In this document: one piece after another, positions 1-64,000 of the stretch
Numbering within the stretch: position 1 is the first letter of the stretch
How the letters are laid out: each line of letters begins with the position of its first letter
Assembly: GCA_009695045.1 (NCBI GenBank)
Contig: SIBS01000001.1
Coordinates: 106,942 to 170,941, forward strand
From: Candidatus Levyibacteriota bacterium
GTDB lineage: Bacteria; Patescibacteriota; Microgenomatia; Levybacterales; UBA12049
Direction: 5' to 3'
DNA length: 64,000 nucleotides
Position numbers and translations under genes: made by a program
The notes under the pieces: model-generated
The model's database searches: none
The model's input: only the letters and a program-made list of their open reading frames with translations
What the model was told of the DNA's origin: nothing

Positions 1-361
1 TACTATGGATAACGACATAGATAGTCATCTTATAAATTATAATGGTACTGCAATACCACCCAACAAGGGCACTGCTGTAATATTTGGCCACTCAACCCTA
101 CCACAGCTATTTAATATGCGCGATTATAAGACTATTTTTGCGAAACTTTATACAATAAAAAATGGAGATATTATAGAAACTAATATTAATGGAGTTGTCT
201 ATACATATAGTGTGTATAGTATTACTGTTACTGATCCACTCGACACATCCGTATTCCTACAACAATATGATGGAAAATATCTTACCATAGTGACATGTAC
301 TCCTCCGGGAACAACTTGGAAAAGACTTATTGTTAAATCACGAATTAATAAATCACTATAA
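1..361 (+). CDS. Sortase-family transpeptidase, C-terminal part. The frame is open to position 1, so the 5' end is probably truncated by the window edge.
   Basis: Translation contains sortase-like His (VIFGHST), the catalytic Cys motif LTIVTCTP (TLxTC-like) and a downstream Arg. There is no stop between position 1 and the first ATG at 5. Confidence 0.55.
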   Translation, partial: TMDNDIDSHLINYNGTAIPPNKGTAVIFGHSTLPQLFNMRDYKTIFAKLYTIKNGDIIETNINGVVYTYSVYSITVTDPLDTSVFLQQYDGKYLTIVTCTPPGTTWKRLIVKSRINKSL

Positions 362-482
362 TGAAAAATATAATAATAAATATATGGATTTATTTTCAAA
401 GAATAATTACAATTATCATATCTTTTATTATAAGACTAATCAAAAGAATTATTACTTATGCGGTTGAACAAATAATAGGATT

Positions 483-1763
483 ATGATAAATATTAAAAAA
501 CAAATTGAAGCAGTAACTGCAATTAGAAAAAAATTGTCCGGTGGATTACTAAATTATAAAGAGATTTATAATATAATGGATGAAATATCTCATCATCGAT
601 TGGGAAATGTACTCACTACCTATTTTGCAGCATCAGGTTATTCAAGAGGATTCTCTGATGAAGAGCTTTATTACCTTACTAAGGCAATGATCGATACAGG
701 AGAAACTCTTTATTTTGAAGGAATAGTTGCTGATAAACATTCTATAGGAGGCATTCCTGGAACAAGAACAACTCTTATTGTTGTTCCTATTATTGCTGCT
801 GCTGGCTTCACTATTCCAAAAAGTTCTTCTCGTGCAATTACTACTCCTAGTGGAACAGCTGATGATATGGAAATTCTTGCTCCAGTAAAATTTACTAAAA
901 AAAGACTCTATGAAATTGTAGAAAAAACTAATGGTTGCATTGTTTGGAGCGGAAGCTTTAATATTGCTCCAGCCGATGATATAATTATAAAAGTAGAAAA
1001 ACCACTTTCTTTTGAAAGCTATGATAAAATTTTGGTCTCCATAATGGCTAAGAAGATTGCATTTGGATCCACTCATGTAGTAATAGATATACCTTATGGT
1101 CCAATGGCAAAAATCCAAAAAAAAGAAGAGGCAGAATTATTAAATAAAAAATTTATTTTTTTAGCAAAAAGGTTCAATATAAAAATTCGCTGCCTTATGC
1201 ACAAAACGATTGGACCAATCGGTAGAGGAATTGGTCCAGCACTCGAAAGCAGAGATGCAATGAGGGTGCTACAACAAAAAAATAATAGACCACTGGACCT
1301 TGAAGAAAGAAGTCTAAACCTAGCTGAATCTCTTCTGGAATTATGTTTGAAAGATTCCCCTAGGGCAATTCAAGATAGAGTTCATAATGATTATGAAAAT
1401 TGCAGAGAATGGGCATCTCATTTACTTAAAACTGGAATTGCTTATGAAAAAATGCAAGAAATAATTCATGAACAAGGAGGAGAATCAGATTTAGATAGTG
1501 AGGATATTAAGCCAGGAAAATATAAATTAGCTATAATTTCTCATGCAAAAGGCATTATTAATAATATTAATATAAAAAATATCACAATATTGGCTAAGAT
1601 ACTTGGTGCGCCATCTCAAAAAGGTTCAGGCATATATTTAGAAAAAATGATAGGTGAAAATATAGGCAAGGAAGAATTGTTGTATACTCTATTTAGCGAA
1701 TCAGCAAATAATCTTAATGAAGCAAAAGAATCACTAATTAACTTTCCTATATATAAATTATGA
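483..1763 (+). CDS. Thymidine phosphorylase / AMP phosphorylase family protein (glycosyltransferase family 3 fold)
   Basis: 426 aa. Has the DKHSIGGIPG phosphate-binding motif, GTADDMEILAPV and a C-terminal pyrimidine-nucleoside phosphorylase-like domain. The N-terminal helical domain is followed by an alpha/beta domain. Confidence 0.75.
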   Translation: MINIKKQIEAVTAIRKKLSGGLLNYKEIYNIMDEISHHRLGNVLTTYFAASGYSRGFSDEELYYLTKAMIDTGETLYFEGIVADKHSIGGIPGTRTTLIVVPIIAAAGFTIPKSSSRAITTPSGTADDMEILAPVKFTKKRLYEIVEKTNGCIVWSGSFNIAPADDIIIKVEKPLSFESYDKILVSIMAKKIAFGSTHVVIDIPYGPMAKIQKKEEAELLNKKFIFLAKRFNIKIRCLMHKTIGPIGRGIGPALESRDAMRVLQQKNNRPLDLEERSLNLAESLLELCLKDSPRAIQDRVHNDYENCREWASHLLKTGIAYEKMQEIIHEQGGESDLDSEDIKPGKYKLAIISHAKGIINNINIKNITILAKILGAPSQKGSGIYLEKMIGENIGKEELLYTLFSESANNLNEAKESLINFPIYKL

Positions 1764-2713
1764 ATAAAATAACCATTACATTTTTATTAATCATTACCAT
1801 ATCTATTGGAATTTTTATTTGGCTTCAAAACGGATTAGATGCCATAAATAAAAAAGATGCTACAGAAAAAATGTTCGTCATAGCACGTGGCAGTAGTGTT
1901 CGAGATATCGCTAATAATTTAAAAACAGAAAAGTTTATCAAAAATAATATAGTTTTTTTCTTACTAATAAAATTTAAAGGATTAGATAAAAAAATTCAAG
2001 CAGGCGACTTTCGAATATCTCCTTCAATGAACGCACTGATTATTGCCGAAACACTTACTCATGGATCAATAGATATTTGGATAACTATTCCAGAAGGAAA
2101 ACGAGCGGAAGAAATCGCAGAGATTTTAAAAGAAAAAATGCTAAGCTATAATCCATCATGGGAAGTGGAACTTAAAAAAAATGAAGGATATTTATTTCCG
2201 GATACCTATCTCATACCAAAATTATCGAATATTGATTTTATTATCAATAAATTAACTACAACTTTTGATGAAAAATATTCAAATCTTATAAATCCTAATC
2301 GTATTTCAAGGGAAAAAGCTGTAATTATTGCATCCATGATTGAAAGAGAAGCGCGTCTTGCAGAAGATAGGCCAATCGTGTCATCAGTAATTCAAAATAG
2401 ATTAAATATAAATATGAAGCTAGATATAGATGCGACCTTGCAGTATGTCTTAGGATATCAAAGTGAAGAAAAACGCTGGTGGAAATCTGAGCTCAGTAAT
2501 AACGATAAAAAAATCGAATCATCCTATAATACTTATAAGCGAATTGGTCTTCCATTTGGGCCAATAAGTAATCCCGGAGTATCTTCTTTAAAAGCAGCCC
2601 TACAACCGGCTACAACTGATTATTTCTACTATATAACAGACAGGAATGGTAAAAATCGATATGCAAAAACACTTAGTGGACATGAAGCAAATATTGAAAA
2701 ATACGGATTATAA
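1760..2713 (+). CDS. mltG: MltG/YceG-like endolytic murein transglycosylase
   Basis: N-terminal TM segment. YceG-family architecture of about 320 aa. Start overlaps the upstream gene by 4 nt (ATGA). Confidence 0.7.
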   Translation: MNKITITFLLIITISIGIFIWLQNGLDAINKKDATEKMFVIARGSSVRDIANNLKTEKFIKNNIVFFLLIKFKGLDKKIQAGDFRISPSMNALIIAETLTHGSIDIWITIPEGKRAEEIAEILKEKMLSYNPSWEVELKKNEGYLFPDTYLIPKLSNIDFIINKLTTTFDEKYSNLINPNRISREKAVIIASMIEREARLAEDRPIVSSVIQNRLNINMKLDIDATLQYVLGYQSEEKRWWKSELSNNDKKIESSYNTYKRIGLPFGPISNPGVSSLKAALQPATTDYFYYITDRNGKNRYAKTLSGHEANIEKYGL

Positions 2714-2731
2714 ATTTATAAAATATTTATC

Positions 2732-3454
2732 TTATATTCTCTTTTTCAACCACTGTATAAGGATTTCCATAAATTGATTATTCCATTTTGGTTTTGATAA
2801 TGAATGATCAGCATCAAGAATAATAATATGTGTTAATTTATTTTTATCATAAATTGAATTTTTATAATTATCAATAGTCTGCGCAGGAATTAATTCATCA
2901 TTTCCAGATTCAACGAGTAAAATTTCACCCATAAATTCACTTATAGCATTCAATGCCTTATTTTCCAAAGGAATTATTTTTTTTAACCGATAATCTTTTG
3001 TTATTATCTTCCCAATCATTTTTATCGATGGCTCTTCAAATTTATCATTATTATAAATTGCTGGTGAACGAATTACCAACCATTTTATTTTTCGATAAAT
3101 TGATAGTAAGACTGCAATATAACTTCCATAGCTAGTTCCAATAATGCCGATTTTATCCTTATCAATCCCATCATGACTCATTAGATAATCATATGCTGAA
3201 ATTGCATCATTTAAATGATCTTGTCTAGAAAGTTTTTCAAGCTCTCCACTACTATCTCCATGTCCACGAAAATTTATAGTTAAGCAGATAAATCCTAATT
3301 TTATCAATTCTTCTGCACGCTTTATATTTCCACTATCGTTACTCATCCATCCATGAAGCAATAACAATGCAGGTTGATTAGGTTTTATTATTTTTGGGTG
3401 CAAAAGTCTTCCAGTTATAAAATTAGATTCAACTGGAATTTTTATCTTCTTCAT
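2732..3454 (-). CDS. Alpha/beta-fold hydrolase (dienelactone hydrolase / S9-like)
   Basis: HGW...RGHGDS region, GxSxG nucleophile elbow (GTSYGSYIA) and a C-terminal DADH catalytic His region. Confidence 0.65.
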   Translation of the reverse strand: MKKIKIPVESNFITGRLLHPKIIKPNQPALLLLHGWMSNDSGNIKRAEELIKLGFICLTINFRGHGDSSGELEKLSRQDHLNDAISAYDYLMSHDGIDKDKIGIIGTSYGSYIAVLLSIYRKIKWLVIRSPAIYNNDKFEEPSIKMIGKIITKDYRLKKIIPLENKALNAISEFMGEILLVESGNDELIPAQTIDNYKNSIYDKNKLTHIIILDADHSLSKPKWNNQFMEILIQWLKKRI

Positions 3455-3484
3455 GTAGTAATTATTCTACCAAATCTAATCGTA

Positions 3485-3814
3485 CTATCTGCGAGGAATT
3501 CCTTTAAATAAACGCTTAGTCACTCTTTTCGCATGAGATATAATATTTCCCAATGGCTCTATATTTTCCTGAAAATCATCTTTAGTTATTTTTTGTATAA
3601 CTATTGGTTTTCTTTTAATTTTTTCATCTACATGATTATCTAATAATTCATCTACCCTACTTAAACCTTCTTCGGTTAATGCTTCCAGAATTTTTTTACC
3701 TTTTTTTGTACCAACCAGAAATACTCCTAATGAACCAACGATAGCCCCGAGTAAAAAACTATTCATTAATCTTGAATCATTCTTATTCTCCATCTTCATT
3801 CTCCTCATCATCAT
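3485..3814 (-). CDS. YtxH-like small membrane/stress protein
   Basis: Short protein with an N-terminal hydrophobic helix (LLGAIVGSLGVFLVGTKKGKK) followed by a charged helical region, as in the YtxH family. Confidence 0.35.
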   Translation of the reverse strand: MMMRRMKMENKNDSRLMNSFLLGAIVGSLGVFLVGTKKGKKILEALTEEGLSRVDELLDNHVDEKIKRKPIVIQKITKDDFQENIEPLGNIISHAKRVTKRLFKGIPRR

Positions 3815-4067
3815 TATTATTTTTATTTACTGATTTAAATAATCTAGTAATTATACCTCCGATTTTTAAACCATTGGAAATACTTGCAATTGAAGATATT
3901 GGACCAGAGATACTCTCTGCAATAATACCTACATCGTCTAAAACCTTATTTGCCTTTGAAACTGTTTTACGAAATTCACAAAGTATATAATAAGCCTGCA
4001 TTGCCAATGCTACGAAGATTATTGCAAGAACAACAACTACAAAAATTACTATAATTTGAATATCCAT
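3783..4067 (-). CDS. DUF948/YtxG-like small membrane protein
   Basis: N-terminal TM (IIVIFVVVVLAIIFVALAM) followed by an amphipathic region and an acidic tail. Overlaps the preceding gene by about 30 nt. Confidence 0.35.
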   Translation of the reverse strand: MDIQIIVIFVVVVLAIIFVALAMQAYYILCEFRKTVSKANKVLDDVGIIAESISGPISSIASISNGLKIGGIITRLFKSVNKNNNDDEENEDGE

Positions 4068-4113
4068 ATTAATAAATTTAGCATGTATTATCGAGAGCTG
4101 TCAAGAAAAAATA

Positions 4114-4755
4114 TTATTCATTATTATTAATAATCTTTACACGACGATTTATGAGTGTTTCCTTACCAAATCTACTCTTAGCCTTTATTGAAATTATAGA
4201 CTTACCTAAAAAAAGAGTAATATTCTTACTAAAAGATCCATCTTGATCAACAACAACCGGAATATCATTTACAAATACCATTATGCTCTGATCGGTCTTT
4301 CCAGAAATAGCAACTAATTGACTTATTTCACTTCCTTCCTTTGGTAAATATACATCTAGTGGTGGATTTATAAAGAAAAAGCGATACTGATAAAAAATAT
4401 ATACTACAAGACAAAATAAGACTAATAAAATGGAAATAAATGTATAACCTGCACGAATTTTTGTAATTGATATATCATCATGTTTTAATAATCCATCGGG
4501 CAATATTTTTCGATACTCTTGCTCATCAAATTCTCTTTTAAAAAGAGATATGTATTCTTTTTTAGGTAAACCTAAAAACTCTATATAGTTTTTAACAAAA
4601 CCCTGAATATAAGCACCTGAGGGTAATTTTTTATATTCACCTCTCTCTATAGCGCTAATAAAAGACACGCGAATCTTAGTTGCGTCAGCAGCATCATTTA
4701 TGGATAATCCTTTTTTTTGCCTCTTTTCACGCAAGCGCTCCCCAAAACGAATCAT
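4114..4755 (-). CDS. RodZ-like cytoskeletal protein (XRE-type HTH, single TM, extracytoplasmic domain)
   Basis: N-terminal HTH (FGERLREKRQKKGLSINDAADATKIRVSFISAIERGEY), a central TM and a C-terminal beta-rich domain. Confidence 0.55.
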   Translation of the reverse strand: MIRFGERLREKRQKKGLSINDAADATKIRVSFISAIERGEYKKLPSGAYIQGFVKNYIEFLGLPKKEYISLFKREFDEQEYRKILPDGLLKHDDISITKIRAGYTFISILLVLFCLVVYIFYQYRFFFINPPLDVYLPKEGSEISQLVAISGKTDQSIMVFVNDIPVVVDQDGSFSKNITLFLGKSIISIKAKSRFGKETLINRRVKIINNNE

Positions 4756-4767
4756 AATTGTTTATGC

Positions 4768-6897
4768 TTATCTTTGTTGACTAATAATGTAATCTTCTGG
4801 ATTTCGGATTATAACTTCCCTGGGCTTTGATCCATTACTTGGACCAATAATTCCAGATGCTTCTAATTGATCTAGTATACGAGCTGCTCGCGCATATCCA
4901 ACAGAGAGCCTTCGCTGTAATAATGATGCAGATGCTCCATTATCAGCATTGTTGCATATTATTCGCAAAGCTTCTTCGAAAAAAGGATCATTACCATCAC
5001 CGTTGTCGCCAATCAATCCCTTACCTTTCTTTAGAGATACTTGTTGATTGATAATCTCATCTGTATATTCTACATTTGGAACCTTAGATCTAAGATAATC
5101 TGCTAGTTTCTTTACCTCTGCCTCAGAAAGAAAAGCACCCTGTATACGAGTTGGCTTTGCTTGATCTGGTGGAATATAAAGCATATCTCCTCGACCAAGT
5201 AATTTTTCCGCACCTGGACTATCAATAACTACGCGAGAATCAATCATGGAAGAAACATTAAAGGCAATTCGTGTTGGGATATTAGCCTTGATAAGACCAG
5301 TTATTACATTTACTGATGGACGCTGTGTTGCAATAACTAAATGTATTCCGGTTGCTCGAGCCATTTGAGCAAGACGGGCGATTGAATCTTCCACAGCAAC
5401 GGGAGCAAACACCATAAGATCAGCTAATTCATCAACGACAATAACTATATATGGCAATGCTTGAAAACCAGATAACTCATTATAGGAATCTATATTTCTT
5501 ACTCCTTGATCTGCGAATAATTTATATCGTCTATCCATTTCTCCCATTGCCCATTTAAGTGCAGATAGAATTTTTTCAACCTCCACAATAACAGGTGTGA
5601 GTAAATGTGGAATTCCATTATATGCACTAAATTCAACTCGCTTTGGATCAACCAGAATAAGTTTTACCTCAGAAGGAGAAGCTCGAAAAAGTAAAGATGC
5701 AATAAATGCATTTATAAGAACTGACTTTCCGGAGCCAGTTGTTCCAGCTACTAGAACATGTGGCATTTTTGCAATATCTGCCGTAACTGGACTTCCTGAA
5801 ACATCTAATCCTAGTGACACTGTTAATTTAGATTTACTTTTTAACATTATAGATGACGATAACATTGTTTTTAGGGTAACTACTTCAAGTGATCTATTTG
5901 GAATCTCTATGCCTACAAGATTCCTCCCCGGAATTGGAGCCTCTATTCTAATTTGTCCCGTTGGTGCTTCTGTAGCGAGAGCCAAATCATTAGCCAAAGA
6001 GGTAATTTTTGAAACCTTTGTACCTAGAGCTATTGCTAACGCATATTGCGTAACTGCTGGACCAAGATTTACTTCATCAACATGTGCTTCTATACCAAAA
6101 CTCTCAAGTGTCTTTTCGATAACGCTTGCAATTTTTTTTATGTCACCTCTATCAGCTTTTTTACCAGGAGAATCTGACAATAAATTAAGCGGTGGATATT
6201 CCCAAATACCATCACCGCTATCAAATGCATTAGCAATTAGCCTATCTGATAATAATTCTTGTTCTCTTTTATTAATCAATGATGCAGGGTTTGGCTTAGC
6301 AATAAAAGACTGAAGGATAGAATCTCGCTGTTCCCCTTTAATAGTCATCGGTTTATCTCGAAGATTTGTGATTTGTTTTGATTTAAAAAAAGAGAATATA
6401 TTATGAGGAAAAAGACGATGAGCATGACTAAAGATAACCATAGCAGAATTAAGCATTTCATCAAGCGATGTATTAAAAAGTACAATAATTCCAATAAATG
6501 ATCCAGCAACAAAAACTCCAAAGGCACCAAGCGAAGTAAGAGTGTATTCTAAGGAGGAAAACATACTTCTTCCTATAAAACCCTCCCTAAATAAACCGAC
6601 TATACAAACAAAAAATAATAAGTATCCTATAGATACATTGGGCTTGGAGAGAAAAAACTTTAAACGTAAAAATAATAAACCAAAAAGAATAAATACAAAT
6701 GGAAATAGGCCTGAAAGGAATCCAAAACTACCAGAAAGCAATTCTTGAGCAAATAATAACCTATCACTCTTATCAAAAAATGAGAGTAAAAAAATCAAAC
6801 CAATAAAAATTAATCCAAAAGAAAAAATATTATATATGGTTGATGACTTTAACTTAACTTTAAATAATTTTCTACGTTTTCCTCGATTTCTAAGCAT
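4768..6897 (-). CDS. ftsK: DNA translocase FtsK/SpoIIIE
   Basis: N-terminal polytopic membrane domain. Motor domain with Walker A (GTTGSGKS), Walker B (IVIVVDELADLM) and a C-terminal winged-helix gamma domain (LLQRRLSVGYARAARILDQLE). Confidence 0.9.
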   Translation of the reverse strand: MLRNRGKRRKLFKVKLKSSTIYNIFSFGLIFIGLIFLLSFFDKSDRLLFAQELLSGSFGFLSGLFPFVFILFGLLFLRLKFFLSKPNVSIGYLLFFVCIVGLFREGFIGRSMFSSLEYTLTSLGAFGVFVAGSFIGIIVLFNTSLDEMLNSAMVIFSHAHRLFPHNIFSFFKSKQITNLRDKPMTIKGEQRDSILQSFIAKPNPASLINKREQELLSDRLIANAFDSGDGIWEYPPLNLLSDSPGKKADRGDIKKIASVIEKTLESFGIEAHVDEVNLGPAVTQYALAIALGTKVSKITSLANDLALATEAPTGQIRIEAPIPGRNLVGIEIPNRSLEVVTLKTMLSSSIMLKSKSKLTVSLGLDVSGSPVTADIAKMPHVLVAGTTGSGKSVLINAFIASLLFRASPSEVKLILVDPKRVEFSAYNGIPHLLTPVIVEVEKILSALKWAMGEMDRRYKLFADQGVRNIDSYNELSGFQALPYIVIVVDELADLMVFAPVAVEDSIARLAQMARATGIHLVIATQRPSVNVITGLIKANIPTRIAFNVSSMIDSRVVIDSPGAEKLLGRGDMLYIPPDQAKPTRIQGAFLSEAEVKKLADYLRSKVPNVEYTDEIINQQVSLKKGKGLIGDNGDGNDPFFEEALRIICNNADNGASASLLQRRLSVGYARAARILDQLEASGIIGPSNGSKPREVIIRNPEDYIISQQR

Positions 6898-6980
6898 ACT
6901 ACTATATATACTATATGATATTAAGTAGAAGAATTACAAGCCTGAATCGCTATATAAGTAGATTACTTAATTTAAAAAAA

Positions 6981-8657
6981 TTATGCCTCAACTATAACTG
7001 GTAGCACTAATGGCCTACGACGAAATTCTCTAAAAATACGTTTTTCAGAAACATCACTAATGCGCTTTCTCAAAAGTGCCCAATTTGTAACTTTTACTTT
7101 TTTATTTCCCAAAGCATTCTTAATATCAATATATAACTTACTAATAAGTTTTTTATCGTCCACGATAAATCCTCTTATAAGAATATCTGGTGCTGCTATT
7201 AATTCTCCTGTTTCAGCATCCACTTCTACCATCACAACAACTATTCCTCCCTCAGATAATCTTTGCCTATCTCGAAGCACATAATGGTCAACTTCTCCAC
7301 CCGAAACTTCATCAACATATACATTTTTAGTGCTAATCTTTTTACCTCGTCTAACACTATTCTTTGAAAAAATTAATTCCTGCCCACTATCTAGAAGAAA
7401 TACATCTTCTTTTTTATATCCAATTTTCTCTGATAAATTTTGATAAGCAACCATATGCCTATAAGTTCCTCCAATCGGAATTAAAAAACGTGGCTTTGTT
7501 AAGGATATCATTAACAATAACTCCTGCATCGAACCGTGACCAGATACATGAAAAAGAGAGCTTGAGCTAGAATTTATTACACGTACTCCACGTCTAGCCA
7601 ATGAATCAACTAAAGAATTAACGAGTACTTCATTGCCAGGGATAGCGTCAGATGAAAAAATAACAACATCATCCGTAGACATCGCCACGTCTTTATGTTC
7701 ACCGTTGGCCATACGAGAAAGAGCAGAATTCTCTTGACCCTGGCTACCGGCAACAAGTAATAACTGTTGATTATCTGGGTATTTCTTTAATTGATCTATT
7801 GAAACCTCAAGTCCATCCCTAATCTTCATATATCCTAGCTGAACTGCTATCTCTTTTGCTCTAATAAGCGACCTTCCAACAAAACATATTCTCCTATTTA
7901 ATTTTGATGCAACATCAATTGCTTGATTTAAACGAGATATATTTGAAGAATAAGTAGTAATAATACACTTACCCGTTACATCTTTTAATTCTTTTTCAAA
8001 ATTCTCTGAAAGACCTTCTTCGGAAGGAGTATTTCCTGGCCTATCAGAACCTAAACAATCAGATAGAAGACATAGTATGTTCTTTGCTCCAGCTTGTGCA
8101 ATTGCTTCAAAATCTGTTTTATTTCCATCTGCAGGAGTAAGATCAAATTTAAAATCACTACCATGATAAAAACTACCAACAGGAGTTGTGATAAGAATAT
8201 TTGCAGTATCTGGAACAGAATGAGTTATTCTAATAAAAGAAATATTAAATTTACCTATTGAACGATTTGGATCATCAAAGTTAACTACTTGAACCCTAGT
8301 ACCTATTTCAAATTCTTTAAGTTTTGCATTAGTAAATGCAGCAGTTAATGGAGATGCAAATATTGGAAATTGTTGAGGAATTTGCGGAAGAATAAAAGGA
8401 ACAGCACCAATATGATCTTCATGGCCATGAGTCAAAACCATACCAACGATCTTCTTTTTTGTCTGGATGAGATATGTTATGTCTGGCAACAATAAATCAA
8501 CACCAATCATTGTCTCATCTGCAAAGCCTAATCCACAATCCACAATCAAAATTTCATCACCATATTCATAAAGATACATATTTTTAGTGACATCACCTAT
8601 TCCACCAAGAGGAATAAATGAAATAGTATCTGGTAAAATAGGTGTTATTGAATTCAT
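6981..8657 (-). CDS. rnj: Ribonuclease J (metallo-beta-lactamase / beta-CASP RNase)
   Basis: HxHxDH metal-binding motif (THGHEDHIG), beta-CASP region and a C-terminal domain. Length 558 aa. Confidence 0.9.
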   Translation of the reverse strand: MNSITPILPDTISFIPLGGIGDVTKNMYLYEYGDEILIVDCGLGFADETMIGVDLLLPDITYLIQTKKKIVGMVLTHGHEDHIGAVPFILPQIPQQFPIFASPLTAAFTNAKLKEFEIGTRVQVVNFDDPNRSIGKFNISFIRITHSVPDTANILITTPVGSFYHGSDFKFDLTPADGNKTDFEAIAQAGAKNILCLLSDCLGSDRPGNTPSEEGLSENFEKELKDVTGKCIITTYSSNISRLNQAIDVASKLNRRICFVGRSLIRAKEIAVQLGYMKIRDGLEVSIDQLKKYPDNQQLLLVAGSQGQENSALSRMANGEHKDVAMSTDDVVIFSSDAIPGNEVLVNSLVDSLARRGVRVINSSSSSLFHVSGHGSMQELLLMISLTKPRFLIPIGGTYRHMVAYQNLSEKIGYKKEDVFLLDSGQELIFSKNSVRRGKKISTKNVYVDEVSGGEVDHYVLRDRQRLSEGGIVVVMVEVDAETGELIAAPDILIRGFIVDDKKLISKLYIDIKNALGNKKVKVTNWALLRKRISDVSEKRIFREFRRRPLVLPVIVEA

Positions 8658-8932
8658 TAAGAAGGTAAATATTTCTTTATATTTTGATCATTAATTATTA
8701 AAAATTCCATATCATGGAATAAATTAAAATTTTTTTTAAATAATATAAAAAAAATATTGGAGACACTTGACATATTACTGAATGATTTAATAAGTAAGTT
8801 AATTATAATTGAAATTATTTCTTTTTTAACTAATAAATATTCATGATCAATTATATTTGGATCTATATTAATTATCATACATTATAAAAATAAAGAGAAT
8901 AAATAAAATTATAAAAACTATTAATAATTTTA

Positions 8933-11275
8933 TTATCTGAAGCGCGATCCACCAGAGCGAGAACCAGAACCAGAACGAGAACCGCCACGATTAAAGCCTC
9001 CACCACGTCGATCAGTTCCACTTTTTTCCATTCTCTCTCGTCGAAATTGCATGGATAAAGGATGAGGAGCAACTACCGCAACCTGCACAGGAGTTGTATT
9101 ATTTTCTATATTTGCGTTTATAGCAACTGGTACAATATTTTCATTTAACTCTAGCTTATTTTGTTTCTTAGCATCTTCTCCAAAAAGCATAGAAAGATTT
9201 ACTCTCCCTTGTTCATCTATTTCAGCAACTCTTACTTTTACCACTTGACCTATTTGTACAATCTCTGTTGGATCTTTTACAAAACGGTTTGCCATTTGTG
9301 AAACATGAACCATTCCTTCTTTGCCAGGCAAAACTTCTACAAATGCTCCAAATGGCAATATTCTTCTTACTGTACCATCAAATTCTTCTCCAACAACAAG
9401 TTCTCTAGTAAGACCTTTTATCCAATTTACTGCTTTTTCAACCGCTTCCCCATCTAGAGATGATATAGTTACTGATCCATCATCTTCTACGTCTACTTGT
9501 GCTCCAGTTTTTGCAATAATATTTTTTATAACTCTACCACCTGGACCAATTACTTCCCCAATTTTTTCAACAGGTATCTTTATCATTTCTATTTTTGGTG
9601 CATAAGCTGAAATAGTAGATCTTGGTGCAGAAATTACTGCAAGCATTTTTTCTAAAATAAAGAGTCTTGCCTTCTTTGCTAACTCTAATGTTTCTGATAT
9701 TTGAGACAATGTTACGGGAACTTTTACATCCAACTGAATTGCTGTGATTCCGCTATCTGTTCCAGCAACTTTAAGATCCATATCACCTGAAAAATCTTCT
9801 AAGCCAATAATGTCAGTTAAAATAACATATTTATCACCTATAGACATCATTCCCATTGCAATTCCAGCAACTGGTTTTTTTATAGGTACTCCTGCATCCA
9901 TTAATGCAAGCGTTGATCCACATGTTGCAGCCATAGACGTGGATCCGTTTGAAGATAAAATTTCAGAAACCACACGAATTGTATAAGGAAAAATATCTTG
10001 ACTAGGAATTACTGCCATAATTGCTCTTTCAGCTAATGCACCATGACCAATTTCACGTCGACTTGGAGTTCCCATTCTTCCTGCTTCCCCAACAGAATAA
10101 GGAGGCATAGAATAATGATGAATATATCTCCTAGATTCTTCTCCTTCAGCAGATTCAATTAATTGTTCCATCCTAGGAGAACCAAGAGTGACTACTGAAA
10201 GACCTTGAGTATTCCCTCTTTGAAAAATTGCTGATCCATGCGTCCTTGAAAGAATCCCAGCTTCAACAAAAATTGAACGAACTTCATCCATTTTTCGTCC
10301 ATCTGCTCGCTTTGATTTATTTACTACATTTTCACGAATACCATTGAACATAATTGACTCAAAAGCTTTTGCAACAATTTTTTTATCTATCTTACTATCA
10401 ACATCATTAGTCTTTTCTTCTTCAAAAATTTTTGTTATTAATTGCTCTGTTTCTGATGCATCAGCCTCTTTTGTTGCTCGAAGTGGAATCATGGCAAGTA
10501 TTTCTTCTTTATATGTTTTTTCTATTCGGGCGATTAGTTCCTTAAGAGACGTATCTGGGGAGACGATAGTTTTCTGTTGACCATGTTCCTTTGCAAAACC
10601 TTCAATAAAGTCAATAATCTTTCCATTTTCTTCATGTGCTATTTTCAATGCCTCCATTGCTATTTCTTCTGATACCTGAAGAGCTCCTGCTTCTATCATG
10701 TATACTTTTTCTTTTGTTTGAGAAACAATTAAATCTAAATCAGCAGTTGTTATTTCTGATGATTTAGGATTAACAATATAATTAGTGGACCCTGTTAGTG
10801 AATTTGAAACTGCTGCAATTCGAACGGCTCCAACTGGACCACTCCATGGAATTTTAGAAATAGCAAGTGCCGCAGAAACAGCAACAAGAGATAATACGCT
10901 TGATTCATTTTCCCCATCAACTGATAATAACGTAACAACAATTTGTACTTCTTTTTTATATTCCTTTGGGAAAAGTGGTCTAACTGATCTATCAATAAGT
11001 CGAGCAGTAAGTATAGACTCATCTGAAGGTCTGCCTTCTCTTTTTACCCAACGGCTTCCCTTAATTCGCCCTCCTGCATATAAACGCTCTACAAATTCAA
11101 CTGTTAGGGGAAAATATCCTAAATCATCTCTATTTTTTCCTTCCACAATGGTTACTAATACTTGAGTATCACCCATTTTAGCAAAAATAGCCACAGTTGC
11201 CTGCAGGGCTAAATGACCAGTTTGCAAAGTTATTATTTTATCACCGAGTTTATATTCTACTGAAATTTTATTCAT
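8933..11275 (-). CDS. pnp: Polynucleotide phosphorylase with a C-terminal RGG/GS-rich tail
   Basis: Two RNase PH domains, KH (GPGGRVIKNI) and S1 (FGAFVEV) domains. Tail is GGGFNRGGSRSGSGSRSGGSRFR. Confidence 0.95.
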   Translation of the reverse strand: MNKISVEYKLGDKIITLQTGHLALQATVAIFAKMGDTQVLVTIVEGKNRDDLGYFPLTVEFVERLYAGGRIKGSRWVKREGRPSDESILTARLIDRSVRPLFPKEYKKEVQIVVTLLSVDGENESSVLSLVAVSAALAISKIPWSGPVGAVRIAAVSNSLTGSTNYIVNPKSSEITTADLDLIVSQTKEKVYMIEAGALQVSEEIAMEALKIAHEENGKIIDFIEGFAKEHGQQKTIVSPDTSLKELIARIEKTYKEEILAMIPLRATKEADASETEQLITKIFEEEKTNDVDSKIDKKIVAKAFESIMFNGIRENVVNKSKRADGRKMDEVRSIFVEAGILSRTHGSAIFQRGNTQGLSVVTLGSPRMEQLIESAEGEESRRYIHHYSMPPYSVGEAGRMGTPSRREIGHGALAERAIMAVIPSQDIFPYTIRVVSEILSSNGSTSMAATCGSTLALMDAGVPIKKPVAGIAMGMMSIGDKYVILTDIIGLEDFSGDMDLKVAGTDSGITAIQLDVKVPVTLSQISETLELAKKARLFILEKMLAVISAPRSTISAYAPKIEMIKIPVEKIGEVIGPGGRVIKNIIAKTGAQVDVEDDGSVTISSLDGEAVEKAVNWIKGLTRELVVGEEFDGTVRRILPFGAFVEVLPGKEGMVHVSQMANRFVKDPTEIVQIGQVVKVRVAEIDEQGRVNLSMLFGEDAKKQNKLELNENIVPVAINANIENNTTPVQVAVVAPHPLSMQFRRERMEKSGTDRRGGGFNRGGSRSGSGSRSGGSRFR

Positions 11276-11335
11276 TTTATTTTTATAATATATTTCTAAG
11301 AAGTCTTAGTGGAACTAAGAATATATCAATACTAA

Positions 11336-11611
11336 TTAATCTTTTAATCCGACTTTCTTTATTATTATAACAGATCTGTCCTTATCTACTTTTGACAGAA
11401 AATTAATAAGCCTTCTTCTTTTTCCAATCATAGATAAAAGTCCTCTGCGACTTCTAGTATCATGAGCATGAGACTTAAGATGATCCGTAAGACGTTCTAT
11501 ACGCTTTGTTAAAAGAGCTATTTGAACTTCTGGGCTACCAGTATCTCCACTTACTGTTTGATATTCTTTAATAATTTCTTGTTTTGTTGTTGTACTAAGA
11601 GGCATAATCAC
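11336..11611 (-). CDS. rpsO: 30S ribosomal protein S15
   Basis: 91 aa. The HLKSHAHDTRSRRGLL...RRRLINFL region is typical of S15. Sits immediately upstream of pnp, as in the conserved rpsO-pnp arrangement. Confidence 0.9.
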   Translation of the reverse strand: MIMPLSTTTKQEIIKEYQTVSGDTGSPEVQIALLTKRIERLTDHLKSHAHDTRSRRGLLSMIGKRRRLINFLSKVDKDRSVIIIKKVGLKD

Positions 11612-11656
11612 TATTATACCACTTTATTTTATCAATCGCAATAGAATTAATAAATT

Positions 11657-12640
11657 TTATAACTCCGTTGAGCCTTTATAAATCTTTGGAGTAAGCCAAT
11701 CATCTGGGGGAGATTTTACTTGTTGTTGACTATTTTTTCTACCTTTATTATCTTGTATTAATTGTTGAATTGGCTCATATTGTTGGTGTCTTAATTGTGG
11801 TTGATGTAGATCTTGCTGTGGCAATGGCTGTTGACGAATTGATTGTGGAAAAGACTGGCTTGGTTGAAAAACTGGATCAACAAATGCGCGTGGAGATATC
11901 TGCTCCATTATTCGAGTTCTATTTATATTTTTTCTCATAAGTATTCCTGCAATTTCAAAAGCAAGATAGCTAGTTGATTGTTTTTGAAAATTTTCTGTTT
12001 CACTTGCGATACCATCGAATAAATTTTGCGCCATATCATTATCCATATCTATACCAGATGATACTATTAAACTTGCTACTTGTTCAGATACGGAAGAAAA
12101 TTGCGGCGAAACAAGAACAATGTCACCAAATCCCTGATTTTCTACTTTATTATCTATATTTACAACAGTAACTCCTCTTAATGCTTCCATATTAAAAAGG
12201 TGTTCTAAGTCTTTTAATCGTGGCGTACCAATAATAAAAATTAAGCTTGAAACTCCACCGCCTCTCTTATATCTTACGTCTGCCTCAGAAAAACTGAGCC
12301 CACTTTCTCCTGCCTTTATAACGATATTAAGATTTCCTTTCTCAATTTTATAAGATACTTTTTCGACTTCTCCTTCATTATATGGAAATGAAACAGTTAG
12401 ATCGCCATCTTCGCTAATTAATTCTTTCTTTACCTTGTCGATTCCAACTAAAAATGATACACCTACTAATGGATCTCTTGGAGTCGCTACTAGCACTTTT
12501 TTATTCATTTGCTGAATTGCAAGAAATAGAGATAATGCTGCTGCCATATCATCTATACTATGATTTGTTCCTATCAAGATACTTATTTCAATATTTTGAT
12601 TAATGAGGTCTAGTACTTTTTGTACTGTGTTATTTTCCAT
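11657..12640 (-). CDS. DHH/DHHA1-family phosphoesterase (NrnA-like nanoRNase / pAp phosphatase) with a Q/P-rich C-terminal extension
   Basis: DHH-domain region with a glycine-rich stretch (RGGGVSS) followed by a DHHA1-like region. The last ~70 aa are low-complexity Q/P-rich. Confidence 0.65.
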   Translation of the reverse strand: MENNTVQKVLDLINQNIEISILIGTNHSIDDMAAALSLFLAIQQMNKKVLVATPRDPLVGVSFLVGIDKVKKELISEDGDLTVSFPYNEGEVEKVSYKIEKGNLNIVIKAGESGLSFSEADVRYKRGGGVSSLIFIIGTPRLKDLEHLFNMEALRGVTVVNIDNKVENQGFGDIVLVSPQFSSVSEQVASLIVSSGIDMDNDMAQNLFDGIASETENFQKQSTSYLAFEIAGILMRKNINRTRIMEQISPRAFVDPVFQPSQSFPQSIRQQPLPQQDLHQPQLRHQQYEPIQQLIQDNKGRKNSQQQVKSPPDDWLTPKIYKGSTEL

Positions 12641-12646
12641 GATAAT

Positions 12647-14092
12647 TTATTCATGAAATACTATCATGTCTCCTATAGTAAAGTCAAGCGCGGGGGAAAG
12701 AATTACGCCACCCTCTACTCCTTTTTCTATTTTAGATATCTGATTTTTACCTTGTCTCAGCGAAATAATCACACTTTCTCCAATAATTGTTTCATCTCGC
12801 AATATTCTTGCCTTATCTCCTCTTGCAACTCTACCCTCTAGTACTCGTATGCCCGCAACTTTTGTTTTTTCAAAAGGAAAACTTGCTAAGATAGTTGCGC
12901 GACCAAATATTTTTTCTTCTAAAGAAAGTTGCTTACCTTCTAATACATCTGCTAATTCATCTATTAACTCATAGATAATAGCATAATTTTTCATGAGTAT
13001 TTTCTCTTGTTTTGATAAGTGGATTACTTCTGATCTTATTTTTGTATTAAAACCTATTACTAATGCGCCGGTTGATTTAGCCAAGAGCACGTCTGCTTCA
13101 GAAATTTCACCACTTTTTTGAGAAATTATCTTTACATCCGCAGGCAAGGATCCTGCAATTGCCTCTAGGGAACCTAATGTATCACAGCAAAGAATAATTG
13201 ATACAACGTTTTTTCTTAAATGAGGCGAATATGAAGTTGGTATCACTATTTCCTGCATAGGTATCTGCTCATGATCAATTTCTCCTTTTTTAGTAACCGT
13301 TGCCCCAACAGATGGAACAGTAGTAAAACCTAAAACCTCAACAGCATCTCCAACTCCAACATTCTTCATTTGTTCACCTTTATCATTTATAAGCAGTCTT
13401 ACGCGAGCAGTAATTCCATCACAAACAATATCATCTCGAGTCTCAAGATTGCCACTTTTTATTATAATTGTTGCCTTAACTCCCATTTTCTGATCCAATC
13501 TAGACTCGATTATGATAGCCTTAAATAAATCTGTTGGAGAAATATTTTTACCACCATCATTTAATTCAAAGAAAAGCAGAATAAGATCTAATAATGCTTG
13601 AATATTATAATTAGTCTTTGCGGATACCCCTATGTAAGGTATATTTCCACCGAGACCTTCAAGTAATACGTCTAGATGAAGTAATTGTTGTTTTACTTTT
13701 TCAACATTATGATCAGGCAAATCAACTTTAGTAATAACAACTATATATGGAATTTTTGCATCTTTTAACAAAGATATGGCCTCTTTTGTTTGAGGCATAA
13801 CGCCATCGATAGCAGAAACGACAAGTAGTCCTATGTCTGCAGCCTGCGCACCACGAGAACGCATACGAGAAAAAGCTTCATGACCAGGAGTATCTATGAA
13901 TGTAATCCTTTGATTAACGCCATCATGAATTGTCTCTATTTGGGAAGCACCAATTTTCTGAGTAATGCCACCATGTTCGCGTGCAGCAATATTAGTCTTA
14001 CGAATTGCATCTAGTAAGGACGTTTTTCCGTGATCCACGTGTCCCAATACAGCTATTACGGGTGGTATTAATTGTTTTATTTTTTTATCCAT
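12647..14092 (-). CDS. infB: Translation initiation factor IF-2, minimal form (G domain to C2 only)
   Basis: Starts almost directly at the GTPase P-loop (VLGHVDHGKTSLLD), then DTPGHEAF and NKVD. It has beta-barrel domains II and C. Length 481 aa, lies downstream of nusA. Confidence 0.85.
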   Translation of the reverse strand: MDKKIKQLIPPVIAVLGHVDHGKTSLLDAIRKTNIAAREHGGITQKIGASQIETIHDGVNQRITFIDTPGHEAFSRMRSRGAQAADIGLLVVSAIDGVMPQTKEAISLLKDAKIPYIVVITKVDLPDHNVEKVKQQLLHLDVLLEGLGGNIPYIGVSAKTNYNIQALLDLILLFFELNDGGKNISPTDLFKAIIIESRLDQKMGVKATIIIKSGNLETRDDIVCDGITARVRLLINDKGEQMKNVGVGDAVEVLGFTTVPSVGATVTKKGEIDHEQIPMQEIVIPTSYSPHLRKNVVSIILCCDTLGSLEAIAGSLPADVKIISQKSGEISEADVLLAKSTGALVIGFNTKIRSEVIHLSKQEKILMKNYAIIYELIDELADVLEGKQLSLEEKIFGRATILASFPFEKTKVAGIRVLEGRVARGDKARILRDETIIGESVIISLRQGKNQISKIEKGVEGGVILSPALDFTIGDMIVFHE

Positions 14093-14164
14093 AAAAATAT
14101 TATACTTTAATTAATTATTAAAGGAGAATTAAGAAGAATTAGTATATAAAACAAATTAACGTTT

Positions 14165-15346
14165 TCATTCTTGATTCAATTCAGATTCCTCTAATGAATT
14201 TTCTTTTTTAATAAGCGCATCAATTACTTCTTCATTATCTAATTCCTCATTTTCCTTATTCCTTTTTGGTTTTTTAATTTTTTTTGCTTTATTTAGACTA
14301 TCGACTAAGGGCTCATTCATAGAGAGTATGGGAGTTTTTTCATCAGTGATCAAATTCTCATTCCCCTCTATTTCAATACGATAACCAGTAAGCTTTGATG
14401 CAAGTCGAACATTTTGTCCTTCTTTTCCTATAGCCAGAGACAATTCTTCTTTTGGCACCCTTACTTTCGCCACCATAGTTGATTCATCTATTTTTACTTC
14501 AACATTTTTTGCTGGCGAAAGAGATTGAGCAATATAACTTTTTATATCATCCTGCCATTGAATAATATCTATTTTCTCAAGTCCAGCGAATTCTTGTATA
14601 ATTGCCTGCACACGTACTCCTTTTTGACCAACACAACTTCCAACAGGATCAATTCCTGGCTGATTAGAATAAACTGCAACTTTTGCTCTATTTCCAGGCT
14701 CTCTCATGATTGCCTTAATAACAACACTTCCTTGCGCAATCTCTGGAACCTCACGTTTAAATAAGCCCTCTAGGAGACCATTACTAGCTCGAGAAACAAT
14801 AATTTCATCACCCCTAGAACCTTCCCTAATCTCCATAAGATGAACTGTTATGCGTTGATTTAAATTATATCTTTCATTTGATATTTGCTCTTGAGGAGGC
14901 ATGATGCCCTCTGCTTTTCCAATATCAACAATTATATTTGGCCCAGCAAATCGAAGAACCATTCCGTTAATTATGGTACCAATCCTTACCTTGTAATCAG
15001 TCAAAATTGCTTCTTTCTCTTTTTCACGAATTTTTTGAAGGATTACTTGCTTTGCAGTTTGCGCAGCAATGCGACCAAATCCCGGAGGAGTAACATCCTT
15101 ATTGTTAGAAAAAATCCGAGCCTCACCAGTACCAGAATCAAGAGAAGCCGTATAATCTTCAACATCTAATCCCGGATGATCTTTTCTATAAGCTGCAAGA
15201 ATAGCATTTTTTACCGTCTCCAAAACAACGGATGCATCAACGCCTCTTTCTGCTGCAACCTGATTTAATGCTAATGAAAATTCGCTTCTTTGCACTGCTG
15301 ACATAGTGGATATAATTATATCAGATTCAGCCTTAACCTTCAACAA
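14165..15346 (-). CDS. nusA: Transcription termination/antitermination factor NusA
   Basis: N-terminal domain, S1 and tandem KH domains (VGSCVGQKGVRVQAI). C-terminal acidic tail. Conserved nusA-infB order. Confidence 0.9.
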   Translation of the reverse strand: MLKVKAESDIIISTMSAVQRSEFSLALNQVAAERGVDASVVLETVKNAILAAYRKDHPGLDVEDYTASLDSGTGEARIFSNNKDVTPPGFGRIAAQTAKQVILQKIREKEKEAILTDYKVRIGTIINGMVLRFAGPNIIVDIGKAEGIMPPQEQISNERYNLNQRITVHLMEIREGSRGDEIIVSRASNGLLEGLFKREVPEIAQGSVVIKAIMREPGNRAKVAVYSNQPGIDPVGSCVGQKGVRVQAIIQEFAGLEKIDIIQWQDDIKSYIAQSLSPAKNVEVKIDESTMVAKVRVPKEELSLAIGKEGQNVRLASKLTGYRIEIEGNENLITDEKTPILSMNEPLVDSLNKAKKIKKPKRNKENEELDNEEVIDALIKKENSLEESELNQE

Positions 15347-15384
15347 GCCCTTTCTAAATTAGATAATAAAATAATGTTATTAAA

Positions 15385-17760
15385 TTAATTTATTGATGTG
15401 ATAAAAGTATTATTATCAACAGAAAAAACAATCTTACTTCCACGACCAATCTTGCTTTCCAATAAATTTTTACTTAATATATCTTCTATATTATCTTGGA
15501 TATATCGTCGGATAGGACGAGCGCCAAATTCTCTATCTGCTCCCTCAGTTACAATCTTAACTACAACATCTTTATTAAAAAAGACATCAATATCTTGCTC
15601 CGCAAGTCTCTTTATAATTTTGTCAAGAATAAGCTCCGTCACAATAGTAATTTCTTCTACTCCTAATGGCTTAAATGTAACTACTCCATCAAATCTATTT
15701 AGTAATTCTGGCTTAAAAACACTCTTAGTCTGTAGATAATCTGCAAGATTTTTTTGAAATAACTTATCTACTATTTTTCCCTTAGAAATCTCTTCTCGAA
15801 TAAATTCAGAACCAGCATTGGATGTTGCAATAATGATTGCATTAAGAAATGATACTGTTTTGCCCTTATTATCCGTAAGTCTGCCATCTTCTAAAACCTG
15901 AAGAAATAAATCAAGTATGCGGGGACTTGCTTTTTCAAACTCATCAAGAAGAACAAGTGAAAACGGCGCATCATGAATTTTGTCTGTTAATTCTCCACGT
16001 TCTTCTCCTTCCCCAGGAGTAGAGCCAAGTAATCTCTTTATTCCTGCTTCATCAACATACTCAGACATATCTAGACGAATAATTTTTTCTTCACCTCCAA
16101 AATAAGTGTCTGCAAGAGCTTTAGCAGTTTCAGTTTTTCCAACACCAGTTGGCCCAAGAAAGAGAAAAGAAATTGGCTTATTTGATGCACTAACACCACT
16201 ACGTAATCGACGCATTGCCTCAGCTATGCCATTCACAGCTTCGTCTTGCCCTATGATTCTCTTATGCAACTCTTTTTCTAAATTTAGAAGGATAGTTTTT
16301 TCCTCACCAGTTGCCACACCTACTGCTATATGAGTTTTTTCTTCTATCTTATTAATAACATCTTCTACGGTTACTATTTTTTTATTTGCGAAAGCAACAC
16401 TATTTGCGCTATCTGTGATCAAACGAATTGCACCACCAGGTAAAACATTCTCCTGCATATATCTATGTGCCAATTTTACAGATTCAACAACTGCTTTATA
16501 TGTAATATAGACTTTATATTTTCGCTCAATTATATTAGCTTTCTCAAGAACCATTTGTATTGCCTGCCCTAATTGTGGTTCTAGTAATCTAACCACTTCA
16601 AATACATCAAGTATATCTGAACGATTTTCCCCAAATAATTTATAATTTCCATCTGTTAATGTGGCAATTACCCTAATATCGCCAGATCTTAAATGTGGCA
16701 ATAATGCACCAGATAAATCAGAATGGAAAGTTGATGCGCCAAGAATATTTTGAATATTAGGTATATAAAGAATAATATTACCCGCATGCAATAATTCTTG
16801 AAAAATTGCCTGCAATCTAGTTTCCAACTCACCTTGATTATTTACTCCTGCAAGCAACGGCCCAATCATAAGCTCAAAAAATCTTTTATGATTTAACTCT
16901 TTTGATAAGAGTCCCGCATTACTTTCAAATGCCAACATCTCTACAATTGCTGTTTTACCACCACCAGGATTCCCTACTAATAATATGCTATTCTTTTCTT
17001 TTTTTGAAAGCCCTTCTGCTACCTTTTGATATTCAATATTTCTCCCAACAACAGTTGGTCTCTCGCGCAATACTCGAGCGGTAACATCAGTAATATATTT
17101 ATTTGTTTCCAGTGTCCATCCTGATATAAAAAATTCACCAATTCCCTCACCTAAGAAATTCACTTTACTAGATGGTGAATTTTCTTCATCTGGATAATCA
17201 AAATGCGTCCATAAAATTATATCTAAAAATTCATTTTGTTTAAGATTTTTTGAAAAAAGAAATTTAGATTCTTCTTCGATAAGTAAAATATAAGCAGCAA
17301 ATAAATCAACAGTTGTGACATACTTGACACGCATTTGCCTTGCTAATATAAATGCATATTCCCCAATTTTTTCTTCAGTTATTTTAATTATTGGTACTTC
17401 AATTGCTATAATCGAGGATTTATGAAAAATAAATTTTATTGCCTTATCTTTAAATAATTTCTTTGGATTGAATATATCGCTACTTTTACCACAAACTGTC
17501 AATGCATCAAGAGTAAATGAATCGATATAATTATCATCAATATTTTGCATTACTTGTATGATTGGCTTCTGACGACATATTTTATAATAAAAAAATATTT
17601 CAAACATTAAAAACCAAGAAAGAAAAAATATTGGCATAACAGAAATATTATTTACATCACCTATAAGAGCAATATATATAGAGATAATTGGAATAAAAAA
17701 ACGGACGATTCCGATTATTGAACTTTTATAGAAACTATAAAATCTTGCGTTATTTATCAT
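15385..17760 (-). CDS. Clp/Hsp100-family double-AAA+ ATPase with N-terminal transmembrane segments. D1 appears catalytically degenerate and D2 intact. No ClpP-docking loop.
   Basis: N-terminal ~60 aa has two hydrophobic helices. D1 Walker A is GNPGGGKT, but the Walker-B position reads ILYIPNIQ (DE replaced by PN) and the RRFQ arginine-finger position reads DVFE. D2 has GPTGVGKTETAKALA and Walker B LLDEFEKA. The linker LNLEKELHKRIIGQDEA is ClpA/B/C-like. No IGF/VGF loop was found. Confidence 0.8.
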   Translation of the reverse strand: MINNARFYSFYKSSIIGIVRFFIPIISIYIALIGDVNNISVMPIFFLSWFLMFEIFFYYKICRQKPIIQVMQNIDDNYIDSFTLDALTVCGKSSDIFNPKKLFKDKAIKFIFHKSSIIAIEVPIIKITEEKIGEYAFILARQMRVKYVTTVDLFAAYILLIEEESKFLFSKNLKQNEFLDIILWTHFDYPDEENSPSSKVNFLGEGIGEFFISGWTLETNKYITDVTARVLRERPTVVGRNIEYQKVAEGLSKKEKNSILLVGNPGGGKTAIVEMLAFESNAGLLSKELNHKRFFELMIGPLLAGVNNQGELETRLQAIFQELLHAGNIILYIPNIQNILGASTFHSDLSGALLPHLRSGDIRVIATLTDGNYKLFGENRSDILDVFEVVRLLEPQLGQAIQMVLEKANIIERKYKVYITYKAVVESVKLAHRYMQENVLPGGAIRLITDSANSVAFANKKIVTVEDVINKIEEKTHIAVGVATGEEKTILLNLEKELHKRIIGQDEAVNGIAEAMRRLRSGVSASNKPISFLFLGPTGVGKTETAKALADTYFGGEEKIIRLDMSEYVDEAGIKRLLGSTPGEGEERGELTDKIHDAPFSLVLLDEFEKASPRILDLFLQVLEDGRLTDNKGKTVSFLNAIIIATSNAGSEFIREEISKGKIVDKLFQKNLADYLQTKSVFKPELLNRFDGVVTFKPLGVEEITIVTELILDKIIKRLAEQDIDVFFNKDVVVKIVTEGADREFGARPIRRYIQDNIEDILSKNLLESKIGRGSKIVFSVDNNTFITSIN

Positions 17761-18101
17761 AAAAATGATTTATAAAACATAAGCGTTAATGTCGCAAGTG
17801 GTAGAAAAATAAATCCTAAAAAAATAATTATTTCAAAAACTAATACGGACATTATAATTACCATATCTGTAAGAATTATAAATGTTTTTATAAAAATTCC
17901 CATACCAATCGAGAAGCCTACTAGTCCTTCTCTGTATTCATTTTTCCACGGCTTAAAATATGTTTTTATTAAGAGAGCTATGGACAGGAGTCGGGATAAA
18001 GATATATTTAATGAAGAAAAATAACTAAATAATCCAATCGGAGCTTCAATATACCAAAATTTAAGAAATAAAAATGGTAATTGAAATATAAAAAAAATCA
18101 T
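17757..18101 (-). CDS. Small polytopic membrane protein of unknown function, between dnaJ and the Clp ATPase
   Basis: 114 aa with about 3 hydrophobic helices. Overlaps the Clp ATPase start by 4 nt on the same strand, suggesting translational coupling. Confidence 0.35.
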   Translation of the reverse strand: MIFFIFQLPFLFLKFWYIEAPIGLFSYFSSLNISLSRLLSIALLIKTYFKPWKNEYREGLVGFSIGMGIFIKTFIILTDMVIIMSVLVFEIIIFLGFIFLPLATLTLMFYKSFL

Positions 18102-18218
18102 AAAACTAAATCTATCTAATTATAGGAAGTTTATGAATAAATTACAAATAAATAACGAGCTTAAAATAATAATCTCAGAGAAGTACATTAAAAAGGCTCA
18201 TATTTTATTATAAGTAAA

Positions 18219-19064
18219 CTAAAACCATGTTTTTTTTGCTACTTCCTGATCTAGCGCATCAAGTAAATCTTTTTGCTTCTTTGTAAGATGTTTTGGTACT
18301 AGAACTTTTATTCTCACATAATGATCTCCATGAGAATTGCCTCGAAGCTTAGGCATGCCTTTTTCCCTAAGCCGAAATACTGTTTCCGGCTGAGTACCAG
18401 CTGGCATTTTTAATTTTACTTCACCATTCACAGTTACAACCTGCAATATATCCCCAAGACATGCTTTGGCAAATGTTACCTGCATTTCGGAAACAATATC
18501 TGCACCTTCGCGCTGAAATCTAGAATCAGCTCGAATATTTACAATAATATCAAAATCATTAAATCTAATTCTATTACCATCATCAACCCCTGCAGGAATT
18601 TTTATTGATTGATTTTTACCATCAATATCTACTTTTTTCTCCACACCTTTTACAGCTTCCATAAAATCTATAGTAAGCGAATAAGATTGTCGTCGCTGAC
18701 GAGAACCACCACCAAAAAATTGCTCAAAAATATCAAAAGGGTCAGAAAATCCACTAGGATCAAATCCCTGACCGGTATTGCCAGTACTATACGAAGAAGA
18801 AAATGGTCCCTGTTGTCCACCAAATGGTCCAGCGCCACCATCTTGTTCGAATGCTGCGGCACCATATTGGTCATATGTTTGTCGTTTTTGATTATCTGAA
18901 AGTATTTCGTATGCTTTTGTTACTTCTTTAAATTTTAATTCCCCCTCCTTAGTTTTATTGCGATCGGGATGATATCGAAGTGCAAGCTTTCTGTATGATT
19001 TTTTTATTTCATCTCCGGATGCGCTTTTTATAACTCCTAATGTTTTATAGTAATCTTCTGCCAT
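18219..19064 (-). CDS. DnaJ-family co-chaperone lacking the zinc-finger domain (type II / CbpA-like)
   Basis: J domain with HPD (YRKLALRYHPDRN), a G/F-rich linker and a C-terminal substrate-binding domain. No CxxCxGxG repeats. Lies downstream of dnaK. Confidence 0.8.
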   Translation of the reverse strand: MAEDYYKTLGVIKSASGDEIKKSYRKLALRYHPDRNKTKEGELKFKEVTKAYEILSDNQKRQTYDQYGAAAFEQDGGAGPFGGQQGPFSSSYSTGNTGQGFDPSGFSDPFDIFEQFFGGGSRQRRQSYSLTIDFMEAVKGVEKKVDIDGKNQSIKIPAGVDDGNRIRFNDFDIIVNIRADSRFQREGADIVSEMQVTFAKACLGDILQVVTVNGEVKLKMPAGTQPETVFRLREKGMPKLRGNSHGDHYVRIKVLVPKHLTKKQKDLLDALDQEVAKKTWF

Positions 19065-19082
19065 ATAATTTTACTCCTTTTC

Positions 19083-19107
19083 AAAATAAAACCCCGCCGT
19101 GGCGGGG
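19083..19107 (-). terminator. Intrinsic terminator-like hairpin plus T-tract between dnaK and dnaJ, on the minus strand
   Basis: Plus-strand sequence aaaataaaaccccgccgtggcgggg. On the minus strand this is a GC-rich 7-bp stem (CCCCGCC/GGCGGGG) followed by TTTTATTTT. Confidence 0.5.
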
Positions 19108-19136
19108 TAATTAAATGCCGAATGTAGATAAATTAA

Positions 19137-21062
19137 TTAATTTACCACTTCTCCCTCAACGGGTTCATCTTTATCTGATTTATCTTCTTTTTTATCAACA
19201 TTCTTCTCTTCTTCTGATTCATTTGGCTTTGATGAAGAATCAGTAGCTGTGTCCTGATCTTTATAAAGTTTTTCTCCTACTTTCTGTAAAGCATCTGATA
19301 ATTCTTTTGTTTTTGCTTCAATATCATCTTTATTATCTGAATCTAATATATCTTTGAGTGATTTTATTTTTTCTTCAATTTCTTTCTTTGTTGAATCATC
19401 TACTTTATCAGCTGAATCTTTTAATGCTTTTTCTGCCGTAAAAATAAGAGAATCTGCAGAGTTTCGTGTTTCTACTTTTAACTTTTTTTCTTCATCATCT
19501 TTTGCGTGAACCTCTGCTTCTTTTGTCATACGCTCTACTTCTTCCTTTGTAAGCCCTGTTGATCCTGTTATTTTTATACTTTGTTCTTTTCCAGTTGCTT
19601 TATCTTTTGCTTTTACACTAAGGATACCGCTAGAATCTATTTCAAAAATAACTTCTACCTGAGGAACGCCACGGGGAGATGGTGGAATACCATCTAAAAC
19701 AAATCTACCTAGCGATTTATTATCTGTTGCCATTGGTCGCTCACCCTGTAAAACATTAATCTCAACTTGTGTTTGATTATCTGCAGCAGTTGAAAAAACT
19801 TGTGATTTATCAGTTGGAATTGTTGTATTTCTAGGAATAAGTGACGTTGAGACACCACCTAATGTTTCTAAACCAAGAGTTAGAGGAGTTACATCTAGGA
19901 GTAATACATCCTTTACTTCTCCAGCAAGTACTCCTGCCTGTACTGCAGCACCAACCGCAACTACTTCATCTGGATTCACTGATTTATTTGGCTCTTTTCC
20001 AAAGAATTTAGTAACAACTTCTACTATTTTTGGCATTCGAGTCATTCCACCAACCAAAACTATTTCATCTATTTCAGATGCTTGCATTTTTGCATCTTTC
20101 AATGCCAATTTAAGTGGCTCTAATGTTTTATTAACAAGATCACCAACTAATTGCTCTAATTTTGCCCTAGTAAGAGTCATCGTGAGATGAAGTGGCCCAT
20201 CTGATCCCTGAGTAATAAATGGCTGATTAATTTGAGCCTCTTGCGAGGTGGAAAGTTCTATTTTTGCTTTCTCTCCACATTCTCTTAATCTTTGGAGCGC
20301 TTGTGGATCTTTTCGAAGATCAATATTATTTTCTTTTTTAAATTCATCAGCAAGATAATTTATGATAACTTGATCAAAATCATCTCCGCCTAAATGAGTA
20401 TCTCCATTTGTAGATTTAACTTCATAAACTACTTCTCCTGGTTCTCCTTCTCCAAGCTCTAAAATTGAAATATCGAATGTTCCACCACCGAGATCATATA
20501 CCGCAATTGTATGTGTATTTTTTTTATCTAAACCATAAGCTAAGGCAGCAGCAGTTGGTTCATTAATAATACGTAAAACTTCAAGTCCAGCAATTTCTCC
20601 TGCTTGCTTTGTTGCTTGACGCTGACTATCATCAAAATAAGCTGGGACTGCAATAACTGCTTGAGTAACAGTAGATCCAAGATAACTTTCAGCGTCTTTT
20701 TTTATTTTTTGCAAAATCATTGCTGAAAGCTCTTGAGGAGTAAAAGTTTTCCCCTCAACTCCTACCACGCTCATTCCATCTCGTCCTGATTTAATTTCAT
20801 AGGATAATAACTTTTTATCTTGCTGCACTGATGGATCATCAAATTTTCTCCCCATCAAGCGTTTTACTGAATATACTGTTTTCTTTGGCTTAAGAATAAG
20901 TTGACGCTTAGCTATATCTCCAACTACATGAGATATAGGGTCTACAACTGATGGGATAACATTTCGACCTTCTGAGGAGTGGATTACCTTTGGACTCCCA
21001 CCCTCCATAACAGCCACACATGAATTTGTTGTTCCTAAATCGATACCAATTATTTTTCCCAT
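19137..21062 (-). CDS. dnaK: Chaperone DnaK (Hsp70)
   Basis: [18 protein letters not shown] and the full nucleotide- and substrate-binding domains. Has a C-terminal acidic/K-rich tail. Confidence 0.95.
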
Positions 21063-21129
21063 ATATATTTAATTCTAATTATTTAATAGTTAGTTCTTTA
21101 TTATAAAACAAATCTTATTAAATAATCAA

Positions 21130-21645
21130 CTAGCTAATTATCTTTTTACCTACTTTAACATTAGATGGCCTAAGTACTTTGTCGTGTAGCATAAATCCTA
21201 GCCTCACTTCTTCGATCACTTTTCCATCATCGCCCTCTACCGTATCAACGCATTCCATTATATGTGGATCAAAATCTTTTCCCTCCACCTGCATCCTTAT
21301 TGCTCCCTCATCTTTTAAGACATCAAGAAATTGCTGTATACTTAATTTTAAGCCTTGATTATCTACATGTTTATTTGCCATTTGCAATGTATCAAGTATT
21401 GGTAAGAGGCTAAGCATGAGCACCTTGTTTCCAGACCTTATCCACTCAATTCGCTCTTCTCGCATTCTTTTTTCTAAATTTTGATAATCAGCTAAAGCTC
21501 TTTTATATAAATTCTCAGATAAAATTGTTTTTTCCATACATTCTTCTAATTCTTTATTTTTATTTTCTACCTGAAGATCATTCACGTCAATAGGCATAAG
21601 CGTATCCTCTAATTCCATCATATTCTTATCTTTTTTCTTATTCAT
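21130..21645 (-). CDS. grpE: Nucleotide exchange factor GrpE
   Basis: Coiled-coil N-terminal region plus a C-terminal beta domain. Position is hrcA-grpE-dnaK. Confidence 0.8.
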   Translation of the reverse strand: MNKKKDKNMMELEDTLMPIDVNDLQVENKNKELEECMEKTILSENLYKRALADYQNLEKRMREERIEWIRSGNKVLMLSLLPILDTLQMANKHVDNQGLKLSIQQFLDVLKDEGAIRMQVEGKDFDPHIMECVDTVEGDDGKVIEEVRLGFMLHDKVLRPSNVKVGKKIIS

Positions 21646-21666
21646 ATTAATAGATAACTCTTATTA

Positions 21667-22398
21667 TTACCATCCATCTGGCATGTCTCCTGCCAAATTA
21701 CTATAGTAGCGAACTATTGGAATAATCTGCATATAATTAAGTCTCTCTGGACCCAATATGCCAATATCTCCAGACATATTTCCTTTTGTTTTAAAATCAG
21801 TAAATACAACTCCATAGGGCCCTTTTAATAATGGCCCTAGGTCTTCTCCTAGGCAAACATGAACTCCTTCTTCTTCAAATTTTTGCTGAAAGACTGATTT
21901 AAAGCAGTCATATTCATCAATCACTGAAAGTAGTGTCTTTGTAATATCTATGTCATAGAACTCTGGCATATCTAAAATATTAGCATATCCAGCAGCAAAT
22001 AAATCTCCTTCATCAGTGGTAACAATTGCGATCGCCTTAGTCTTTTCCGCCAAAGAACGTGCTATTTCACGAAAAAATCTTTGATCATTTAATCTAAAAT
22101 CCCATAAACCTTCTTTTACCGCCACCTCTTCTGCAACAGATAATTCTTTTTCCTTCATTAATTGCTTAACATAGAATCTCATCCCCTTTGGTGTTGGCAT
22201 GCGACCAGCTGAAGCATGCAGCTTTCTCAGATAGCCTAATTTAGTAAGATGAACCATGTCGTTCCTAATTGTCGCAGGCGATGCGCTAAGATTATGTTTT
22301 TTTTCAAGCGTATCGGATCCAACTGGCTCAGCTGACTCTATATATTCCTCTATAAGACTTTTGAGAATTTCAATTTGCCTCTGAGTAAGATCATGCAT
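21667..22398 (-). CDS. hrcA: Heat-inducible transcription repressor HrcA
   Basis: N-terminal winged helix (LTQRQIEILKSLIEEYIESAEPVGS). A CIRCE palindrome lies immediately upstream. Conserved operon context. Confidence 0.85.
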   Translation of the reverse strand: MHDLTQRQIEILKSLIEEYIESAEPVGSDTLEKKHNLSASPATIRNDMVHLTKLGYLRKLHASAGRMPTPKGMRFYVKQLMKEKELSVAEEVAVKEGLWDFRLNDQRFFREIARSLAEKTKAIAIVTTDEGDLFAAGYANILDMPEFYDIDITKTLLSVIDEYDCFKSVFQQKFEEEGVHVCLGEDLGPLLKGPYGVVFTDFKTKGNMSGDIGILGPERLNYMQIIPIVRYYSNLAGDMPDGW

Positions 22399-22410
22399 AT
22401 AAATATATAG

Positions 22411-22437
22411 TTAGCACTAATATATCATGAGTGCCAA
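22411..22437. promoter_or_regulatory. CIRCE operator (HrcA binding site)
   Basis: TTAGCACTA-N9-GAGTGCCAA against the consensus TTAGCACTC-N9-GAGTGCTAA. It is 13 nt upstream of the hrcA start. Confidence 0.7.
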
Positions 22438-22440
22438 AGC

Positions 22441-22833
22441 TTGTCAACAGTAAGCATATTTATCAATGTCGATTTACTATGCTACAATTTTAAAATGAAA
22501 AACAAAAAAAGATATTATTTTTTTCTAAGCAGCATTTTATCTTTAGTATTATTACTACTTTTAATATTTTTCCATACACCAGATTCTTCATTTTATTTCA
22601 ATAAGGTAAATTTTTATCTCCCTACTGAATTTTGCTTCTTTATTTTAAGCTTTATATTTGTTTTATGTTTTTCAACATCTATACTTCTTTTTGTAAGGCG
22701 TGGTGTTGTTTGGGGAATTTTTTCAACCATGTCTCTTTTTCTACTTATGGAACGTCTTTATCATCCATTATTTTTTATTCTATTATTTATATTATCTCTA
22801 ATAATTGATGGGCTCATAAAAAAACCAGAATAA
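22441..22833 (+). CDS. Hypothetical small polytopic membrane protein (uncertain ORF)
   Basis: 130 aa, very hydrophobic, with no recognisable motifs. Occupies the hrcA-metG intergenic region. Could be spurious in AT-rich DNA. Confidence 0.2.
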   Translation: MSTVSIFINVDLLCYNFKMKNKKRYYFFLSSILSLVLLLLLIFFHTPDSSFYFNKVNFYLPTEFCFFILSFIFVLCFSTSILLFVRRGVVWGIFSTMSLFLLMERLYHPLFFILLFILSLIIDGLIKKPE

Positions 22834-22882
22834 AAATCGCCTTAAGTTGTAAGAAGAGCTTAACTCTGATAAAATCATCTTC

Positions 22883-24295
22883 ATGAGTAAATATTTAATT
22901 ACAAGTGCTATTCCATATGTTAATGCTAAACCACATATTGGCTGGGCACTCGAAATTATTCAAGCAGATACTATTGCTAGATATCAAAGATTAATTGGCA
23001 ATGAAGTATTCTATCTATGTGGGTCCGATGAAAATTCACTCAAAAATGTTCAAGCAGCAGAGCAATCTGGGGAAACAATAAAAAAATTCATAGATGAAAA
23101 TGCAAAAATATTTGAAGAGGTTGCAAGAGAACTAAGTATCGTATTTGATGTATTTCAAAAAGGAAGTAATCCCAATCACTACTTATCATCTCAAAAACTA
23201 TGGCAACTTTGCCAAGAAAATGGAGATATCTATAAAAAATCATATACTGGTTTGTATTGTGTTGGGTGTGAATTATTTTACGAAAAAGAAGAACTTGATA
23301 AAAATGGTGAGTGCCTTGAGCATCCAGGTAAAATAATTGAAGAGATTAGCGAAGAAAATTATTTTTTTGCTCTATCTAAATATCAAGATAAAATCCTTAA
23401 CTTGATTGAATCAGAAAAATTAAAAATTATACCAGATGAAAGAAAAAACGAAGCACTTTCTTTTATAAAGCAAGGGTTAAAAGACATTAGTATTTCTAGA
23501 TCAAATGCCAGAGCAAAAAATTGGGGAGTAACTGTACCAGGAGATGAAACACAAAAAATGTATGTATGGTTTGATGCTTTAAATATTTATCAATCAGGTA
23601 TTGGATTTGGATTTAATCATGAACTTTATAAAAAATGGTGGCCAGCAGACCTGCATGCCATAGGCAAAGGCATTCTTCGCTTTCATGCAATTTACTGGCC
23701 AGCTTTTCTACTTTCAGCAAAACTTTCCCTTCCAAAAAAACTTTTTGTACATGAATATATTACTATTAATGGTCAAAAAATGAGTAAATCACTTGGAAAT
23801 ATTATCAATCCACTAGATTTAATTAAAAAATATGGTTCAGATTCTATTCGCTATTATTTTCTAAGATATATTTCACCATTTTCAGATGGAGATTTTTCAG
23901 AAGAAAAACTTAAAGAAACTTATAATGCAGATCTAGCAAACGGATTAGGCAATCTAGTATCTAGGGTCGCTAAGCTTTGTGAAAATAACAACTTAATCGC
24001 TCCAGTAATATCGTCTAATGATATTATAATTGAAAAAGATTTAGATGAATTCCACTTTAATGCCGTACTAGAAGATATTTGGCAGGATATTAAAAAAATT
24101 GATATTCAAATAAATATTGACAAACCATGGAAACTCTCTCAAGAAGATGTATTAATAAAATTACAAAAATACATAAAAGATATTATCCATATCGCATCTA
24201 GATTACGACCATTCTTACCAGAAACTGCAGAAAAAATACAAGAACAATTCCAAAATAAAATAAAGGCAACAATCCCTCTCTTTCCTCGCTTATAA
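22883..24295 (+). CDS. metG: Methionyl-tRNA synthetase, core enzyme without the C-terminal appended domain
   Basis: HIGH-type motif (KPHIGWA), zinc knuckle (CVGCELF...C..HPG) and KMSKS. Length 470 aa. Confidence 0.9.
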   Translation: MSKYLITSAIPYVNAKPHIGWALEIIQADTIARYQRLIGNEVFYLCGSDENSLKNVQAAEQSGETIKKFIDENAKIFEEVARELSIVFDVFQKGSNPNHYLSSQKLWQLCQENGDIYKKSYTGLYCVGCELFYEKEELDKNGECLEHPGKIIEEISEENYFFALSKYQDKILNLIESEKLKIIPDERKNEALSFIKQGLKDISISRSNARAKNWGVTVPGDETQKMYVWFDALNIYQSGIGFGFNHELYKKWWPADLHAIGKGILRFHAIYWPAFLLSAKLSLPKKLFVHEYITINGQKMSKSLGNIINPLDLIKKYGSDSIRYYFLRYISPFSDGDFSEEKLKETYNADLANGLGNLVSRVAKLCENNNLIAPVISSNDIIIEKDLDEFHFNAVLEDIWQDIKKIDIQINIDKPWKLSQEDVLIKLQKYIKDIIHIASRLRPFLPETAEKIQEQFQNKIKATIPLFPRL

Positions 24296-24321
24296 AATTA
24301 GGATTATGTCATAATATATCT

Positions 24322-25125
24322 ATGATCGATGTGCATTGTCATTTAAATTTTAAATCGTTTATCGATGACTATGATGATGTCATAAGAGAGGCAATTGAAG
24401 CAGGAATTACACATATTATTAATGTAGGAACAAAAATAGAATCAAGTAAAAAAGCTATTGATCTTGCATTGAAGTACGATAACTTATATGCAATTGTTGG
24501 TATACATCCTCATCATGCTGATAAATTAGAGCTTGAAACTAATTGGCTGGAGCAATTAAATGATTTAGCTACAAAACCTAAAGTAATAGCGATTGGTGAA
24601 ATAGGATTGGATTATTTTCCCTATAAATCAAATGGTATCGTTGATAAAATTCTTCAAAAAGAGGTATTTGAAAAGCAAATTGAAATTGCCTTCAAGTATA
24701 GGCTGCCACTACAAATTCACAACAGGCATGCAAGCAATGATATTTTAGAAATATTGAATTACTATAAAACATCGCTTCAGCCAATTCCAGGCATGTTTCA
24801 TTGCTTTTCTGGAAATAAAGACTTTCTTACCAAGGTATTAGATCTTGGTTTCTATATTGGTTTTGATGGCAATATAACATATGATGGTATTGCTCCGGGA
24901 GAAACTACAATGCTCTCAGATTTAGTAAAAAATGCGCCGCTTGACAGAATTTTACTTGAAACAGATAGTCCATATCTATCTCCAGAGCCTCATCGTGGTA
25001 GCAGGAATAAACCATGTTATGCTATACTTATAGCAGAGTTCATAGCAAAACTGAAGGGTATTTCACTAGAGATGGTCAAGAATCAAACAATAAAAAATAC
25101 TCATATATTATTTAATCTGAAATAA
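24322..25125 (+). CDS. tatD: TatD-family metal-dependent DNase/hydrolase
   Basis: MIDVHCHL N-terminus, a conserved His/Asp/Glu metal-binding pattern and a TIM-barrel hydrolase length of 267 aa. Confidence 0.85.
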   Translation: MIDVHCHLNFKSFIDDYDDVIREAIEAGITHIINVGTKIESSKKAIDLALKYDNLYAIVGIHPHHADKLELETNWLEQLNDLATKPKVIAIGEIGLDYFPYKSNGIVDKILQKEVFEKQIEIAFKYRLPLQIHNRHASNDILEILNYYKTSLQPIPGMFHCFSGNKDFLTKVLDLGFYIGFDGNITYDGIAPGETTMLSDLVKNAPLDRILLETDSPYLSPEPHRGSRNKPCYAILIAEFIAKLKGISLEMVKNQTIKNTHILFNLK

Positions 25126-25136
25126 GCGCTAATCTT

Positions 25137-26630
25137 ATGACACCTTTTTTTCAAACTATTTTTACTCGATACCCAATAAAAACCCGCCGAATCCTTGAAA
25201 TATTTCCAGGATTTATCTCTTGGAGCCTTATATTTTTTCCTGTCTGGGGATCCATTCTTATTCCACAGGTTGTTGCTTATTCTATACTTTTTTTTGATAT
25301 TTATTGGATGTATAGATCGTTCTCACTTGTTATCACAGCCTATGCTGCATCTATAAAAATAAAGAAGGCAGAATCAATCAACTGGTTAAGTAAAGTAAAA
25401 ACTCTTGAAAATAATAAAAAAGTAACCCATATAGTTATTATTCCAAATTATAAAGAAAGCGTTTTGAAGCTAATTGAAACAGTTACGTCTATGGCAACCC
25501 AGACTCTTTCCGCAAAGCAAATTTACGTAGTCCTTGCAATGGAAGATCGAGAAGAGGGAGCAAGGGAAAAAGCAAAAACTATCGTAAAACATTTTAATGG
25601 AGTATTTGGTGGAATTATTTCAGCTTATCATCCAGATATAGAAGGAGAGGTTAAGGGAAAATCATCAAATGAAGCATATGCATCTAAATTAGCATATAAA
25701 AATCTTGTTGACTCAAAAATTATCGATATTAATTTTGCCACAGTCTCATCCGTTGATGCTGATTCTATTTTTGATCCACAATTCTTTGCATACCTATCTC
25801 ACTCATTTCTTACAGATAAAAATAGATACAATAAATTTTGGCAATCAGCAAATGTAAATTATAATAATTTCTGGTCAGTTCCTGCGCCAGTTCGTGCATT
25901 CGCTTTTTTTAGCAGCCTATGGAGAACAGGCTTACTCATTCAAAAAGATAGATTAATTACAAATTCAACATATTCACTATCATTTAAAATGTTGGCAGAT
26001 ATTGGGTTTTGGGATGTAGATGTTATACCAGAAGATTATCGCATATTTTTTAAGGCTTTCTATAAATTAGGTGGACAAGCATGGGTAGAGCCAATTTTTC
26101 TTAAAACATCTATGGACGCGCCACTCTCTACAACATATATTCGGACTTTAAAAAATAAATATGACCAAGAAAGAAGATGGTCTTGGGGAGTTTCAGATGA
26201 TCAATTATTCATAAAATGGTGGCTTACTGTACCAAATATTCCATTTGTAAGAAAAACTAGTATACTTTATCACGTATTAGTTGATCATTTTCTTTGGCCA
26301 GTAAACTGGTTCATTCTAACAATTGCAGCAAATATTATGCCTATCGTTAATCCAGTTTTTTCCCGTACAACTCTTGGCTATAATCTTCCAAAATTAGCAG
26401 GTGTTATTCTCACGTTTTGTCTCCTTGCATTAGTTGCCATGATTATCATTGATGTTCGTAATCGACCAAAGGATAAATCTTTATCTAAAGTAAGACAATT
26501 CTTATTTCCTCTTGAATTTATGTTAATGCCAGTAATTGGATTTTTTCTCTCAGCATTACCTGCGCTTATTTCTCACACCCAACTTATGCTCGGCAAGCGG
26601 CTGGAATATAAAGTGACAGAAAAAGTATGA
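25137..26630 (+). CDS. Membrane-embedded processive family-2 glycosyltransferase (cellulose/chitin-synthase-like fold)
   Basis: N-terminal TMs. GT-A region with IIPNYKES, a DxD-type motif (VDADS) and a QxxRW motif (QERRW), followed by about 4 C-terminal TMs. Confidence 0.65.
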   Translation: MTPFFQTIFTRYPIKTRRILEIFPGFISWSLIFFPVWGSILIPQVVAYSILFFDIYWMYRSFSLVITAYAASIKIKKAESINWLSKVKTLENNKKVTHIVIIPNYKESVLKLIETVTSMATQTLSAKQIYVVLAMEDREEGAREKAKTIVKHFNGVFGGIISAYHPDIEGEVKGKSSNEAYASKLAYKNLVDSKIIDINFATVSSVDADSIFDPQFFAYLSHSFLTDKNRYNKFWQSANVNYNNFWSVPAPVRAFAFFSSLWRTGLLIQKDRLITNSTYSLSFKMLADIGFWDVDVIPEDYRIFFKAFYKLGGQAWVEPIFLKTSMDAPLSTTYIRTLKNKYDQERRWSWGVSDDQLFIKWWLTVPNIPFVRKTSILYHVLVDHFLWPVNWFILTIAANIMPIVNPVFSRTTLGYNLPKLAGVILTFCLLALVAMIIIDVRNRPKDKSLSKVRQFLFPLEFMLMPVIGFFLSALPALISHTQLMLGKRLEYKVTEKV

Positions 26631-28114
26631 AAATACTCTCAAATATTGAAAAGAACAAAAACTATTGGATACTATTGTTTATAATCATATTCTTCATTAT
26701 TCTTCGTGCCCCATCTCTAGTTGAGCCAATATGGTATGGAGACGAGGGAATATATCAAGTGATTGGATCCGCGATGTATGAAGGCAGACAGCTCTATAAA
26801 GAAATCTGGGACAATAAGCCTCCACTACTCTATATTACCTATGCAATTTTTAATGGAAGTCAATTTGCAACTCGTAGTGCGTCGCTTCTTTTTGGAGTGG
26901 GAGCAGTTATTTCTTTCTTCTTATTAGCTCAGACGTTATTTCAACAAATAAAACATGGCATAAAATATATTCCCTTACTTTCAACATGTATATTTGCATT
27001 TCTTTTTGGAATACCTCTTATCGAAGGCAATATTGCAAATGCAGAAAATTTTATGCTTTTTCCAATTATTACAGCAGCTCTGTTAATAAATGACACTGAT
27101 ATATTTAAAAAACCAAAAAAACTTGCGTTTGCTGGATTACTATTGGGAATAAGCATGCTCTATAAAGTTGTTGCGATTTTTGATTTTACAGCTTTTTTTA
27201 TATTTCTATTTTTCTTCAAAGAACAAAGGAGAATATTTTCTACAATTATAAAAATTGCTCCTTTTGTTATTGGACTTGTCATACCTATATTATTTGCATT
27301 TTTATATTTCCTTACCACCGGAACATTTTTAGATTTTTATCATGCATCCTTCACGCAAATGGCTAGCTATGTTCAGTATGGAAATTCACAAGTAGTTCGA
27401 CAAGGTTTTCTTATAATAAAATTGGTCATTCTTGGATCTTTTCTAATTGGACTATTTATAAAACGTCATAAATTCTCATTAACATCATTATTTATATTTA
27501 TTTGGTTAATATTTTCTCTATTTAATGCTTTTTTTGCACAACGTCCATACACTCATTATATGCTAGTCTTACTTCCATCCTTTATTCTATATTCTTCTTT
27601 ATTATTTCAAAGAAATACCACTATGCCTACAAATATCATGCTAATTATTCAAAAAATACAAATTACTATTTGGATTTTAATCCTATATCTAGTCACATCA
27701 AACTTTAATTTCTATAATAAAACAGCTTCTTATTACCAAAATTTTATATCATTTATATTTTTTAATAAAAGCGTCCCAGATTACCAAAAATTTTTCGACA
27801 GAAATACACCTAGAGATTACGAGCTTGCGCAATTTACAAAATCGCATTTAAAACCAAAGGATACGCTATTTATTTGGGGAAATAATGCTCAAGTCTATAA
27901 ACTCACAGGCATACTTCCACTTGGCAGATTTACTGTTAAATATCATATGAAAGCAAATAAACAGACGATGAAGGAAACTGAACAAATTATTATAATTAAA
28001 AAGCCAACTCTTATTATCATCACATCCCAAGAAGACTCTTTTCCATTTGCATTAACAAACTATACTCAGAAATTTAATATAAAAGGAAGCCTAATATATG
28101 AAAGACTTTTTTAA
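26627..28114 (+). CDS. GT-C fold membrane glycosyltransferase (PMT/ArnT-like, GT39/GT83-type)
   Basis: About 11 predicted TM helices. First extracytoplasmic loop carries an acidic DE motif (EPIWYGDEGIY). C-terminal soluble region. The 4-nt overlap suggests coupling with the upstream GT2. Confidence 0.5.
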   Translation: MKILSNIEKNKNYWILLFIIIFFIILRAPSLVEPIWYGDEGIYQVIGSAMYEGRQLYKEIWDNKPPLLYITYAIFNGSQFATRSASLLFGVGAVISFFLLAQTLFQQIKHGIKYIPLLSTCIFAFLFGIPLIEGNIANAENFMLFPIITAALLINDTDIFKKPKKLAFAGLLLGISMLYKVVAIFDFTAFFIFLFFFKEQRRIFSTIIKIAPFVIGLVIPILFAFLYFLTTGTFLDFYHASFTQMASYVQYGNSQVVRQGFLIIKLVILGSFLIGLFIKRHKFSLTSLFIFIWLIFSLFNAFFAQRPYTHYMLVLLPSFILYSSLLFQRNTTMPTNIMLIIQKIQITIWILILYLVTSNFNFYNKTASYYQNFISFIFFNKSVPDYQKFFDRNTPRDYELAQFTKSHLKPKDTLFIWGNNAQVYKLTGILPLGRFTVKYHMKANKQTMKETEQIIIIKKPTLIIITSQEDSFPFALTNYTQKFNIKGSLIYERLF

Positions 28115-28451
28115 AAAAATTAAATCTGATCGTATAATTTCTGCCTATGCGCAAATAAGTACTATTTTAACTATAATAACTATTTCCTATACTACATTCT
28201 TTTATAATAGACTTCCCCCACTGCTTCCCCTATTCAATCAGTTGCCTTGGGGTGATGCTCGGATAGGAAATAAATATCAATTATTTATTCCGGTAATAAT
28301 TTCTTTAATTATTTTTTTACTTAATAGCATTATTGCAATTATATATTATGAAAAAACACCTCTACTTTCTCGTATGTTAATTTTTACTGTTTTTATTATA
28401 TGTTTTTTAGTTTTACTTTTTACCATTCGAACTATCCATCTAGTAATATAA
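28098..28451 (+). CDS. Small 3-TM membrane protein of unknown function
   Basis: 117 aa, hydrophobic, nested between the GT-C and WecA-like genes. Confidence 0.3.
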   Translation: MKDFFKKIKSDRIISAYAQISTILTIITISYTTFFYNRLPPLLPLFNQLPWGDARIGNKYQLFIPVIISLIIFLLNSIIAIIYYEKTPLLSRMLIFTVFIICFLVLLFTIRTIHLVI

Positions 28452-29501
28452 ATGATTAATAATTATATTTTCGTAATATTACCTTTTATTGTTGCATTAA
28501 TTACCACTATTATCGCAACACCAATATCACTTATATTTATACGGAAATTAAAACTGATCGATGATCCAGCAAAACATAAACATCCAGCAATAATTCATAC
28601 AAAACCGATTCCAAGAGGTGGAGGAATACCGCTTTTCATAGGTATTATTGTTGCATCTTTATTTTTTCTACCATTCTCGCTAACTACAATTGCGTTATAC
28701 ATAGCCTCCTTTATATCTCTTTCTATTGGCGTCGTTGATGATAAGTTTGATATATCCCCATATTTTAGATTTTTTATAAATATAATAACCGCTATTATTG
28801 TAGTTACAAACGGTGTAAGTATTGCTTTTATCACAAATCCACTTGGTGGAATATTGCATTTAAATACAATTGTTAACTTTTTTGGTTTTCCTATATTATC
28901 TATAATTATTTCTGTTTTATGGATTGTATGGATAATGAATATGCTTAATTGGAGCAAGGGAGTAGATGGGCAAATGCCTGGAATCGTTGCTATTTCAGCA
29001 ATAATTATTGGCATTCTAAGTCTCCGATTTAGCGATATGGATACAAATAGCCTTATTGCCACAAAATTATCATTTATTATTGCAGGAGCTAGTATTGGAT
29101 TTTTGCCATTTAATTTCTTTCCTGCAAAAATTTTCCCAGGATACGGAGCAACAAGCATATATATATTACTTGCTGCAGTCTCCATTCTCTCTGGTGCTAA
29201 ATTGGCAACCGCTATCTTAGTTATGGGAATACCGATGGTAGACGGTATATTTACTATTGGAAGAAGAATTATTTCAGGACAATCACCATTTAAGCATGAT
29301 AAAAAACATCTACATCACCTACTTCTGCGATTAGGATTTACTCAGCCTAAGATTGCATTGTTTTACTGGGCGATATCTGCTATATTGGGGACAATTTCAT
29401 TAATGCTTTCAAGTCAAGGAAAAATATTTGCTATTATTATGCTTATTACCGTAGTAGGAGGAATATTACTTTTTCTACATAAAGTATCTAATTATGAATA
29501 A
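28452..29501 (+). CDS. Glycosyltransferase family 4 polyprenyl-phosphate N-acetylhexosamine-1-phosphate transferase (WecA/TagO/MraY superfamily)
   Basis: DDxxD (VVDDKFD), NxxNxxDGxDG-like (NMLNWSKGVDGQ) and C-terminal SPFKHDKKHLHHLL motifs. About 10 TMs. The location in a glycan cluster rather than a dcw cluster argues for WecA-like rather than MraY. Confidence 0.75.
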   Translation: MINNYIFVILPFIVALITTIIATPISLIFIRKLKLIDDPAKHKHPAIIHTKPIPRGGGIPLFIGIIVASLFFLPFSLTTIALYIASFISLSIGVVDDKFDISPYFRFFINIITAIIVVTNGVSIAFITNPLGGILHLNTIVNFFGFPILSIIISVLWIVWIMNMLNWSKGVDGQMPGIVAISAIIIGILSLRFSDMDTNSLIATKLSFIIAGASIGFLPFNFFPAKIFPGYGATSIYILLAAVSILSGAKLATAILVMGIPMVDGIFTIGRRIISGQSPFKHDKKHLHHLLLRLGFTQPKIALFYWAISAILGTISLMLSSQGKIFAIIMLITVVGGILLFLHKVSNYE

Positions 29502-30435
29502 AATATTATATAACACTTTGCGGTTACTTAGACCTAGGCAATGGATAAAAAACTTTGCAGTTTTTGCTGCAATTCTCTTTGCTGGAAAATTATTTGAGAT
29601 AAATCCATTAAGTAATGTTATTAGTGCATTTTTTATTTTTTGCACTCTCTCTTCTTCAGTTTATATAATTAATGACATTTTTGATCGCGAAAAAGACCGG
29701 ATGCACCCTTTTAAAAAATTCCGCCCACTCGCGCATGATGATGTGCCATTAGTATTTGCAATTATTGTAACCATTTTGCTTATATTAATATCATTTATCT
29801 GGGGAAGTACCATAAACTCGACATTTATGCTATCTATATTTATATATTTACTACTTCAAATACTGTACTCTGCCTTACTCAAGCATATTGCCATAATAGA
29901 TATTTTGGCTCTAGCATCGGGATATATTATTCGTGTATACGCAGGTGAATTTGCATCTGGATTACACATCTCTGTTTGGCTACTTCTTACAACTATTTCA
30001 CTTTCTCTTTTTCTTGCAATTGGCAAACGTCGAAGTGAGTTAACTCTAGCATCGAGGTATTCAGATTTACAAATTTCAAAAATGAGAAAATCACTTTCTC
30101 GCTATTCAGAGCCCCTATTAAATGTTTATGCGTCTATTTTTGCAACTTCCACGTTTATCTCCTATTCACTATTTACATTTCTTGAAAGCCAAGGGAGATT
30201 TAAGGCATCGCTTGAAGTATTAATGCCAGAATTTCTTCCAGAAATATTTCAAAAAAAATGGCTTATGATAACTATTCTACCAGTAGTTTATGGGATAATG
30301 CGATATCTACAAGATATTTATGAAAAAAATGAAGGAGAAAGTCCAGAAAAAGTACTTTTATCAGATATTCCACTTATTATTACTATATTTATTTGGTTTT
30401 TTCTAGTTATATTATCTCTTTATGTTATTGGCTAA
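29494..30435 (+). CDS. UbiA-family prenyltransferase, decaprenyl-phosphate phosphoribosyltransferase (DPPR synthase)-like
   Basis: First Asp-rich motif NDIFDREKD (NDxxDxxxD), 8-9 TMs and a length of 313 aa, typical of the UbiA-superfamily DPPR-synthase clade. Confidence 0.65.
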   Translation: MNKILYNTLRLLRPRQWIKNFAVFAAILFAGKLFEINPLSNVISAFFIFCTLSSSVYIINDIFDREKDRMHPFKKFRPLAHDDVPLVFAIIVTILLILISFIWGSTINSTFMLSIFIYLLLQILYSALLKHIAIIDILALASGYIIRVYAGEFASGLHISVWLLLTTISLSLFLAIGKRRSELTLASRYSDLQISKMRKSLSRYSEPLLNVYASIFATSTFISYSLFTFLESQGRFKASLEVLMPEFLPEIFQKKWLMITILPVVYGIMRYLQDIYEKNEGESPEKVLLSDIPLIITIFIWFFLVILSLYVIG

Positions 30436-30437
30436 TA

Positions 30438-31337
30438 TTACTGACTAATTTTCTTAGTATATCCTGCGCTTATCCATCCAATTTCACCATCATCCATTTC
30501 TATCTTAATCCACCCAGATTTTTCTTCAATTATTTCAAGTACTTCTCCAGAACTTAACCTACCAATTTCATCACCACTCACCGATGCAATCTTTCTCACT
30601 CGTAAAAATCCTGTTGAGGTCTGAAGAATAGATATCTTTTGCAATACTGTAATTATCTTAGCAGAGCTCGAAGCTATTGGTGTTGGTGTTAATAAAATAT
30701 CTCTAATATCTACTGATAACGTAATAGATAAAGTTACTTTATAACCATTAACTGTATGGATCTTTACCTTTTTGTCCTTATAGCCATTTTTTGTTATCTT
30801 TATTTCGTGATCAGATTCAGTAGGATTTTTTAAAAGATATGGCGTCTTAACTATCGAATTATTATCTATAAAAACGCTTGCATCATCAGGGGTAGACAAT
30901 ACTAAAATACTCATTTCTGTTTTTGAATCAATTGGAGTCAATGTAATAACACTTCCCTCTGATGTCGCACCCCTACCAAACAACCTATCCACAACGGTCA
31001 TTACGGATTTATTTATAACTATTTTTTCCTGATAACTAGGCAATTCAGACTGCATAGGGACTATTTTTAAAGTATATTTTCCTACCGGAATCATATTATT
31101 TTCATCACACTTACATAGAGGTGTTTTACCGATCATATTTCCATTAAGAAAAACTGTACTATTGGGAGTAGCTGTGACCTGCAATGCACCCTTTTTTCCA
31201 TTTTGCGAAATATAATACTGAACTGCTAAAAAAACTATAACGGCTAAAATAATAGGGATGAATATAAGTAAGAATTTCTTCATATTAAAGAGGCTTAGAA
31301 TACTTACTATATCATAAAGATATAGATTTGCAAACAA
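30438..31337 (-). CDS. Membrane-anchored PEGA-domain protein with a C-terminal bacterial SH3-like domain
   Basis: N-terminal TM, two PEGA-like beta-sandwich repeats (VFLNGNMIGKTP, VFIDNNSIVKTPY) and C-terminal SGDEIGRLSSGEVLEI...GWISAGY resembling SH3b. Confidence 0.45.
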   Translation of the reverse strand: MFANLYLYDIVSILSLFNMKKFLLIFIPIILAVIVFLAVQYYISQNGKKGALQVTATPNSTVFLNGNMIGKTPLCKCDENNMIPVGKYTLKIVPMQSELPSYQEKIVINKSVMTVVDRLFGRGATSEGSVITLTPIDSKTEMSILVLSTPDDASVFIDNNSIVKTPYLLKNPTESDHEIKITKNGYKDKKVKIHTVNGYKVTLSITLSVDIRDILLTPTPIASSSAKIITVLQKISILQTSTGFLRVRKIASVSGDEIGRLSSGEVLEIIEEKSGWIKIEMDDGEIGWISAGYTKKISQ

Positions 31338-31427
31338 AATAATTAATTATATTAAAAAATATTTAAATTTTTAAAGAGTTTTTAATAACTATTAGATCTA
31401 ATATAAATTAAGTATTGAAATATAAGA

Positions 31428-33396
<1,969 letters not shown>

Positions 33397-33567
33397 AAAA
33401 TTAAATATTAATTTATTTAAAATGATATTTTGAGATAAACAACTTGTAAATTATACACTAATTTGATATTTTTTGTCAATAACCTATATTTTACCTATCG
33501 CACTTGACACATTATTATGCCTTAAGATAGCATCGATATATACTACTTAGAAATAAGTGTTTTTTAT

Positions 33568-34794
33568 ATGGCTGGATCTGCAAAAAAATTTATATTAGTT
33601 GGCTTTATATTTATACTTCTTATTGCTATACCAGCAAGCGTTTACTTTTTACAAAAACCGCAAGAAACACAAACTGAAGCAGCTGCAGAAACAAAGTTAT
33701 CATTTGAATTGAAGAATCCAAATGAAAGTATAAAGATTGGTGATAATTTTGATTTAGACATCAAAATTTCTCCAGCAGGAAATAAGGTTAGCTATGCAAA
33801 AATTGTAATAACTTATGATACTGCTTATTTAACAGCGAAGGAACTAGACATAATTAATGATAGTACTCTTGGCTTAGCTTTAGTTGGAAGAGATGATTTA
33901 GCAACATCAGGATTTGCTTCAATAGAAATAATTGTTCAAGGAGGTAAAACAATTAATGAAATTCAAAAAGTTGCAAGATTGACTCTTAAGCCTATACAAT
34001 CAACAGGAAATTCAACTACAACTGTAAAAATCAATAATATAGGAACTATCATAAAAGGAAATCTTGATAGTATCAATACTAATGCCCTTAATGCTGTTGG
34101 AAGTGAAATTAAAATTAAAATAGATCCCGCATCAATTACTCCCACTAGTATTCCCACGTCAGTATTTACGCCACCATCTTGTTTTTCCTTAACGACTGAC
34201 AGAACTCCAAATGGCGTATCTCCTTTTGATATTACTATTGGTGCAGTTGCAAATAAAGGTACTAACAATATAGTAAAAGCGACATTATATTTTGGCGATA
34301 CGAAATATACAGATTTTGAGAGCGGAACATTAGGAAATGATCCTTATACTGCAAGAATAACAACAACTCATAAATATGATAATCCTGGAAACTTTAACAT
34401 ATCTGTTATATTTACAGATTCTAGTGGGGCAAAAAGCAATGCATCTGATTGCACTAAAATAATAACAGCAGCCTCTAATGCGGGCTTTATTTTTCCAACC
34501 AGCATAGCTACGCCAACATCTATCAACTCAGCTACCATCACTATGGGCCCAACTAATACTGCTACTAACTCAGCTACCATCACTATGGACCCAACTAATG
34601 CTGCTACTAACTCAGCTACTATCACTATGGACCCAACTAATGCTGCTACTAACTCAGCTACTATCAATCCATCTGATACCATTATTCCAACGGCAACAAT
34701 TAAGCCAAATGGACCTGGAAATGGAATTATTGGAATCGGATTAATCGGAGCTATGCTTTCAATTATTGGTGGACTTATTTTCTTTGTGCTTTAA
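33568..34794 (+). CDS. Secreted/cell-surface protein with Ig-like beta-sandwich domains, a 14-aa tandem repeat tract and a C-terminal hydrophobic anchor
   Basis: N-terminal signal/TM, beta-rich domains, the repeat SATITMDPTNAATN x~3.5, and a C-terminal glycine-rich TM (GIIGIGLIGAMLSIIGGLIFFVL). Confidence 0.55.
   Translation: MAGSAKKFILVGFIFILLIAIPASVYFLQKPQETQTEAAAETKLSFELKNPNESIKIGDNFDLDIKISPAGNKVSYAKIVITYDTAYLTAKELDIINDSTLGLALVGRDDLATSGFASIEIIVQGGKTINEIQKVARLTLKPIQSTGNSTTTVKINNIGTIIKGNLDSINTNALNAVGSEIKIKIDPASITPTSIPTSVFTPPSCFSLTTDRTPNGVSPFDITIGAVANKGTNNIVKATLYFGDTKYTDFESGTLGNDPYTARITTTHKYDNPGNFNISVIFTDSSGAKSNASDCTKIITAASNAGFIFPTSIATPTSINSATITMGPTNTATNSATITMDPTNAATNSATITMDPTNAATNSATINPSDTIIPTATIKPNGPGNGIIGIGLIGAMLSIIGGLIFFVL
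34525..34668 (+). repeat. 42-bp direct tandem repeat, about 3.4 copies, inside the surface protein gene
   Basis: The unit aactcagctaccatcactatgg(g/a)cccaactaat(a/g)ctgctact is repeated head-to-tail starting at 34525, 34567, 34609 and 34651 (last copy partial). Confidence 0.85.
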
Positions 34795-36524
34795 CTACGT
34801 GAATCAAATCCTTCTATCATAGATAATAATGCTTCTTGAGAAATGTCTACTTTTGATGTCGTATATAATTTTGACTTACCTTTTTTTTGCTTATCAAGAA
34901 GCTTATCTTTTCTTGTTCTATCCCCACCAGACATTTTAGCTAAAACATCTTTTCTAAATGGAGATATTTCTTCACGTGCAATAATGTGACCATCTATTGT
35001 CCCTTGTATAACCTGACGGTATTGCTGCTTATTAAGAGACTCTTTCAATTTTTCAACTTTTATACGAGCTATGTATTGTGCCTCATCTTTGTAAACAAGT
35101 TCTGACAAAACATCAATTGCAGTATTGTTAACTAAGATGTCCAGCATAGCAAGAGACGCAGGAATATAGTCACCTAGTTCATAATCTACGCTTGCGAAAC
35201 CAGATGAAATTGTTTTTAGCTCAGAAACAAGTCCACGAATTAACATAACGTAAGGCATCTTATAGTAAAGTATTGCTTGATCACCCTGATATGCTATGTC
35301 TATAAGTTCACCTTTTCTTTTTTGACAAACAGAGATAACGCCTCCAACATATGAACGGGAAACAAAAACCGAAAGCTGCATATATGGCTCAAGCCATACT
35401 TCATCTTCTTTTTTATACAAAACGCGTGGCATCGTAAAAAGTAGCTCAAGATCGAACTCATCCCTTAGTCTTTCCTTAACTATTTCTGCATGTAAAAGTC
35501 CTAAAAATCCAATTCTAAAGCCAGATCCAAGAAATGCAGAATATTCATCTGCAAATGATAATGCAGTATCATTAAGACGCAACTTATCTAATGATTGCCT
35601 GAGATGCACTAGTTCATTTGCCTGCTTTGGAAAAACACCGAAGAATACCATTGGTTTTGGCATCTTATAGCCAGGAAGAGCTGTAGCAACGCTATCAGGA
35701 TGCACAATGGTATCTCCGACTCGCGACTTTTGAATGTCTTTAATGCCAGCAACTAAATAACCTATCTCACCGGCAGATATTCTACTCTGAGCCTCTAGAA
35801 AGGGAGTGAAGTATCCTACATCGTTAGCATCAACTATCGCCTGACTTTGAATAAATTGAACTTTATCACCTTTTTCTACAACACCGTCTTTCACGCGAAT
35901 ATAGGCAATAACACCCCTATGCTCATCATAAACAGCATCAAAAATTAAAGCACGAAGATTTACGCTGTCGGAAGTTGGTGGTGGAATCCTATCTATAATG
36001 GCGGCGAGAAGCTCATCTACTCCAATTCCTGTTTTTGCAGAAATATGTAAAATATCCTCTCTAGCAAAACCAAATGTATCATGAATTGCCTGAGTCACCC
36101 CCTCTATGTCTGCATTTTGCAAGTCTATTTTATTTATAACTGGTATTATTGTCAATTTTTCTCGCCTTGCAGCATTAAAATGAGCGACGGTTTGAGCTTG
36201 AATACTCTGCGTTGCATCAACTAGCAAGATTGCACCTTCGCATGCCGCTAGCGTTCTTGATACTTCATAGGAAAAATCTACATGACCTGGTGTATCAATT
36301 AAATTTAATATATAATTTGAAGAATTTAAATTATATTCCATTCGCACTGGTGCAAGTTTTATTGTAATTCCTCGTTCCCTGCTGATAGGATTTTGGTCAA
36401 GAAATTGTTCTTGTTTATCTTTGCCTATAACACCAGTCATTTCAAGAAATCTATCAGCAAGGGTAGATTTGCCATGATCAACATGAGCAATAATTGCAAA
36501 GTTTCGTATGTTTTTTTGACTCAT
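34791..36524 (-). CDS. lepA: Elongation factor 4 (LepA)
   Basis: GTPase motifs AHVDHGKST, DTPGHVDF and NKID, plus the LepA-specific C-terminal domain. Length 577 aa. Confidence 0.9.
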   Translation of the reverse strand: MSQKNIRNFAIIAHVDHGKSTLADRFLEMTGVIGKDKQEQFLDQNPISRERGITIKLAPVRMEYNLNSSNYILNLIDTPGHVDFSYEVSRTLAACEGAILLVDATQSIQAQTVAHFNAARREKLTIIPVINKIDLQNADIEGVTQAIHDTFGFAREDILHISAKTGIGVDELLAAIIDRIPPPTSDSVNLRALIFDAVYDEHRGVIAYIRVKDGVVEKGDKVQFIQSQAIVDANDVGYFTPFLEAQSRISAGEIGYLVAGIKDIQKSRVGDTIVHPDSVATALPGYKMPKPMVFFGVFPKQANELVHLRQSLDKLRLNDTALSFADEYSAFLGSGFRIGFLGLLHAEIVKERLRDEFDLELLFTMPRVLYKKEDEVWLEPYMQLSVFVSRSYVGGVISVCQKRKGELIDIAYQGDQAILYYKMPYVMLIRGLVSELKTISSGFASVDYELGDYIPASLAMLDILVNNTAIDVLSELVYKDEAQYIARIKVEKLKESLNKQQYRQVIQGTIDGHIIAREEISPFRKDVLAKMSGGDRTRKDKLLDKQKKGKSKLYTTSKVDISQEALLSMIEGFDSRS

Positions 36525-36576
36525 ATAGTTTGCAAAGTATAATTAGGATAAAGAGGAAATGCAAATAAAAGCATTT

Positions 36577-38235
36577 CTATAGCCTTGTTACACCTATTGC
36601 CTCATCGCTATTTTGTAGTATCTCACGCCAGTTTCCTAACTTTCTAAAAAGTAGCAAAAATGTAAATGCTTCTTTTACATTTAGAAACCATGTGAGAAAA
36701 AGATATATACATAAACCAATAAGTGAAGCAATAATAGTTATTATTAAGAGATTAATTGTGTGAGTAGTATCAAGGACTAACTGATCAAGTAATTTTATGG
36801 GAATATAGATCGCATAGCCAGTACATATTGTTGCTAAGAAAATCTTTGATAAAGATACTAAAATTTCAATCTTATTAAAACCGTTTACTTTTTTATTAAG
36901 AAAAATCATTAGTAATACAAGATTTATAATGCTACTTACTGAATATGCAAGCGCTATGCCTTCTATGCCAAGCTTATAATAAATAATTAAAATAAAGCCA
37001 AGTATAATCATAAGCAAAGTTGATAATGTCCCAATAAATAAAGGTGTCTTAGAATCATGCAGTGCATAAAATGCTCTCGAAACAAGACAAATAAGCGCTT
37101 GAGCGGAAATAGAAAATGTTAACACTGCAAGAGTTTTTCCAGTCAAAAGAGTTGCTCCCCAATCAAATTGTGGCACTCCATAAAGAATGCGCACTATTGG
37201 AATACGAAGCACCAACAAGAGAACAGAAAATGGTAAAACCAAATATGCTAATTGATTAAAACTAGTCATAAATATTTTCTTAAAACTCTCCAGCCTTGTT
37301 CGTTCCCTAGATAATACCGGAAATGCTGCCTGCGCAATTGCCTGACCAATAAGCGCTACTGGGGCAAATGCTATTGTCTGAGCATAATCAAGAATGACGT
37401 AATTTCTCCCTGGCGTGGATAAAAAAGATATCATAGTTACAGTTATTAATGTTCCTAACTGATATACTCCTATGGAAATAGTTCTTGGCCACATTAATCT
37501 AGAAACCTCTATTATCCCAGAATCAGAAAAAGACAATGATGGAATAAAAGAGAATCCAATTTTTCTAACCAATGGTATCTGAACAATAATAAAAAATATT
37601 GACCCAAATATAATTCCTATAGCTGGAGCATAAATACCAATCGAGCCAGAAAGAGCAACGATCCCGATAATGATTCCCATATTATAAAATGCACCAGCAA
37701 GTCCTGGGATAAGAAAATGATTATAAGATTGTAATAACGCAGAAAAAAAAGATCCGATAATAAATATTAATTGTCCAAATAAAATAATTCTCATTAGGTT
37801 TGCCATCAAATGCATCTGACTTAATGAAAAACCAGATCCAACATTAAATAACTGAAGAAAAAATGGAGCAAATATAAAAAGAACGATTGATATAGCGGAA
37901 AAAATAAACATTCCAATAGTAAGTAATGTGGATGCCATCCTATGCGCATCTTCATCTCTTGCTTCTGCAAGATAATCAGAAAAAATAGGAATAAAAGCAG
38001 ATGACAAGGCGCCTGCAATTATAAGTTGAAAAAGGAAATCTGGAAGTCTAGCAGAGGCCAAATATATACCAGTTATGTCAGATGCACCAAAAATACTTAT
38101 CAATAATCTTTGCCTTATGATTCCAAGTATTTGAGAAAGAATAATCGTAATCATTATAATTAGAGCTGCGGAAAGAATATTTGTTTGCCTTTGAGTAAAA
38201 ATTGATATGCTTCGCTGAAAAAAACTTCTATACAT
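36577..38235 (-). CDS. murJ: Lipid II flippase MurJ (MviN family)
   Basis: 552 aa with about 14 TM helices. MviN/MATE-like family features. Confidence 0.75.
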   Translation of the reverse strand: MYRSFFQRSISIFTQRQTNILSAALIIMITIILSQILGIIRQRLLISIFGASDITGIYLASARLPDFLFQLIIAGALSSAFIPIFSDYLAEARDEDAHRMASTLLTIGMFIFSAISIVLFIFAPFFLQLFNVGSGFSLSQMHLMANLMRIILFGQLIFIIGSFFSALLQSYNHFLIPGLAGAFYNMGIIIGIVALSGSIGIYAPAIGIIFGSIFFIIVQIPLVRKIGFSFIPSLSFSDSGIIEVSRLMWPRTISIGVYQLGTLITVTMISFLSTPGRNYVILDYAQTIAFAPVALIGQAIAQAAFPVLSRERTRLESFKKIFMTSFNQLAYLVLPFSVLLLVLRIPIVRILYGVPQFDWGATLLTGKTLAVLTFSISAQALICLVSRAFYALHDSKTPLFIGTLSTLLMIILGFILIIYYKLGIEGIALAYSVSSIINLVLLMIFLNKKVNGFNKIEILVSLSKIFLATICTGYAIYIPIKLLDQLVLDTTHTINLLIITIIASLIGLCIYLFLTWFLNVKEAFTFLLLFRKLGNWREILQNSDEAIGVTRL

Positions 38236-38271
38236 ATTGTATTTCTGAGTATAGCATGGTAAAATAGTCTG

Positions 38272-38550
38272 ATGCCACTAACAAAGTCTGCGAAGAAAAA
38301 ACTTCGCCAAGATGAAAAAAGAGAAATAAAAAGATTATCTATAAAAAATCTTTTAAAAGATATTGTAAAAAAAGCTAGAAAAAATCCGTCTCCTGAAAGC
38401 ATAAGGATAGCTACCAAAATAACAGATAAGTCCGTAAAGCTTCATCTTATACATAAAAATAAAGCAGCAAGACTAAAGTCTAGTCTTTCAAAACTTACCA
38501 CTATCAAAGATTTATCTAGGGAAAAGTTCAACAAAAAAACTATCCAATAG
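38272..38550 (+). CDS. rpsT: 30S ribosomal protein S20
   Basis: 92 aa, highly basic, with the characteristic SAKK..RQ..KR N-terminus. Confidence 0.8.
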   Translation: MPLTKSAKKKLRQDEKREIKRLSIKNLLKDIVKKARKNPSPESIRIATKITDKSVKLHLIHKNKAARLKSSLSKLTTIKDLSREKFNKKTIQ

Positions 38551-38623
38551 AAAGCCTCTATTTTAAAATATTTGAAGCTCTTTTGCTTTGACAAACAACT
38601 TACTTTAACCTAAACTATTTATA

Positions 38624-39169
38624 GTGAATAATAAGTCAAGTAACATAAATCTTATCAAAGGAAAGGGTGATGGATTTTTAGATAAATTTATAAAATGGGC
38701 CATTACAACTGGTCGCATTGTCGTTATCATAACTGAAATAATTTCTCTTGGAGCTTTTTTTTACCGATTTCCTCTTGATAGTAAAATTAATGACCTAAAA
38801 GACATAATCAAACAAGATGAAAAACAATTAAGCGAATTAGAAAAAAGTGAAAAAAAATACATGGATATTCAATTGAGATTAAAAAGAATATCAGAGATTG
38901 AACCAGTATCTCAAAAATTTGTAAATAAATTAAATTTATTAAAAGATATTTTTTTTGTAAAAAATAGATTAGCTTTTAATTCCATGAGCATTAAAGATAA
39001 TAAAATTACAATAAGTACACAAACTGATTCTCCCGTTGACGCTAAAAAAATTATTACAGAAATTAAAAAAATTGCTGGAGTAAAAAAAATAAGCGTAGAC
39101 TCATTTAGCAATAAGACTTCCATTTCAAAAATTATAATGACTATAAATATTGAGTTTAAGGATATATAA
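38624..39169 (+). CDS. PilN-like bitopic membrane protein (type IV pilus/competence inner-membrane alignment component)
   Basis: Short cytoplasmic N-terminus with an INLI(K) motif resembling the PilN INLLP PilM-binding motif, then a single TM, a coiled coil and a C-terminal beta domain. Confidence 0.4.
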   Translation: MNNKSSNINLIKGKGDGFLDKFIKWAITTGRIVVIITEIISLGAFFYRFPLDSKINDLKDIIKQDEKQLSELEKSEKKYMDIQLRLKRISEIEPVSQKFVNKLNLLKDIFFVKNRLAFNSMSIKDNKITISTQTDSPVDAKKIITEIKKIAGVKKISVDSFSNKTSISKIIMTINIEFKDI

Positions 39170-39183
39170 AAAATAAGATTATT

Positions 39184-39834
39184 ATGAATATAAATAATAA
39201 CTTTTTAAAAAAATTAAAAGAGCAAAGCTATGATAAATTTCCATCTAATCTGAAAGGGGATACTGCTATGTCAGTACTCTCTCTCGCCTTCACCATAATA
39301 CTGATATCATTCCTTGGCTTATTTGCGGTAAGCCCCTCAGTTTCTACAATTATAAAATTACGAAAAGAGATTTCTGATAGTGAAATAGCTCACAAAAATC
39401 TTCAAATTAAATTAAATAATCTAGAAACTTTATCCAGTAAATATAGTAAGATTATACCCGATATTAAATTTATAGATAAAGCATTACCATCAAGTCCACA
39501 GACAACAACATTAGCTGGAAAAATTTATAATGTCGCAATTAATAACTCTTTTCTTATTAAGAATATAAGTATTGGAGAAATTGAACTCATCAATGATAAA
39601 ATAATAAAAAAAACATCCAATCCTCTTTTCACCTTCATCATTAATGCTGAGAGCAATAATGATAATAAATCTTTAGACTTTATAAATGACATATCAAATT
39701 TTGATAGAATTATATCTATTAAATCAATTAATATATCTAAGGCTGCAGGTAAAGCTAATAAGGACAAAGGGTCAGCTGATGTAGATATAATCAAAATAAA
39801 CCTATCTGGAGAATCTTTTTTTTATAACAAATGA
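39184..39834 (+). CDS. PilO-like bitopic membrane protein
   Basis: Single TM (LSLAFTIILISFLGLFAV), coiled coil (EISDSEIAHKNLQIKLNNLETL) and a C-terminal ferredoxin-like region. Lies immediately after the PilN-like gene. Confidence 0.35.
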   Translation: MNINNNFLKKLKEQSYDKFPSNLKGDTAMSVLSLAFTIILISFLGLFAVSPSVSTIIKLRKEISDSEIAHKNLQIKLNNLETLSSKYSKIIPDIKFIDKALPSSPQTTTLAGKIYNVAINNSFLIKNISIGEIELINDKIIKKTSNPLFTFIINAESNNDNKSLDFINDISNFDRIISIKSINISKAAGKANKDKGSADVDIIKINLSGESFFYNK

Positions 39835-40157
39835 AGAGAAATGAAATAATTCTACTTTTAATCTCGGTCTTTAGTATTGTTATTTGCATAATTAGTTATG
39901 ATATATATTATCAAGCCTATAAGCATAATTCCGTGCAACTAAAACCTAAAAACACCAAGCCAATTAATGATAAATTTGATAATAATATTATAAATAAAAT
40001 AAAAACAAGAATACAAATTTCATTTGCCCCAGCTTATCCATCGCCCACAATAAGTATAATTTCATCTCAAAAAGAAACATCGAAGTCCTCATCCATATCC
40101 AATGAGATAATCTCTTCTTCCAGTGCAGTCAAATCAAATAATATTGAAGGTAAGTAA
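39831..40157 (+). CDS. Small bitopic membrane protein with an S-rich extracytoplasmic tail (possible PilP-like or pilus accessory)
   Basis: 108 aa with an N-terminal TM and an S/T-rich C-terminus. Overlaps its neighbours by 4 nt. Confidence 0.25.
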   Translation: MKRNEIILLLISVFSIVICIISYDIYYQAYKHNSVQLKPKNTKPINDKFDNNIINKIKTRIQISFAPAYPSPTISIISSQKETSKSSSISNEIISSSSAVKSNNIEGK

Positions 40158-40159
40158 TC

Positions 40160-41641
40160 ATGAATAAATTCCTGTGGAAAACAAAAATAAATACTATTAT
40201 TATTTTTTTCATAATAACTATTGGAGTAACAACAACTATATTATTAATAAAAGATAAGTCTATATTAATAGGAAGGGCTAATCCATCAAATATGCCAGAT
40301 AAGGTTAGAATTACCAATGTATCCGATTCTTCATTTACTGTTTCTTATATTACTTCGACAATGACATTTGGCACTTTATCTTATGGCATAAACAATGATC
40401 AAGAAAAAATATCACTTGATGATAGAGATCAATTATCTGGAATTATTAAGCAATACAAAGCTCACCATATAACAGTTCGTAATCTTGATCAAAATACAAA
40501 ATACTTATTCTCTATAATAAGTGCTGGAGAAAAATATACCATATCAGACAACGCGCCATATACAATTACAACAGGAGCTACAATATTTAATAAACCAACA
40601 AATCAAGAACCTCTTTCAGGTAAAATTAATACAAATCTTAATAAATCTTCCAATGATACAATCATTTATTTATCGGGTCAAGATACACAAGTATTATCAA
40701 CTACTACTGATAAAAATGGTCAATATATTATTCCGCTTAATGCAATTAGAACACTTGCTTTAAATAATTATAAATCTTTTGATAAAAATCAGGTATTTAA
40801 AATCCTTGCCATAGATAGCGAAACACAATCAACGATATTATTGTTAGCAAGTCAGGCAAAGCAAGTTCCATTAGTTATTTTGTCTCAAAGCTATGACTTT
40901 ACTATCAATCAGGCGCCAATTGCATCTATTTCTGGCACTTTTGGATTTCCTATTTTTACCGCTACACAATCTGCTAATAAAAATCCTCAAATCATTACTC
41001 CAAAAAAAGAAGAATCATTTAAGGATAATAGGCCTATTTTCAAGGGCACTTCTAATCCAAATGCAAACATAGAAATAATTATTAATTCTACAATTACAAT
41101 AAAAGAGAGAATAAAAGCTAATTCAATGGGATCATGGACATATCGACCAACTCAAATAATTTCTCCAGGAAAACATACCGTTTCAATAACTACTCCCGAC
41201 CAATTCGGCATATTAAAAATAATCACTCATTCATTTACGGTTTATGCATCGGGATCACAAGTTAGTCAAACTGCAACACCATCAGCTACTCCAATTATAA
41301 GTATTACAAAAAACCCAACTCCAACAATAAATATTGTAGTAATTCCCAGTATAAAAATTGTACCAATTTCAACAATTGCTCCATTGCCAACGGTAACGGC
41401 TACGATATCAGCATCAATCCCAAATTCATCTATTTCCCCAACGTCATCAATTATTGCTATTAGTGGAATAGCCACTCCTGCACCAACATTGATCCTGCCA
41501 ACACCAAAAATAATAAAAAAAACTAATCCACTAATTCCTTCTGTTGGAAGCTCCACAATGATAACGACCTCCGTTACTGGGTTTGTTATAATTGCCATTG
41601 GAATATTTCTATTTCTTATTACAAAAGGTAGCGCGTTATGA
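40160..41641 (+). CDS. Large cell-surface protein with N- and C-terminal TM anchors and fibronectin-III/Ig-like domains
   Basis: N-terminal TM and an FN3-like module (RITNVSDSSFTVSYI...HHITVRNLDQNTKYLFSI). T/S/P/I-rich linker. C-terminal TM (FVIIAIGIFLFLI) with no LPXTG. Confidence 0.4.
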   Translation: MNKFLWKTKINTIIIFFIITIGVTTTILLIKDKSILIGRANPSNMPDKVRITNVSDSSFTVSYITSTMTFGTLSYGINNDQEKISLDDRDQLSGIIKQYKAHHITVRNLDQNTKYLFSIISAGEKYTISDNAPYTITTGATIFNKPTNQEPLSGKINTNLNKSSNDTIIYLSGQDTQVLSTTTDKNGQYIIPLNAIRTLALNNYKSFDKNQVFKILAIDSETQSTILLLASQAKQVPLVILSQSYDFTINQAPIASISGTFGFPIFTATQSANKNPQIITPKKEESFKDNRPIFKGTSNPNANIEIIINSTITIKERIKANSMGSWTYRPTQIISPGKHTVSITTPDQFGILKIITHSFTVYASGSQVSQTATPSATPIISITKNPTPTINIVVIPSIKIVPISTIAPLPTVTATISASIPNSSISPTSSIIAISGIATPAPTLILPTPKIIKKTNPLIPSVGSSTMITTSVTGFVIIAIGIFLFLITKGSAL

Positions 41642-42927
41642 AGATTGGGATTATTGGAGCAGGCTTCACTGGATTATCAGCTGGCTATTACTTAACAAAG
41701 CTAGGTCATGATGTTACGATTTTTGAAAAAGACCCTCAACCAGGTGGACTTGCTATTGGATATAGAGAAAAAGGATGGCAATCGCCACTTGAGGAACATT
41801 ATCATCACTGGTTTATCAATGATAATTCAGCCATAGAATTAGCCAAAGAAATAGAACATGAGGTTATTATAAAAACACCAAAATCTTCTTTCTATGTTAA
41901 TGGAAAGTCATATCAATTTGATTCACCATTTTCCATGCTTACTTTTCCAAAGCTTCCCTTAATAGACAAGATTAGAATGGCAGCAATATTTGCAATCTTA
42001 TTTAGATTTAATCCATTTTGGAAAATTCTCGAAGGATTTAAGATTGCAACTACCATCCCTATACTTATCGGTGAAAAAGCATACAAACTACTCTGGGAGC
42101 CACAACTAATAAATAAGATGGGTGAATATGCGAAAAATATTTCACTTGTATGGTTTTGGGCTAGGATTAAAAAGAGAACCAAATCTTTAGCTTACCCAAG
42201 AGACGGATTTTTGTCATTCGCAAAACATATCGCAAAACATATTGCCATAAATAAAGGGGAGATGATTTACAAAACAGAAGTGTATAAACTACTTGAAAAC
42301 AATAATAAAAGTCTTAGTATTTTTACAAAGGATAGGCATGGTAGGGAAAAAAAGTTTTTATTTGACAAAGTTATAGTAACGCTTCCTACTCATCTATTTC
42401 TTAATATTGCTCCTCAATTATCGCAAGCTTATAAAAATTTATTTGAGCCATTAGATGGACTAGCAGCAACTAATATGGTGCTTCGCTTAAGAAAGCCTTT
42501 TTTTAAAGATAAAACATATTGGCTTAGTATATGTGAGGCCAATTCTCCGATCCTAGTCGTTATTGAACATACTAATTTTATAGATAAAAAGCATTATAAT
42601 GATGAACATATTGTTTATCTTGGCAATTATCTTAAATCAACTGATAAAAACTTTATCAAAAATAAAGAGGATCTCTTACAAATATATGACTCATTATTAA
42701 TAAAAATTAATCCTGAATATAAAAAAAATATAATAGATTATAGAGTTTTTCGAGCATATTTTGCCCAACCAATTATTCCCCTAAATTATTCTAAAATTAT
42801 TCCACCAAATACAACACCATTGCAGAATGTATTCCTAGCAAACATGCAGCAAGTTTATCCATGGGATAGGGGTACTAACTATGCTATTGAAGCAGGTAAA
42901 AATATAGCTAGATCTATTTTGCGATGA
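41638..42927 (+). CDS. FAD/NAD(P)-binding oxidoreductase (amine-oxidase / protoporphyrinogen-oxidase-like Rossmann fold)
   Basis: N-terminal dinucleotide-binding motif IGIIGAGFTGLSAGYYL...DVTIFEKDPQPGG. Length 429 aa. Confidence 0.6.
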   Translation: MKIGIIGAGFTGLSAGYYLTKLGHDVTIFEKDPQPGGLAIGYREKGWQSPLEEHYHHWFINDNSAIELAKEIEHEVIIKTPKSSFYVNGKSYQFDSPFSMLTFPKLPLIDKIRMAAIFAILFRFNPFWKILEGFKIATTIPILIGEKAYKLLWEPQLINKMGEYAKNISLVWFWARIKKRTKSLAYPRDGFLSFAKHIAKHIAINKGEMIYKTEVYKLLENNNKSLSIFTKDRHGREKKFLFDKVIVTLPTHLFLNIAPQLSQAYKNLFEPLDGLAATNMVLRLRKPFFKDKTYWLSICEANSPILVVIEHTNFIDKKHYNDEHIVYLGNYLKSTDKNFIKNKEDLLQIYDSLLIKINPEYKKNIIDYRVFRAYFAQPIIPLNYSKIIPPNTTPLQNVFLANMQQVYPWDRGTNYAIEAGKNIARSILR

Positions 42928-44654
42928 AATTATTTTTAAAGCATATAGATAAACCATTATTTTTATTAATCCTAATTACCACTATTGGCGCATTTCTCCG
43001 CTTCTATAAACTTGATTGGGGGAATGGTATTTTCACTCATCCAGATGAATACCATATTATTGCATCTGTAAATCAACTATTCTTTCCTAATCAGATGCAT
43101 CCACATTTTTTTTCATATGGCACATTTACCATTTATTTAATTTATTTAATAAAACAAATATTACTATATCTAGGTTACCATATACAGGATATTAATATAT
43201 TTTTAATTGGACGCTTTTGCTCAGCGATATTTTCAACTCTTACAATAATTATAATTTATAAAATAAGTAGATTTTTCATGAACCAGAGATTCTCGCTTGT
43301 CTCATCTCTACTAGCTGCCTTAACTCCTGGACTTATTCAGCAGGCACATTTTACGACACCTGAATCAAATCTTATTTTTTTCATGCTAGGGACAATTCTA
43401 TTCATTATGTATTTTTTAGAATATAAAAAATTATATTTTATTTTTACATCATCTATATTTCTTGGTTTTTCACTCGGAGTAAAGATCAGTTCAATCGTGC
43501 TATTGGCACCATTAACATTATCTATACTTATTTATTCATTTCAACACAAACTAAAGCCTAACTACGCAAATATTATACAAAAAAAAAGAGCCATAATATA
43601 TTCAGAAATTATACAGAAATCAATTATTATTTTAAGAATACTAATTATTATAATTTCAAAATTTATCGCATTAATTATAGGCAATATATGCATAATATTA
43701 ATTACCTTTGCAATTATTGCACCTTTTGTTTTTATTGATTTTCAGGGATTTATAAACAATTTACAATATGAAGGAGGCCTAGCAATTGATTCTATTCCAG
43801 TTTTCTACACTAGGCAATTTATCCATACATTACCAATTATTTTTCAATTAAATAAAATATTTCCATATGCATTGGGATTTCCACTTCTTTTCCTTGGCAT
43901 TGAAGGATTATTTCTAAGCCTAGTTCGTATAAATGATAAAAGATATCTTATCCTAATAATATCTTTTATTTCTATTTTTATTCCAAATGTATTTTTATTT
44001 ACAAAATGGACTAGATTTATCTCTCCAATCTTTCCATTTTTTTCTATTTTTTCCTGCTTATTTATTGAATTTATTTTTAGAAAAAATAAAAAAATATCTA
44101 TATTATTATTAATAATATTAATTACTACAACGATTATTTGGTCTTATGCATTTTTCTCAATATATCTACGTCCAGACGTAAGAATTGTTGCTTCATCATG
44201 GCTTGAAAAAAATTTACCCAATAATTCAACTATTATGATTGAGGGAGGAAACATGATCGATATTCCTCTGAGTGGCAATTTTAATCGTTCATCATATGAC
44301 TTCTATAATTTTGATTATGATAAACTTACAAGAATGAATATCTATAAAGGACTTGAAAATTCAGATTACTTTATAGTGCAAAGTAGAAGAGTTTTTCTAA
44401 ATCATCAAAGGTCAAGAGTTTATTTCCCGAAAACTGCACATTTTTATGATTTACTTTTTTCTAAAAAACTTGGATTTGAGGAAATTAAAGAGTTCAATTC
44501 ATATCCAATGTTAAGTTTTAATAACTTTAAAATAGAATTTCCTGATGAAAACGCAGAAGAAACATGGAGCGTATTTGATCATCCAGTGATACGAATTTTT
44601 AAAAAAATTAATCATATACAAAAAGAGGGGTTTGCAAAAAAATTTAATGAATAA
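42924..44654 (+). CDS. GT-C fold membrane glycosyltransferase (PMT/ArnT-like) with a C-terminal soluble domain. Paralog A.
   Basis: More than 10 TMs. Loop-1 DE motif (FTHPDEYHII). C-terminal tail ...ETWSVFDHPVIRIFKKI is shared with the next gene. Confidence 0.55.
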   Translation: MKLFLKHIDKPLFLLILITTIGAFLRFYKLDWGNGIFTHPDEYHIIASVNQLFFPNQMHPHFFSYGTFTIYLIYLIKQILLYLGYHIQDINIFLIGRFCSAIFSTLTIIIIYKISRFFMNQRFSLVSSLLAALTPGLIQQAHFTTPESNLIFFMLGTILFIMYFLEYKKLYFIFTSSIFLGFSLGVKISSIVLLAPLTLSILIYSFQHKLKPNYANIIQKKRAIIYSEIIQKSIIILRILIIIISKFIALIIGNICIILITFAIIAPFVFIDFQGFINNLQYEGGLAIDSIPVFYTRQFIHTLPIIFQLNKIFPYALGFPLLFLGIEGLFLSLVRINDKRYLILIISFISIFIPNVFLFTKWTRFISPIFPFFSIFSCLFIEFIFRKNKKISILLLIILITTTIIWSYAFFSIYLRPDVRIVASSWLEKNLPNNSTIMIEGGNMIDIPLSGNFNRSSYDFYNFDYDKLTRMNIYKGLENSDYFIVQSRRVFLNHQRSRVYFPKTAHFYDLLFSKKLGFEEIKEFNSYPMLSFNNFKIEFPDENAEETWSVFDHPVIRIFKKINHIQKEGFAKKFNE

Positions 44655-46332
44655 AAAAGAAAAAATTATACTTCTATTGATTATCTTGCTTGGAACATTT
44701 TTCAGGATATATGGAATTAATTGGGACCAAAATCAACATCTTCATCCAGACGAACGTTTTTTAACAATGGTTACTGAATCAATAAAATGGCCAAATAATA
44801 TTTATGAATATTTTTCAACTGATAGATCTACTCTAAATCCACATAATATGAATTTCTCTTTTTTTATATATGGTACTTTCCCTATTTTTTTAACCAAATT
44901 TCTTTCAGAAATTTTTAAATATACTGATTATAATAGTTTAACTATTTTCGGCAGATTTCTATCTGGATTTTTTGATATTTTAGTAATTATTATTGTTTTC
45001 CTAATTGGAAGAGTTATTTTTTCTATAAGAGCTGGGCTAGCTGCATCTTTTATATACTCAATTAGCGTTTTACCTATTCAACTTTCTCATTTTTATGCAA
45101 CAGATACATTTCTAAATTTTTTTTTAATTTCTAGTTTCTATCTATTAATAAGATATGTCTATTCAAGGAGTTATTTTTGGATAATACCATCTGGAGTAAC
45201 TTACGGAATAGCACTTGCTTCAAAAATAAGTGCAATAACCTATATTTCTTCTTTCATAATTATTTTTTTATTAATAATTAATTTAAAAAAAAGAATATTT
45301 ATATCAATTATTTATTTTTGTTTAATTATTTTTTTAACTTTTAGAATTTTTCAACCATATGCTTTTCTTAATAAAACTTTTTTTAATTTTAATCCAAAAT
45401 TTATTCAAAATTTACAGGAATTAAAATATATGTCTCAACCAGGGTCAACTTTTCCCCCATCTATTCAATGGAATAACACACCTAAAATTATTTTTCCATT
45501 AAAAAATATTATTTTTTGGGGGATGGGTATACCAATTGCAACTACTTCACTATTGGGTATAATATATGCAATATTTATTATCTTTAAAAAAAGAAAAAAA
45601 ATATTTAATAATTTTTGGGGTCAAGATAAAAAAACTATTATAACTATATCTATAATTTCAAATATAATAATAGTTTTTATTTTTCAAAGTATTCAATTCG
45701 TAAAACCTCTCAGGTATTTTATAATTATCTACCCATTACTCTCTATATTATCTGGATTAATAATAAATGATATTTTTAATTTTACGTATAAAAAAAACCC
45801 TAAAATATCAATAGTTTTAGGCTGCATATGGCTTAGCACTCTGATTATTTGGCCATTTTCATTTATTTCCATATATAGAAATAATCACTCTCGAGTCTAT
45901 GCATCTGAATGGATTTATATAAATATTCCACATAAATCAATTCTCGGTATTGAACATTGGGATGATGGACTTCCTCTTAGCCTAGACGTATCAAGAATTA
46001 ATAATTTATATAAATTTGAAGAACTACCCATGTTTAATGCTGACTCAGAAGAAAAATGGCTATCCCTAAATGAAAAATTTGAAAAAATTGATTATATTAT
46101 AATAACTAGCAATAGAGCATATGGATCACTATACAGGTTGCCAGAAAAATATCCTATAACCATTCAGTATTATAAAGATCTATTTAATGATAAATTAAGA
46201 TTCAAAAAAATAGCAGAATTTATATCTAGGCCATCTATTTTTGGCTTTGAATTTATAGACGATAATGCTGATGAAACATTTACTGTTTATGACCATCCAA
46301 GAGTAAGTATATTTAAAAAAATTAAATTATAG
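44632..46332 (+). CDS. GT-C fold membrane glycosyltransferase (PMT/ArnT-like). Paralog B.
   Basis: More than 10 TMs. Loop-1 DE motif (HLHPDERFLT). C-terminal ...ETFTVYDHPRVSIFKKIKL is collinear with paralog A. Confidence 0.55.
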   Translation: MQKNLMNKKEKIILLLIILLGTFFRIYGINWDQNQHLHPDERFLTMVTESIKWPNNIYEYFSTDRSTLNPHNMNFSFFIYGTFPIFLTKFLSEIFKYTDYNSLTIFGRFLSGFFDILVIIIVFLIGRVIFSIRAGLAASFIYSISVLPIQLSHFYATDTFLNFFLISSFYLLIRYVYSRSYFWIIPSGVTYGIALASKISAITYISSFIIIFLLIINLKKRIFISIIYFCLIIFLTFRIFQPYAFLNKTFFNFNPKFIQNLQELKYMSQPGSTFPPSIQWNNTPKIIFPLKNIIFWGMGIPIATTSLLGIIYAIFIIFKKRKKIFNNFWGQDKKTIITISIISNIIIVFIFQSIQFVKPLRYFIIIYPLLSILSGLIINDIFNFTYKKNPKISIVLGCIWLSTLIIWPFSFISIYRNNHSRVYASEWIYINIPHKSILGIEHWDDGLPLSLDVSRINNLYKFEELPMFNADSEEKWLSLNEKFEKIDYIIITSNRAYGSLYRLPEKYPITIQYYKDLFNDKLRFKKIAEFISRPSIFGFEFIDDNADETFTVYDHPRVSIFKKIKL

Positions 46333-46402
46333 ATAGCTATTAATCAAAATATATAATATATAAATATATTTCTACTCATTAAATAGATTTAGATATCAAT
46401 AG

Positions 46403-47164
46403 CTATTTAATCTTTCTTGCTGCAATAAATAAATATGGACCTTTTTTTGTATTTTTTGATGTATTTTGAGAAATAAATTTTACCAATGATTTTAAAAATA
46501 TCGTTTTCTGAGGGAATAAAACCCATCTATTAAAAATTAATTTTGTTATTATAGATGATATACTTAAATAGTGAGAGATATCAAATAATCCAATTATTTT
46601 TTTATTATCTAAATAGTGAGTTGAGTATTTTACCTTATAGCCTAATAAATTTAGTACTGAAGTCCATTTTTTTAAAGAATATAAATTATAATGTTTTGAT
46701 TTTTTTATAAAAAAATTTGAATAAATAGAACCAAATAGTTTTATTCCAAACAAATATTTTGGCCAAATATTTGTTGGTACAGTAAAATACATATTTCCAT
46801 TTTTTTTTAGTACCCTAGCTGACTCTTTAAGAACTTCATCAATATTAGGAATATGTTCAAAGCTTGAATTACAGATAATTGTAGAAAAATAATTATCTGG
46901 AAATGGAATTTTTTTTCCATCATATATTACAATTTTTTTATATACTTTTTTTTCTTTTGCTTCATTAATTTCACTATTTTTAACATCCAAGCCAATATCA
47001 ATTCTTCCAAATGCAATTTTAGCAAAAAATCCATCTCCACAACCAATATCAAGTATTGGTGCATTAAATGGCTTATATTTTTGATACAAAAATACTTCTT
47101 TTGGTCGTAAAAAAGAAAAGAAAATTGGCTTATTTTCTAAAAAATCAATTATGTATTTTTCCAT
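46403..47164 (-). CDS. Class I SAM-dependent methyltransferase
   Basis: Motif I ILDIGCGDGFF and a post-I acidic residue. Length 253 aa. Confidence 0.6.
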   Translation of the reverse strand: MEKYIIDFLENKPIFFSFLRPKEVFLYQKYKPFNAPILDIGCGDGFFAKIAFGRIDIGLDVKNSEINEAKEKKVYKKIVIYDGKKIPFPDNYFSTIICNSSFEHIPNIDEVLKESARVLKKNGNMYFTVPTNIWPKYLFGIKLFGSIYSNFFIKKSKHYNLYSLKKWTSVLNLLGYKVKYSTHYLDNKKIIGLFDISHYLSISSIITKLIFNRWVLFPQKTIFLKSLVKFISQNTSKNTKKGPYLFIAARKIK

Positions 47165-47181
47165 TTTTTTTATTATATCAT

Positions 47182-48315
47182 TTATAAATAAAGTATTTGA
47201 TGAAATTTATTTATTGTTTTTTTAAGAGAGAATATATTTTTAATTTTCTGCCTACTATATATAAATTTATGTTTATTTTTTAAAATATTTACTACTGATT
47301 CCACAATTGAAATAGTACTATTAGTTTTTATTAACATGCCCATTCCCGATAGCTGTATGGGGACCCTAACGCCTGGAATATTTGTTGCAACAACGGGAAC
47401 ACCACAATACATAGCTTCAACCTGAACCATACCAAAACTTTCAGTAGAATTGATGCTCGGCAATACTAAAACATCTATAACTGAAAAAAAAGAACCTACT
47501 TCTTTATTTTGCAATGCTCCAATGTAGGTAATATTTTTTTCAAATTTCTTTATCAGTTTTTTTATATATAAATTATATTCTTCTTCTCCGTTTAAATTAT
47601 TTGGTCCAGAAATAAGAATCGTAAAATTATTTCCTATTTTTTTAATAAAATATGGGACTGCTTTTAATAAATAATTTAATCCTTTTTCAGATGATATTCG
47701 ACCCAAGAAGCCAATTACATATTTTTTTTTAAAAAATTTATTACTTATCTTTCGTACGGTAATTTTACTAATTCTTGGTGATATTATAGGTGGAATTATA
47801 TATTCAATTTTTTTTAGAAAAAATTTAAGAACTGTCGAATTAACAGCAAAATCATTTGTATTTGTAATTATTTTATCAGATAAAAAACAGACGATAATAT
47901 TAATTAAAATTAATATTATTTCAATAATTTTATTTATTAATCCATCGGCAAGTTTTAATTCACATTGATATATGCAATATATTTTTTTCCTTAAAATTTT
48001 TGCTAAAAATACTGTTACTATTGATTCCGCCTGTGGCAAATGAATAATTACTATATCGCATAATAATAATTGATTAATTACATAAATAGGGTATGAAAAC
48101 ATAATAAATCCTTTATGAAGTTTAAAAGAATATGGAACCCTTATCAAGATAACGCCATTAATATAATCTAGTATTGAAAGATTTTTTTCATGCTGAGAGG
48201 TAAGAATATTTATATTAAATCCTTTTTTTACCAATTCTTCTGCTAGATTTTTTGTATAAATACTAAGACCACTTATGTATGGATAATAATATGTAAGTGT
48301 TATTAGAATTTTCAT
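47182..48315 (-). CDS. GT-B fold glycosyltransferase, family 4 (GT1/GT4 type)
   Basis: The C-terminal EX7E region (ESFGMVQVEAMYCGVPVV) and an N-terminal MKILITLTYYYPYISG are typical of GT4. The start is placed at the internal Met because the longer ORF would overlap the divergent HAD gene. Confidence 0.7.
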   Translation of the reverse strand: MKILITLTYYYPYISGLSIYTKNLAEELVKKGFNINILTSQHEKNLSILDYINGVILIRVPYSFKLHKGFIMFSYPIYVINQLLLCDIVIIHLPQAESIVTVFLAKILRKKIYCIYQCELKLADGLINKIIEIILILINIIVCFLSDKIITNTNDFAVNSTVLKFFLKKIEYIIPPIISPRISKITVRKISNKFFKKKYVIGFLGRISSEKGLNYLLKAVPYFIKKIGNNFTILISGPNNLNGEEEYNLYIKKLIKKFEKNITYIGALQNKEVGSFFSVIDVLVLPSINSTESFGMVQVEAMYCGVPVVATNIPGVRVPIQLSGMGMLIKTNSTISIVESVVNILKNKHKFIYSRQKIKNIFSLKKTINKFHQILYL

Positions 48316-48340
48316 ATGGTAATGATATAATGCATTATAT

Positions 48341-48880
48341 ATGAAAATTGGATTTGATCTAGATGGAGTTTTCATAAATAAACCATACTTTATTCCAAAA
48401 TATATTATTGAAAGACTTTATAGAACTGGAGAAAAAGTTTTAAACTATCGATTTCCAAATAATTTTGAGATATTGATTCGTAAGATTTCTCACAATCCCA
48501 TATTCCGCTCTAAAATTAAAGATAATATTAAATTCATAAATGAATTATCTAGAACAAAAAATAGTCTTTTTCTTATCTCAAGTCGTTTTAGTTTTTTAAA
48601 AAAAGAGACTGAGGAATTAATTATATATAATGGATTTAATAAAATTTTTAAAGGGATTTATATTAATTATCTTAATGCTCAACCACATATTTTTAAAGAT
48701 GAAGTTATAAAAAAAAATAAAATAAATATTTATATAGATGATGATTTTTTACTTATTAAATTTTTGGCAAAAGAAAATAAGCAAACAAAATTTTATTGGC
48801 TAAATAAAAATATTAATAAAAAGATTACAAAAAATCTACTTGCAATAACTAAATTATCGTATATAATACTTTCTCTATGA
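48341..48880 (+). CDS. HAD-superfamily-like hydrolase (putative sugar-phosphate phosphatase)
   Basis: N-terminal MKIGFDLDGV (DxDG motif I) and a C-terminal DDD region. Length 179 aa. Confidence 0.4.
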   Translation: MKIGFDLDGVFINKPYFIPKYIIERLYRTGEKVLNYRFPNNFEILIRKISHNPIFRSKIKDNIKFINELSRTKNSLFLISSRFSFLKKETEELIIYNGFNKIFKGIYINYLNAQPHIFKDEVIKKNKINIYIDDDFLLIKFLAKENKQTKFYWLNKNINKKITKNLLAITKLSYIILSL

Positions 48881-51021
48881 CTATCCTTGATTTTCTTACG
48901 ATAATTCAATGGTGGTCGATTCTTTTTTTATTAGGAGTTATTTTTATCCCAATTACTCAGACAATTTTTTCTTCTTTCTTTGATAAAGGATATGTATTTT
49001 CTAAAGTTATCGGATATTCAGTTTTATCATATGTTATGTTTTTATTATCTATCCTTCATTTTATTCATTTTACTTTTATATCACTACTTTTTATTTTATT
49101 TAATTTAATTATTTTTAATTTTTTAGTGGCAAAAAAAACAAGAACATGGACTTCAATAAGTAGATTAATTCCTCTTTTTATAGCAGAAGAGTTAATTTTT
49201 ATTCTTTGTCTTATTTCATGGTCATTTATAAGAGGGACTCAGCCGGAAATAATAGGTCTAGAAAAATTTATGGATTTTGGATTTGTTAATAGTATCTTAC
49301 GAAGCGAATACTTTCCTCCAAAAGATATGTGGCTTACTCCATATAGCATCAACTATTATTATTTTGGACACCTTATTACAGCTGTATTAACAAAAATTTC
49401 ATTAATAAATCCTAGCATTACTTATAATCTTATGATTGCAACTCTTTTTTCACTCTGCTTTACTCTTTCTTTTTCCTTAGGAACAACTCTTTGCTATCAT
49501 GCTTTTTTAATAAAAAAGGGTGTAATTATAAAAGCAAAAACGCTTTTTTCTTCAGGAATAATTACCGCATTTTTATTAACTCTATCCGGAAACCTACATA
49601 CCATATACTCATTATTTCTTCCGTATACACATGGTTATCCAATTCCAATTGGTGAACTTATTTTTTCTATTAATAATTTTCCAAATCGATATTGGTATCC
49701 AGATGCTACCCGATTTATTTATAATACTATTCATGAATTTCCTATTTATTCATTTGTTGTATCCGATCTACATGGACATGTCATAGATATTCCAATAGTA
49801 ATTACAATAATAGCTATTTTATTGAATGTTTTTTTAATAAAATCTGTTAATAATTATAAACTTATTATTTTAGGATTCTTTATTGCAATTGCCTTCATGT
49901 CTAACGTATGGGATTCATTAATATATTTTTTATTAATAAGCATTTTTATATTTTTGATTGATATTGATAAAAATTATTTGAATATCAATAATTTATTTAA
50001 ATCTGGTAAAAATATATTTATTGTATTTATAACTTTTTTATTATTCTCTTTTCCCTTTTCTTATTATTTTGAACCAAGCTCCTTAGCTCATGGAATTGGT
50101 ATTCTTTGTGCTCCCAAATTTTTAACAGATATTTCCCGTATCGGCCCTTTTTTATTTGAAATCAATCATTGTCAAAAGTCCCCATTTTATCAACTAGCTA
50201 CATTATATGGATTTTTTTATTTTTGGGTTTTATGTTTTTTAGGTTTTCTTTTTATCAAAAGGAGCATTAGGAAAACAGATATTTTTGTACTAATTATTAT
50301 TGGACTAAGCACGATATTAATTATTGTCCCTGAGTTTATCTATATTAAAGATATTTACCCAAATCACTATAGGGCTAATACTATGTTTAAGCTTGTTTAT
50401 CAATCTTTTATTATGCTTTCAATTTCATCATCTTATATCATGATAAGAATCTTGCACTCAGTAAAAAATAACATTGATTATTTTTATAAAAAAGTTATTT
50501 TATTTTTATGTATTATTCTAGGATCATGTCTTATATTAATAGTTAGTGCTTATCCATTTTTTGCAATTCCTTCTTTTTATGGAAAACTTGACTATAAAGG
50601 GCTTGATGGAATCAAATATCTAAAAAAATCATATCCCGATGATTATGAATCAATATTATGGATAAACAAAAATATCAAAGGTCAACCGGTCATACTTGAA
50701 GCACAAGGAGATTCATATACGGAATATGCAAGAATCTCATCAAATACGGGACTTCCTACCTTGCTTGGATGGACAGTCCACGAATGGTTATGGCGAGGAT
50801 CATATGATATCCCATCTCCACGCATTGTGGAAATTAAAAACTTATATGAATCAAATGATATAAGTATAGTAAAAAAATTAATTAAAAAATATTCCATAGC
50901 TTATGTTTTTATTGGATCGCTTGAAAAAAGAAAATATATTAATCTTAATGAAAAAATATTTAATAAATTAGGATTTATTATTTTTAATAAAAAGGGGTCA
51001 AAAATTTACAAAATCTATTAA
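48877..51021 (+). CDS. Giant polytopic membrane protein of the Chlor_Arch_YYY / DUF2298 type (putative GT-C-like glycosyltransferase)
   Basis: 714 aa with more than 15 TMs, a YYY motif (PYSINYYYFGHLI) and a C-terminal extracytoplasmic domain (GLPTLLGWTVHEWLWRG). Confidence 0.5.
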   Translation: MTILDFLTIIQWWSILFLLGVIFIPITQTIFSSFFDKGYVFSKVIGYSVLSYVMFLLSILHFIHFTFISLLFILFNLIIFNFLVAKKTRTWTSISRLIPLFIAEELIFILCLISWSFIRGTQPEIIGLEKFMDFGFVNSILRSEYFPPKDMWLTPYSINYYYFGHLITAVLTKISLINPSITYNLMIATLFSLCFTLSFSLGTTLCYHAFLIKKGVIIKAKTLFSSGIITAFLLTLSGNLHTIYSLFLPYTHGYPIPIGELIFSINNFPNRYWYPDATRFIYNTIHEFPIYSFVVSDLHGHVIDIPIVITIIAILLNVFLIKSVNNYKLIILGFFIAIAFMSNVWDSLIYFLLISIFIFLIDIDKNYLNINNLFKSGKNIFIVFITFLLFSFPFSYYFEPSSLAHGIGILCAPKFLTDISRIGPFLFEINHCQKSPFYQLATLYGFFYFWVLCFLGFLFIKRSIRKTDIFVLIIIGLSTILIIVPEFIYIKDIYPNHYRANTMFKLVYQSFIMLSISSSYIMIRILHSVKNNIDYFYKKVILFLCIILGSCLILIVSAYPFFAIPSFYGKLDYKGLDGIKYLKKSYPDDYESILWINKNIKGQPVILEAQGDSYTEYARISSNTGLPTLLGWTVHEWLWRGSYDIPSPRIVEIKNLYESNDISIVKKLIKKYSIAYVFIGSLEKRKYINLNEKIFNKLGFIIFNKKGSKIYKIY

Positions 51022-51767
51022 TTCTTCTTACCTATAACAAATATTGTGTCTCTTAAGCTAGGAAATATTATCATTAATAAATAATTAATAATTTTGCCCA
51101 CATGAATTAATGGTGAATCAGGGATTAATTTTTCTCTAAAAGGAGTATAACTGATAGTTTTATTCGCTTCATAAATTTGCCATGATTCAGCAGTGATAAT
51201 GCTCATAAGCTCTGGTAATATATACTCCCTATTATGACGGTGATATCTATTGCCACCTTTTCCATTATCTTCTAAAAAAACACTGATTGGATACATTACG
51301 TTTTTACCAAATAACATCATTATTCTATTAATTGATCTCGTTATATTTGGAGTAGTTATCATAATAAATGCTCCCTTCTTAGATACCCTGTATATTTCTC
51401 GGAGTGATGGGATTGGCGATTGTGGCAAATGCTCAATAACTTCATTAAATAAAACTATGTCAAAAAAATTATTATTATATGGAAAATTTTCTTTTTCAAT
51501 ATTTATTATAGAAATATTTTTATTCGTAATTGGTTCATGCTGTGATGCAATTCCATAAACATTATGTCCTAATTCTTCTAGAGCCTTACCAATATGATAT
51601 GGAAAGCAACCAACATCTAGTATTCTTAATTTTTTTTCCTTAGCAATCGATTGCACTTTATTTAAAATGAATCTATATCTCACTTGATGAATTAAAAAAT
51701 AAGACGGGTCTTTTGATTTATTATTATCCTCTTTCAAAGAATTAAGAATCGCATCAATGTTTTTCAT
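51018..51767 (-). CDS. Class I SAM-dependent methyltransferase
   Basis: Motif I ILDVGCFPYHIG and a motif II acidic region (DIVLFNEVIEH). Confidence 0.55.
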   Translation of the reverse strand: MKNIDAILNSLKEDNNKSKDPSYFLIHQVRYRFILNKVQSIAKEKKLRILDVGCFPYHIGKALEELGHNVYGIASQHEPITNKNISIINIEKENFPYNNNFFDIVLFNEVIEHLPQSPIPSLREIYRVSKKGAFIMITTPNITRSINRIMMLFGKNVMYPISVFLEDNGKGGNRYHRHNREYILPELMSIITAESWQIYEANKTISYTPFREKLIPDSPLIHVGKIINYLLMIIFPSLRDTIFVIGKKN

Positions 51768-52842
51768 AAATAGGGGGTATTAGACATATTTTACCTGAAA
51801 TTATGCATGAAATATATGAATTAATTTCTATAAAATTATCTTCTCCCAATCTTGGTATCAATACCCATTGTCCATATTTAGAAATTGGCGGATTAATTAA
51901 GAGCCCATTATGCTTCTCATCGCTATAATCTATTACAAAACTTCTTATTTTTGCCTTTCTCATTTCATTTGCTAATTTAATAAAATCAGCAAACTCTGAT
52001 TGATCAATATCAGTATCTATGCTCTCTTTTATTAAACTATATAATCTAACTATCTTTGTTGGACTAAGAATTGTTTCACTCGAAAATATCTTATCTTTAA
52101 AAGCAGTAATTATTTTTAACTGACGATTGCTTCTGGCAAAATCTGACCCCTCTATGCCAATTGCATGCCTTGACCGTACATAAGTAAGTGCCATTGCTCC
52201 ATTCATATGCAAAATTCCCTTATTAAAATGTATCTTCTTGTATCGACAGGGAAATACATCTACTGGGGGTAATAATATTAAAAGATTTGTAGCTTCTTCC
52301 AAAGAATGATCGCAAAGATTTTCTCGATTTTCCTCAATTGGATATTCAAAATCATCAAAAGCATTTTCAATATTTACATCTAATCCACCAATTAAATCTA
52401 TTGCTTTTATAAAGCCATTGAAATCGATTCTTAACGAATAATCTATTTCTTGACCTATAACTCTTGAGACTACTGCTTTAGCAAATAATAATCCCCCATT
52501 TTTTTTCTCAGATTCTCCGATTGTATATGCTGTATTTATTTTTTGTTTTAAATCTGCAATCCATAAATCACGAGGGATAGACGCCAAAGTCGCAGTTTGA
52601 GTATCGCTATTTAAGCTTACAAAAATAATACTATCTGTGAGATTTGGGCCATCATGCACTCCACCTGCAGATCCAAGAAGTAGAATATTTACTTTATTCA
52701 TTGATTTTTTTAACACTATGTCCTCAGTGAATATAAGCTCATAAATTATGGGGAATAAATGCATATTCTTATTCAAGAATAAACCAATTGCAACAATCAC
52801 TACGATAATAATAATGAGAAATATTTTTCTAAGCATTTTCAA
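51754..52842 (-). CDS. LytR-CpsA-Psr (LCP) family phosphotransferase
   Basis: N-terminal TM, then LLLGSAGG..DGPNLTDSIIFVSLN, SIPRDLW, KINTAY and DLIGGLDV, all matching the LCP core. Confidence 0.75.
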   Translation of the reverse strand: MKMLRKIFLIIIIVVIVAIGLFLNKNMHLFPIIYELIFTEDIVLKKSMNKVNILLLGSAGGVHDGPNLTDSIIFVSLNSDTQTATLASIPRDLWIADLKQKINTAYTIGESEKKNGGLLFAKAVVSRVIGQEIDYSLRIDFNGFIKAIDLIGGLDVNIENAFDDFEYPIEENRENLCDHSLEEATNLLILLPPVDVFPCRYKKIHFNKGILHMNGAMALTYVRSRHAIGIEGSDFARSNRQLKIITAFKDKIFSSETILSPTKIVRLYSLIKESIDTDIDQSEFADFIKLANEMRKAKIRSFVIDYSDEKHNGLLINPPISKYGQWVLIPRLGEDNFIEINSYISCIISGKICLIPPIYEKH

Positions 52843-53488
52843 TCAATCTTCCAAATTCAAGAGGATCTAGGCTTGCCCTGCCTACTAGGGCACCATCTAT
52901 ATTAGCCATTGACGTAAAGCTATTAATATTGCCTGAAGTTACATTTCCTCCATAAATTGCATTGTGTGTGCCTGATTCAATTTTTATTGACTTTATAATC
53001 TTTTCTGCATTTTCAGGGGTATCTGCCTCTCCGGGACTAATTGATGAAGGCGGCTCGTAGGCAACAATATCTACGCTTCTTGGAATATTGACCACTTCTG
53101 GAACACAGTAAATTGAATTTATATTATTTTTTTTTGCTAATTCGATTTGCTGAAATATCATCTCGTCTGTTTCACCAAGCTGTCGTCTTTCTGAATGACC
53201 TACTATAACATAATCAGCAAATTCTTTTAATTGCCCTGCATTTACTTCTCCAGTAAATTTTCCAGAACTAAATGGAGAAATAGATTGTGCTCCCAGATTT
53301 ATAGGGAGTTGCAATTGATTTATTCTATCTTTAATTATTGGTAGAAAAATAAATGTCGGACAAAGAATAATATTTATATTTTTTGAGATAATAATATCTC
53401 TATATAAAGCCATTTTATTTAACCATTCTAATGCTTCAAATGTTCCCTTGTTTGACTTCCAATTAGCTACAATAAAAAGCTTTTTCAT
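52829..53488 (-). CDS. tpiA: Triosephosphate isomerase
   Basis: IVANWKSNKG, VIVGHSERR and the C-terminal GG...G loop motifs. The start is placed at the internal MKKLFIVANWK because the longer ORF overlaps the divergent helicase gene. Confidence 0.85.
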   Translation of the reverse strand: MKKLFIVANWKSNKGTFEALEWLNKMALYRDIIISKNINIILCPTFIFLPIIKDRINQLQLPINLGAQSISPFSSGKFTGEVNAGQLKEFADYVIVGHSERRQLGETDEMIFQQIELAKKNNINSIYCVPEVVNIPRSVDIVAYEPPSSISPGEADTPENAEKIIKSIKIESGTHNAIYGGNVTSGNINSFTSMANIDGALVGRASLDPLEFGRLIENA

Positions 53489-53534
53489 ATGATACAATTG
53501 CTCTACCGCAGGTGTAATGTAAATATTATACTCT

Positions 53535-55373
53535 ATGAATGAAGACTTGCTCAAGGACTTAAATGATCAACAACAAAAAGCGGTTAAGCAAATTGATGGC
53601 CCCATGGTTATCCTAGCAGGAGCTGGTAGTGGAAAAACAAGAGTAATTACATCCAAGGTTAGATACATGATTGAAAAAGGTATCGATCCTTCTTCTATTC
53701 TGTGTGTTACTTTCACAAATAAAGCAGCTATGGAAATGAAAGAACGACTTTCAAATTATTTTCAAAAAATTACACCAGGAGCAAGGCCTACAGTTGCTAC
53801 ATTTCATTCTATTTGTGCGAAGATATTACGCATTGATGGAGAACATATTGGCATCGATCCATCTTACGTTATATATAATGAACAAGATCAAATAGATGCA
53901 CTTAAAGATGCTATGAATAAATTAGGGATTTCTATAAAAGATTTCAAACCATCATCTATGTTATCTATCATCTCTCAAGCAAAAAATGAATTAATTACAC
54001 CCTCATCATATAGATCTATTGCGCAAGGATTATTTCAACAAACAGCTTCAAGTATATATTCTCTTTATCAAGTAATACTAAAAGAAAATAACGCATTAGA
54101 TTTTGATGATATTCTATTAAAAGCAGTTGCACTATTTAGGGAAAGCGCAGTTATATTAGAAAAATGGCAAAACAAGTTTCATTATATTTTAATTGATGAA
54201 TATCAAGACACCAATCATGCACAATATGTATTTACAAAATTTCTTGCTTCAAAGAGAAATAATATTTGCGTTGTAGGAGACTTCTCGCAAAGTATCTATA
54301 GTTGGAGAGGTGCTGACTTTAATAATCTTAAAAAGATTACTAAAGATTTCCATGATACAAATGAATTTTCTTTATCACAAAATTATCGCTCGACTCAAAA
54401 AATTCTTCAAGCAGCTTTTTCTGTTATCAACAGAAACACTTCTCATCCAATCTTAGAACTCTGGACAGATAATCAAGAAGGAGATGATATTCATATTCAT
54501 GAAGCGAAAAATGAACTTTCTGAAGCAGAGTTTATTATCACTCAGATTGAATCTCAGCGTTATCAAGGAAAAATTAATTATTCAGATATTGCTATACTTT
54601 ATCGAACAAACGCTCAATCACGTGTAATAGAAGAAGTGCTTCTTCATCACGGAATGCCATATATTTTAGTAGGTGGCACAAGATTTTATGACAGAAAAGA
54701 AATAAGAGATGTATTAGCTTATTTAAGAATGGTTCAAAATCCAAAAGACAATGTATCTAGAAAGCGTATTGAAAAGCTAGGAAAAGGTCGCTATCAAAAG
54801 TTTCTTATTTTTGAAGAATCATTTTCTTCAAAAAATAAATCAACTATAGAAATTCTTGATGAAGTTATAAAGAATACTGATTATTTAAAATTATATGATG
54901 AAAATAATGAAGAAGACAAAGACCGTTTAGAAAATATAAAAGAACTTAGATCAGTTGCAATTGAATTCTCTGAATTGCCAAACTTTTTAGAAAATGTTGC
55001 TCTTGTACAAAATACAAATATGCCAGATGATAAAGATGATGAAGAAAATAAAAATGCAATAACCCTCATGACACTTCATGCAGCAAAAGGATTAGAGTTT
55101 TCCATAGTTTTCATGATAGGAATGGAGGAGGGTCTTTTTCCCCATAATAGAGCATTGATGGATAAAAATGAATTAGAAGAAGAACGTCGACTCTGCTATG
55201 TTGGCATTACTCGAGCAATGAAAAAATTATATTTTACATATGCGCAAAGGAGACTATTTTTTGGTCATAGATCATCGAATACCGTATCGCGATTCATAAT
55301 GGAATTACCAGAAAATGTTATAGAAAAAAATCTTAACAAAATAGAACAAGAAAAAAGATATTTCTATGATTAG
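53535..55373 (+). CDS. UvrD/PcrA-type SF1 DNA helicase
   Basis: Walker A AGAGSGKT, motif II ILIDEYQDTN, motif III VGDFSQSIYSWRGA and motifs V and VI (VGITRAMKKL). Confidence 0.85.
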   Translation: MNEDLLKDLNDQQQKAVKQIDGPMVILAGAGSGKTRVITSKVRYMIEKGIDPSSILCVTFTNKAAMEMKERLSNYFQKITPGARPTVATFHSICAKILRIDGEHIGIDPSYVIYNEQDQIDALKDAMNKLGISIKDFKPSSMLSIISQAKNELITPSSYRSIAQGLFQQTASSIYSLYQVILKENNALDFDDILLKAVALFRESAVILEKWQNKFHYILIDEYQDTNHAQYVFTKFLASKRNNICVVGDFSQSIYSWRGADFNNLKKITKDFHDTNEFSLSQNYRSTQKILQAAFSVINRNTSHPILELWTDNQEGDDIHIHEAKNELSEAEFIITQIESQRYQGKINYSDIAILYRTNAQSRVIEEVLLHHGMPYILVGGTRFYDRKEIRDVLAYLRMVQNPKDNVSRKRIEKLGKGRYQKFLIFEESFSSKNKSTIEILDEVIKNTDYLKLYDENNEEDKDRLENIKELRSVAIEFSELPNFLENVALVQNTNMPDDKDDEENKNAITLMTLHAAKGLEFSIVFMIGMEEGLFPHNRALMDKNELEEERRLCYVGITRAMKKLYFTYAQRRLFFGHRSSNTVSRFIMELPENVIEKNLNKIEQEKRYFYD

Positions 55374-56412
55374 TAAGGATATAAACGATAATAAATTACA
55401 AAATAAACTTATTAATCATCCACTTCAATCATTTGAATGGGGTAAATTTAGAGAGAAAACTGGCCTAAAAGTAATACGTCGTTGCTTGTATAAAAACGGG
55501 GAGCCAATTTTTGCTTATCAATTAACAATTCATCCAATTCCCAGAATTGGCTGGAATATTGGATATCTTCCAAAAGGAAATTTTACAAATCAAGAATTAT
55601 TAGAAGATCTCAAGATTATAGGAAAAAGAGAGAATTGTATTTTTATCCAAATTGAACCAAATATTATACGTGGAAAAAATAAAGAAGAAGAAGAATTTGA
55701 AATACTATTAAAGGAAAACTCTAAATTAACTTTGTCTGCTCATCCATTATTTACTAAATTTTCATTTATATTAGACATTGTTCCAGGAGAAGATGAATTA
55801 CTTAAAAAAATGCATTCAAAAACACGATATAATATTAATTTATCCCAAAGAAAAGGTATTACAATCACAGAAGAAGTTTCTGATGATGCATTTAAAAAAT
55901 ATCTAAAGCTAATGGATGACACAACCACTAGGCAAAGCTTTTATTCGCATACGAGAGAGTATCATCAAACTCAATGGAATATACTTAAAAATCAGGACAA
56001 AGAAGTGAATGCCCTAAGATCACATTTATTTATTGCTTGGTATACAGATGAGAATAAAAATAAAATTCCTCTTGTTGCATGGATTTTATTTAAATTTAAA
56101 AATACACTTTACTATCCCTATGGAGCATCAAGCAGTATGCATCGCGAAACTATGGCATCAAATCTTATTATGTGGGAGGCGATTCTTTTTGGCAAAAAAA
56201 ATGGGTGCATTAATTTTGATATGTGGGGAGCGCTTGGGCCAACGCCAAATACAGAAGACCCATGGTATGGTTTTCATAAATTTAAAGAAGGATATGGCGG
56301 AGAATTAGTTGAATATATAGGAAGTTATGATTTTATTCTTAATGATATTTTTTATAAACTATATAAACTAGTAGATAAAATACGGTGGTTTATTTTAAAA
56401 ATTAAAAAATAA
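55366..56412 (+). CDS. FemAB-family peptidyltransferase (peptidoglycan interpeptide bridge formation, FemX-like)
   Basis: About 350 aa with the GNAT-like duplicated fold typical of FemABX, including the segment WEAILFGKKNGCINFDMWGA. Confidence 0.6.
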   Translation: MISKDINDNKLQNKLINHPLQSFEWGKFREKTGLKVIRRCLYKNGEPIFAYQLTIHPIPRIGWNIGYLPKGNFTNQELLEDLKIIGKRENCIFIQIEPNIIRGKNKEEEEFEILLKENSKLTLSAHPLFTKFSFILDIVPGEDELLKKMHSKTRYNINLSQRKGITITEEVSDDAFKKYLKLMDDTTTRQSFYSHTREYHQTQWNILKNQDKEVNALRSHLFIAWYTDENKNKIPLVAWILFKFKNTLYYPYGASSSMHRETMASNLIMWEAILFGKKNGCINFDMWGALGPTPNTEDPWYGFHKFKEGYGGELVEYIGSYDFILNDIFYKLYKLVDKIRWFILKIKK

Positions 56413-56413
56413 A

Positions 56414-58012
56414 ATGCAAAAAATATTAAATAGAATTGAAAAAATACATATACTTTATATTGTAATTTTTTTATTTTCACTTTCATTTATTTCATACGGA
56501 AATACTTTGGGAAACAGCCTCTTCTTCGATGATGAAGATTTTATTTATAAAAATATTTACGTTCAGAAATTTTCCATCGTAGATATATTTACTCACAATC
56601 TTATCGCTGGTGCAGGAAAAATAAGCAATTATTATCGTCCAGTATTATCCATCATATATTCTATTATTTATAGTATTTCCATGGACAATGGTATGCTTTA
56701 TCATCTTGCTGGAATCATTTTACATGCTGGTACTGGAACTGCTCTATTTTTATTATTAAAAAAAATGTTTTCATCTACTGGAATAGCGCTTATTTCATCG
56801 GTGATTTTTATTATCCATCCAATAAATACAGAGGCTGTAGCATATGCATCTGGAATAAATGATCCATTATCTTCTCTCTTTATGATTTCTACAATAATTA
56901 TTTCATTAGGCAACAATAAATACAAAAAAATTATCTCTGCATTTTTATTTACCATCGCACTTCTAAGCAGGGAGACTGCCATCATTACTCCAGCACTCAT
57001 ATTTATAATTTTTCTTTTCGAAACAAAATCTATAAAAGAAACATTTATAAAAACAAAAAGCATAATACCTCTTATAATTATCGCGCTATTATATTTTTTA
57101 CTAAGATTAACTATTCTTAATTTTCAGAATACTTTAAATTTTTTTCCTGTTGCAACGGCATATTCTACAAATATTATATTTAGAGTATTAACTTTTTTTT
57201 CTATTATTCCTGAATATATTGCACTTATTTTTTTTCCAAAGACATTAAACATTGAACGGGAAGTTCCAGTAGTAATTTCATATTTTTCCAAAATATCTTT
57301 TTTTATAATAATTATGCTTATTGGTATCTTTGATCTATGTCTAAAATATTTCAATAAATATCCCGTATTTCTTTTCTCTTTTTTATGGTTTTTTATAACT
57401 ATCTCGCCAACAATGGGAATCATTCCAATCAATGGAATAATGTATGAACATTTTCTATATTTATCATCGATTGGTATTTTTTTACCATTTTCTTTTTGTT
57501 TTATAACTGTTTTAAAAAAGATTTCAAATAAATCTGCCATTTTAATTACTTTCTTATTATTGATATTTTTAATTGGACTCATCATTAGAACTATTAATCG
57601 AAATAATGACTGGAATAATCCAATAACTTTCTATACACAAACTATAAAAATAAATTCAAATAGTGCAAGATTGCATAATAATTTAGCAATGGCTTTTGCA
57701 GAAAATAAACAAAATAAAGAAGCGATTAAGGAATATAAAGAAGCAATTAGAATAAATGATATCTATGCAGAGACACATTTCAACCTTGCTAATTCTTATG
57801 TGGGCATAAATGATTTGAAAAATGCTGAAGCAGAATATAAAAAAGCCCTAGAAATAAATCCTCTTTTTTTACGAGGATATACAAATCTTGTTTCACTTTA
57901 TAAATATCAAAAAAGGAATAAAGATAAAGAAGAAATAATAAAATATGTAAATAAAATAGCAGAAAAAAATAAAGAGATATTACCATTCATAAAGTATCTT
58001 AAGGGTTTATAA
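56414..58012 (+). CDS. GT-C-like polytopic membrane protein with C-terminal TPR repeats (TMTC/DUF1736-like putative O-mannosyltransferase)
   Basis: About 11 TMs. Loop-1 acidic motif FFDDEDFIY. C-terminal TPR repeats (AMAFAENKQNKEAIKEYKEAIRIND..., FNLANSYVGINDLKNAEAEYKKALEINP). Confidence 0.5.
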   Translation: MQKILNRIEKIHILYIVIFLFSLSFISYGNTLGNSLFFDDEDFIYKNIYVQKFSIVDIFTHNLIAGAGKISNYYRPVLSIIYSIIYSISMDNGMLYHLAGIILHAGTGTALFLLLKKMFSSTGIALISSVIFIIHPINTEAVAYASGINDPLSSLFMISTIIISLGNNKYKKIISAFLFTIALLSRETAIITPALIFIIFLFETKSIKETFIKTKSIIPLIIIALLYFLLRLTILNFQNTLNFFPVATAYSTNIIFRVLTFFSIIPEYIALIFFPKTLNIEREVPVVISYFSKISFFIIIMLIGIFDLCLKYFNKYPVFLFSFLWFFITISPTMGIIPINGIMYEHFLYLSSIGIFLPFSFCFITVLKKISNKSAILITFLLLIFLIGLIIRTINRNNDWNNPITFYTQTIKINSNSARLHNNLAMAFAENKQNKEAIKEYKEAIRINDIYAETHFNLANSYVGINDLKNAEAEYKKALEINPLFLRGYTNLVSLYKYQKRNKDKEEIIKYVNKIAEKNKEILPFIKYLKGL

Positions 58013-58205
58013 AATTCTCTGCCTTTATCAAAGTCAATAATTCAAATAAATCTATTAATTATATTTCTTTTTTTCAATTCTAATTAAATCTTTAAACATA
58101 CTATATATTAATAAAATTAAACGTAAATAACGCTTATGCATGACACAAATAAAAGATTAAGTAAGGTAGATTTTCATTAATTTTCGTGCTAAAATACAAC
58201 TATAT

Positions 58206-58280
58206 TCCGTGATAGCTCAACGGTAGAGCAGGTCGCTGTTAACGACAAGGTTCTAGGTTCGAATCCTAGTCGCGGAGCCA
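58206..58280 (+). tRNA. tRNA-Asn (anticodon GTT), CCA-encoded
   Basis: Manual fold: acceptor TCCGTGA/TCGCGGA (one G-U pair), D-stem GCTC/GAGC, anticodon loop CTGTTAA, T-arm CTAGG-TTCGAAT-CCTAG, discriminator G, then CCA. Confidence 0.85.
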
Positions 58281-59726
58281 GAGTTGATTATCTGCGTAAT
58301 TTAGTATTGTATCAAAGGGTTTTAGCCCGTCATATCGGACTAATTTACCTTCTACTCTAAGATTCGATAGTACGAGCTTGATTAACTGCCTTCTTTCCTC
58401 AACTTCCGAACTTTTGAAAAGCTCGTAAGCCCGATTTGACAGTTCTAACAGGTATTTAGCCGTGATGTAGTAGTTGTCTTCGGCTTCTTGTAGCATAGCA
58501 AGACGAGTATCAATATCTGCTATTTGCTCACGGAAGGACTGATAAAACTTGTCATACTCATCGTCAGTAATACGCCCTTTGAGCTTATCCAAGTAAAGAT
58601 TATCCATCATATTTGTAATAGTTGCGTGTTCTTTGGTTAATTTTTCGAATTGCTTATTGTGAAAGTCCATCTTGTCTTGGTGTACTGTGTTTAGGTTTTC
58701 AACTATTTGCTCCAAAACCCAATCGGGAAGCTGTAGACGCTTGAATACATTGCCTACCTGCTCGGTTATAGTGTCCTCTCGTAGCCACTGTGCCCCATGT
58801 TTGCCGTTGTATTGCGTACAATGGTAATAAATAATTCCCTTGTGCTTTTCAGGAGTTATAGAAAGCCCACAATGCCCGCATCTTAGTAATCCTCGGTACA
58901 TATAAGATAAGCCTGCAAACTTATATCTCTTTTTATTAAACCCTGCTTTTATTTTTTGAACTTGGTCAAATAAGGCTTTGGTAATAATAGGTGGGTATTT
59001 GTGAGGATATAACTTTTTATTCCATACCATCATGCCATAGTAAAACGGGTCTTTGAGGTATTTATCGGTAAGACCATGAGACCAATCAACTCCATATTCT
59101 TCTTTTAACTTCTTGCGTAATAAATCCATTGAAAAACTGCCCGTTGCATACCATTCGTAGGCTTTTTGGATTATGCGAGAGGCAAGCTCGTCAACTACTA
59201 TTTCAGTTTTGTCCTTGCTTATAGGAACTCGTTTATATCCATACGAGGGCTTGCTGGGATATGTACCCATTCTTAGCATTTGTTCTTGTGCCCTTTTTAC
59301 ATTGTCGCTAATAGCGTCAGAGTAGTATTTTGCAAGACCAAGGCTAATACTGAAATTAAACTTTTCAACTGCGGATAACTGGCTATTGATAACTTGTCCG
59401 TCTGATACAAAGTGAAGTTCTACCTCATCTTTTAGGGCTTTATCGTATAGCGTAGAAACCCGTTTATCAAAAATGTTACGGGATAATCTATCTACCTTGT
59501 CAAAGCAAACTGCTATTTTTTCTTTTTGGTCAAGAACAAAATCAAGGATACTGTCAAAATCACTACGCTGGGTTTTATATGCACTTTCATCAAAACTAAA
59601 CTCTTTAAGTATTTCAAAGTTTTTATTTTGACCATACTTCTTCATTCTAGCCAATTGAGCAGGTAGCGAGTTATTGGCTTCTTTTTGTTCTTCTGTTGAT
59701 ACCCTAGCTATTATTATTGCTTTCAT
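58266..59726 (-). CDS. Large serine recombinase (resolvase/invertase-type N-terminal catalytic domain, recombinase domain, zinc ribbon)
   Basis: N-terminal AIIIARVSTEEQ (catalytic Ser) and DRLSR. A C-terminal Cys cluster (LRCGHCG...YYHCTQY) and a coiled coil. The stop codon lies inside the tRNA-Asn 3' end (15-nt overlap). Confidence 0.85.
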   Translation of the reverse strand: MKAIIIARVSTEEQKEANNSLPAQLARMKKYGQNKNFEILKEFSFDESAYKTQRSDFDSILDFVLDQKEKIAVCFDKVDRLSRNIFDKRVSTLYDKALKDEVELHFVSDGQVINSQLSAVEKFNFSISLGLAKYYSDAISDNVKRAQEQMLRMGTYPSKPSYGYKRVPISKDKTEIVVDELASRIIQKAYEWYATGSFSMDLLRKKLKEEYGVDWSHGLTDKYLKDPFYYGMMVWNKKLYPHKYPPIITKALFDQVQKIKAGFNKKRYKFAGLSYMYRGLLRCGHCGLSITPEKHKGIIYYHCTQYNGKHGAQWLREDTITEQVGNVFKRLQLPDWVLEQIVENLNTVHQDKMDFHNKQFEKLTKEHATITNMMDNLYLDKLKGRITDDEYDKFYQSFREQIADIDTRLAMLQEAEDNYYITAKYLLELSNRAYELFKSSEVEERRQLIKLVLSNLRVEGKLVRYDGLKPFDTILNYADNQLWLRD

Positions 59727-59731
59727 TTTTA

Positions 59732-62700
59732 TTATGAATAATTTCTTGTTCCCTTACAGTAGGGAAACCTTGAACAACCGTAAAACTTTCCACGACGACC
59801 ATTTCGAAGAATCATAGGGGAATTACAGCGTGGGCAGGCTGTGTCAGTTAGAATAGGCGCTGGTCTTGGTGCAGATGTTGTTTGGTAGACACTGATATTT
59901 TTACATTTGTTACAAAACCTTCCGTAACCAGTAATTAAAGATGCGTCTTTAAAATCACTTGTTGACCTCACCTCTTTGCATTTGGGGCACTCTCTCATAT
60001 CTCCATTTTGTAATCCCTCAATCGTCCCATGTATGTTTTGGAGAAGAGAGTTAGCATTTTCTGGGTTTTTGAGTAAGTTTCCAATCCTATCATCAATGCT
60101 CGCTATCGGATTTTGTCCGCTATTAAATTTATTAATTCGCAAGAACTTATATCCGTAACTCTCTAATACTTTTTGACGATATACGTCATCATCGGAATAA
60201 TAATCCTTATAGTTAAACTCGTTTACTTCATCAACTTCTTTGAAGTGCTCTTGAAAACCATCATATTCAATAATGATTTTGTGTTCTTTGTGACGCTCGT
60301 CGGTGTAGATAAGAAGAAAATCAACCTTGTAGGCTGGATGTGTATATGTACGGTCTAATTGTTTGAGATATTTGCCTATTTCAAATTGGGGCATAAACTC
60401 AATAGAATTTTTATGTTCTTTCCAAAAATTTGTTTGATAAAACCAATTCAAAACTTCTGGTTCCATCTTGGACTTTTCATCAACCTCTGAAACAGAATGC
60501 TCTTTTCGAGCTTCCTCTAACATATACTGGTAATGTCTCAACGCCTCTCCTGCAGAGCCTGTAAAGTCTTCAAGGGGCTTACTTAATACAAAATGAACAC
60601 ACTCCTTGGCACGACTAAAGCCAACGTTCAAACGCTGTGCTTTTATCTGACCGTCCTCTTCAACATCAACATTGCTTAAATCTTTGATGAACACGCCCCA
60701 AAGCTTGTCACTGTGGGTAGATGCGACCATTGAATAGTAGATAACATCACGCTCTTCACCTTGGCACGTATCAAAAGTCATTATCTTGAGTTGCAATTTG
60801 TCTTGAAAATAATCCCATTCTGGCATTTTGCCTATCATTTCTACTAACAGCTTCTGTTGATTTGTATGCGGTGTAATAATGCCAACGCTTATTGCCTTAT
60901 CTTCATCTTTTAGTCGTTTTAGTTCAGAAACAATAAACTCAACCTCTTTAGCATTGGTATTAGGATAAAGCTCATCGGCAGAAGTGGCCTTAACATGTGA
61001 GAACTTAATAACCTCATCTATGGATTTCCCACGAATTTTCATTACCTGCAAACTATCTTGGTAGAAATACTTATTCGAATAAGAGATGATTTCCTTATAA
61101 CCTCTAAAATGTTTTAGTAATTGGATGTTGTAATTACTGATGAACCCAAAAAACTCGAGGATGGAGGTTTTAATGTTAAATTTATGCAGCCTCTCTAATT
61201 TGATTGCATCAGTGGAAATGTTAGCTCTAAAGCTAGTATTTAGTCCATTGAGGTATTCACGATTAGTATCGCCTCTTGCTTGTGCAGCTTTGATGTTGCT
61301 AAATTGTTTTTTATCTCCAAGAATAAGCACTTTTTTTGCTCGCAAGAGAGCAGGGAATGCTTGCGCTATGCTTACTTGCGACGCTTCATCAATTACTACT
61401 AAATCAAATAGCTCTGGCTCTAGGGGAATATATTCTGCGTAGTCTCGTATGCCCGCTAAAATACATGGGAACGCTTCTTTAAGCTTCTTGAACTCTTCCC
61501 TTGGAAATCTCTGTTTTTTTTTAATGATATTGCGTAATGTTTGAGCGTCACTACTATTATGTTCGTAGAAATCAATTAACCGTCCGTCAAGAAGATATGT
61601 TACTTGAGTTGTAACCAAATCTTCAATTTGTTTCATGCGAGCTGCGTAATTTAGCTCGTGGATATTAGAAAAATCTCTACTCACTTTTTGGTTTAAGTTC
61701 AAATATCTTATTTGCTTATCAAACTCCAATTCAACAGTGTCTATGACAGCGTTACTAGTTATCGTAGTGAATTGTTCAGCGTTGATACCTATTTTTTTAG
61801 CTGTTTTTGGATATTTCCCAATGGTTTCTTTGATGTACTTGATGTCTTCGTCCAAGGCAATGATTGTCTCGACTGTCTGCATTATTGTCTCGTCCGTAAG
61901 GAGTTTGTGAGCAAGTGCTATGTAGTCAAAATTCCTCCTGCTTTTTTCGTTTATCTCATCACCAAATTTTTGAGCCGAGTCCAAAATTTCGTGTGCATCT
62001 TTCAGCTCTTGGAGCTGGTCGTGAGGGATGGAGAACGTGCTGTGAATAAAATTTTTCTTGAAACTTACATCTAGTTTCTCTGCTTGTTTTTTACTGAATA
62101 AATAACCGATTGCCCAAAGCTTCATTTTTGAATACTTTTGAATGAAGTGTTCGAGTTCTTGCAAGTCCTTTGAAGTAAATTGTGTGAATTTATTTACAGC
62201 AGCAATTTTGTTTGAGAAGGTCGTTTTTATTTTTTGGATGCCTTCAATTGCCAATGCCAAGAATTGTAAGAAGCTTTCGTAATCAGAGAGCGTTTTTATG
62301 GTCTTTGGATTTAAGGCTAGAAGCTCAAACAGTTTCATCGTTTTGTTAGAAGTGAGCGTGTTTTTGATTTGCCGTAACGAACCTCGCAAGTCTCCAAATT
62401 CAATGGCAGATTCGTTATGTTGTGATAGCTCTTCTATGTCGAAGATTAAATCTTTCTCATTAAAATAAAGTTCTAAATCAAAAAACTCCTGAATTTCTTT
62501 AATGTTTATATCGCTGTAAGCGACAATCTCGGCCTCGATGTCTTCTCTTAAAGAATTGCCAGACTTTGTAATTGTTTCTTCTATCGAATCGTAATCTCTT
62601 TTTACCGCGCGATGGTGTGTTTTAATTCCTTCAATGGCGCTTTGAGCAAGAATTGAATTATATGTATTGCCAGTTTTACCAAGTCTTAGAATTGGGTTTT

Positions 62701-64000
62701 GAAAATTTTTATCATAGCGAACCTTATTCATTGTCTGAGTAATCTTGTCTTCAACAACGTCCAAGGCCTCTTTTTTGTCAGAAAGAACCAATACTGACTG
62801 ATTTTTCAAGATTGCATCAAAAATTATTGCTGTAATAGTGTGACTTTTTCCAGTTCCTGGTGGCCCTGAAACTACCAGATAATTACAGCCGTCTTTACGA
62901 ATAGCAGACAAGATTTGACGCTGTTCGCTATTGAGTGGGATTGGACTTGAATACACAAGCCTATCTGGCGTTTCAGTGTTATCCCATTCATCTTCAACTT
63001 CTGGGTTAGAAGTTTCAGGATTGTTTCGGATAAAGTCATCTATCAGCTTATTGAAGATTTCTGCAAGGTTACCCCCTTCTTGCATTAACTGTTGCAGAAT
63101 TTCCTCGTAGTCATTTACTAATGCTTCATCTGACTTATCGAACAAGCAGATATAATTGCTATTAGAAATTCGTACTGATGCCCCTCGGGCAGTTATCGGT
63201 TCCCCATTTGAGAAGTCTACTGTATCTTCAAGCTCAAAAAAATGAGAGAGTTCATTTAATATGCCATTGATAATTTGAGGAAAATCTTCCTGATGTTGAG
63301 ACAAATACACAATGCGCTCCGAGATGGTTTGTAAACTGCCTTTTGTTCCTTTTATTGCATTATGTTCTTGTACGATAAACTCAAGCGCTTTTTTATTTAT
63401 GTACACCTGTGAATCAAATTCTATATTTAGGGTGTCTCCATCCCTTGTGGTCGCAAAAGGAATATAGAAAATTGGGTATTTATTGTTGTTGAAAGATATG
63501 TCACCAAAATACAGATAAAAGTCCTGCTTGTCTAAAATAGTTTTATTGCGCTCCATTTCAAATAATTCCAGAAACAAATCAGCCACTTGGAGGTTTTCAA
63601 AAAATGAAGTAAGGTTGCCTTTTACATCTTGAGGTACAAAAACAGATTTGAGTTCTTTTGTAAGGTTAACCTTTTCTTGAGCGATAATGAGATTTAATAC
63701 TTCTGAAATCTTGTTTTCTAACAAACGAAGGATTACTGATGTTAGCTCTTCCTCAATCAGATATACGTTATCTTCATCACCTAAATTAAGATTTTGTAGA
63801 GGTTTTTCGATGCTTTCGACGAACGGATGAACGAGTTCACTGCGGATAATTTTTGTAGCTTCTTCTACAGAATTTGTAAGCGCTACATCATATTCTTTTG
63901 CATATAAAGTACCTGCTTTTTCTATCTCACTGGCGACCTGTTCAGTAATTGCGTTAATTTCTGCAGTGCTAATCTTACTAACTTGAAGTTTTATTAAATC
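59732..64000 (-). CDS. Giant multidomain protein (>1422 aa, N-terminus beyond the window): DUF4011-like region, Upf1/DNA2-type SF1 helicase, DUF559/Vsr-like (REase_MTES_1575-like) endonuclease-fold domain, and two topoisomerase-type C4 zinc ribbons. Candidate Nhi-like nuclease-helicase.
   Basis: The ORF track begins at an internal TTG. Manual translation of 63725-64000 shows the frame stays open to the edge (...DEDNVYLIEEELTSVILRLLENK...). Walker A VVSGPPGTGKSHTI. Motif II VVIDEASQ plus GDKKQ. QGEERDVIY and VGFSRAKE (AAA_12-like). VDFLLIY...IIIEYDGFQEH...YGYKFLRI (DUF559-like). CPRCNSPMILRNGRRGKFYGCSRFPYCKGTR (zf-C4_Topoisom-like). Confidence 0.8.
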   Translation of the reverse strand, partial: DLIKLQVSKISTAEINAITEQVASEIEKAGTLYAKEYDVALTNSVEEATKIIRSELVHPFVESIEKPLQNLNLGDEDNVYLIEEELTSVILRLLENKISEVLNLIIAQEKVNLTKELKSVFVPQDVKGNLTSFFENLQVADLFLELFEMERNKTILDKQDFYLYFGDISFNNNKYPIFYIPFATTRDGDTLNIEFDSQVYINKKALEFIVQEHNAIKGTKGSLQTISERIVYLSQHQEDFPQIINGILNELSHFFELEDTVDFSNGEPITARGASVRISNSNYICLFDKSDEALVNDYEEILQQLMQEGGNLAEIFNKLIDDFIRNNPETSNPEVEDEWDNTETPDRLVYSSPIPLNSEQRQILSAIRKDGCNYLVVSGPPGTGKSHTITAIIFDAILKNQSVLVLSDKKEALDVVEDKITQTMNKVRYDKNFQNPILRLGKTGNTYNSILAQSAIEGIKTHHRAVKRDYDSIEETITKSGNSLREDIEAEIVAYSDINIKEIQEFFDLELYFNEKDLIFDIEELSQHNESAIEFGDLRGSLRQIKNTLTSNKTMKLFELLALNPKTIKTLSDYESFLQFLALAIEGIQKIKTTFSNKIAAVNKFTQFTSKDLQELEHFIQKYSKMKLWAIGYLFSKKQAEKLDVSFKKNFIHSTFSIPHDQLQELKDAHEILDSAQKFGDEINEKSRRNFDYIALAHKLLTDETIMQTVETIIALDEDIKYIKETIGKYPKTAKKIGINAEQFTTITSNAVIDTVELEFDKQIRYLNLNQKVSRDFSNIHELNYAARMKQIEDLVTTQVTYLLDGRLIDFYEHNSSDAQTLRNIIKKKQRFPREEFKKLKEAFPCILAGIRDYAEYIPLEPELFDLVVIDEASQVSIAQAFPALLRAKKVLILGDKKQFSNIKAAQARGDTNREYLNGLNTSFRANISTDAIKLERLHKFNIKTSILEFFGFISNYNIQLLKHFRGYKEIISYSNKYFYQDSLQVMKIRGKSIDEVIKFSHVKATSADELYPNTNAKEVEFIVSELKRLKDEDKAISVGIITPHTNQQKLLVEMIGKMPEWDYFQDKLQLKIMTFDTCQGEERDVIYYSMVASTHSDKLWGVFIKDLSNVDVEEDGQIKAQRLNVGFSRAKECVHFVLSKPLEDFTGSAGEALRHYQYMLEEARKEHSVSEVDEKSKMEPEVLNWFYQTNFWKEHKNSIEFMPQFEIGKYLKQLDRTYTHPAYKVDFLLIYTDERHKEHKIIIEYDGFQEHFKEVDEVNEFNYKDYYSDDDVYRQKVLESYGYKFLRINKFNSGQNPIASIDDRIGNLLKNPENANSLLQNIHGTIEGLQNGDMRECPKCKEVRSTSDFKDASLITGYGRFCNKCKNISVYQTTSAPRPAPILTDTACPRCNSPMILRNGRRGKFYGCSRFPYCKGTRNYS

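What the first reader, a model, noticed from the sequence alone, without database searches (positions are those of the whole stretch)
15385..18101. Membrane-anchored Hsp100/Clp ATPase with a degenerate first AAA+ module, co-transcribed with a small membrane protein at the end of the hrcA-grpE-dnaK-dnaJ operon
The 791-aa Clp protein starts with two hydrophobic helices, unlike the soluble N-domains of ClpA/B/C. Its D1 module keeps a Walker A lysine, but the Walker B position has PN instead of DE and the arginine-finger position has DVFE instead of RRFQ. D2 is canonical. No IGF/VGF ClpP-docking loop is present, and the middle region is short. A 114-aa polytopic membrane protein overlaps its start by 4 nt. 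Together this suggests a membrane-tethered, single-active-ring disaggregase or extractase under HrcA/CIRCE heat-shock control. I do not recognise this arrangement as a described Clp subtype.
Basis: seen in the sequence. Interest (0 to 1): 0.55.

Follow-up and report, generated by a model that had tools for sequence, protein, structure and literature searches.

The report
Membrane-embedded two-subunit Clp ATPase of Patescibacteria
Two tightly coupled genes encode a small membrane protein and a membrane-anchored relative of the ClpA/B/C protein-unfolding ATPases that has one dead ATPase ring, one live ring and no pore-loop tyrosines; the pair recurs across the ultra-small Patescibacteria and I found no description of it.

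Summary
A 791-aa class-I Hsp100/Clp protein (15385-17760, minus strand) begins with a two-helix membrane hairpin. Its D1 keeps the P-loop lysine but has P-N at the Walker B position, D-V at the arginine-finger position, and no pore-loop tyrosine. D2 keeps every catalytic motif. There is no M-domain and no ClpP-docking loop.

First, D2 is not fully canonical: its pore loop is GEGEERGE instead of GYVGY, and 107 of 113 family members have no aromatic residue there. Second, the 114-aa upstream ORF is a genuine, highly conserved protein and an obligate partner:
- Every one of the 80 metagenome loci found with it that has enough downstream DNA carries the Clp gene next to it, mostly at a -4 to +5 nt gap.
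- In 11 of those loci the two genes are fused in frame.
- Distant relatives in Saccharimonadales, Taylorbacteria, Moraniibacteriota and Magasanikiibacteriota keep the pair, while about 60 non-Patescibacteria Clp loci have neither feature.

HrcA/CIRCE control is plausible in this genome but is not a conserved property of the module.

Best reading: a stand-alone, membrane-embedded two-subunit AAA+ machine driven by D2 that acts on membrane-associated clients in an unconventional way. It is a new variant of a known kind.

The parts
17757..18101 (-). Small membrane subunit, 114 aa. It has a long N-terminal helix (residues 2-38), a conserved loop KTYFKPWKNEYREGL (residues 46-60, nt 17922-17966) and a 53-residue hydrophobic helix (residues 61-113).
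   Evidence: 276-372 homologue clusters of about 109 aa, with no Pfam, NCBIfam or PADLOC hit. Mean column identity is 68%. AlphaFold2 mean pLDDT is 91. It is always adjacent to, or fused with, the TM-Clp gene.
15385..17760 (-). TM-anchored class-I Hsp100/Clp ATPase, 791 aa. The stop codon is at 15385-15387.
   Evidence: Pfam AAA, AAA_lid_9, AAA_2 and ClpB_D2-small. Best solved relatives are ClpC, ClpB and ClpA. It is 100% identical to a Candidatus Levyibacteriota protein.
17578..17721 (-). N-terminal membrane hairpin: TM1 (residues 14-36) and TM2 (residues 42-61), joined by a ~5-residue outer loop. R20 and E54 are conserved.
   Evidence: Hydropathy, AlphaFold2 helices, column conservation, coordinates checked.
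17161..17574 (-). Helical N-domain (residues 63-200), a divergent Clp_N-like domain.
   Evidence: hhalign against canonical Clp N-domains gives probability 69% and E 4e-5 over 90 columns. The NCBIfam ClpA alignment starts at profile position 82. Pfam Clp_N was not among the families listed for the query at E<=1, nor among the 25 families matched by most of the 35 members scanned.
16381..17055 (-). D1 AAA+ module (residues 236-460), catalytically degenerate. Walker A GNPGGGKT is at 16951-16974. The pore loop AGVNNQGE is at 16828-16851. The Walker B position IILYIPNI is at 16753-16776. The arginine-finger position LDVFEV is at 16594-16611.
   Evidence: Alignment to ClpC, family column statistics, coordinates checked.
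15388..16260 (-). D2 AAA+ module plus D2-small domain (residues 501-791), with all ATPase motifs intact. Walker A is at 16132-16155, Walker B at 15934-15957, sensor 1 at 15817-15825, the arginine finger at 15688-15699 and sensor 2 at 15514-15525.
   Evidence: These motifs are invariant in 113 homologues. The D2 large domain is 70% identical across the family, against 49% for D1.
15991..16026 (-). D2 pore loop GSTPGEGEERGE: acidic, two residues shorter than the canonical loop, and without an aromatic residue.
   Evidence: HMMER alignment to ClpC GSPPGYVGYDEGGQ. Glu, Gln, Ala or Ser sit at the tyrosine position. 107 of 113 members have no aromatic residue here.
18219..22398 (-). Upstream hrcA (21667-22398), grpE (21130-21645), dnaK (19137-21062) and dnaJ (18219-19064) genes.
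   Evidence: ORF translations. The same synteny appears in many related loci.
22411..22437 (.). CIRCE-like inverted repeat TTAGCACTAATATATCATGAGTGCCAA, overlapping the best sigma-70-like promoter match (22419-22447, minus strand) upstream of hrcA.
   Evidence: One match in the window against 0.02 expected by chance. Promoter match is 11 of 12.
19091..19108 (-). Terminator-like hairpin (7 pairs, 6 of them G-C, followed by a T-run) between dnaK and dnaJ.
   Evidence: Consensus scan only.
18119..18147 (-). Promoter-like site TTGTAA-17-TATAAT in the 117-nt gap between dnaJ and the small gene.
   Evidence: Consensus scan only. Such matches are no more frequent than in shuffled sequence.

Best explanation
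The two genes encode the two subunits of a Patescibacteria-specific, membrane-embedded AAA+ machine of the Hsp100/Clp class.

Anchoring and partner:
- The ATPase is held at the cytoplasmic face of the membrane by an N-in/C-in helical hairpin.
- It associates within the membrane with the ~110-aa partner protein. In some lineages the two are one polypeptide.

The two rings:
- D1 has lost its Walker B acid, its arginine finger and its pore-loop tyrosine. In many members it has also lost the Walker A Ser/Thr. It probably serves only as a structural or assembly ring.
- D2 is the sole ATP-hydrolysing motor.

What it lacks:
- With no ClpP-docking loop and no M-domain, it works neither as a protease partner nor as a DnaK-docked ClpB.

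Most likely function (inferred):
- The N-terminal face of the rings is pinned against the membrane, so the machine most likely remodels or extracts membrane-embedded or membrane-proximal proteins as part of envelope proteostasis.
- Substrate contact would be through conserved acidic, non-aromatic pore loops, possibly gripping the K/R-rich cytoplasmic segments of membrane proteins.

What is shown and what is inferred:
- Shown by computation: the architecture, the state of each motif, the obligate gene pairing and fusions, and the distribution.
- Inferred: hexamer formation, the D1 scaffold and D2 motor roles, the nature of the substrate, and the direction of work.
For: Architecture and motifs.

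The partner is real and conserved.

Obligate linkage:
- Of 80 loci retrieved with the small protein, every locus with more than about 400 nt of downstream DNA carries the Clp gene.
- The commonest gaps are -4 nt and 0 to +5 nt.

Rosetta-stone fusions:
- Close-family fusions are P0028, P0099, P0100 and P0104, plus loci L088, L101, L113, L121, L143, L152, L155, L129 and L157.
- Distant fusions are P0316, P0319 and L049.

The pair is kept in relatives only 27-35% identical over the N-terminal half (residues 1-460), and in other Patescibacteria lineages.

None of about 60 non-Patescibacteria Clp loci has the small gene or a tyrosine-less D2 loop.

It is a paralogue that coexists with canonical ClpC (L081; L117).

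In Southlakia epibionticum the likely orthologous pair SEML1_0700/0701 shows matching Tn-seq calls of NE, NE, GD. Canonical ClpC (SEML1_0512) and ClpP (SEML1_0493) are separate genes in that genome (PMC10633639 Tables S1 and S2).

The pair often neighbours chaperone genes, either the dnaK operon or clpC.
Against: - No aromatic residue sits in either pore loop. In characterised Hsp100s these tyrosines are required for threading (established knowledge of ClpB, Hsp104 and ClpA), so processive polypeptide extraction is not assured.
- No substrate, adaptor or third conserved partner was found in the neighbourhoods examined.
- Oligomeric state and membrane topology of the small subunit are not resolved. 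The two fusion types imply different numbers of membrane crossings in its C-terminal hydrophobic region.
- Heat-shock regulation is not demonstrated.
- Orthology of SEML1_0700/0701 rests on domain layout and gene arrangement, not on a sequence alignment made here.
Confidence: 0.5

Rival explanations
1. It is a non-threading regulatory ATPase. The D2 nucleotide cycle switches the conformation or assembly of the small membrane partner, or of another membrane complex, without pulling a polypeptide through the pore. This is how Torsin-type or other pore-loop-less AAA+ proteins are thought to act.
For: The pore-loop aromatic residues are lost in both rings, and the replacement acidic loop is strongly conserved. 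The small partner is more conserved than the ATPase (68% mean column identity against about 50%), as expected if it is the regulated element. The Tn-seq phenotype is mild.
Against: The complete two-ring Hsp100 architecture with an N-domain is retained, including the D2 arginine finger and sensor 2, which Torsins lack. More distant family members carry Met or Leu at the tyrosine position, which could still grip a chain.
Confidence: 0.2
2. It is a transport motor. The ring of transmembrane helices (two per ATPase protomer plus those of the small subunit) forms a conduit, and the D2 motor drives a polymer across the membrane. This would resemble the HSP101-EXP2 arrangement of the Plasmodium PTEX translocon, or an import device for host-derived material in these host-dependent bacteria.
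For: The hexamer would contribute about 30 transmembrane helices directly above the D1 entrance (inferred). Conserved charged residues lie within the membrane helices: E54 in the ATPase, and K72, D79 and E90 in the partner. Distribution is restricted to Patescibacteria.
Against: There is no pore-loop aromatic residue to pull a chain. No secretion-system or uptake genes were conserved next to the pair. No structural evidence for a channel was obtained here.
Confidence: 0.15
3. It is an ordinary ClpC/ClpA-type unfoldase that feeds ClpP and merely happens to be membrane-anchored.
For: [quoted passage not shown] The best solved relatives are ClpC and ClpA.
Against: 112 of 113 members lack the [ILVM]G[FLM] docking tripeptide, and the region is about 10 residues shorter than in canonical Patescibacteria ClpC. 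Scores fall far below the ClpA equivalog cutoff (392.9 against 993). A canonical ClpC coexists in the same genomes.
Confidence: 0.03
4. It is an annotation artefact: a mis-called start that creates false transmembrane helices, a decaying pseudogene, or a spurious small ORF.
For: Public gene callers sometimes miss the small gene and call an opposite-strand ORF instead (L081 and L165).
Against: The N-terminal hairpin and the small protein are conserved at protein level in hundreds of sequences. The reading frames are intact, start and stop are coupled, and D2 is 70% identical across the family. Both AlphaFold2 models are confident.
Confidence: 0.01

Closest known systems
ClpA / ClpC (class-I Clp unfoldases that dock on ClpP)
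   Same: Two AAA+ modules with a D2-small domain. Colinear with ClpA without an M-domain insertion. A Clp_N-like helical N-domain. Best sequence and fold matches.
   Different: An N-terminal membrane hairpin and a dedicated membrane subunit. D1 Walker B and arginine finger are lost. No pore-loop tyrosines. No IGL/VGF ClpP loop. Compared with ClpC, no UVR or M-domain.
ClpB / Hsp104 disaggregases
   Same: Stand-alone Hsp100 without a ClpP loop. The D2 region gives the highest NCBIfam score, 433.9 bits. In this genome it sits next to the dnaK operon.
   Different: No M-domain, which is the DnaK/Hsp70 docking element. D1 is inactive. Pore-loop tyrosines are absent. It is membrane-embedded. Its score is far below the equivalog cutoff of 1232.
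FtsH (bacterial membrane-anchored AAA+ protease) and Msp1/ATAD1 (eukaryotic membrane-anchored extractase)
   Same: An AAA+ ring tethered to the cytoplasmic face of a membrane by N-terminal transmembrane helices, a geometry suited to pulling on membrane proteins. This is an analogy in how it may work, not homology beyond the AAA+ fold.
   Different: FtsH has a single AAA module plus an M41 protease domain and aromatic pore loops. Msp1 has a single ring with aromatic pore loops. Here there are two rings, no protease domain and no aromatic pore loops.
Torsin ATPases
   Same: Clp-D2-like AAA+ proteins that are membrane-associated, lack aromatic pore-loop residues and depend on membrane-protein partners (PMC5425593, found). 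There is a weak Pfam Torsin hit to D2.
   Different: Torsins are single-module, lumenal and lack their own arginine finger. Here R689 and all D2 motifs are intact, and the partner is a small polytopic protein, not an AAA-like activator.
PTEX translocon (Plasmodium HSP101 docked on the EXP2 membrane pore)
   Same: A ClpB-type Hsp100 coupled to a membrane component (PMC7355975, found).
   Different: HSP101 is soluble with canonical pore loops and two active rings. Its membrane partners are unrelated proteins.

Membership tests
Hsp100/Clp class I (two-module AAA+) | Two tandem AAA+ modules with AAA_lid_9 and the ClpB_D2-small C-terminal domain | tested here: met
   Pfam AAA 259-362, AAA_lid_9 399-475, AAA_2 529-691 and ClpB_D2-small 699-777. 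Foldseek top hits are ClpC, ClpB and ClpA.
ClpB (TIGR03346 / NF008118) | Score at or above the NCBIfam equivalog cutoff | tested here: not met
   433.9 bits against a cutoff of 1232.1, and 379.1 against 1417.
ClpB | Coiled-coil M-domain inserted in the D1 small subdomain | tested here: not met
   Colinear with ClpA, 630 against 629 residues with no insertion. The AlphaFold2 model has no coiled-coil between residues 397 and 500.
ClpB / ClpA / ClpC (all threading Hsp100s) | Conserved pore-loop tyrosines (D1 KYR, D2 GYVG) | tested here: not met
   D1 has NNQ, and D2 has GEGE with a 2-residue deletion. 113 of 113 members lack an aromatic residue in the D1 loop and 107 of 113 lack one in the D2 loop.
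ClpA (TIGR02639) | Score at or above the equivalog cutoff, plus the IGL ClpP-docking loop | tested here: not met
   392.9 bits against a cutoff of 993.15. There is no [ILVM]G[FLM] in the corresponding D2 region in 112 of 113 members.
ClpC | Double Clp_N repeat N-domain | tested here: inconclusive
   Pfam Clp_N was not among the families listed for the query at E<=1, nor among the 25 families matched by most of the 35 members scanned. A profile-profile match to canonical N-domains gives probability 69% and E 4e-5.
ClpC | Short M-domain or UVR motif, and the VGF ClpP loop | tested here: not met
   ClpC residues about 412-470 have no counterpart. The MGF/LGF tripeptide present in canonical Patescibacteria ClpC is absent here.
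ClpV/TssH, ClpK, ClpG | Score at or above the NCBIfam cutoff | tested here: not met
   360.3 against 884.95, 375.2 against 1900, and 350.2 against 1900.
FtsH | A single AAA module followed by an M41 zinc protease domain | tested here: not met
   No Peptidase_M41 hit, and two Clp-type modules instead.
Torsin | A single Clp-D2-like module lacking its own arginine finger | tested here: not met
   There are two modules. D2 R689 is invariant. The Torsin Pfam hit is 18.2 bits against a cutoff of 27.
Dodola DolB / PDC-M37B (defence-system ClpB-like ATPases) | Full-length match and a defence-island context | tested here: not met
   PADLOC matches cover only D2, at about 128 bits. The context is housekeeping genes, and the small partner has no PADLOC hit.
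Proposed new family: Patescibacteria TM-Hsp100 plus small membrane subunit | An upstream or fused ~110-aa membrane protein carrying an F-K-P-W-K-N-E-Y-R-type loop | tested here: met
   Window ORF 17757-18101. Linkage holds in all informative loci.
Proposed new family: Patescibacteria TM-Hsp100 plus small membrane subunit | An N-terminal membrane anchor, a D2 pore loop without tyrosine, and a D1 without an arginine finger | tested here: met

The most novel reading that the evidence does not exclude
A membrane-integrated Hsp100 machine found in every Patescibacteria lineage sampled here has given up aromatic pore-loop threading. Together with its dedicated membrane subunit it would use a different way of engaging substrates. 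One possibility is an electrostatic grip of an acidic D2 pore on the K/R-rich cytoplasmic segments of membrane proteins. Another is gating or powering a conduit through the ~30-helix transmembrane ring for exchange with the host. Either would be a new mechanistic class within Hsp100 proteins and a lineage-defining feature of Patescibacteria cell envelopes.
Probability: 0.25. Interest if true: 0.8.

Novelty: new variant of a known kind. Interest (0 to 1): 0.62.

Why it matters
Hsp100/Clp proteins are textbook soluble threading machines defined by pore-loop tyrosines. This family keeps the two-ring fold but is built into the membrane, has an obligate small membrane subunit, runs on one ring and lacks the tyrosines.

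It is conserved across several Patescibacteria lineages. These bacteria make up a large share of uncultured diversity and have reduced genomes (PMC10633639, abstract seen), so a retained two-gene module probably does something important for their envelope or their host-dependent lifestyle.

The system is testable. Genetic tools and Tn-seq data already exist for a Saccharibacterium that carries a likely orthologous pair, SEML1_0700/0701. The natural fusions also offer ready-made single-chain constructs for structural work.

It has a practical side too. [quoted passage not shown]

Tried and rejected
1. The genome-contig scan with the Clp alignment used D2-only peptide patterns. It returned mostly canonical ClpC/ClpB from Firmicutes, Actinobacteria and Acidobacteria, not close relatives. 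I re-used it as a negative control and as a source of distant Patescibacteria loci.
2. The small protein has no Pfam, NCBIfam or PADLOC match. A fold search of its model against afdb50 was not possible because the library was unavailable.
3. Pfam Clp_N was not among the families listed for the query at E<=1, nor among the 25 families matched by most of the 35 members scanned. Only a profile-profile comparison gave a moderate match.
4. I first considered SEML1_0512, which lies next to nusA in Southlakia, as the orthologue. It is rejected: it has two Clp_N repeats and a UVR domain, so it is canonical ClpC. SEML1_0700/0701 fit the module instead.
5. My script flagged L122 as a fusion, but inspection showed a separate 151-codon open frame (stop to stop) that holds the small gene.
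6. I searched for CIRCE next to the small gene in related loci and found none. CIRCE appeared only upstream of hrcA.
7. I tried to derive a single topology for the small subunit from the fusions. The ~820-aa fusions imply its C-terminus faces outward. The P0319/L049-type fusions join it directly to the cytoplasmic N-domain. The side of the conserved loop therefore stays ambiguous.
8. The last profile search for small-protein relatives listed only the top 120 hits, so the tail that might contain more fusions could not be seen.
9. Five literature searches for a described membrane-anchored Hsp100 in Patescibacteria found nothing relevant.
Full report
**What is in the window**

On the minus strand the gene order is hrcA (21667-22398), grpE, dnaK, dnaJ (18219-19064), a 114-aa ORF (17757-18101), a 791-aa Clp-like ORF (15385-17760), nusA and a short infB. 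The 114-aa ORF and the Clp ORF overlap by 4 nt (ATGA). The Clp protein is 100% identical to a protein of a Candidatus Levyibacteriota MAG. [quoted passage not shown] GC content is 23-37%.

**The Clp protein**

*Family and fold.* Pfam finds AAA (D1), AAA_lid_9, AAA_2 (D2) and ClpB_D2-small. NCBIfam scores fall far below every equivalog cutoff:
- ClpB: 433.9 against 1232.
- ClpA: 392.9 against 993.
- ClpV, ClpK and ClpG: all far below.

The best solved relatives are ClpC, ClpB and ClpA.

*D1.* The residue-level alignment to B. subtilis ClpC and column statistics over 113 full-length homologues show that D1 is degenerate:
- Walker A is GNPGGGKT. The lysine is kept in 93 of 113 members and is Arg in 18. 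The following Ser/Thr is present in only 43 of 113.
- The Walker B position is hhhhP[E/N/D], with proline in 107 of 113.
- The arginine-finger pair RR is replaced by D/E-V.
- The pore loop KYR is replaced by x-N-Q/R.

*D2.* Walker A, Walker B (DE), sensor 1 (N648), the arginine finger (R689) and sensor 2 (GAR) are invariant. However, the D2 pore loop is GSTPGEGEERGE where ClpC has GSPPGYVGYDEGGQ. The key tyrosine is Glu (67), Gln (16), Ala (8) or Ser (7), and the loop is two residues shorter. 107 of 113 members have no aromatic residue in the D2 loop, and none has one in the D1 loop. It matters because these tyrosines are the substrate-gripping elements of all characterised Hsp100 threading machines (established knowledge).

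*Missing elements.* There is no M-domain. The alignment to ClpA is colinear, 630 against 629 residues, and the AlphaFold2 model shows no coiled-coil. There is no ClpP-docking tripeptide in 112 of 113 members, whereas canonical Patescibacteria ClpC proteins from the same searches carry MGF or LGF in a region about 10 residues longer.

*N-terminus.* The AlphaFold2 model (mean pLDDT 85.4) has:
- an amphipathic helix at residues 2-11;
- two transmembrane helices at 14-36 and 42-61, joined by a ~5-residue loop;
- a helical domain at 63-190.

Basic residues flank the hairpin on both sides (K/R at 6, 12 and 20, and at 60, 63 and 65). This fits an N-in/C-in topology with the AAA+ domains in the cytoplasm. 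R20, E54, K60 and P66 are conserved.

The helical domain gives a moderate profile-profile match to canonical Clp N-domains (probability 69%, E 4e-5). Pfam Clp_N is not among the families listed for it.

Domain identities to the query are 30% for the transmembrane region, 34% for the N-domain, 49% for D1 and 70% for the D2 large domain.

There is no alternative DE in D1, and the start codon is not mis-called.

**The small ORF is a real, obligate partner**

*Conservation.* It has 276 homologue clusters with a single-sequence search and 372 with a profile. They are almost all about 105-115 aa and have no Pfam domain. Mean column identity is 68%, which is higher than for the ATPase. The signature loop is KTYFKPWKNEYRxGLVGFSIGMGIFIKT, and K72, D79 and E90 are conserved within the hydrophobic C-terminal helix. 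AlphaFold2 (mean pLDDT 91) gives a long N-terminal helix, the conserved loop, and one 53-residue hydrophobic helix.

*Linkage.* I retrieved 80 metagenome loci with the small protein alone and analysed them:
- 61 have a separate TM-Clp gene directly downstream, most often overlapping by 4 nt or separated by 0-5 nt.
- 11 have the two fused in one frame. These are L088, L101 (with L102 and L103, the same sequence from other samples), L113, L121, L143, L152, L155, L129 and L157.
- The remaining 8 end within 380 nt of the small gene, so they are uninformative.
- No locus with enough DNA lacks the Clp gene.

Fused proteins also appear in the protein database: P0028, P0099, P0100 and P0104. In these ~820-aa fusions the small protein is joined by a 2-8-residue polar linker to a single hydrophobic helix that aligns with TM2 of the ATPase. 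TM1 is lost.

**The module is Patescibacteria-wide**

An exhaustive search with residues 1-460 found about 45 cluster representatives (50% identity level) that match from the N-terminus. A clear score gap separates them from generic Clp D1 hits.

Three relatives only 29-35% identical over the N-terminal half (P0260, P0272, P0279) were looked up, and all three have the small gene immediately upstream. P0316 and P0319 are independent fusions whose N-termini match the small-protein profile (hhalign E 5e-4 and 2e-6).

I re-analysed the 80 GTDB loci:
- Sixteen loci have a D2 pore loop without tyrosine: the eleven labelled Patescibacteria and the five labelled 'uncultured Gammaproteobacteria'. The Patescibacteria ones include Saccharimonadales L007, L020, L042 and L068, Taylorbacteria L013, Magasanikiibacteriota L006, Moraniibacteriota L003, and L005 and L073.
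- Thirteen of these sixteen also have a small-protein homologue directly upstream or fused: the nine named above plus L002, L014, L021 and L049 among the 'Gammaproteobacteria'-labelled ones. The other three (L001, L004, L008) have 1.3 kb or less of DNA upstream of the match, much of it probably still Clp coding sequence, so they are probably uninformative.
- None of about 60 Clp loci from other phyla has either feature.

D1 degeneration is graded. A few distant members keep DE (P0279, P0284, P0316, L001, L007), but the three whose sequences I read (P0279, P0284, P0316) lack the RR finger and the pore tyrosine. Some distant members carry Met, Leu or Thr at the D2 tyrosine position. The Glu seen in the Levybacteria type is therefore a derived state.

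The module coexists with a canonical ClpC in at least some genomes. In L081 the pair follows a 1427-aa ClpC-like gene with DE, RRFQ and GYVGY motifs. L117 shows the same arrangement.

**Regulation**

A CIRCE element with two mismatches (22411-22437) overlaps the best promoter match upstream of hrcA. The genes down to the Clp gene share a strand with short gaps, so read-through is possible.

Several observations argue against calling heat-shock control a feature of the module:
- A terminator-like hairpin follows dnaK (19091-19108), and a promoter-like site precedes the small gene. These are consensus matches only.
- In related loci CIRCE occurs only upstream of hrcA and never next to the small gene.
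- In L098 and L100 the hrcA operon is on the opposite strand.
- In L082 five genes separate dnaJ from the pair.
- In L081 and L164-L166 there is no dnaK operon nearby.

The most stable neighbour within Microgenomates is nusA-infB downstream. Heat-shock control is thus a lineage-specific possibility, not a defining trait.

**Experimental hint from the literature**

In the Tn-seq study of the Saccharibacterium Southlakia epibionticum (PMC10633639, Tables S1 and S2):
- SEML1_0700 is annotated 'AAA family ATPase' and is 860 aa. Its Pfam layout is AAA 276-381, AAA_2 544-706 and D2-small 713-792, with no Clp_N.
- It is preceded by an overlapping 127-aa hypothetical gene, SEML1_0701. This matches the layout of the module in the Saccharimonadales loci.
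- Both genes are called non-essential at the first two passages and 'growth defect' at the last.
- The same genome has a separate canonical ClpC (SEML1_0512, with Clp_N x2 and UVR) and ClpP (SEML1_0493).

Orthology here is inferred from architecture and arrangement. I could not align the sequences.

**Interpretation**

*Shown by computation:* a two-gene (sometimes one-gene) module encoding a membrane-anchored two-ring Hsp100 and a small polytopic partner. D1 is catalytically dead, D2 is catalytically intact, there is no ClpP or DnaK docking element, and neither pore loop has an aromatic residue.

*Inferred:*
- The proteins form a hexameric complex whose N-terminal (D1) face is pinned to the inner surface of the membrane.
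- D1 acts as an assembly ring and D2 as the motor.
- The machine acts on membrane-embedded or membrane-proximal clients.

The geometry resembles FtsH and Msp1, which favours extraction or remodelling of membrane proteins. The acidic pore could suit the K/R-rich cytoplasmic segments of membrane proteins, but that is speculation.

*Rivals.* The missing tyrosines keep two rivals alive: a non-threading regulatory ATPase (Torsin-like logic) and a transport motor using the transmembrane ring as a conduit (PTEX-like logic). A ClpP-partner role and an annotation artefact are effectively excluded.

*Topology.* The topology of the small subunit is unresolved.
- The ~820-aa fusions require its C-terminus to face outward.
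- The P0319/L049-type fusions join it directly to the cytoplasmic N-domain.
- The number of crossings in its C-terminal hydrophobic region must therefore differ between lineages, and the conserved loop may lie on either side.
- The positive-inside rule and the single long helix predicted by AlphaFold2 slightly favour a cytoplasmic loop.

**Novelty**

No curated family covers either protein. Five full-text searches found no description. Public annotation is generic. I rate it a new variant of a known kind: a new Hsp100 subfamily with a dedicated membrane subunit. Interest is moderately high because it breaks several defining Hsp100 features at once, recurs in every Patescibacteria lineage sampled here, and is testable in an existing genetic system.

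Noticed in passing
window 19091-19108 (-): A G+C-rich hairpin followed by a T-run lies between dnaK and dnaJ. It may be an internal attenuator or terminator splitting the heat-shock operon from dnaJ and the genes downstream.
   Followed up: partly
window 31428-33083 (-): A GroEL gene (Cpn60_TCP1) is present. The CIRCE search with up to 3 mismatches found only the site upstream of hrcA, so groEL may not be under CIRCE control here, or its operator may be more divergent.
   Followed up: no
window 12647-14092 (-): The IF-2 homologue is only 481 aa. The IF-2 gene in the related locus L082 is 478 aa.
   Followed up: no
window 11657-12640 (-): A 327-aa ORF between infB and rpsO has no Pfam hit at E<=1e-5 and has a Gln/Pro-rich C-terminal tail. 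In L082 a 245-aa protein without Pfam hits occupies the same position.
   Followed up: no
window 42924-51021: A very low-GC stretch (23-28%) encodes two PMT_2-type glycosyltransferases, a GT1 glycosyltransferase, a methyltransferase and a DUF2298 membrane protein. It looks like an envelope glycosylation cluster, and its composition differs from the rest of the window.
   Followed up: partly
window 58266-63724 (-): A large serine recombinase (Resolvase, Recombinase and zinc-ribbon domains) sits next to a 1330-aa SF1-type helicase with a C-terminal topoisomerase-type zinc finger. This may be the edge of a mobile element.
   Followed up: no
L081 1223-5506 (+): A canonical ClpC-like protein is expanded to 1427 aa. 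It has long low-complexity Pro/Ala/Gln-rich termini and a C-terminal region of repeated ~70-aa units. It lies immediately upstream of the small-subunit/TM-Clp pair on a 1.6-Mb contig.
   Followed up: no
L002, L004, L014, L021, L049: GTDB records titled 'uncultured Gammaproteobacteria' have the tyrosine-less D2 pore loop typical of Patescibacteria. L002, L014 and L021 also have the small subunit upstream, and in L049 it is fused. In L004 the small subunit was not detected. Either the taxonomic labels are wrong or the module has moved outside Patescibacteria.
   Followed up: no
L081 5616-5993 (+); L165 3628-4020 (+): Public gene calls miss the small subunit in these loci and instead call an opposite-strand ORF of 66-71 aa. 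The partner gene is therefore likely under-annotated in databases.
   Followed up: yes
window 17101-17160 (-), residues 201-220: A family-specific, nearly invariant motif FxGxGIxExxxxGWTxET lies between the N-domain and D1 (G204, G206, G214 and W215 are invariant). AlphaFold2 confidence is lowest exactly here (pLDDT below 50 at residues 211-214). It is a candidate docking site for the partner or the membrane.
   Followed up: partly

What the first reader, a model, noticed from the sequence alone, without database searches (positions are those of the whole stretch)
58206..64000. Integrated foreign element at tRNA-Asn: serine recombinase gene overlapping the tRNA 3' end and an abrupt GC jump at 58281
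Native DNA up to the tRNA is extremely AT-rich. Immediately after the tRNA CCA the composition shifts to clearly higher GC, about 40% by eye, with different codon usage (frequent CGx/GCx codons). The first gene is a large serine recombinase whose last 15 nt, including the stop, lie inside the tRNA 3' end. This is the arrangement expected when an element integrates into the tRNA 3' end and re-creates it. Use of a serine rather than tyrosine integrase at a tRNA site is the less common case. The element continues past the window edge, so its size, second att site and remaining cargo are unknown.
Basis: seen in the sequence. Interest (0 to 1): 0.7.

Follow-up and report, generated by a model that had tools for sequence, protein, structure and literature searches.

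The report
Serine-integrase island split across tRNA-Asn end
A foreign DNA island sits at the 3' end of a tRNA-Asn gene in a Levybacteria genome, placed there by a serine integrase from a large, apparently undescribed family that targets tRNA ends and whose own gene appears to be cut in two by the insertion.

Summary
tRNA-Asn(GTT) lies at 58206-58280. A 486-aa large serine recombinase (LSR) gene on the minus strand (58266-59726) ends 15 nt inside it. GC3 rises from 0.19 in host genes to 0.35-0.36.

The island is acquired. Other strains are 99.7% identical up to base 58280, then carry a different element whose LSR is 32% identical and ends in the same frame (WLRD*).

The arrangement is family-wide. 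In 63 of 78 species-representative loci (Patescibacteria, Dependentiae) a tRNA 3' end starts 41-44 nt (59 at exactly 42) after the conserved KPF codon. Targets are Asn, Asp, Arg, Glu and Gln.

attL and attR share only 5-8 nt, and this core changes with the target tRNA. That places the crossover at acceptor positions 71-74. The element resupplies the discriminator base and CCA, so no long tRNA repeat marks the far end.

The far end instead carries a conserved 30-45-codon in-frame tail with a coding signature (pN/pS 0.33 versus 0.97). I infer that the LSR gene spans attP and is split by integration.

Cargo is defence-like (an SF1 helicase here). The far junction lies about 14.2 kb away, outside the window. 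I found no prior description.

The parts
56414..58012 (+). Last host gene before the insertion site (532-aa membrane/TPR protein).
   Evidence: TPR Pfam hits. The identical protein occurs on 18 contigs, some carrying element A and some element B. NCBI names it as Candidatus Levybacteria.
58206..58280 (+). tRNA-Asn(GTT), intact, with encoded CCA. This is the attL junction.
   Evidence: ARAGORN; Rfam RF00005, 65 bits. Acceptor stem pairs read directly from the sequence.
58274..58278 (.). Recombination core GGAGC (tRNA positions 70-74), shared by attL and attR in relatives. Predicted crossover dinucleotide is 58275-58276 (positions 71-72).
   Evidence: attL/attR comparison in more than 40 loci. 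The core changes with the target tRNA, and only positions 71/72 are non-palindromic in all five target classes. The choice of dinucleotide is inferred.
58266..59726 (-). Large serine recombinase gene in its integrated (attL) form: 486 aa. Residues 1-483 are element-encoded; the tail LRD* comes from antisense tRNA.
   Evidence: Pfam PF00239, PF07508, PF13408. Catalytic R8, S10, D79, R80 and R83 are invariant in alignment A1. An AF2 model of homologue P0052 matches solved LSRs at probability 1.0.
58281..58322 (-). Element-side att arm. It also encodes LSR residues 469-482 (KPFDTILNYADNQL). The 42-nt spacing to the tRNA end is fixed.
   Evidence: Offset of 42 nt in 59 of 63 loci with a tRNA. Elements A and B diverge from the first base after CCA.
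59732..64000 (-). Cargo gene: 1516-aa SF1 helicase with a C-terminal topoisomerase-type Zn ribbon, defence-like. Its first 94 codons lie beyond the window edge.
   Evidence: Pfam AAA_11, AAA_12, Zn_ribbon_Top1. Full length seen on L001/L095. Partial matches to PDC-S37, MkoA/C, Hhe and ProA. It sits in the variable slot between HTH_17 and the LSR.
58277..64000 (.). In-window part of the island. On an identical contig it continues to a window-equivalent position of about 72,475.
   Evidence: L095 is 100% identical to window 58251-64000 and extends it. The far junction, TGG CTC plus tail, lies at L095 14224-14229.

Best explanation
Window bases from about 58277 to 64000 are the tRNA-proximal part of an island of about 14.2 kb. 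It was inserted into the 3' acceptor strand of tRNA-Asn of a Candidatus Levybacteria (Patescibacteria) genome by its own large serine recombinase.

Shown:
- The site is polymorphic between strains that are 99.7% identical, with the breakpoint at the tRNA end.
- The LSR belongs to a clade of hundreds of species whose gene always runs in the same frame across the junction into the antisense of a tRNA 3' end.
- attL and attR share only 5-8 nt, and this core changes with the target tRNA (Asn, Asp, Arg, Glu, Gln).
- The far end of the elements carries a conserved orphan reading frame of 30-45 codons, beginning at the core, with a coding signature.

Inferred:
- The 2-bp crossover lies at tRNA positions 71-72, within the bounded interval 71-74. 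The element arm supplies G73 and CCA, so the tRNA stays intact without a long repeat.
- In the excised circle the LSR ORF continues across attP into the orphan tail, giving about 520 aa. Integration therefore splits the integrase gene. The integrated copy makes a protein whose last residues come from the tRNA antisense (WLRD* here).

Speculative:
- This swap of C-termini, together with the adjacent HTH_17 excisionase-like protein, tunes the direction of recombination.

The conserved backbone is a 53-aa ORF, SpoVG, a 372/379-aa protein of unknown function, HTH_17, a cargo slot and the LSR. The cargo here is a defence-like SF1 helicase.
For: - Domains and fold of the LSR.
- 15-nt overlap with the tRNA.
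- Same host, different element, clean breakpoint at 58280|58281.
- GC3 outside the host range.
- C-termini of 120 homologues read as antisense tRNA (W-L-P-R-E-D-S-N-L-E-P).
- 63 of 78 loci have a tRNA 41-44 nt from the KPF codon (59 at exactly 42).
- Cores change with the target tRNA.
- Orphan tail at the far end of elements 3.9-10.9 kb long, in both Patescibacteria and Dependentiae.
- Tail pN/pS is 0.33-0.46 against 0.95-0.97 for the control, and codon-position entropy runs 3>1>2.
- Array junctions and remnants show the LSR 3' end fused in frame to a tail.
- LSRs more than 90% identical sit at tRNA-Asn genes with different acceptor stems, indicating recent transfer.
- The island contig ends within k-1 of both predicted junctions.
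- No tyrosine integrase is called on the 14-kb island.
Against: - No empty attB and no circular attP contig with a full-length LSR was recovered. The contiguous LSR-tail junctions seen are array junctions or remnants.
- The window's island lacks the canonical LPLV tail. Its far junction carries a diverged tail type (ENRNSNITT...), and the flank beyond it is only 24 nt long, so the island may be a composite of two elements and may no longer move as a unit.
- The far end comes from a contig of another sample that is 100% identical over the shared 5.75 kb, not from the window's own record.
- pS is near saturation, and DNA-level constraint on an att arm could add to the apparent purifying selection.
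- The exact crossover dinucleotide rests on a non-palindrome argument, not on data.
Confidence: 0.8

Rival explanations
1. The serine recombinase is a resident gene (an invertase, a resolvase or a relic) that merely happens to converge on tRNA-Asn. The overlap and the GC step are coincidental.
For: Total GC of the island (0.36-0.38) is within the upper range of host 1-2-kb windows. No long tRNA repeat was found.
Against: Strains 99.7% identical up to base 58280 carry a different element there. A fixed offset, mostly 42 nt, to a tRNA end holds in 63 of 78 loci across two phyla. GC3 is 4.5 sd above the host mean.
Confidence: 0.02
2. The island is integrated by the LSR as described, but the far-end 'tail' is only an att-arm DNA binding site. 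The 486-aa attL form is the complete, functional integrase and nothing is split.
For: No full-length LSR-plus-tail gene on a circular contig was found. Att arms are expected to be conserved as DNA. The integrated-form LSR is intact and conserved in hundreds of species.
Against: The tail extends 90-135 nt from the core, well beyond what I recall as a typical LSR att half-site of about 25 bp. It shows pN/pS 0.33 against 0.97 in the control and third-position variability. It always closes with a stop after 30-45 codons. It is conserved as a peptide between Patescibacteria and Dependentiae while its DNA diverges. It is in frame with every upstream LSR at array junctions.
Confidence: 0.17
3. The 14-kb island of this window is a decayed composite: an A-type element fused to the distal part of another element. 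It is now fixed and immobile.
For: The A-type backbone here lacks its LPLV tail. The 916-aa gene is shared at 61-64% identity with the unrelated element B. The far junction carries a different tail type, one also read by other LSRs. Arrays and remnants are common at these sites.
Against: The LSR, HTH_17 and core genes are intact. The assembly graph branches at both predicted junctions in sample SRR31412735. An LSR more than 90% identical occurs in several hosts. This reading is compatible with the main explanation for how the island arrived.
Confidence: 0.35
4. The island is a prophage or a conjugative element, and the LSR is its ordinary integrase.
For: LSRs are typical of temperate phages and ICEs. 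Element B carries a Phage_rep_O gene.
Against: No capsid, terminase, tail, relaxase or type IV secretion genes appear among the island genes. Elements are only 3.9-10.9 kb long. No relatives were found in IMG/VR, even with a profile query.
Confidence: 0.05

Closest known systems
Large serine recombinases / serine integrases (phiC31, Bxb1, Listeria A118/LI, TP901-1, SCCmec CcrAB, XisF)
   Same: Resolvase, Recombinase and Zn-ribbon domains with a coiled coil. Catalytic Ser and Arg residues present. The fold matches solved LSR-DNA complexes. Att identity is very short, consistent with a 2-bp crossover.
   Different: The target is the 3' acceptor end of tRNA genes. S-Ints were described as 'not known for targeting tRNA genes', with 4.9% of cases and none proven (Mageeney et al. 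2020, PMC7192596). The word tRNA does not occur in the main text of the LSR survey by Durrant et al. 2022. The ORF also crosses attP, so integration exchanges its C-terminus.
tRNA-targeting genomic islands with tyrosine integrases (Islander/TIGER type, P4-like)
   Same: Integration is at the 3' part of a tRNA gene. The integrase gene sits next to the tRNA. The tRNA is regenerated by element sequence. Tandem arrays form at the same tRNA.
   Different: There is no tyrosine integrase. The regenerated segment is about 4-5 nt instead of tens of nt, and no displaced tRNA fragment marks the far end.
SSV-type archaeal integrases (attP inside the int gene); Myxococcus phage Mx8 intP is a second case that I recall from memory
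   Same: attP lies within the integrase ORF, so integration partitions the gene or changes its C-terminus. For SSV-type enzymes the target is a tRNA gene. The review PMC8371274 surfaced but was not read, so this description rests on my own knowledge.
   Different: Those enzymes are tyrosine recombinases of archaeal viruses or a myxophage. Here the enzyme is a serine recombinase in Patescibacteria and Dependentiae, and only the last roughly 35 codons are detached.
Small defence-carrying integrative islands (satellite- or IME-like elements with a variable cargo slot)
   Same: A small conserved backbone with a hot-swappable cargo position. Cargo includes a defence-like helicase here and an RM-like methyltransferase with a specificity subunit in L058.
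   Different: The backbone genes (SpoVG-like, and a 372/379-aa protein present in 57 of the fetched loci) match no described satellite, phage or IME family.

Membership tests
Large serine recombinase (serine integrase) | N-terminal resolvase-type catalytic domain with a serine nucleophile and conserved arginines | tested here: met
   PF00239, E = 3.5e-18, residues 3-154. R8, S10, D79, R80 and R83 are invariant in 43 homologues.
Large serine recombinase (serine integrase) | Recombinase domain followed by a zinc-ribbon domain with an embedded coiled coil | tested here: met
   PF07508 and PF13408. C283, C286 and C303 are invariant. The AF2 model has long paired helices at 335-414, and Foldseek gives probability 1.0 to 9dxd, 9iu2 (Bxb1), 4kis and phiC31 complexes.
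Large serine recombinase (serine integrase) | Short att sites whose only obligatory identity is the central dinucleotide | tested here: met
   attL and attR share 5-8 nt in more than 40 loci.
Large serine recombinase (serine integrase) | Catalysis of attP x attB recombination | not testable with these tools
   Requires a recombination assay.
tRNA-gene genomic island of the tyrosine-integrase (Islander) type | Tyrosine integrase adjacent to the tRNA | tested here: not met
   No Phage_integrase hit is recorded among the island genes. The only recombinase is the LSR.
tRNA-gene genomic island of the tyrosine-integrase (Islander) type | Displaced tRNA 3' fragment (a direct repeat of tens of nt) at the far end | tested here: not met
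   The 25-nt tRNA 3' segment occurs once in the window and once in each locus.
Split-integrase (SSV-type) architecture | attP inside the integrase ORF, so that integration separates part of the gene | tested here: inconclusive
   The in-frame coding tail at the far end and the LSR-tail fusions at array junctions support it. No circular form was recovered.
Split-integrase (SSV-type) architecture | Tyrosine recombinase chemistry | tested here: not met
   The enzyme is a serine recombinase.
Prophage | Virion structural and packaging genes | tested here: not met
   No PHROG structural hits. No IMG/VR relatives.
ICE / IME | Relaxase, oriT or a type IV secretion system | tested here: not met
   None among the Pfam annotations of the island genes. 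oriT was not searched.

The most novel reading that the evidence does not exclude
The detached C-terminal exon works as a built-in state sensor. Only the circular element, or an inner member of a tandem array, encodes the full-length integrase of about 520 aa. The integrated copy encodes a protein whose tail comes from the tRNA. If so, integration and excision competence would be set by the topology of the element itself. That would be a directionality control not described for serine integrases. It would come with a natural series of retargeting events across five tRNA species that could guide the engineering of LSR specificity.
Probability: 0.35. Interest if true: 0.85.

Novelty: new variant of a known kind. 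Interest (0 to 1): 0.74.

Why it matters
Serine integrases are major genome-engineering tools, and they are thought to avoid tRNA genes. This clade, seen in 313 species-level genomes of two poorly studied phyla, uses tRNA 3' ends systematically. It solves the problem of regenerating the tRNA with only 4-5 nt.

The clade has switched among five tRNA targets, with matching changes in the att core. It therefore offers:
1. a counter-example to the rule that tyrosine integrases use tRNA genes and serine integrases use protein genes;
2. a data set of natural LSR retargeting;
3. a possible new way of controlling recombination direction through a split integrase gene;
4. candidate integration tools for Patescibacteria and Dependentiae, which currently lack genetic tools.

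It also shows that repeat-based island finders will miss these elements.

Tried and rejected
- A long direct repeat of the tRNA 3' end as the far att site: absent from the window and all loci.
- Close or profile-level relatives in IMG/VR viral contigs: none.
- Treating the non-tRNA tails (FRxxxW type) as the A-type far-end motif and searching for them upstream of the LSR: only the known junctions were found. They turned out to be tails of other LSR subtypes at array junctions.
- A circular-form, full-length LSR-plus-tail protein: a chimeric query returned only short remnants.
- The canonical LPLV tail in the window, L001 or L095: absent.
- The 24-nt flank beyond the far junction in the loci, the window and JGI metagenomes: not found.
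The extension was obtained through the 916-aa protein instead.
- Family assignment of the 372/379-aa core protein and the 916-aa protein: no hit in Pfam, PHROGs, NCBIfam or PADLOC. My guess that the 379-aa protein is a rolling-circle initiator has no support.
- PDB sequence search: only the catalytic domain matched. The fold search was needed to cover the rest.
Full report
**1. Observation**

ARAGORN finds one tRNA in the window, tRNA-Asn(GTT) at 58206-58280 on the plus strand, and Rfam agrees. The ORF at 58266-59726 on the minus strand encodes 486 aa with Resolvase, Recombinase and Zn_ribbon_recom domains. Read directly from the sequence, its last codons TGG CTC CGC GAC TAG are the reverse complement of tRNA bases 58280-58266, so W = CCA.

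GC rises from 0.21-0.26 to 0.37-0.42 at the tRNA end. The window itself spans 0.23-0.37 at 2-kb scale, and the adjacent host segment is unusually AT-rich. GC3 is the cleaner measure: 0.194 +/- 0.035 (maximum 0.298) in 41 host ORFs, against 0.360 and 0.352 in the two island genes.

**2. The island is acquired**

The last host protein (532 aa, TPR) occurs unchanged on 18 public contigs. NCBI names it, and the LSR, as Candidatus Levybacteria. Six of these contigs align to the window at 99.67-99.98% identity up to exactly base 58280, where homology ends.

Four of them then carry a different element, which I call B. It has a 508-aa LSR, a 62-aa ORF, Phage_rep_O, a 96-aa ORF and a 918-aa protein. 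The two LSRs are 32% identical over their full length, yet both end ...Q-x-W-L-R-D* in the same frame inside the tRNA. The site is therefore polymorphic between near-identical strains.

**3. The arrangement is a property of a large LSR family**

More than 2150 homologues have E <= 1e-20. The 120 best are 64-89% identical. After a conserved KPFDxILNxxDxQx, their C-termini read W-L-P-R-E-D-S-N-L-E-P and variants. That is the translation of an antisense tRNA 3' end: TGG = CCA, and GAT TCG AAC = the T loop. Length classes of 486, 493, 495 and 517-520 aa simply reflect where the antisense tRNA happens to contain a stop.

A profile scan of one genome per species found 313 relatives. I examined the best 79 loci, from Levybacteria, Woesebacteria, Pacebacteria and Roizmanbacteria on one side and Dependentiae/Babeliales on the other. 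In 63 of 78 primary loci a tRNA on the opposite strand begins 42 nt (59 loci), 41 nt (2) or 44 nt (2) after the first base of the KPF codon. The targets are:
- Asn: 21, plus 2 intron-containing genes miscalled as other tRNAs;
- Asp: 12;
- Arg: 11;
- Glu: 10;
- Gln: 7.

**4. The far end and the recombination core**

In tandem arrays an upstream LSR reads across its junction into the distal end of the next element (L011, L015, L082, L077). This exposed a conserved motif on the LSR strand, 3.9-10.9 kb upstream of the LSR, in most loci: LPLV(N/D)xF(K/R)NREIEFGFSLQNIQTVFETFQ(I/L)QPAYA*. Diverged forms occur in Dependentiae.

Comparing the two junctions of each element shows a shared core:
- G CTCC(CC) for Asn;
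- TGG CGG for Asp;
- TGG CTG for Gln;
- TGG CGT for Glu;
- TGG TGT for Arg(tct).

The Asn set bounds the core on the left, because the two bases before it differ. The other sets bound it on the right. The intersection is four bases, tRNA positions 71-74. Only the 71/72 dinucleotide is non-palindromic in all five classes, so I infer that it is the crossover.

In the window the core GGAGC is at 58274-58278, and the inferred crossover is at 58275-58276. The element arm therefore supplies G73 and C74-A76. In most Asn hosts the base triplet at the far junction shows that the native gene did not encode CCA. This is how an enzyme that needs only 2 bp of identity can use a tRNA gene without damaging it.

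**5. The orphan tail looks like coding sequence**

- Across 16 Asn-type tails, pN/pS is 0.33. Across 31 tails it is 0.46. The 30 codons upstream in the same frame give 0.95-0.97.
- Entropy by codon position runs 3 > 1 > 2.
- The frame always closes 30-45 codons after the core.
- The frame is continuous with the LSR frame at every contiguous LSR-tail junction I saw: arrays, and short remnant ORFs such as P0123...NCSDRQLW-LPLVDMFKNQEIEFGFSLANIQTVFQTFEIQPSYA.

I therefore infer that in the circular element the LSR ORF crosses attP and ends in this tail, giving about 520 aa, and that integration detaches it. An AF2 model of P0052, an A-type LSR joined to an ENRN-type tail, has mean pLDDT 81.6 and 68-74 over the C-terminal region. 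It shows a helix starting at KPFD that runs through the junction, followed by a second helix. The model matches solved LSR complexes. No circular contig and no empty site was recovered, so this part remains inference.

**6. What the island is**

L001/L095, a 14,253-bp contig from another sample, is 100% identical to window 58251-64000 and extends it. The gene order from the tRNA outward is:
- LSR;
- 1516-aa SF1 helicase with a Zn ribbon;
- HTH_17, excisionase-like;
- a 372/379-aa protein;
- SpoVG;
- a 53-aa ORF;
- a 270-aa ORF;
- a 109-aa protein resembling the DinD C-terminus;
- a 916-aa protein;
- a 2-hydroxyacid dehydrogenase;
- an ankyrin protein.

On the LSR strand there then follows ...LSANTLTT-W-L-ENRNSNITTQLACIFKTFEDFRLVAQIREEIEKVKPSLAFTTL*. 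This is TGG CTC followed by a diverged tail homologue, the same one read by the LSR of L025 and P0052. It puts the far junction about 14.2 kb from the tRNA, at a window-equivalent position of about 72,475.

The contig stops 30 nt into the tRNA at one end and 24 nt beyond TGG at the other. Assuming these contigs were built with k = 31, which is my recollection and not something I checked, this means the assembly graph branches exactly at the two junctions.

The island may be composite. The canonical LPLV tail is missing, and the 916-aa gene is shared at 61-64% identity with element B.

The 372/379-aa protein is present in 57 of the fetched loci and has no family hit. The slot between HTH_17 and the LSR is variable:
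- the helicase here and in L077, where the helicase is 90% identical although the LSR is only 62% identical;
- a methyltransferase, a specificity/PDC-S13 protein and an 843-aa protein in L058;
- HARE-HTH in L011;
- nothing in L012.

The helicase gives partial matches to PDC-S37, MkoA/C, Hhe and ProA. No virion or conjugation genes were found, and there are no IMG/VR relatives. LSRs more than 90% identical sit at tRNA-Asn genes with different acceptor stems, which indicates recent transfer between hosts.

**7. Comparison with what is known**

By domains, catalytic residues, fold and short att identity, the enzyme is a bona fide large serine recombinase. It is not a tyrosine-integrase tRNA island. 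It shares with SSV-type integrases only the idea of attP lying inside the integrase gene.

Mageeney et al. [quoted passage not shown] They found 14 of 297 cases and asked for experimental proof (PMC7192596). The main text of the large LSR survey by Durrant et al. 2022 does not contain the word tRNA. Full-text searches for serine recombinases combined with tRNA and Patescibacteria, Dependentiae or CPR, or with attP within the integrase gene, returned nothing relevant. The library does not hold most subscription-journal papers, so a prior description cannot be excluded.

**8. Verdict**

Beyond that, the window is one member of an apparently undescribed, widespread class of small, cargo-carrying islands whose serine integrase targets the last bases of tRNA genes and whose gene appears to be split by integration.

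Confidence:
- LSR-mediated integration at the tRNA acceptor end: 0.8.
- The tail being part of the integrase in the circular form: about 0.65.
- A directionality role for the tail: about 0.35.

Noticed in passing
L003 11853-17880 (same host locus as window 58266 onward, other strains): Element B occupies the identical site. It carries a 508-aa LSR (32% identical to ours), a 62-aa ORF, Phage_rep_O, a 96-aa ORF and a 918-aa protein. It is followed by a 72-aa remnant of an A-type LSR C-terminus fused to B's own tail (LTLASTFRTFEW...AYQQA*).
   Followed up: partly
L058 11495-11681; also L012, L013, L022, L077: The tRNA-Asn genes targeted in several relatives carry insertions of 184-257 nt in the anticodon loop. 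For L058, Rfam calls a group I intron (RF00028, 67 bits). ARAGORN misses or miscalls these tRNAs unless run in intron mode.
   Followed up: partly
L095 9343-12093 (window-equivalent about 67.6-70.3 kb); L003 14962-17718: A protein of about 916 aa with no hit in Pfam, PHROGs, NCBIfam or PADLOC occurs in both island types at 61-64% identity. It has 35 homologues, one of them labelled Woesearchaeota.
   Followed up: partly
L001 4125-5264 and the matching gene in 57 of the fetched loci: A 372/379-aa protein travels with this LSR family in both Patescibacteria and Dependentiae and has no detectable family. It is a candidate for the element's replication or regulation function.
   Followed up: partly
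L012 223-5947: A minimal element of 5.7 kb carries a PseudoU_synth_2 (RluA-like) gene and a 468-aa ORF between its orphan tail and the SpoVG module.
   Followed up: no
L092 10001-10438; L093 1113-1445; L094 211-543: Short ORFs of 110-147 aa consist of the last roughly 95 residues of an LSR fused in frame to the tail. They sit in chromosomal contexts. They are probably remnants of decayed array members, but they are frequent enough to wonder whether some are expressed.
   Followed up: partly
L014, L016, L019, L022, L027-L029 and other TPA MAG records: Many records titled 'uncultured Gammaproteobacteria/Pseudomonadota/Pseudomonadales', and one titled 'Pedobacter sp.', carry these Patescibacteria- or Dependentiae-type elements. 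Their taxon labels are probably wrong, or the contigs are mis-binned.
   Followed up: no
window 44000-50000: The host segment upstream has the lowest GC in the window (0.23-0.25 at 2-kb scale), well below the 0.30-0.35 of the first 36 kb. It may itself be a variable region, possibly cell-envelope related, given the glycosyltransferase, DUF2298, LytR and FemAB genes nearby.
   Followed up: no
L077 5266-9995 compared with window 59732-64000: The helicase and HTH_17 are 90-91% identical to those of the window's island, while the adjacent LSR is only 62% identical. This points to recent module exchange between elements.
   Followed up: partly

What the first reader, a model, noticed from the sequence alone, without database searches (positions are those of the whole stretch)
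59732..64000. Giant (>1422 aa) DUF4011-like / Upf1-type SF1 helicase / DUF559-Vsr-like nuclease / double Topo-type zinc-ribbon protein: candidate Nhi-like defence enzyme in an extended architecture
The ORF track reports 1330 aa from an internal TTG. Manual translation shows the frame remains open for at least 92 more codons to the window edge, so the protein is larger and N-terminally incomplete here. It has a Walker A (GPPGTGKSHTI), a long 1B/2B-type insertion, DEAS motif II and QGxExD/TRAK-like motifs typical of Upf1/DNA2/AAA_11-AAA_12 helicases. After these comes a DUF559/Vsr-like PD-(D/E)xK-type module (VDFLLIY...IIIEYDGFQEH...YGYKFLRI) and two C4 zinc ribbons. The second ribbon, CPRCNSPMILRNGRRGKFYGCSRFPYCKGTR, closely matches the topoisomerase I ssDNA-binding ribbon. 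Helicase plus REase-fold fusions of the DUF4011/MTES_1575 type include the Nhi nuclease-helicase anti-phage proteins. The terminal topoisomerase-type ribbons and the extra N-terminal region are additions I do not recognise as described. As the sole visible cargo of a recombinase-mobilised island, this is a strong candidate for a single-gene defence or anti-plasmid system, or an element-encoded replication/processing enzyme.
Basis: partly seen in the sequence, partly recalled or inferred. Interest (0 to 1): 0.75.

Follow-up and report, generated by a model that had tools for sequence, protein, structure and literature searches.

The report
Mobile-island helicase-nuclease, likely defence gene
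A 1516-residue enzyme that joins a DNA/RNA motor to a DNA-cutting domain sits in the swappable cargo position of a mobile island in a tiny uncultured (Levybacteria) bacterium, where sister islands carry restriction enzymes, so it is probably an undescribed anti-virus or anti-plasmid gene.

The parts
59732..64000 (-). Giant helicase-nuclease gene. These are the C-terminal 1422 of 1516 codons plus the stop codon (59732-59734). The start codon lies 282 nt beyond the window edge.
   Evidence: L088:8222-12772 is 100% identical over the shared part.
62948..64000 (-). N-terminal domain, family-specific (full-length residues 95-445; residues 1-94 lie outside the window). It is a helical bundle plus a beta-sheet subdomain of unknown function.
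62423..62935 (-). Helicase RecA1, first part: Walker A GPPGTGKS (K385 in the window fragment, K479 in the full-length protein) and motif Ia.
   Evidence: Pfam AAA_11/AAA_30. Walker A is invariant in 61/61 homologues.
61691..62422 (-). Fast-evolving insertion inside RecA1, at the position of the 1B/1C accessory domains of Upf1-like helicases.
   Evidence: Column identity is 0.30-0.47 here against 0.7-0.97 elsewhere. Its divergence tracks the core (r=0.90), so it is not a swapped cassette.
60587..61489 (-). Helicase motifs II-VI: DEASQ, GDKKQ, QGEERD, VGFSRAK (end of RecA1 plus RecA2).
   Evidence: Pfam AAA_12 at 65 bits. PDB Upf1/IGHMBP2 hits. Motifs invariant in 61/61.
60077..60403 (-). Vsr/DUF559/MTES_1575-type PD-(D/E)xK nuclease module. 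Key residues in full-length numbering: D1321, E1339, D1341, H1346, R1369, K1371.
59900..59989 (-). First C4 zinc ribbon (CPKC...CNKC).
   Evidence: The four Cys are present in 59/61 homologues; the other two have a gap. The AF2 model shows short beta hairpins here.
59741..59839 (-). Second C4 zinc ribbon, topoisomerase-I type.
   Evidence: Pfam Zn_ribbon_Top1 at 43.3 bits against a cut-off of 32. PDB Topo I hits. Replaced by WYL or TPR in some homologues. Present in only 7/32 distant relatives.
58266..59726 (-). Large serine integrase of the island, 5 nt downstream of the giant gene.
   Evidence: Pfam Resolvase + Recombinase + Zn_ribbon_recom. PHROG 95 integrase, E 1.8e-70. 79-85% identical to the integrases of sister elements that carry other cargo.
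58206..58280 (+). tRNA-Asn(GTT), the integration target. Its last 30 nt (58251-58280) form the att core carried by the island.
   Evidence: ARAGORN and Rfam. GC rises from 0.23-0.29 to 0.35-0.39 at this point. Two independent contigs end exactly at 58251 with the 30-nt tRNA 3' end.

Best explanation
The gene encodes a single-polypeptide, ATP-driven helicase-nuclease. It is exchangeable defence-type cargo of a serine-integrase island integrated in tRNA-Asn of a Candidatus Levybacteria (CPR) genome. Proposed mechanism, step by step. (1) The C-terminal zinc ribbons, the last of topoisomerase-I type, hold single-stranded DNA. (2) The Upf1-type SF1B motor translocates 5'->3' using ATP. (3) The Vsr/MTES_1575-type nuclease next to the motor nicks or cleaves the DNA being tracked. 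(4) The family-specific N-terminal domain and the fast-evolving insertion in RecA1 sense the trigger or keep the enzyme auto-inhibited. (5) A small HTH protein encoded just upstream in about a fifth of loci (about 22%) controls expression. The outcome would be destruction of replicating phage or plasmid DNA, as proposed for Hhe. What is shown: the domain identities, the invariance of the catalytic residues, the mobile-island location and the cargo-slot exchange. What is inferred: the substrate, the polarity, the trigger and the defence phenotype.
For: Domains. All ATPase, nuclease and zinc-ligand residues are invariant across 61 full-length homologues down to 34% identity. Island: tRNA-Asn att, GC step and assembly breaks. 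Cargo slot: the backbone SpoVG / 372-aa protein / HTH_17 / [slot] / serine integrase is orthologous across elements (372-aa protein 65-71% identical, integrase 62-85%). The slot holds this gene (window/L088, L001), type I HsdM/S/R (L092), an MmeI-type R-M enzyme (L110), an EcoRI-type methylase plus GmrSD/HNH (L096-L099, L104-L106), an RrnaAD methyltransferase (L090, L091, L100-L103, L107-L109) or two small ORFs (L094). The window's integrase is closer to integrases of elements with other cargo (79-85%) than to that of L001 (62%), whose giant gene is 90% identical. So the cargo moves between backbones. Across 80 other genomes there is no fixed partner gene. Integrases, tRNAs, methylases and known defence proteins (SoFic, MzaA, OLD/GajA-like, AAA_13, PDC candidates) recur nearby. 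Hhe, a helicase with a C-terminal Vsr nuclease, is a validated defence protein whose nuclease site is essential (bioRxiv 10.1101/2022.06.16.496414). In some homologues the terminal ribbon is replaced by WYL. WYL is a nucleic-acid or ligand sensor common in defence (my own knowledge).
Confidence: 0.6

Rival explanations
1. It is a defence enzyme, but it targets RNA or RNA-DNA hybrids in the manner of Mokosh/Upf1. The motor would track phage transcripts or R-loops, and the RAP-like Vsr-fold domain would act as an RNase.
Against: The module aligns to MTES_1575/Vsr-family DNA nucleases with all their catalytic residues. The terminal ribbon is the topoisomerase-I ssDNA-binding type. Mokosh is defined by a PLD nuclease, which is absent here.
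Confidence: 0.15
2. It is a weapon or addiction module that serves the island itself. It would exclude competing mobile elements or plasmids, or stabilise the island, and would not protect the host from phages.
For: The gene is always found on islands or in variable regions and is transferred between backbones. In this element it reads in one tight series with the excisionase-like and integrase genes, with 5-nt gaps and no terminator-like site between them.
Against: This cannot be told apart from host defence by sequence alone. The same slot holds classical R-M systems, which act on any incoming DNA.
Confidence: 0.1
3. It is the island's own replication, excision or processing helicase-nuclease.
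For: It lies between the excisionase-like HTH_17 gene and the integrase gene. The island encodes no other recognisable helicase.
Against: At least eight sampled lineages of sister elements share an orthologous backbone, lack the gene and carry unrelated cargo in the same position. Most family members sit in unrelated contexts that lack this backbone.
Confidence: 0.07
4. It is a housekeeping DNA-repair or recombination helicase-nuclease of the host.
For: Helicase-nuclease fusions such as DNA2 or AddAB act in repair (my own knowledge). Some DUF4011-type genes are core genes in Pseudomonas.
Against: It lies inside a foreign-GC island bounded by a tRNA att site. Its distribution across phyla is patchy, with 45-90% identity that does not fit vertical descent. 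It is absent from sister elements and sits in variable contexts.
Confidence: 0.05

Closest known systems
Hhe (Gao et al. 2020; NCBIfam NF042953, PADLOC PDLC02194)
   Same: One large polypeptide with a Upf1-like SF1 helicase followed by a C-terminal Vsr-family endonuclease. In Hhe, mutating the nuclease site abolishes defence. The logic of a motor joined to a nuclease is the same.
   Different: Scores are 99.5 bits against a cut-off of 2000, and the PADLOC match covers only the RecA2 half. No DUF4011 is detectable. The N-terminal domain differs, and there are two extra C-terminal zinc ribbons. Length is about 1516 aa, against a profile of about 1800-1900 positions.
DUF4011 / AAA_11 / AAA_12 / REase_MTES_1575 / DUF3320 proteins (Anantharaman et al. 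2013, PMC3710099)
   Same: The helicase C-terminal half and the Vsr-type MTES_1575 nuclease are homologous and co-linear (hhalign 99%).
   Different: DUF4011 is absent (0.06%). The DUF3320/wHTH tail is replaced by zinc ribbons. The Pfam MTES_1575 score is only 17.8 bits against a cut-off of 38.2.
Mokosh type II MkoC and type I MkoA (Millman et al. 2022)
   Same: Upf1-like COG1112 helicase. The MkoC profile aligns over residues 175-1152 of the window fragment.
   Different: Mokosh is defined by a PLD-family nuclease. Here the nuclease is Vsr/PD-(D/E)xK type. The score of 133 bits is too low for a family member.
PDC-S37 (PADLOC candidate) and ProA (NCBIfam NF058533)
   Same: Best-scoring named profiles. 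PDC-S37 has a similar total length (1550 positions) and a co-linear helicase region.
   Different: PDC-S37 scores 142 bits and ProA 159 bits against a cut-off of 1500. None of 32 distant family representatives scores better than E 8e-53. The similarity is limited to the helicase core.
Nhi (Bari et al. 2022)
   Same: A single-protein nuclease-helicase defence concept.
   Different: Nhi is about 610 aa with an N-terminal HsdR-like nuclease and a DUF2075 SF1 helicase (PMC11232893). The domain order and families are different, and there was no PADLOC hit.
Defence-cargo hotspots of integrative elements (P4-like satellites, pipolins, SCCmec-linked islands)
   Same: A conserved mobile backbone with a variable position next to the integrase that holds alternative defence systems (concept in PMC11551731 and PMC11470126, listed).
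   Different: The backbone here (SpoVG-like / 372-aa protein / HTH_17 / serine integrase) is specific to CPR bacteria. I found no description of it in the searched literature.

Membership tests
Upf1-like SF1B helicases (Pfam AAA_11 + AAA_12) | Walker A, motif II DExx, and motifs III, V and VI spread over two RecA domains. | tested here: met
   AAA_11 60 bits and AAA_12 65 bits, both above the cut-off of 27. PDB hits to Upf1, IGHMBP2 and Sen1. Motifs invariant in 61/61 homologues.
Vsr / DUF559 / REase_MTES_1575 nucleases | Vsr-type PD-(D/E)xK fold with the D ... ExDG..H ... D..R..LE..G..LR signature. | tested here: met
   [not shown]
Topoisomerase-I C4 zinc ribbon (PF01396) | CxxC...C..C ribbon scoring above the Pfam gathering threshold. 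| tested here: met
   43.3 bits against a cut-off of 32. PDB Topo I match.
Hhe anti-phage protein | Full-length match to the Hhe equivalog model (NCBIfam cut-off 2000 bits). | tested here: not met
   99.5 bits, covering only residues 839-1140. PADLOC Hhe E 1e-21, partial match.
Hhe anti-phage protein | N-terminal DUF4011 domain. | tested here: not met
   No PF13195 hit in the query, in P0001, in 120 close homologues (precomputed) or in 32 distant ones. hhalign of the N-terminal profile against a canonical DUF4011 region gave probability 0.06%.
Hhe anti-phage protein | Anti-phage activity that depends on the ATPase and the Vsr nuclease. | not testable with these tools
   Needs an experiment.
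Mokosh type II (MkoC) | PLD-family nuclease fused to the COG1112 helicase. | tested here: not met
   No PLD domain was found. The C-terminal nuclease is Vsr-type. MkoC scores 133 bits only.
Nhi | N-terminal HsdR-like nuclease plus a DUF2075-type helicase, about 610 aa. | tested here: not met
   The architecture is the reverse and the families differ. Nhi is not among the PADLOC hits.
PDC-S37 / ProA | Full-length, high-scoring match to the family profile. | tested here: not met
   PDC-S37 scores 142 bits over profile positions 600-1245 of 1550. ProA scores 159 bits against a cut-off of 1500. The best hit among 32 distant relatives is E 8e-53.
tRNA-integrating genomic island with a large serine integrase | Integrase next to a tRNA gene whose 3' end is duplicated by the element, and foreign base composition. 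| tested here: met
   The second att copy was not reached because the island extends beyond the available 14.2 kb.

The most novel reading that the evidence does not exclude
This is the founding member of an undescribed family of single-protein defence enzymes. The family spans about 290 clusters at 50% identity, is centred on CPR/Patescibacteria and has spread to many phyla. Its family-specific N-terminal domain of about 450 aa, which has no known fold relative, would be a new kind of infection sensor coupled to a Upf1-type motor and a Vsr-type nuclease. The gene rides in the defence-cargo slot of a family of serine-integrase islands in ultra-small bacteria that I could not find described.
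Probability: 0.45. Interest if true: 0.65.

Novelty: new variant of a known kind. Interest (0 to 1): 0.52.

Why it matters
CPR bacteria have genomes of about 1 Mb, cannot be cultured alone and have poorly charted immune repertoires. A 4.5-kb gene that is kept intact, strongly conserved and repeatedly transferred among them must pay its way. If it is a defence enzyme, it adds a widespread helicase-nuclease family that current annotation tools (PADLOC v2, NCBIfam 2026, Pfam) do not recognise. It also brings a large sensor-like domain of unknown fold. The island backbone found here, with its exchangeable slot next to the integrase, gives a practical way to mine new defence genes in CPR genomes.

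Tried and rejected
- Cassette swapping of the variable insertion: rejected. Its divergence tracks the core with r=0.90.
- A fixed partner gene: rejected. Clustering the neighbours in 82 loci found none; a serine recombinase lies within 10 kb in only 24 loci, at varying positions.
- A roughly 5-kb circular replicon or transposon, to explain the many about 5-kb contigs: no terminal overlaps were found. The one 127-nt perfect terminal inverted repeat (L017) equals a common assembler k-mer length and was treated as a graph artefact or unresolved.
- Phage origin: there is no full-length relative among 50,697 phage records, and only 2 loci among 2.9 million IMG/VR contigs.
- Promoter and terminator scans and Rfam added nothing beyond the tRNA.
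- The 372-aa backbone protein and the 916-aa island protein have no relatives in Pfam, PHROGs or PDB.
- Searches for ProA, PDC-S37 or this CPR family in the literature found no description.
- The afdb50 fold library was unavailable.
Full report
**Observation**

The minus-strand frame from 59732 to the window edge at 64000 is open for 1422 codons. The listed 1330-aa ORF only reflects the first in-frame TTG.

An exact-match look-up of the neighbouring recombinase recovered two independent assemblies that are 100% identical to window 58251-64000. The complete 14,253-bp contig L088 shows the gene is 1516 aa (L088:8222-12772). The window therefore lacks 94 N-terminal codons. There is no stop or frameshift in any copy.

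The identical 372-aa neighbour protein is annotated from a Candidatus Levybacteria MAG.

**Domains**

- **Helicase.** Pfam gives AAA_11 (60 bits) and AAA_12 (65 bits). A family profile finds Upf1, IGHMBP2 and Sen1 in the PDB.
- **Zinc ribbons.** Pfam gives Zn_ribbon_Top1 at 43 bits against a cut-off of 32. The family profile also finds topoisomerase I in the PDB.
- **Nuclease.** The Pfam score is below threshold (MTES_1575, 17.8 against 38.2 bits), but three other lines agree.
  - hhalign aligns the family co-linearly from helicase motif II through the Pfam-defined MTES_1575 domain of a canonical DUF4011/DUF3320 protein, at 99% probability and E 6.5e-18.
  - The signature D1321, E1339-x-D1341-G, H1346, R1369 and K1371 is invariant in 61 full-length homologues down to 34% identity. 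So are all helicase motifs and the eight zinc-ligand cysteines wherever the ribbons are present.

  MTES_1575 was defined as a new Vsr-family REase domain fused to SF-I helicases in conflict systems (PMC3710099).
- **N-terminal ~450 residues.** This is not a detectable DUF4011.
  - There is no Pfam hit in the query, in 120 close homologues or in 32 distant ones.
  - hhalign against a real DUF4011 region gives 0.06%.
  - An exhaustive search of 1.84 billion representatives finds the domain in about 290 clusters, almost always at residues ~95-450 of 1300-1715-aa proteins. It is specific to this family.
- **Insertion in RecA1** (residues ~600-860). It evolves about three times faster than the rest. 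It does so in step with the core (r=0.90), so it is not a swapped cassette.

**The family**

More than 2,200 clusters at 90% identity were found, mostly of 1,510-1,530 aa. Eighty species-level genomes carry the gene at 40-90% identity. About 29 of them are labelled as Patescibacteria lineages. Others sit on large contigs of Gammaproteobacteria, Bdellovibrionales, Bacillota and other phyla. A 34%-identical relative lies on a Priestia megaterium plasmid.

The gene is almost absent from phage collections.

The core architecture is universal: N-terminal domain, helicase, Vsr-type nuclease. The Topo-type ribbon is optional. It is present in 7/32 distant relatives, and WYL or TPR replaces it in some close ones.

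**Relation to named defence families**

- The best profiles are PDC-S37, MkoC/MkoA and Hhe in PADLOC, and ProA and Hhe in NCBIfam.
- All matches are partial, confined to the helicase, and far below cut-offs: ProA 159 against 1500 bits, Hhe 99.5 against 2000 bits.
- None of 32 distant family members scores better than E 8e-53.
- Nhi has a different architecture, about 610 aa with an N-terminal HsdR-like nuclease and a DUF2075 helicase.
- The nearest validated analogue is Hhe, a helicase with a C-terminal Vsr nuclease whose active site is required for defence.

**Context in the window**

A tRNA-Asn gene (58206-58280) overlaps the 3' end of the serine integrase gene. GC rises from 0.23-0.29 to 0.35-0.39 at that point. 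Two independent contigs end exactly at 58251 with the last 30 nt of the tRNA. This is a tRNA-integrated island.

The island is not limited to the two visible genes. L088 continues with:
- an excisionase-like HTH_17 gene, 5 nt upstream of the giant gene;
- a 372-aa protein, a SpoVG-like protein and three small ORFs;
- a 916-aa unknown protein, a 2-hydroxyacid dehydrogenase and an ankyrin-repeat protein.

All of this is at island-like GC, and there is no second att copy within 14.2 kb.

**The decisive comparison**

The 372-aa protein marks a large family of CPR elements (1,578 hits). Sampling eight further members gave the same ordered backbone each time: SpoVG-like / 372-aa protein / HTH_17 / [slot] / serine integrase.

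| Backbone gene | Identity to the window's element |
|---|---|
| SpoVG-like | 60-66% |
| 372-aa protein | 65-71% |
| HTH_17 | 70-91% |
| Serine integrase | 62-85% |

The slot between HTH_17 and the integrase holds different cargo in different elements.

| Slot content | Loci |
|---|---|
| Giant helicase-nuclease gene | window/L088, L001 |
| Complete type I R-M system (HsdM, HsdS, HsdR) | L092 |
| MmeI-type single-chain R-M enzyme | L110 |
| EcoRI-type methylase plus GmrSD/HNH enzyme | L096-L099, L104-L106 |
| RrnaAD methyltransferase | L090, L091, L100-L103, L107-L109 |
| Two small unknown ORFs | L094 |

The window's integrase is closer to those of elements with other cargo (79-85%) than to that of L001 (62%), although the two giant genes are 90% identical. 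The cargo has therefore moved between backbones. The gene is dispensable for the element and occupies a position that elsewhere carries classical restriction systems.

**Other contexts**

Across the 80 genome loci there is no fixed partner gene. Recurrent neighbours are:
- serine or tyrosine integrases and tRNA genes;
- ParB-methylases;
- DUF2130 and DUF2779-like nucleases;
- OLD-family, AAA_13 and SMC-like ATPases;
- known PADLOC proteins: SoFic, MzaA, GajA/OLD-like and PDC candidates.

About 22% of loci have a small regulator gene directly upstream: an XRE type in 8 loci and an HTH_17 type in 7. Its divergence roughly follows that of the giant gene, which suggests an optional two-gene cassette.

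**Mechanism, with level of support**

Shown by computation:
- an intact, strongly constrained SF1B-type ATPase;
- an intact Vsr-type nuclease;
- C4 ribbons, one of them of the topoisomerase-I kind;
- location as exchangeable cargo of a mobile island.

Inferred from family knowledge:
- 5'->3' translocation on single-stranded nucleic acid;
- ssDNA anchoring by the ribbons;
- cleavage of the tracked DNA;
- sensing or auto-inhibition by the N-terminal domain and the fast-evolving insertion.

The most likely biological role is defence against phages or plasmids (confidence 0.6). An RNA-directed variant of the same idea remains possible (0.15), because the helicase resembles Mokosh and the nuclease fold resembles RAP domains. 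A role in island-against-island competition cannot be told apart from defence by sequence (0.1). A role in the island's own replication or excision, or in host repair, is disfavoured by the slot comparison and by the foreign, patchy distribution.

**Verdict**

Three details of the interpretation need correction: the DUF4011 call, the Nhi analogy and the 'sole cargo' claim. The protein is a new variant of the known kind 'helicase plus Vsr-nuclease single-protein defence'. It is not a member of Hhe, Mokosh, ProA or PDC-S37. Interest is moderate, because single-gene defence candidates are numerous. The wide spread of this family in CPR bacteria, its uncharacterised N-terminal domain and the cargo-slot island backbone make it a worthwhile experimental target.

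Noticed in passing
L088:6646-8216 and 12778-14238; L090, L092, L094, L096, L100, L104, L107, L110: A conserved family of CPR integrative elements with the backbone SpoVG-like / 372-aa protein / HTH_17 / variable slot / serine integrase. The 372-aa protein has 1,578 homologues at 64-89% identity and no match in Pfam, PHROGs or PDB. I found no description of this element in the searched literature.
   Followed up: partly
L001:4329-6104, L091:5172-6854, L094:5305-6912, L100:3415-5223, L110:3751-5337: A second large serine recombinase (528-602 aa), often preceded by DUF5659 and small ORFs, lies directly upstream of the backbone in several loci. This suggests tandem arrays of islands at one site.
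   Followed up: no
L017:1-127 and 6611-6737: A 6.7-kb contig carrying XRE, the giant gene and a 491-aa PDDEXK_9-like protein has a perfect 127-nt terminal inverted repeat. The length equals a common assembler k-mer, so it may be an assembly-graph feature. A real inverted-repeat flank is not excluded.
   Followed up: partly
table; L021, L023, L027, L028, L041, L063: Many contigs carrying the gene are only 4.6-5.7 kb, hardly longer than the gene, and L021 is recorded at about 451x coverage. No terminal overlap indicating circularity was found. The likely cause is assembly breaks at strain-variable island junctions.
   Followed up: partly
P0029, P0033, P0041, P0042, P0118, P0026: Close homologues replace the terminal Topo-type zinc ribbon with a WYL domain or TPR repeats, and one is 1994 aa long. 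The C-terminal accessory module is exchangeable.
   Followed up: no
[not shown]
   Followed up: no
L004, L005, L079, L067 (+1 gene); L025, L038, L040, L064 (+1 gene): DUF2779-like (PD-(D/E)xK plus RNase H-like) and DUF2130 proteins recur directly downstream of the giant gene, sometimes overlapping its stop codon. These may be two-gene subtypes.
   Followed up: partly
L088:2161-4911 (minus strand): A 916-aa island protein with no hit in Pfam, PHROGs or PDB, transcribed divergently from the backbone genes.
   Followed up: partly
L016:4880-4899 and 21179-21255: A 20-nt direct repeat of the tRNA-Glu 3' end delimits an island of about 16.3 kb. It contains a family member, a 946-aa SMC-like protein and a serine recombinase. 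This is the only relative whose two island ends were both found.
   Followed up: partly
window 48000-58000: The host flank has very low GC (0.22-0.33) and encodes UvrD, FemAB, triosephosphate isomerase, LytR_cpsA_psr, DUF2298 and a TPR protein. This fits a small-genome CPR bacterium.
   Followed up: no
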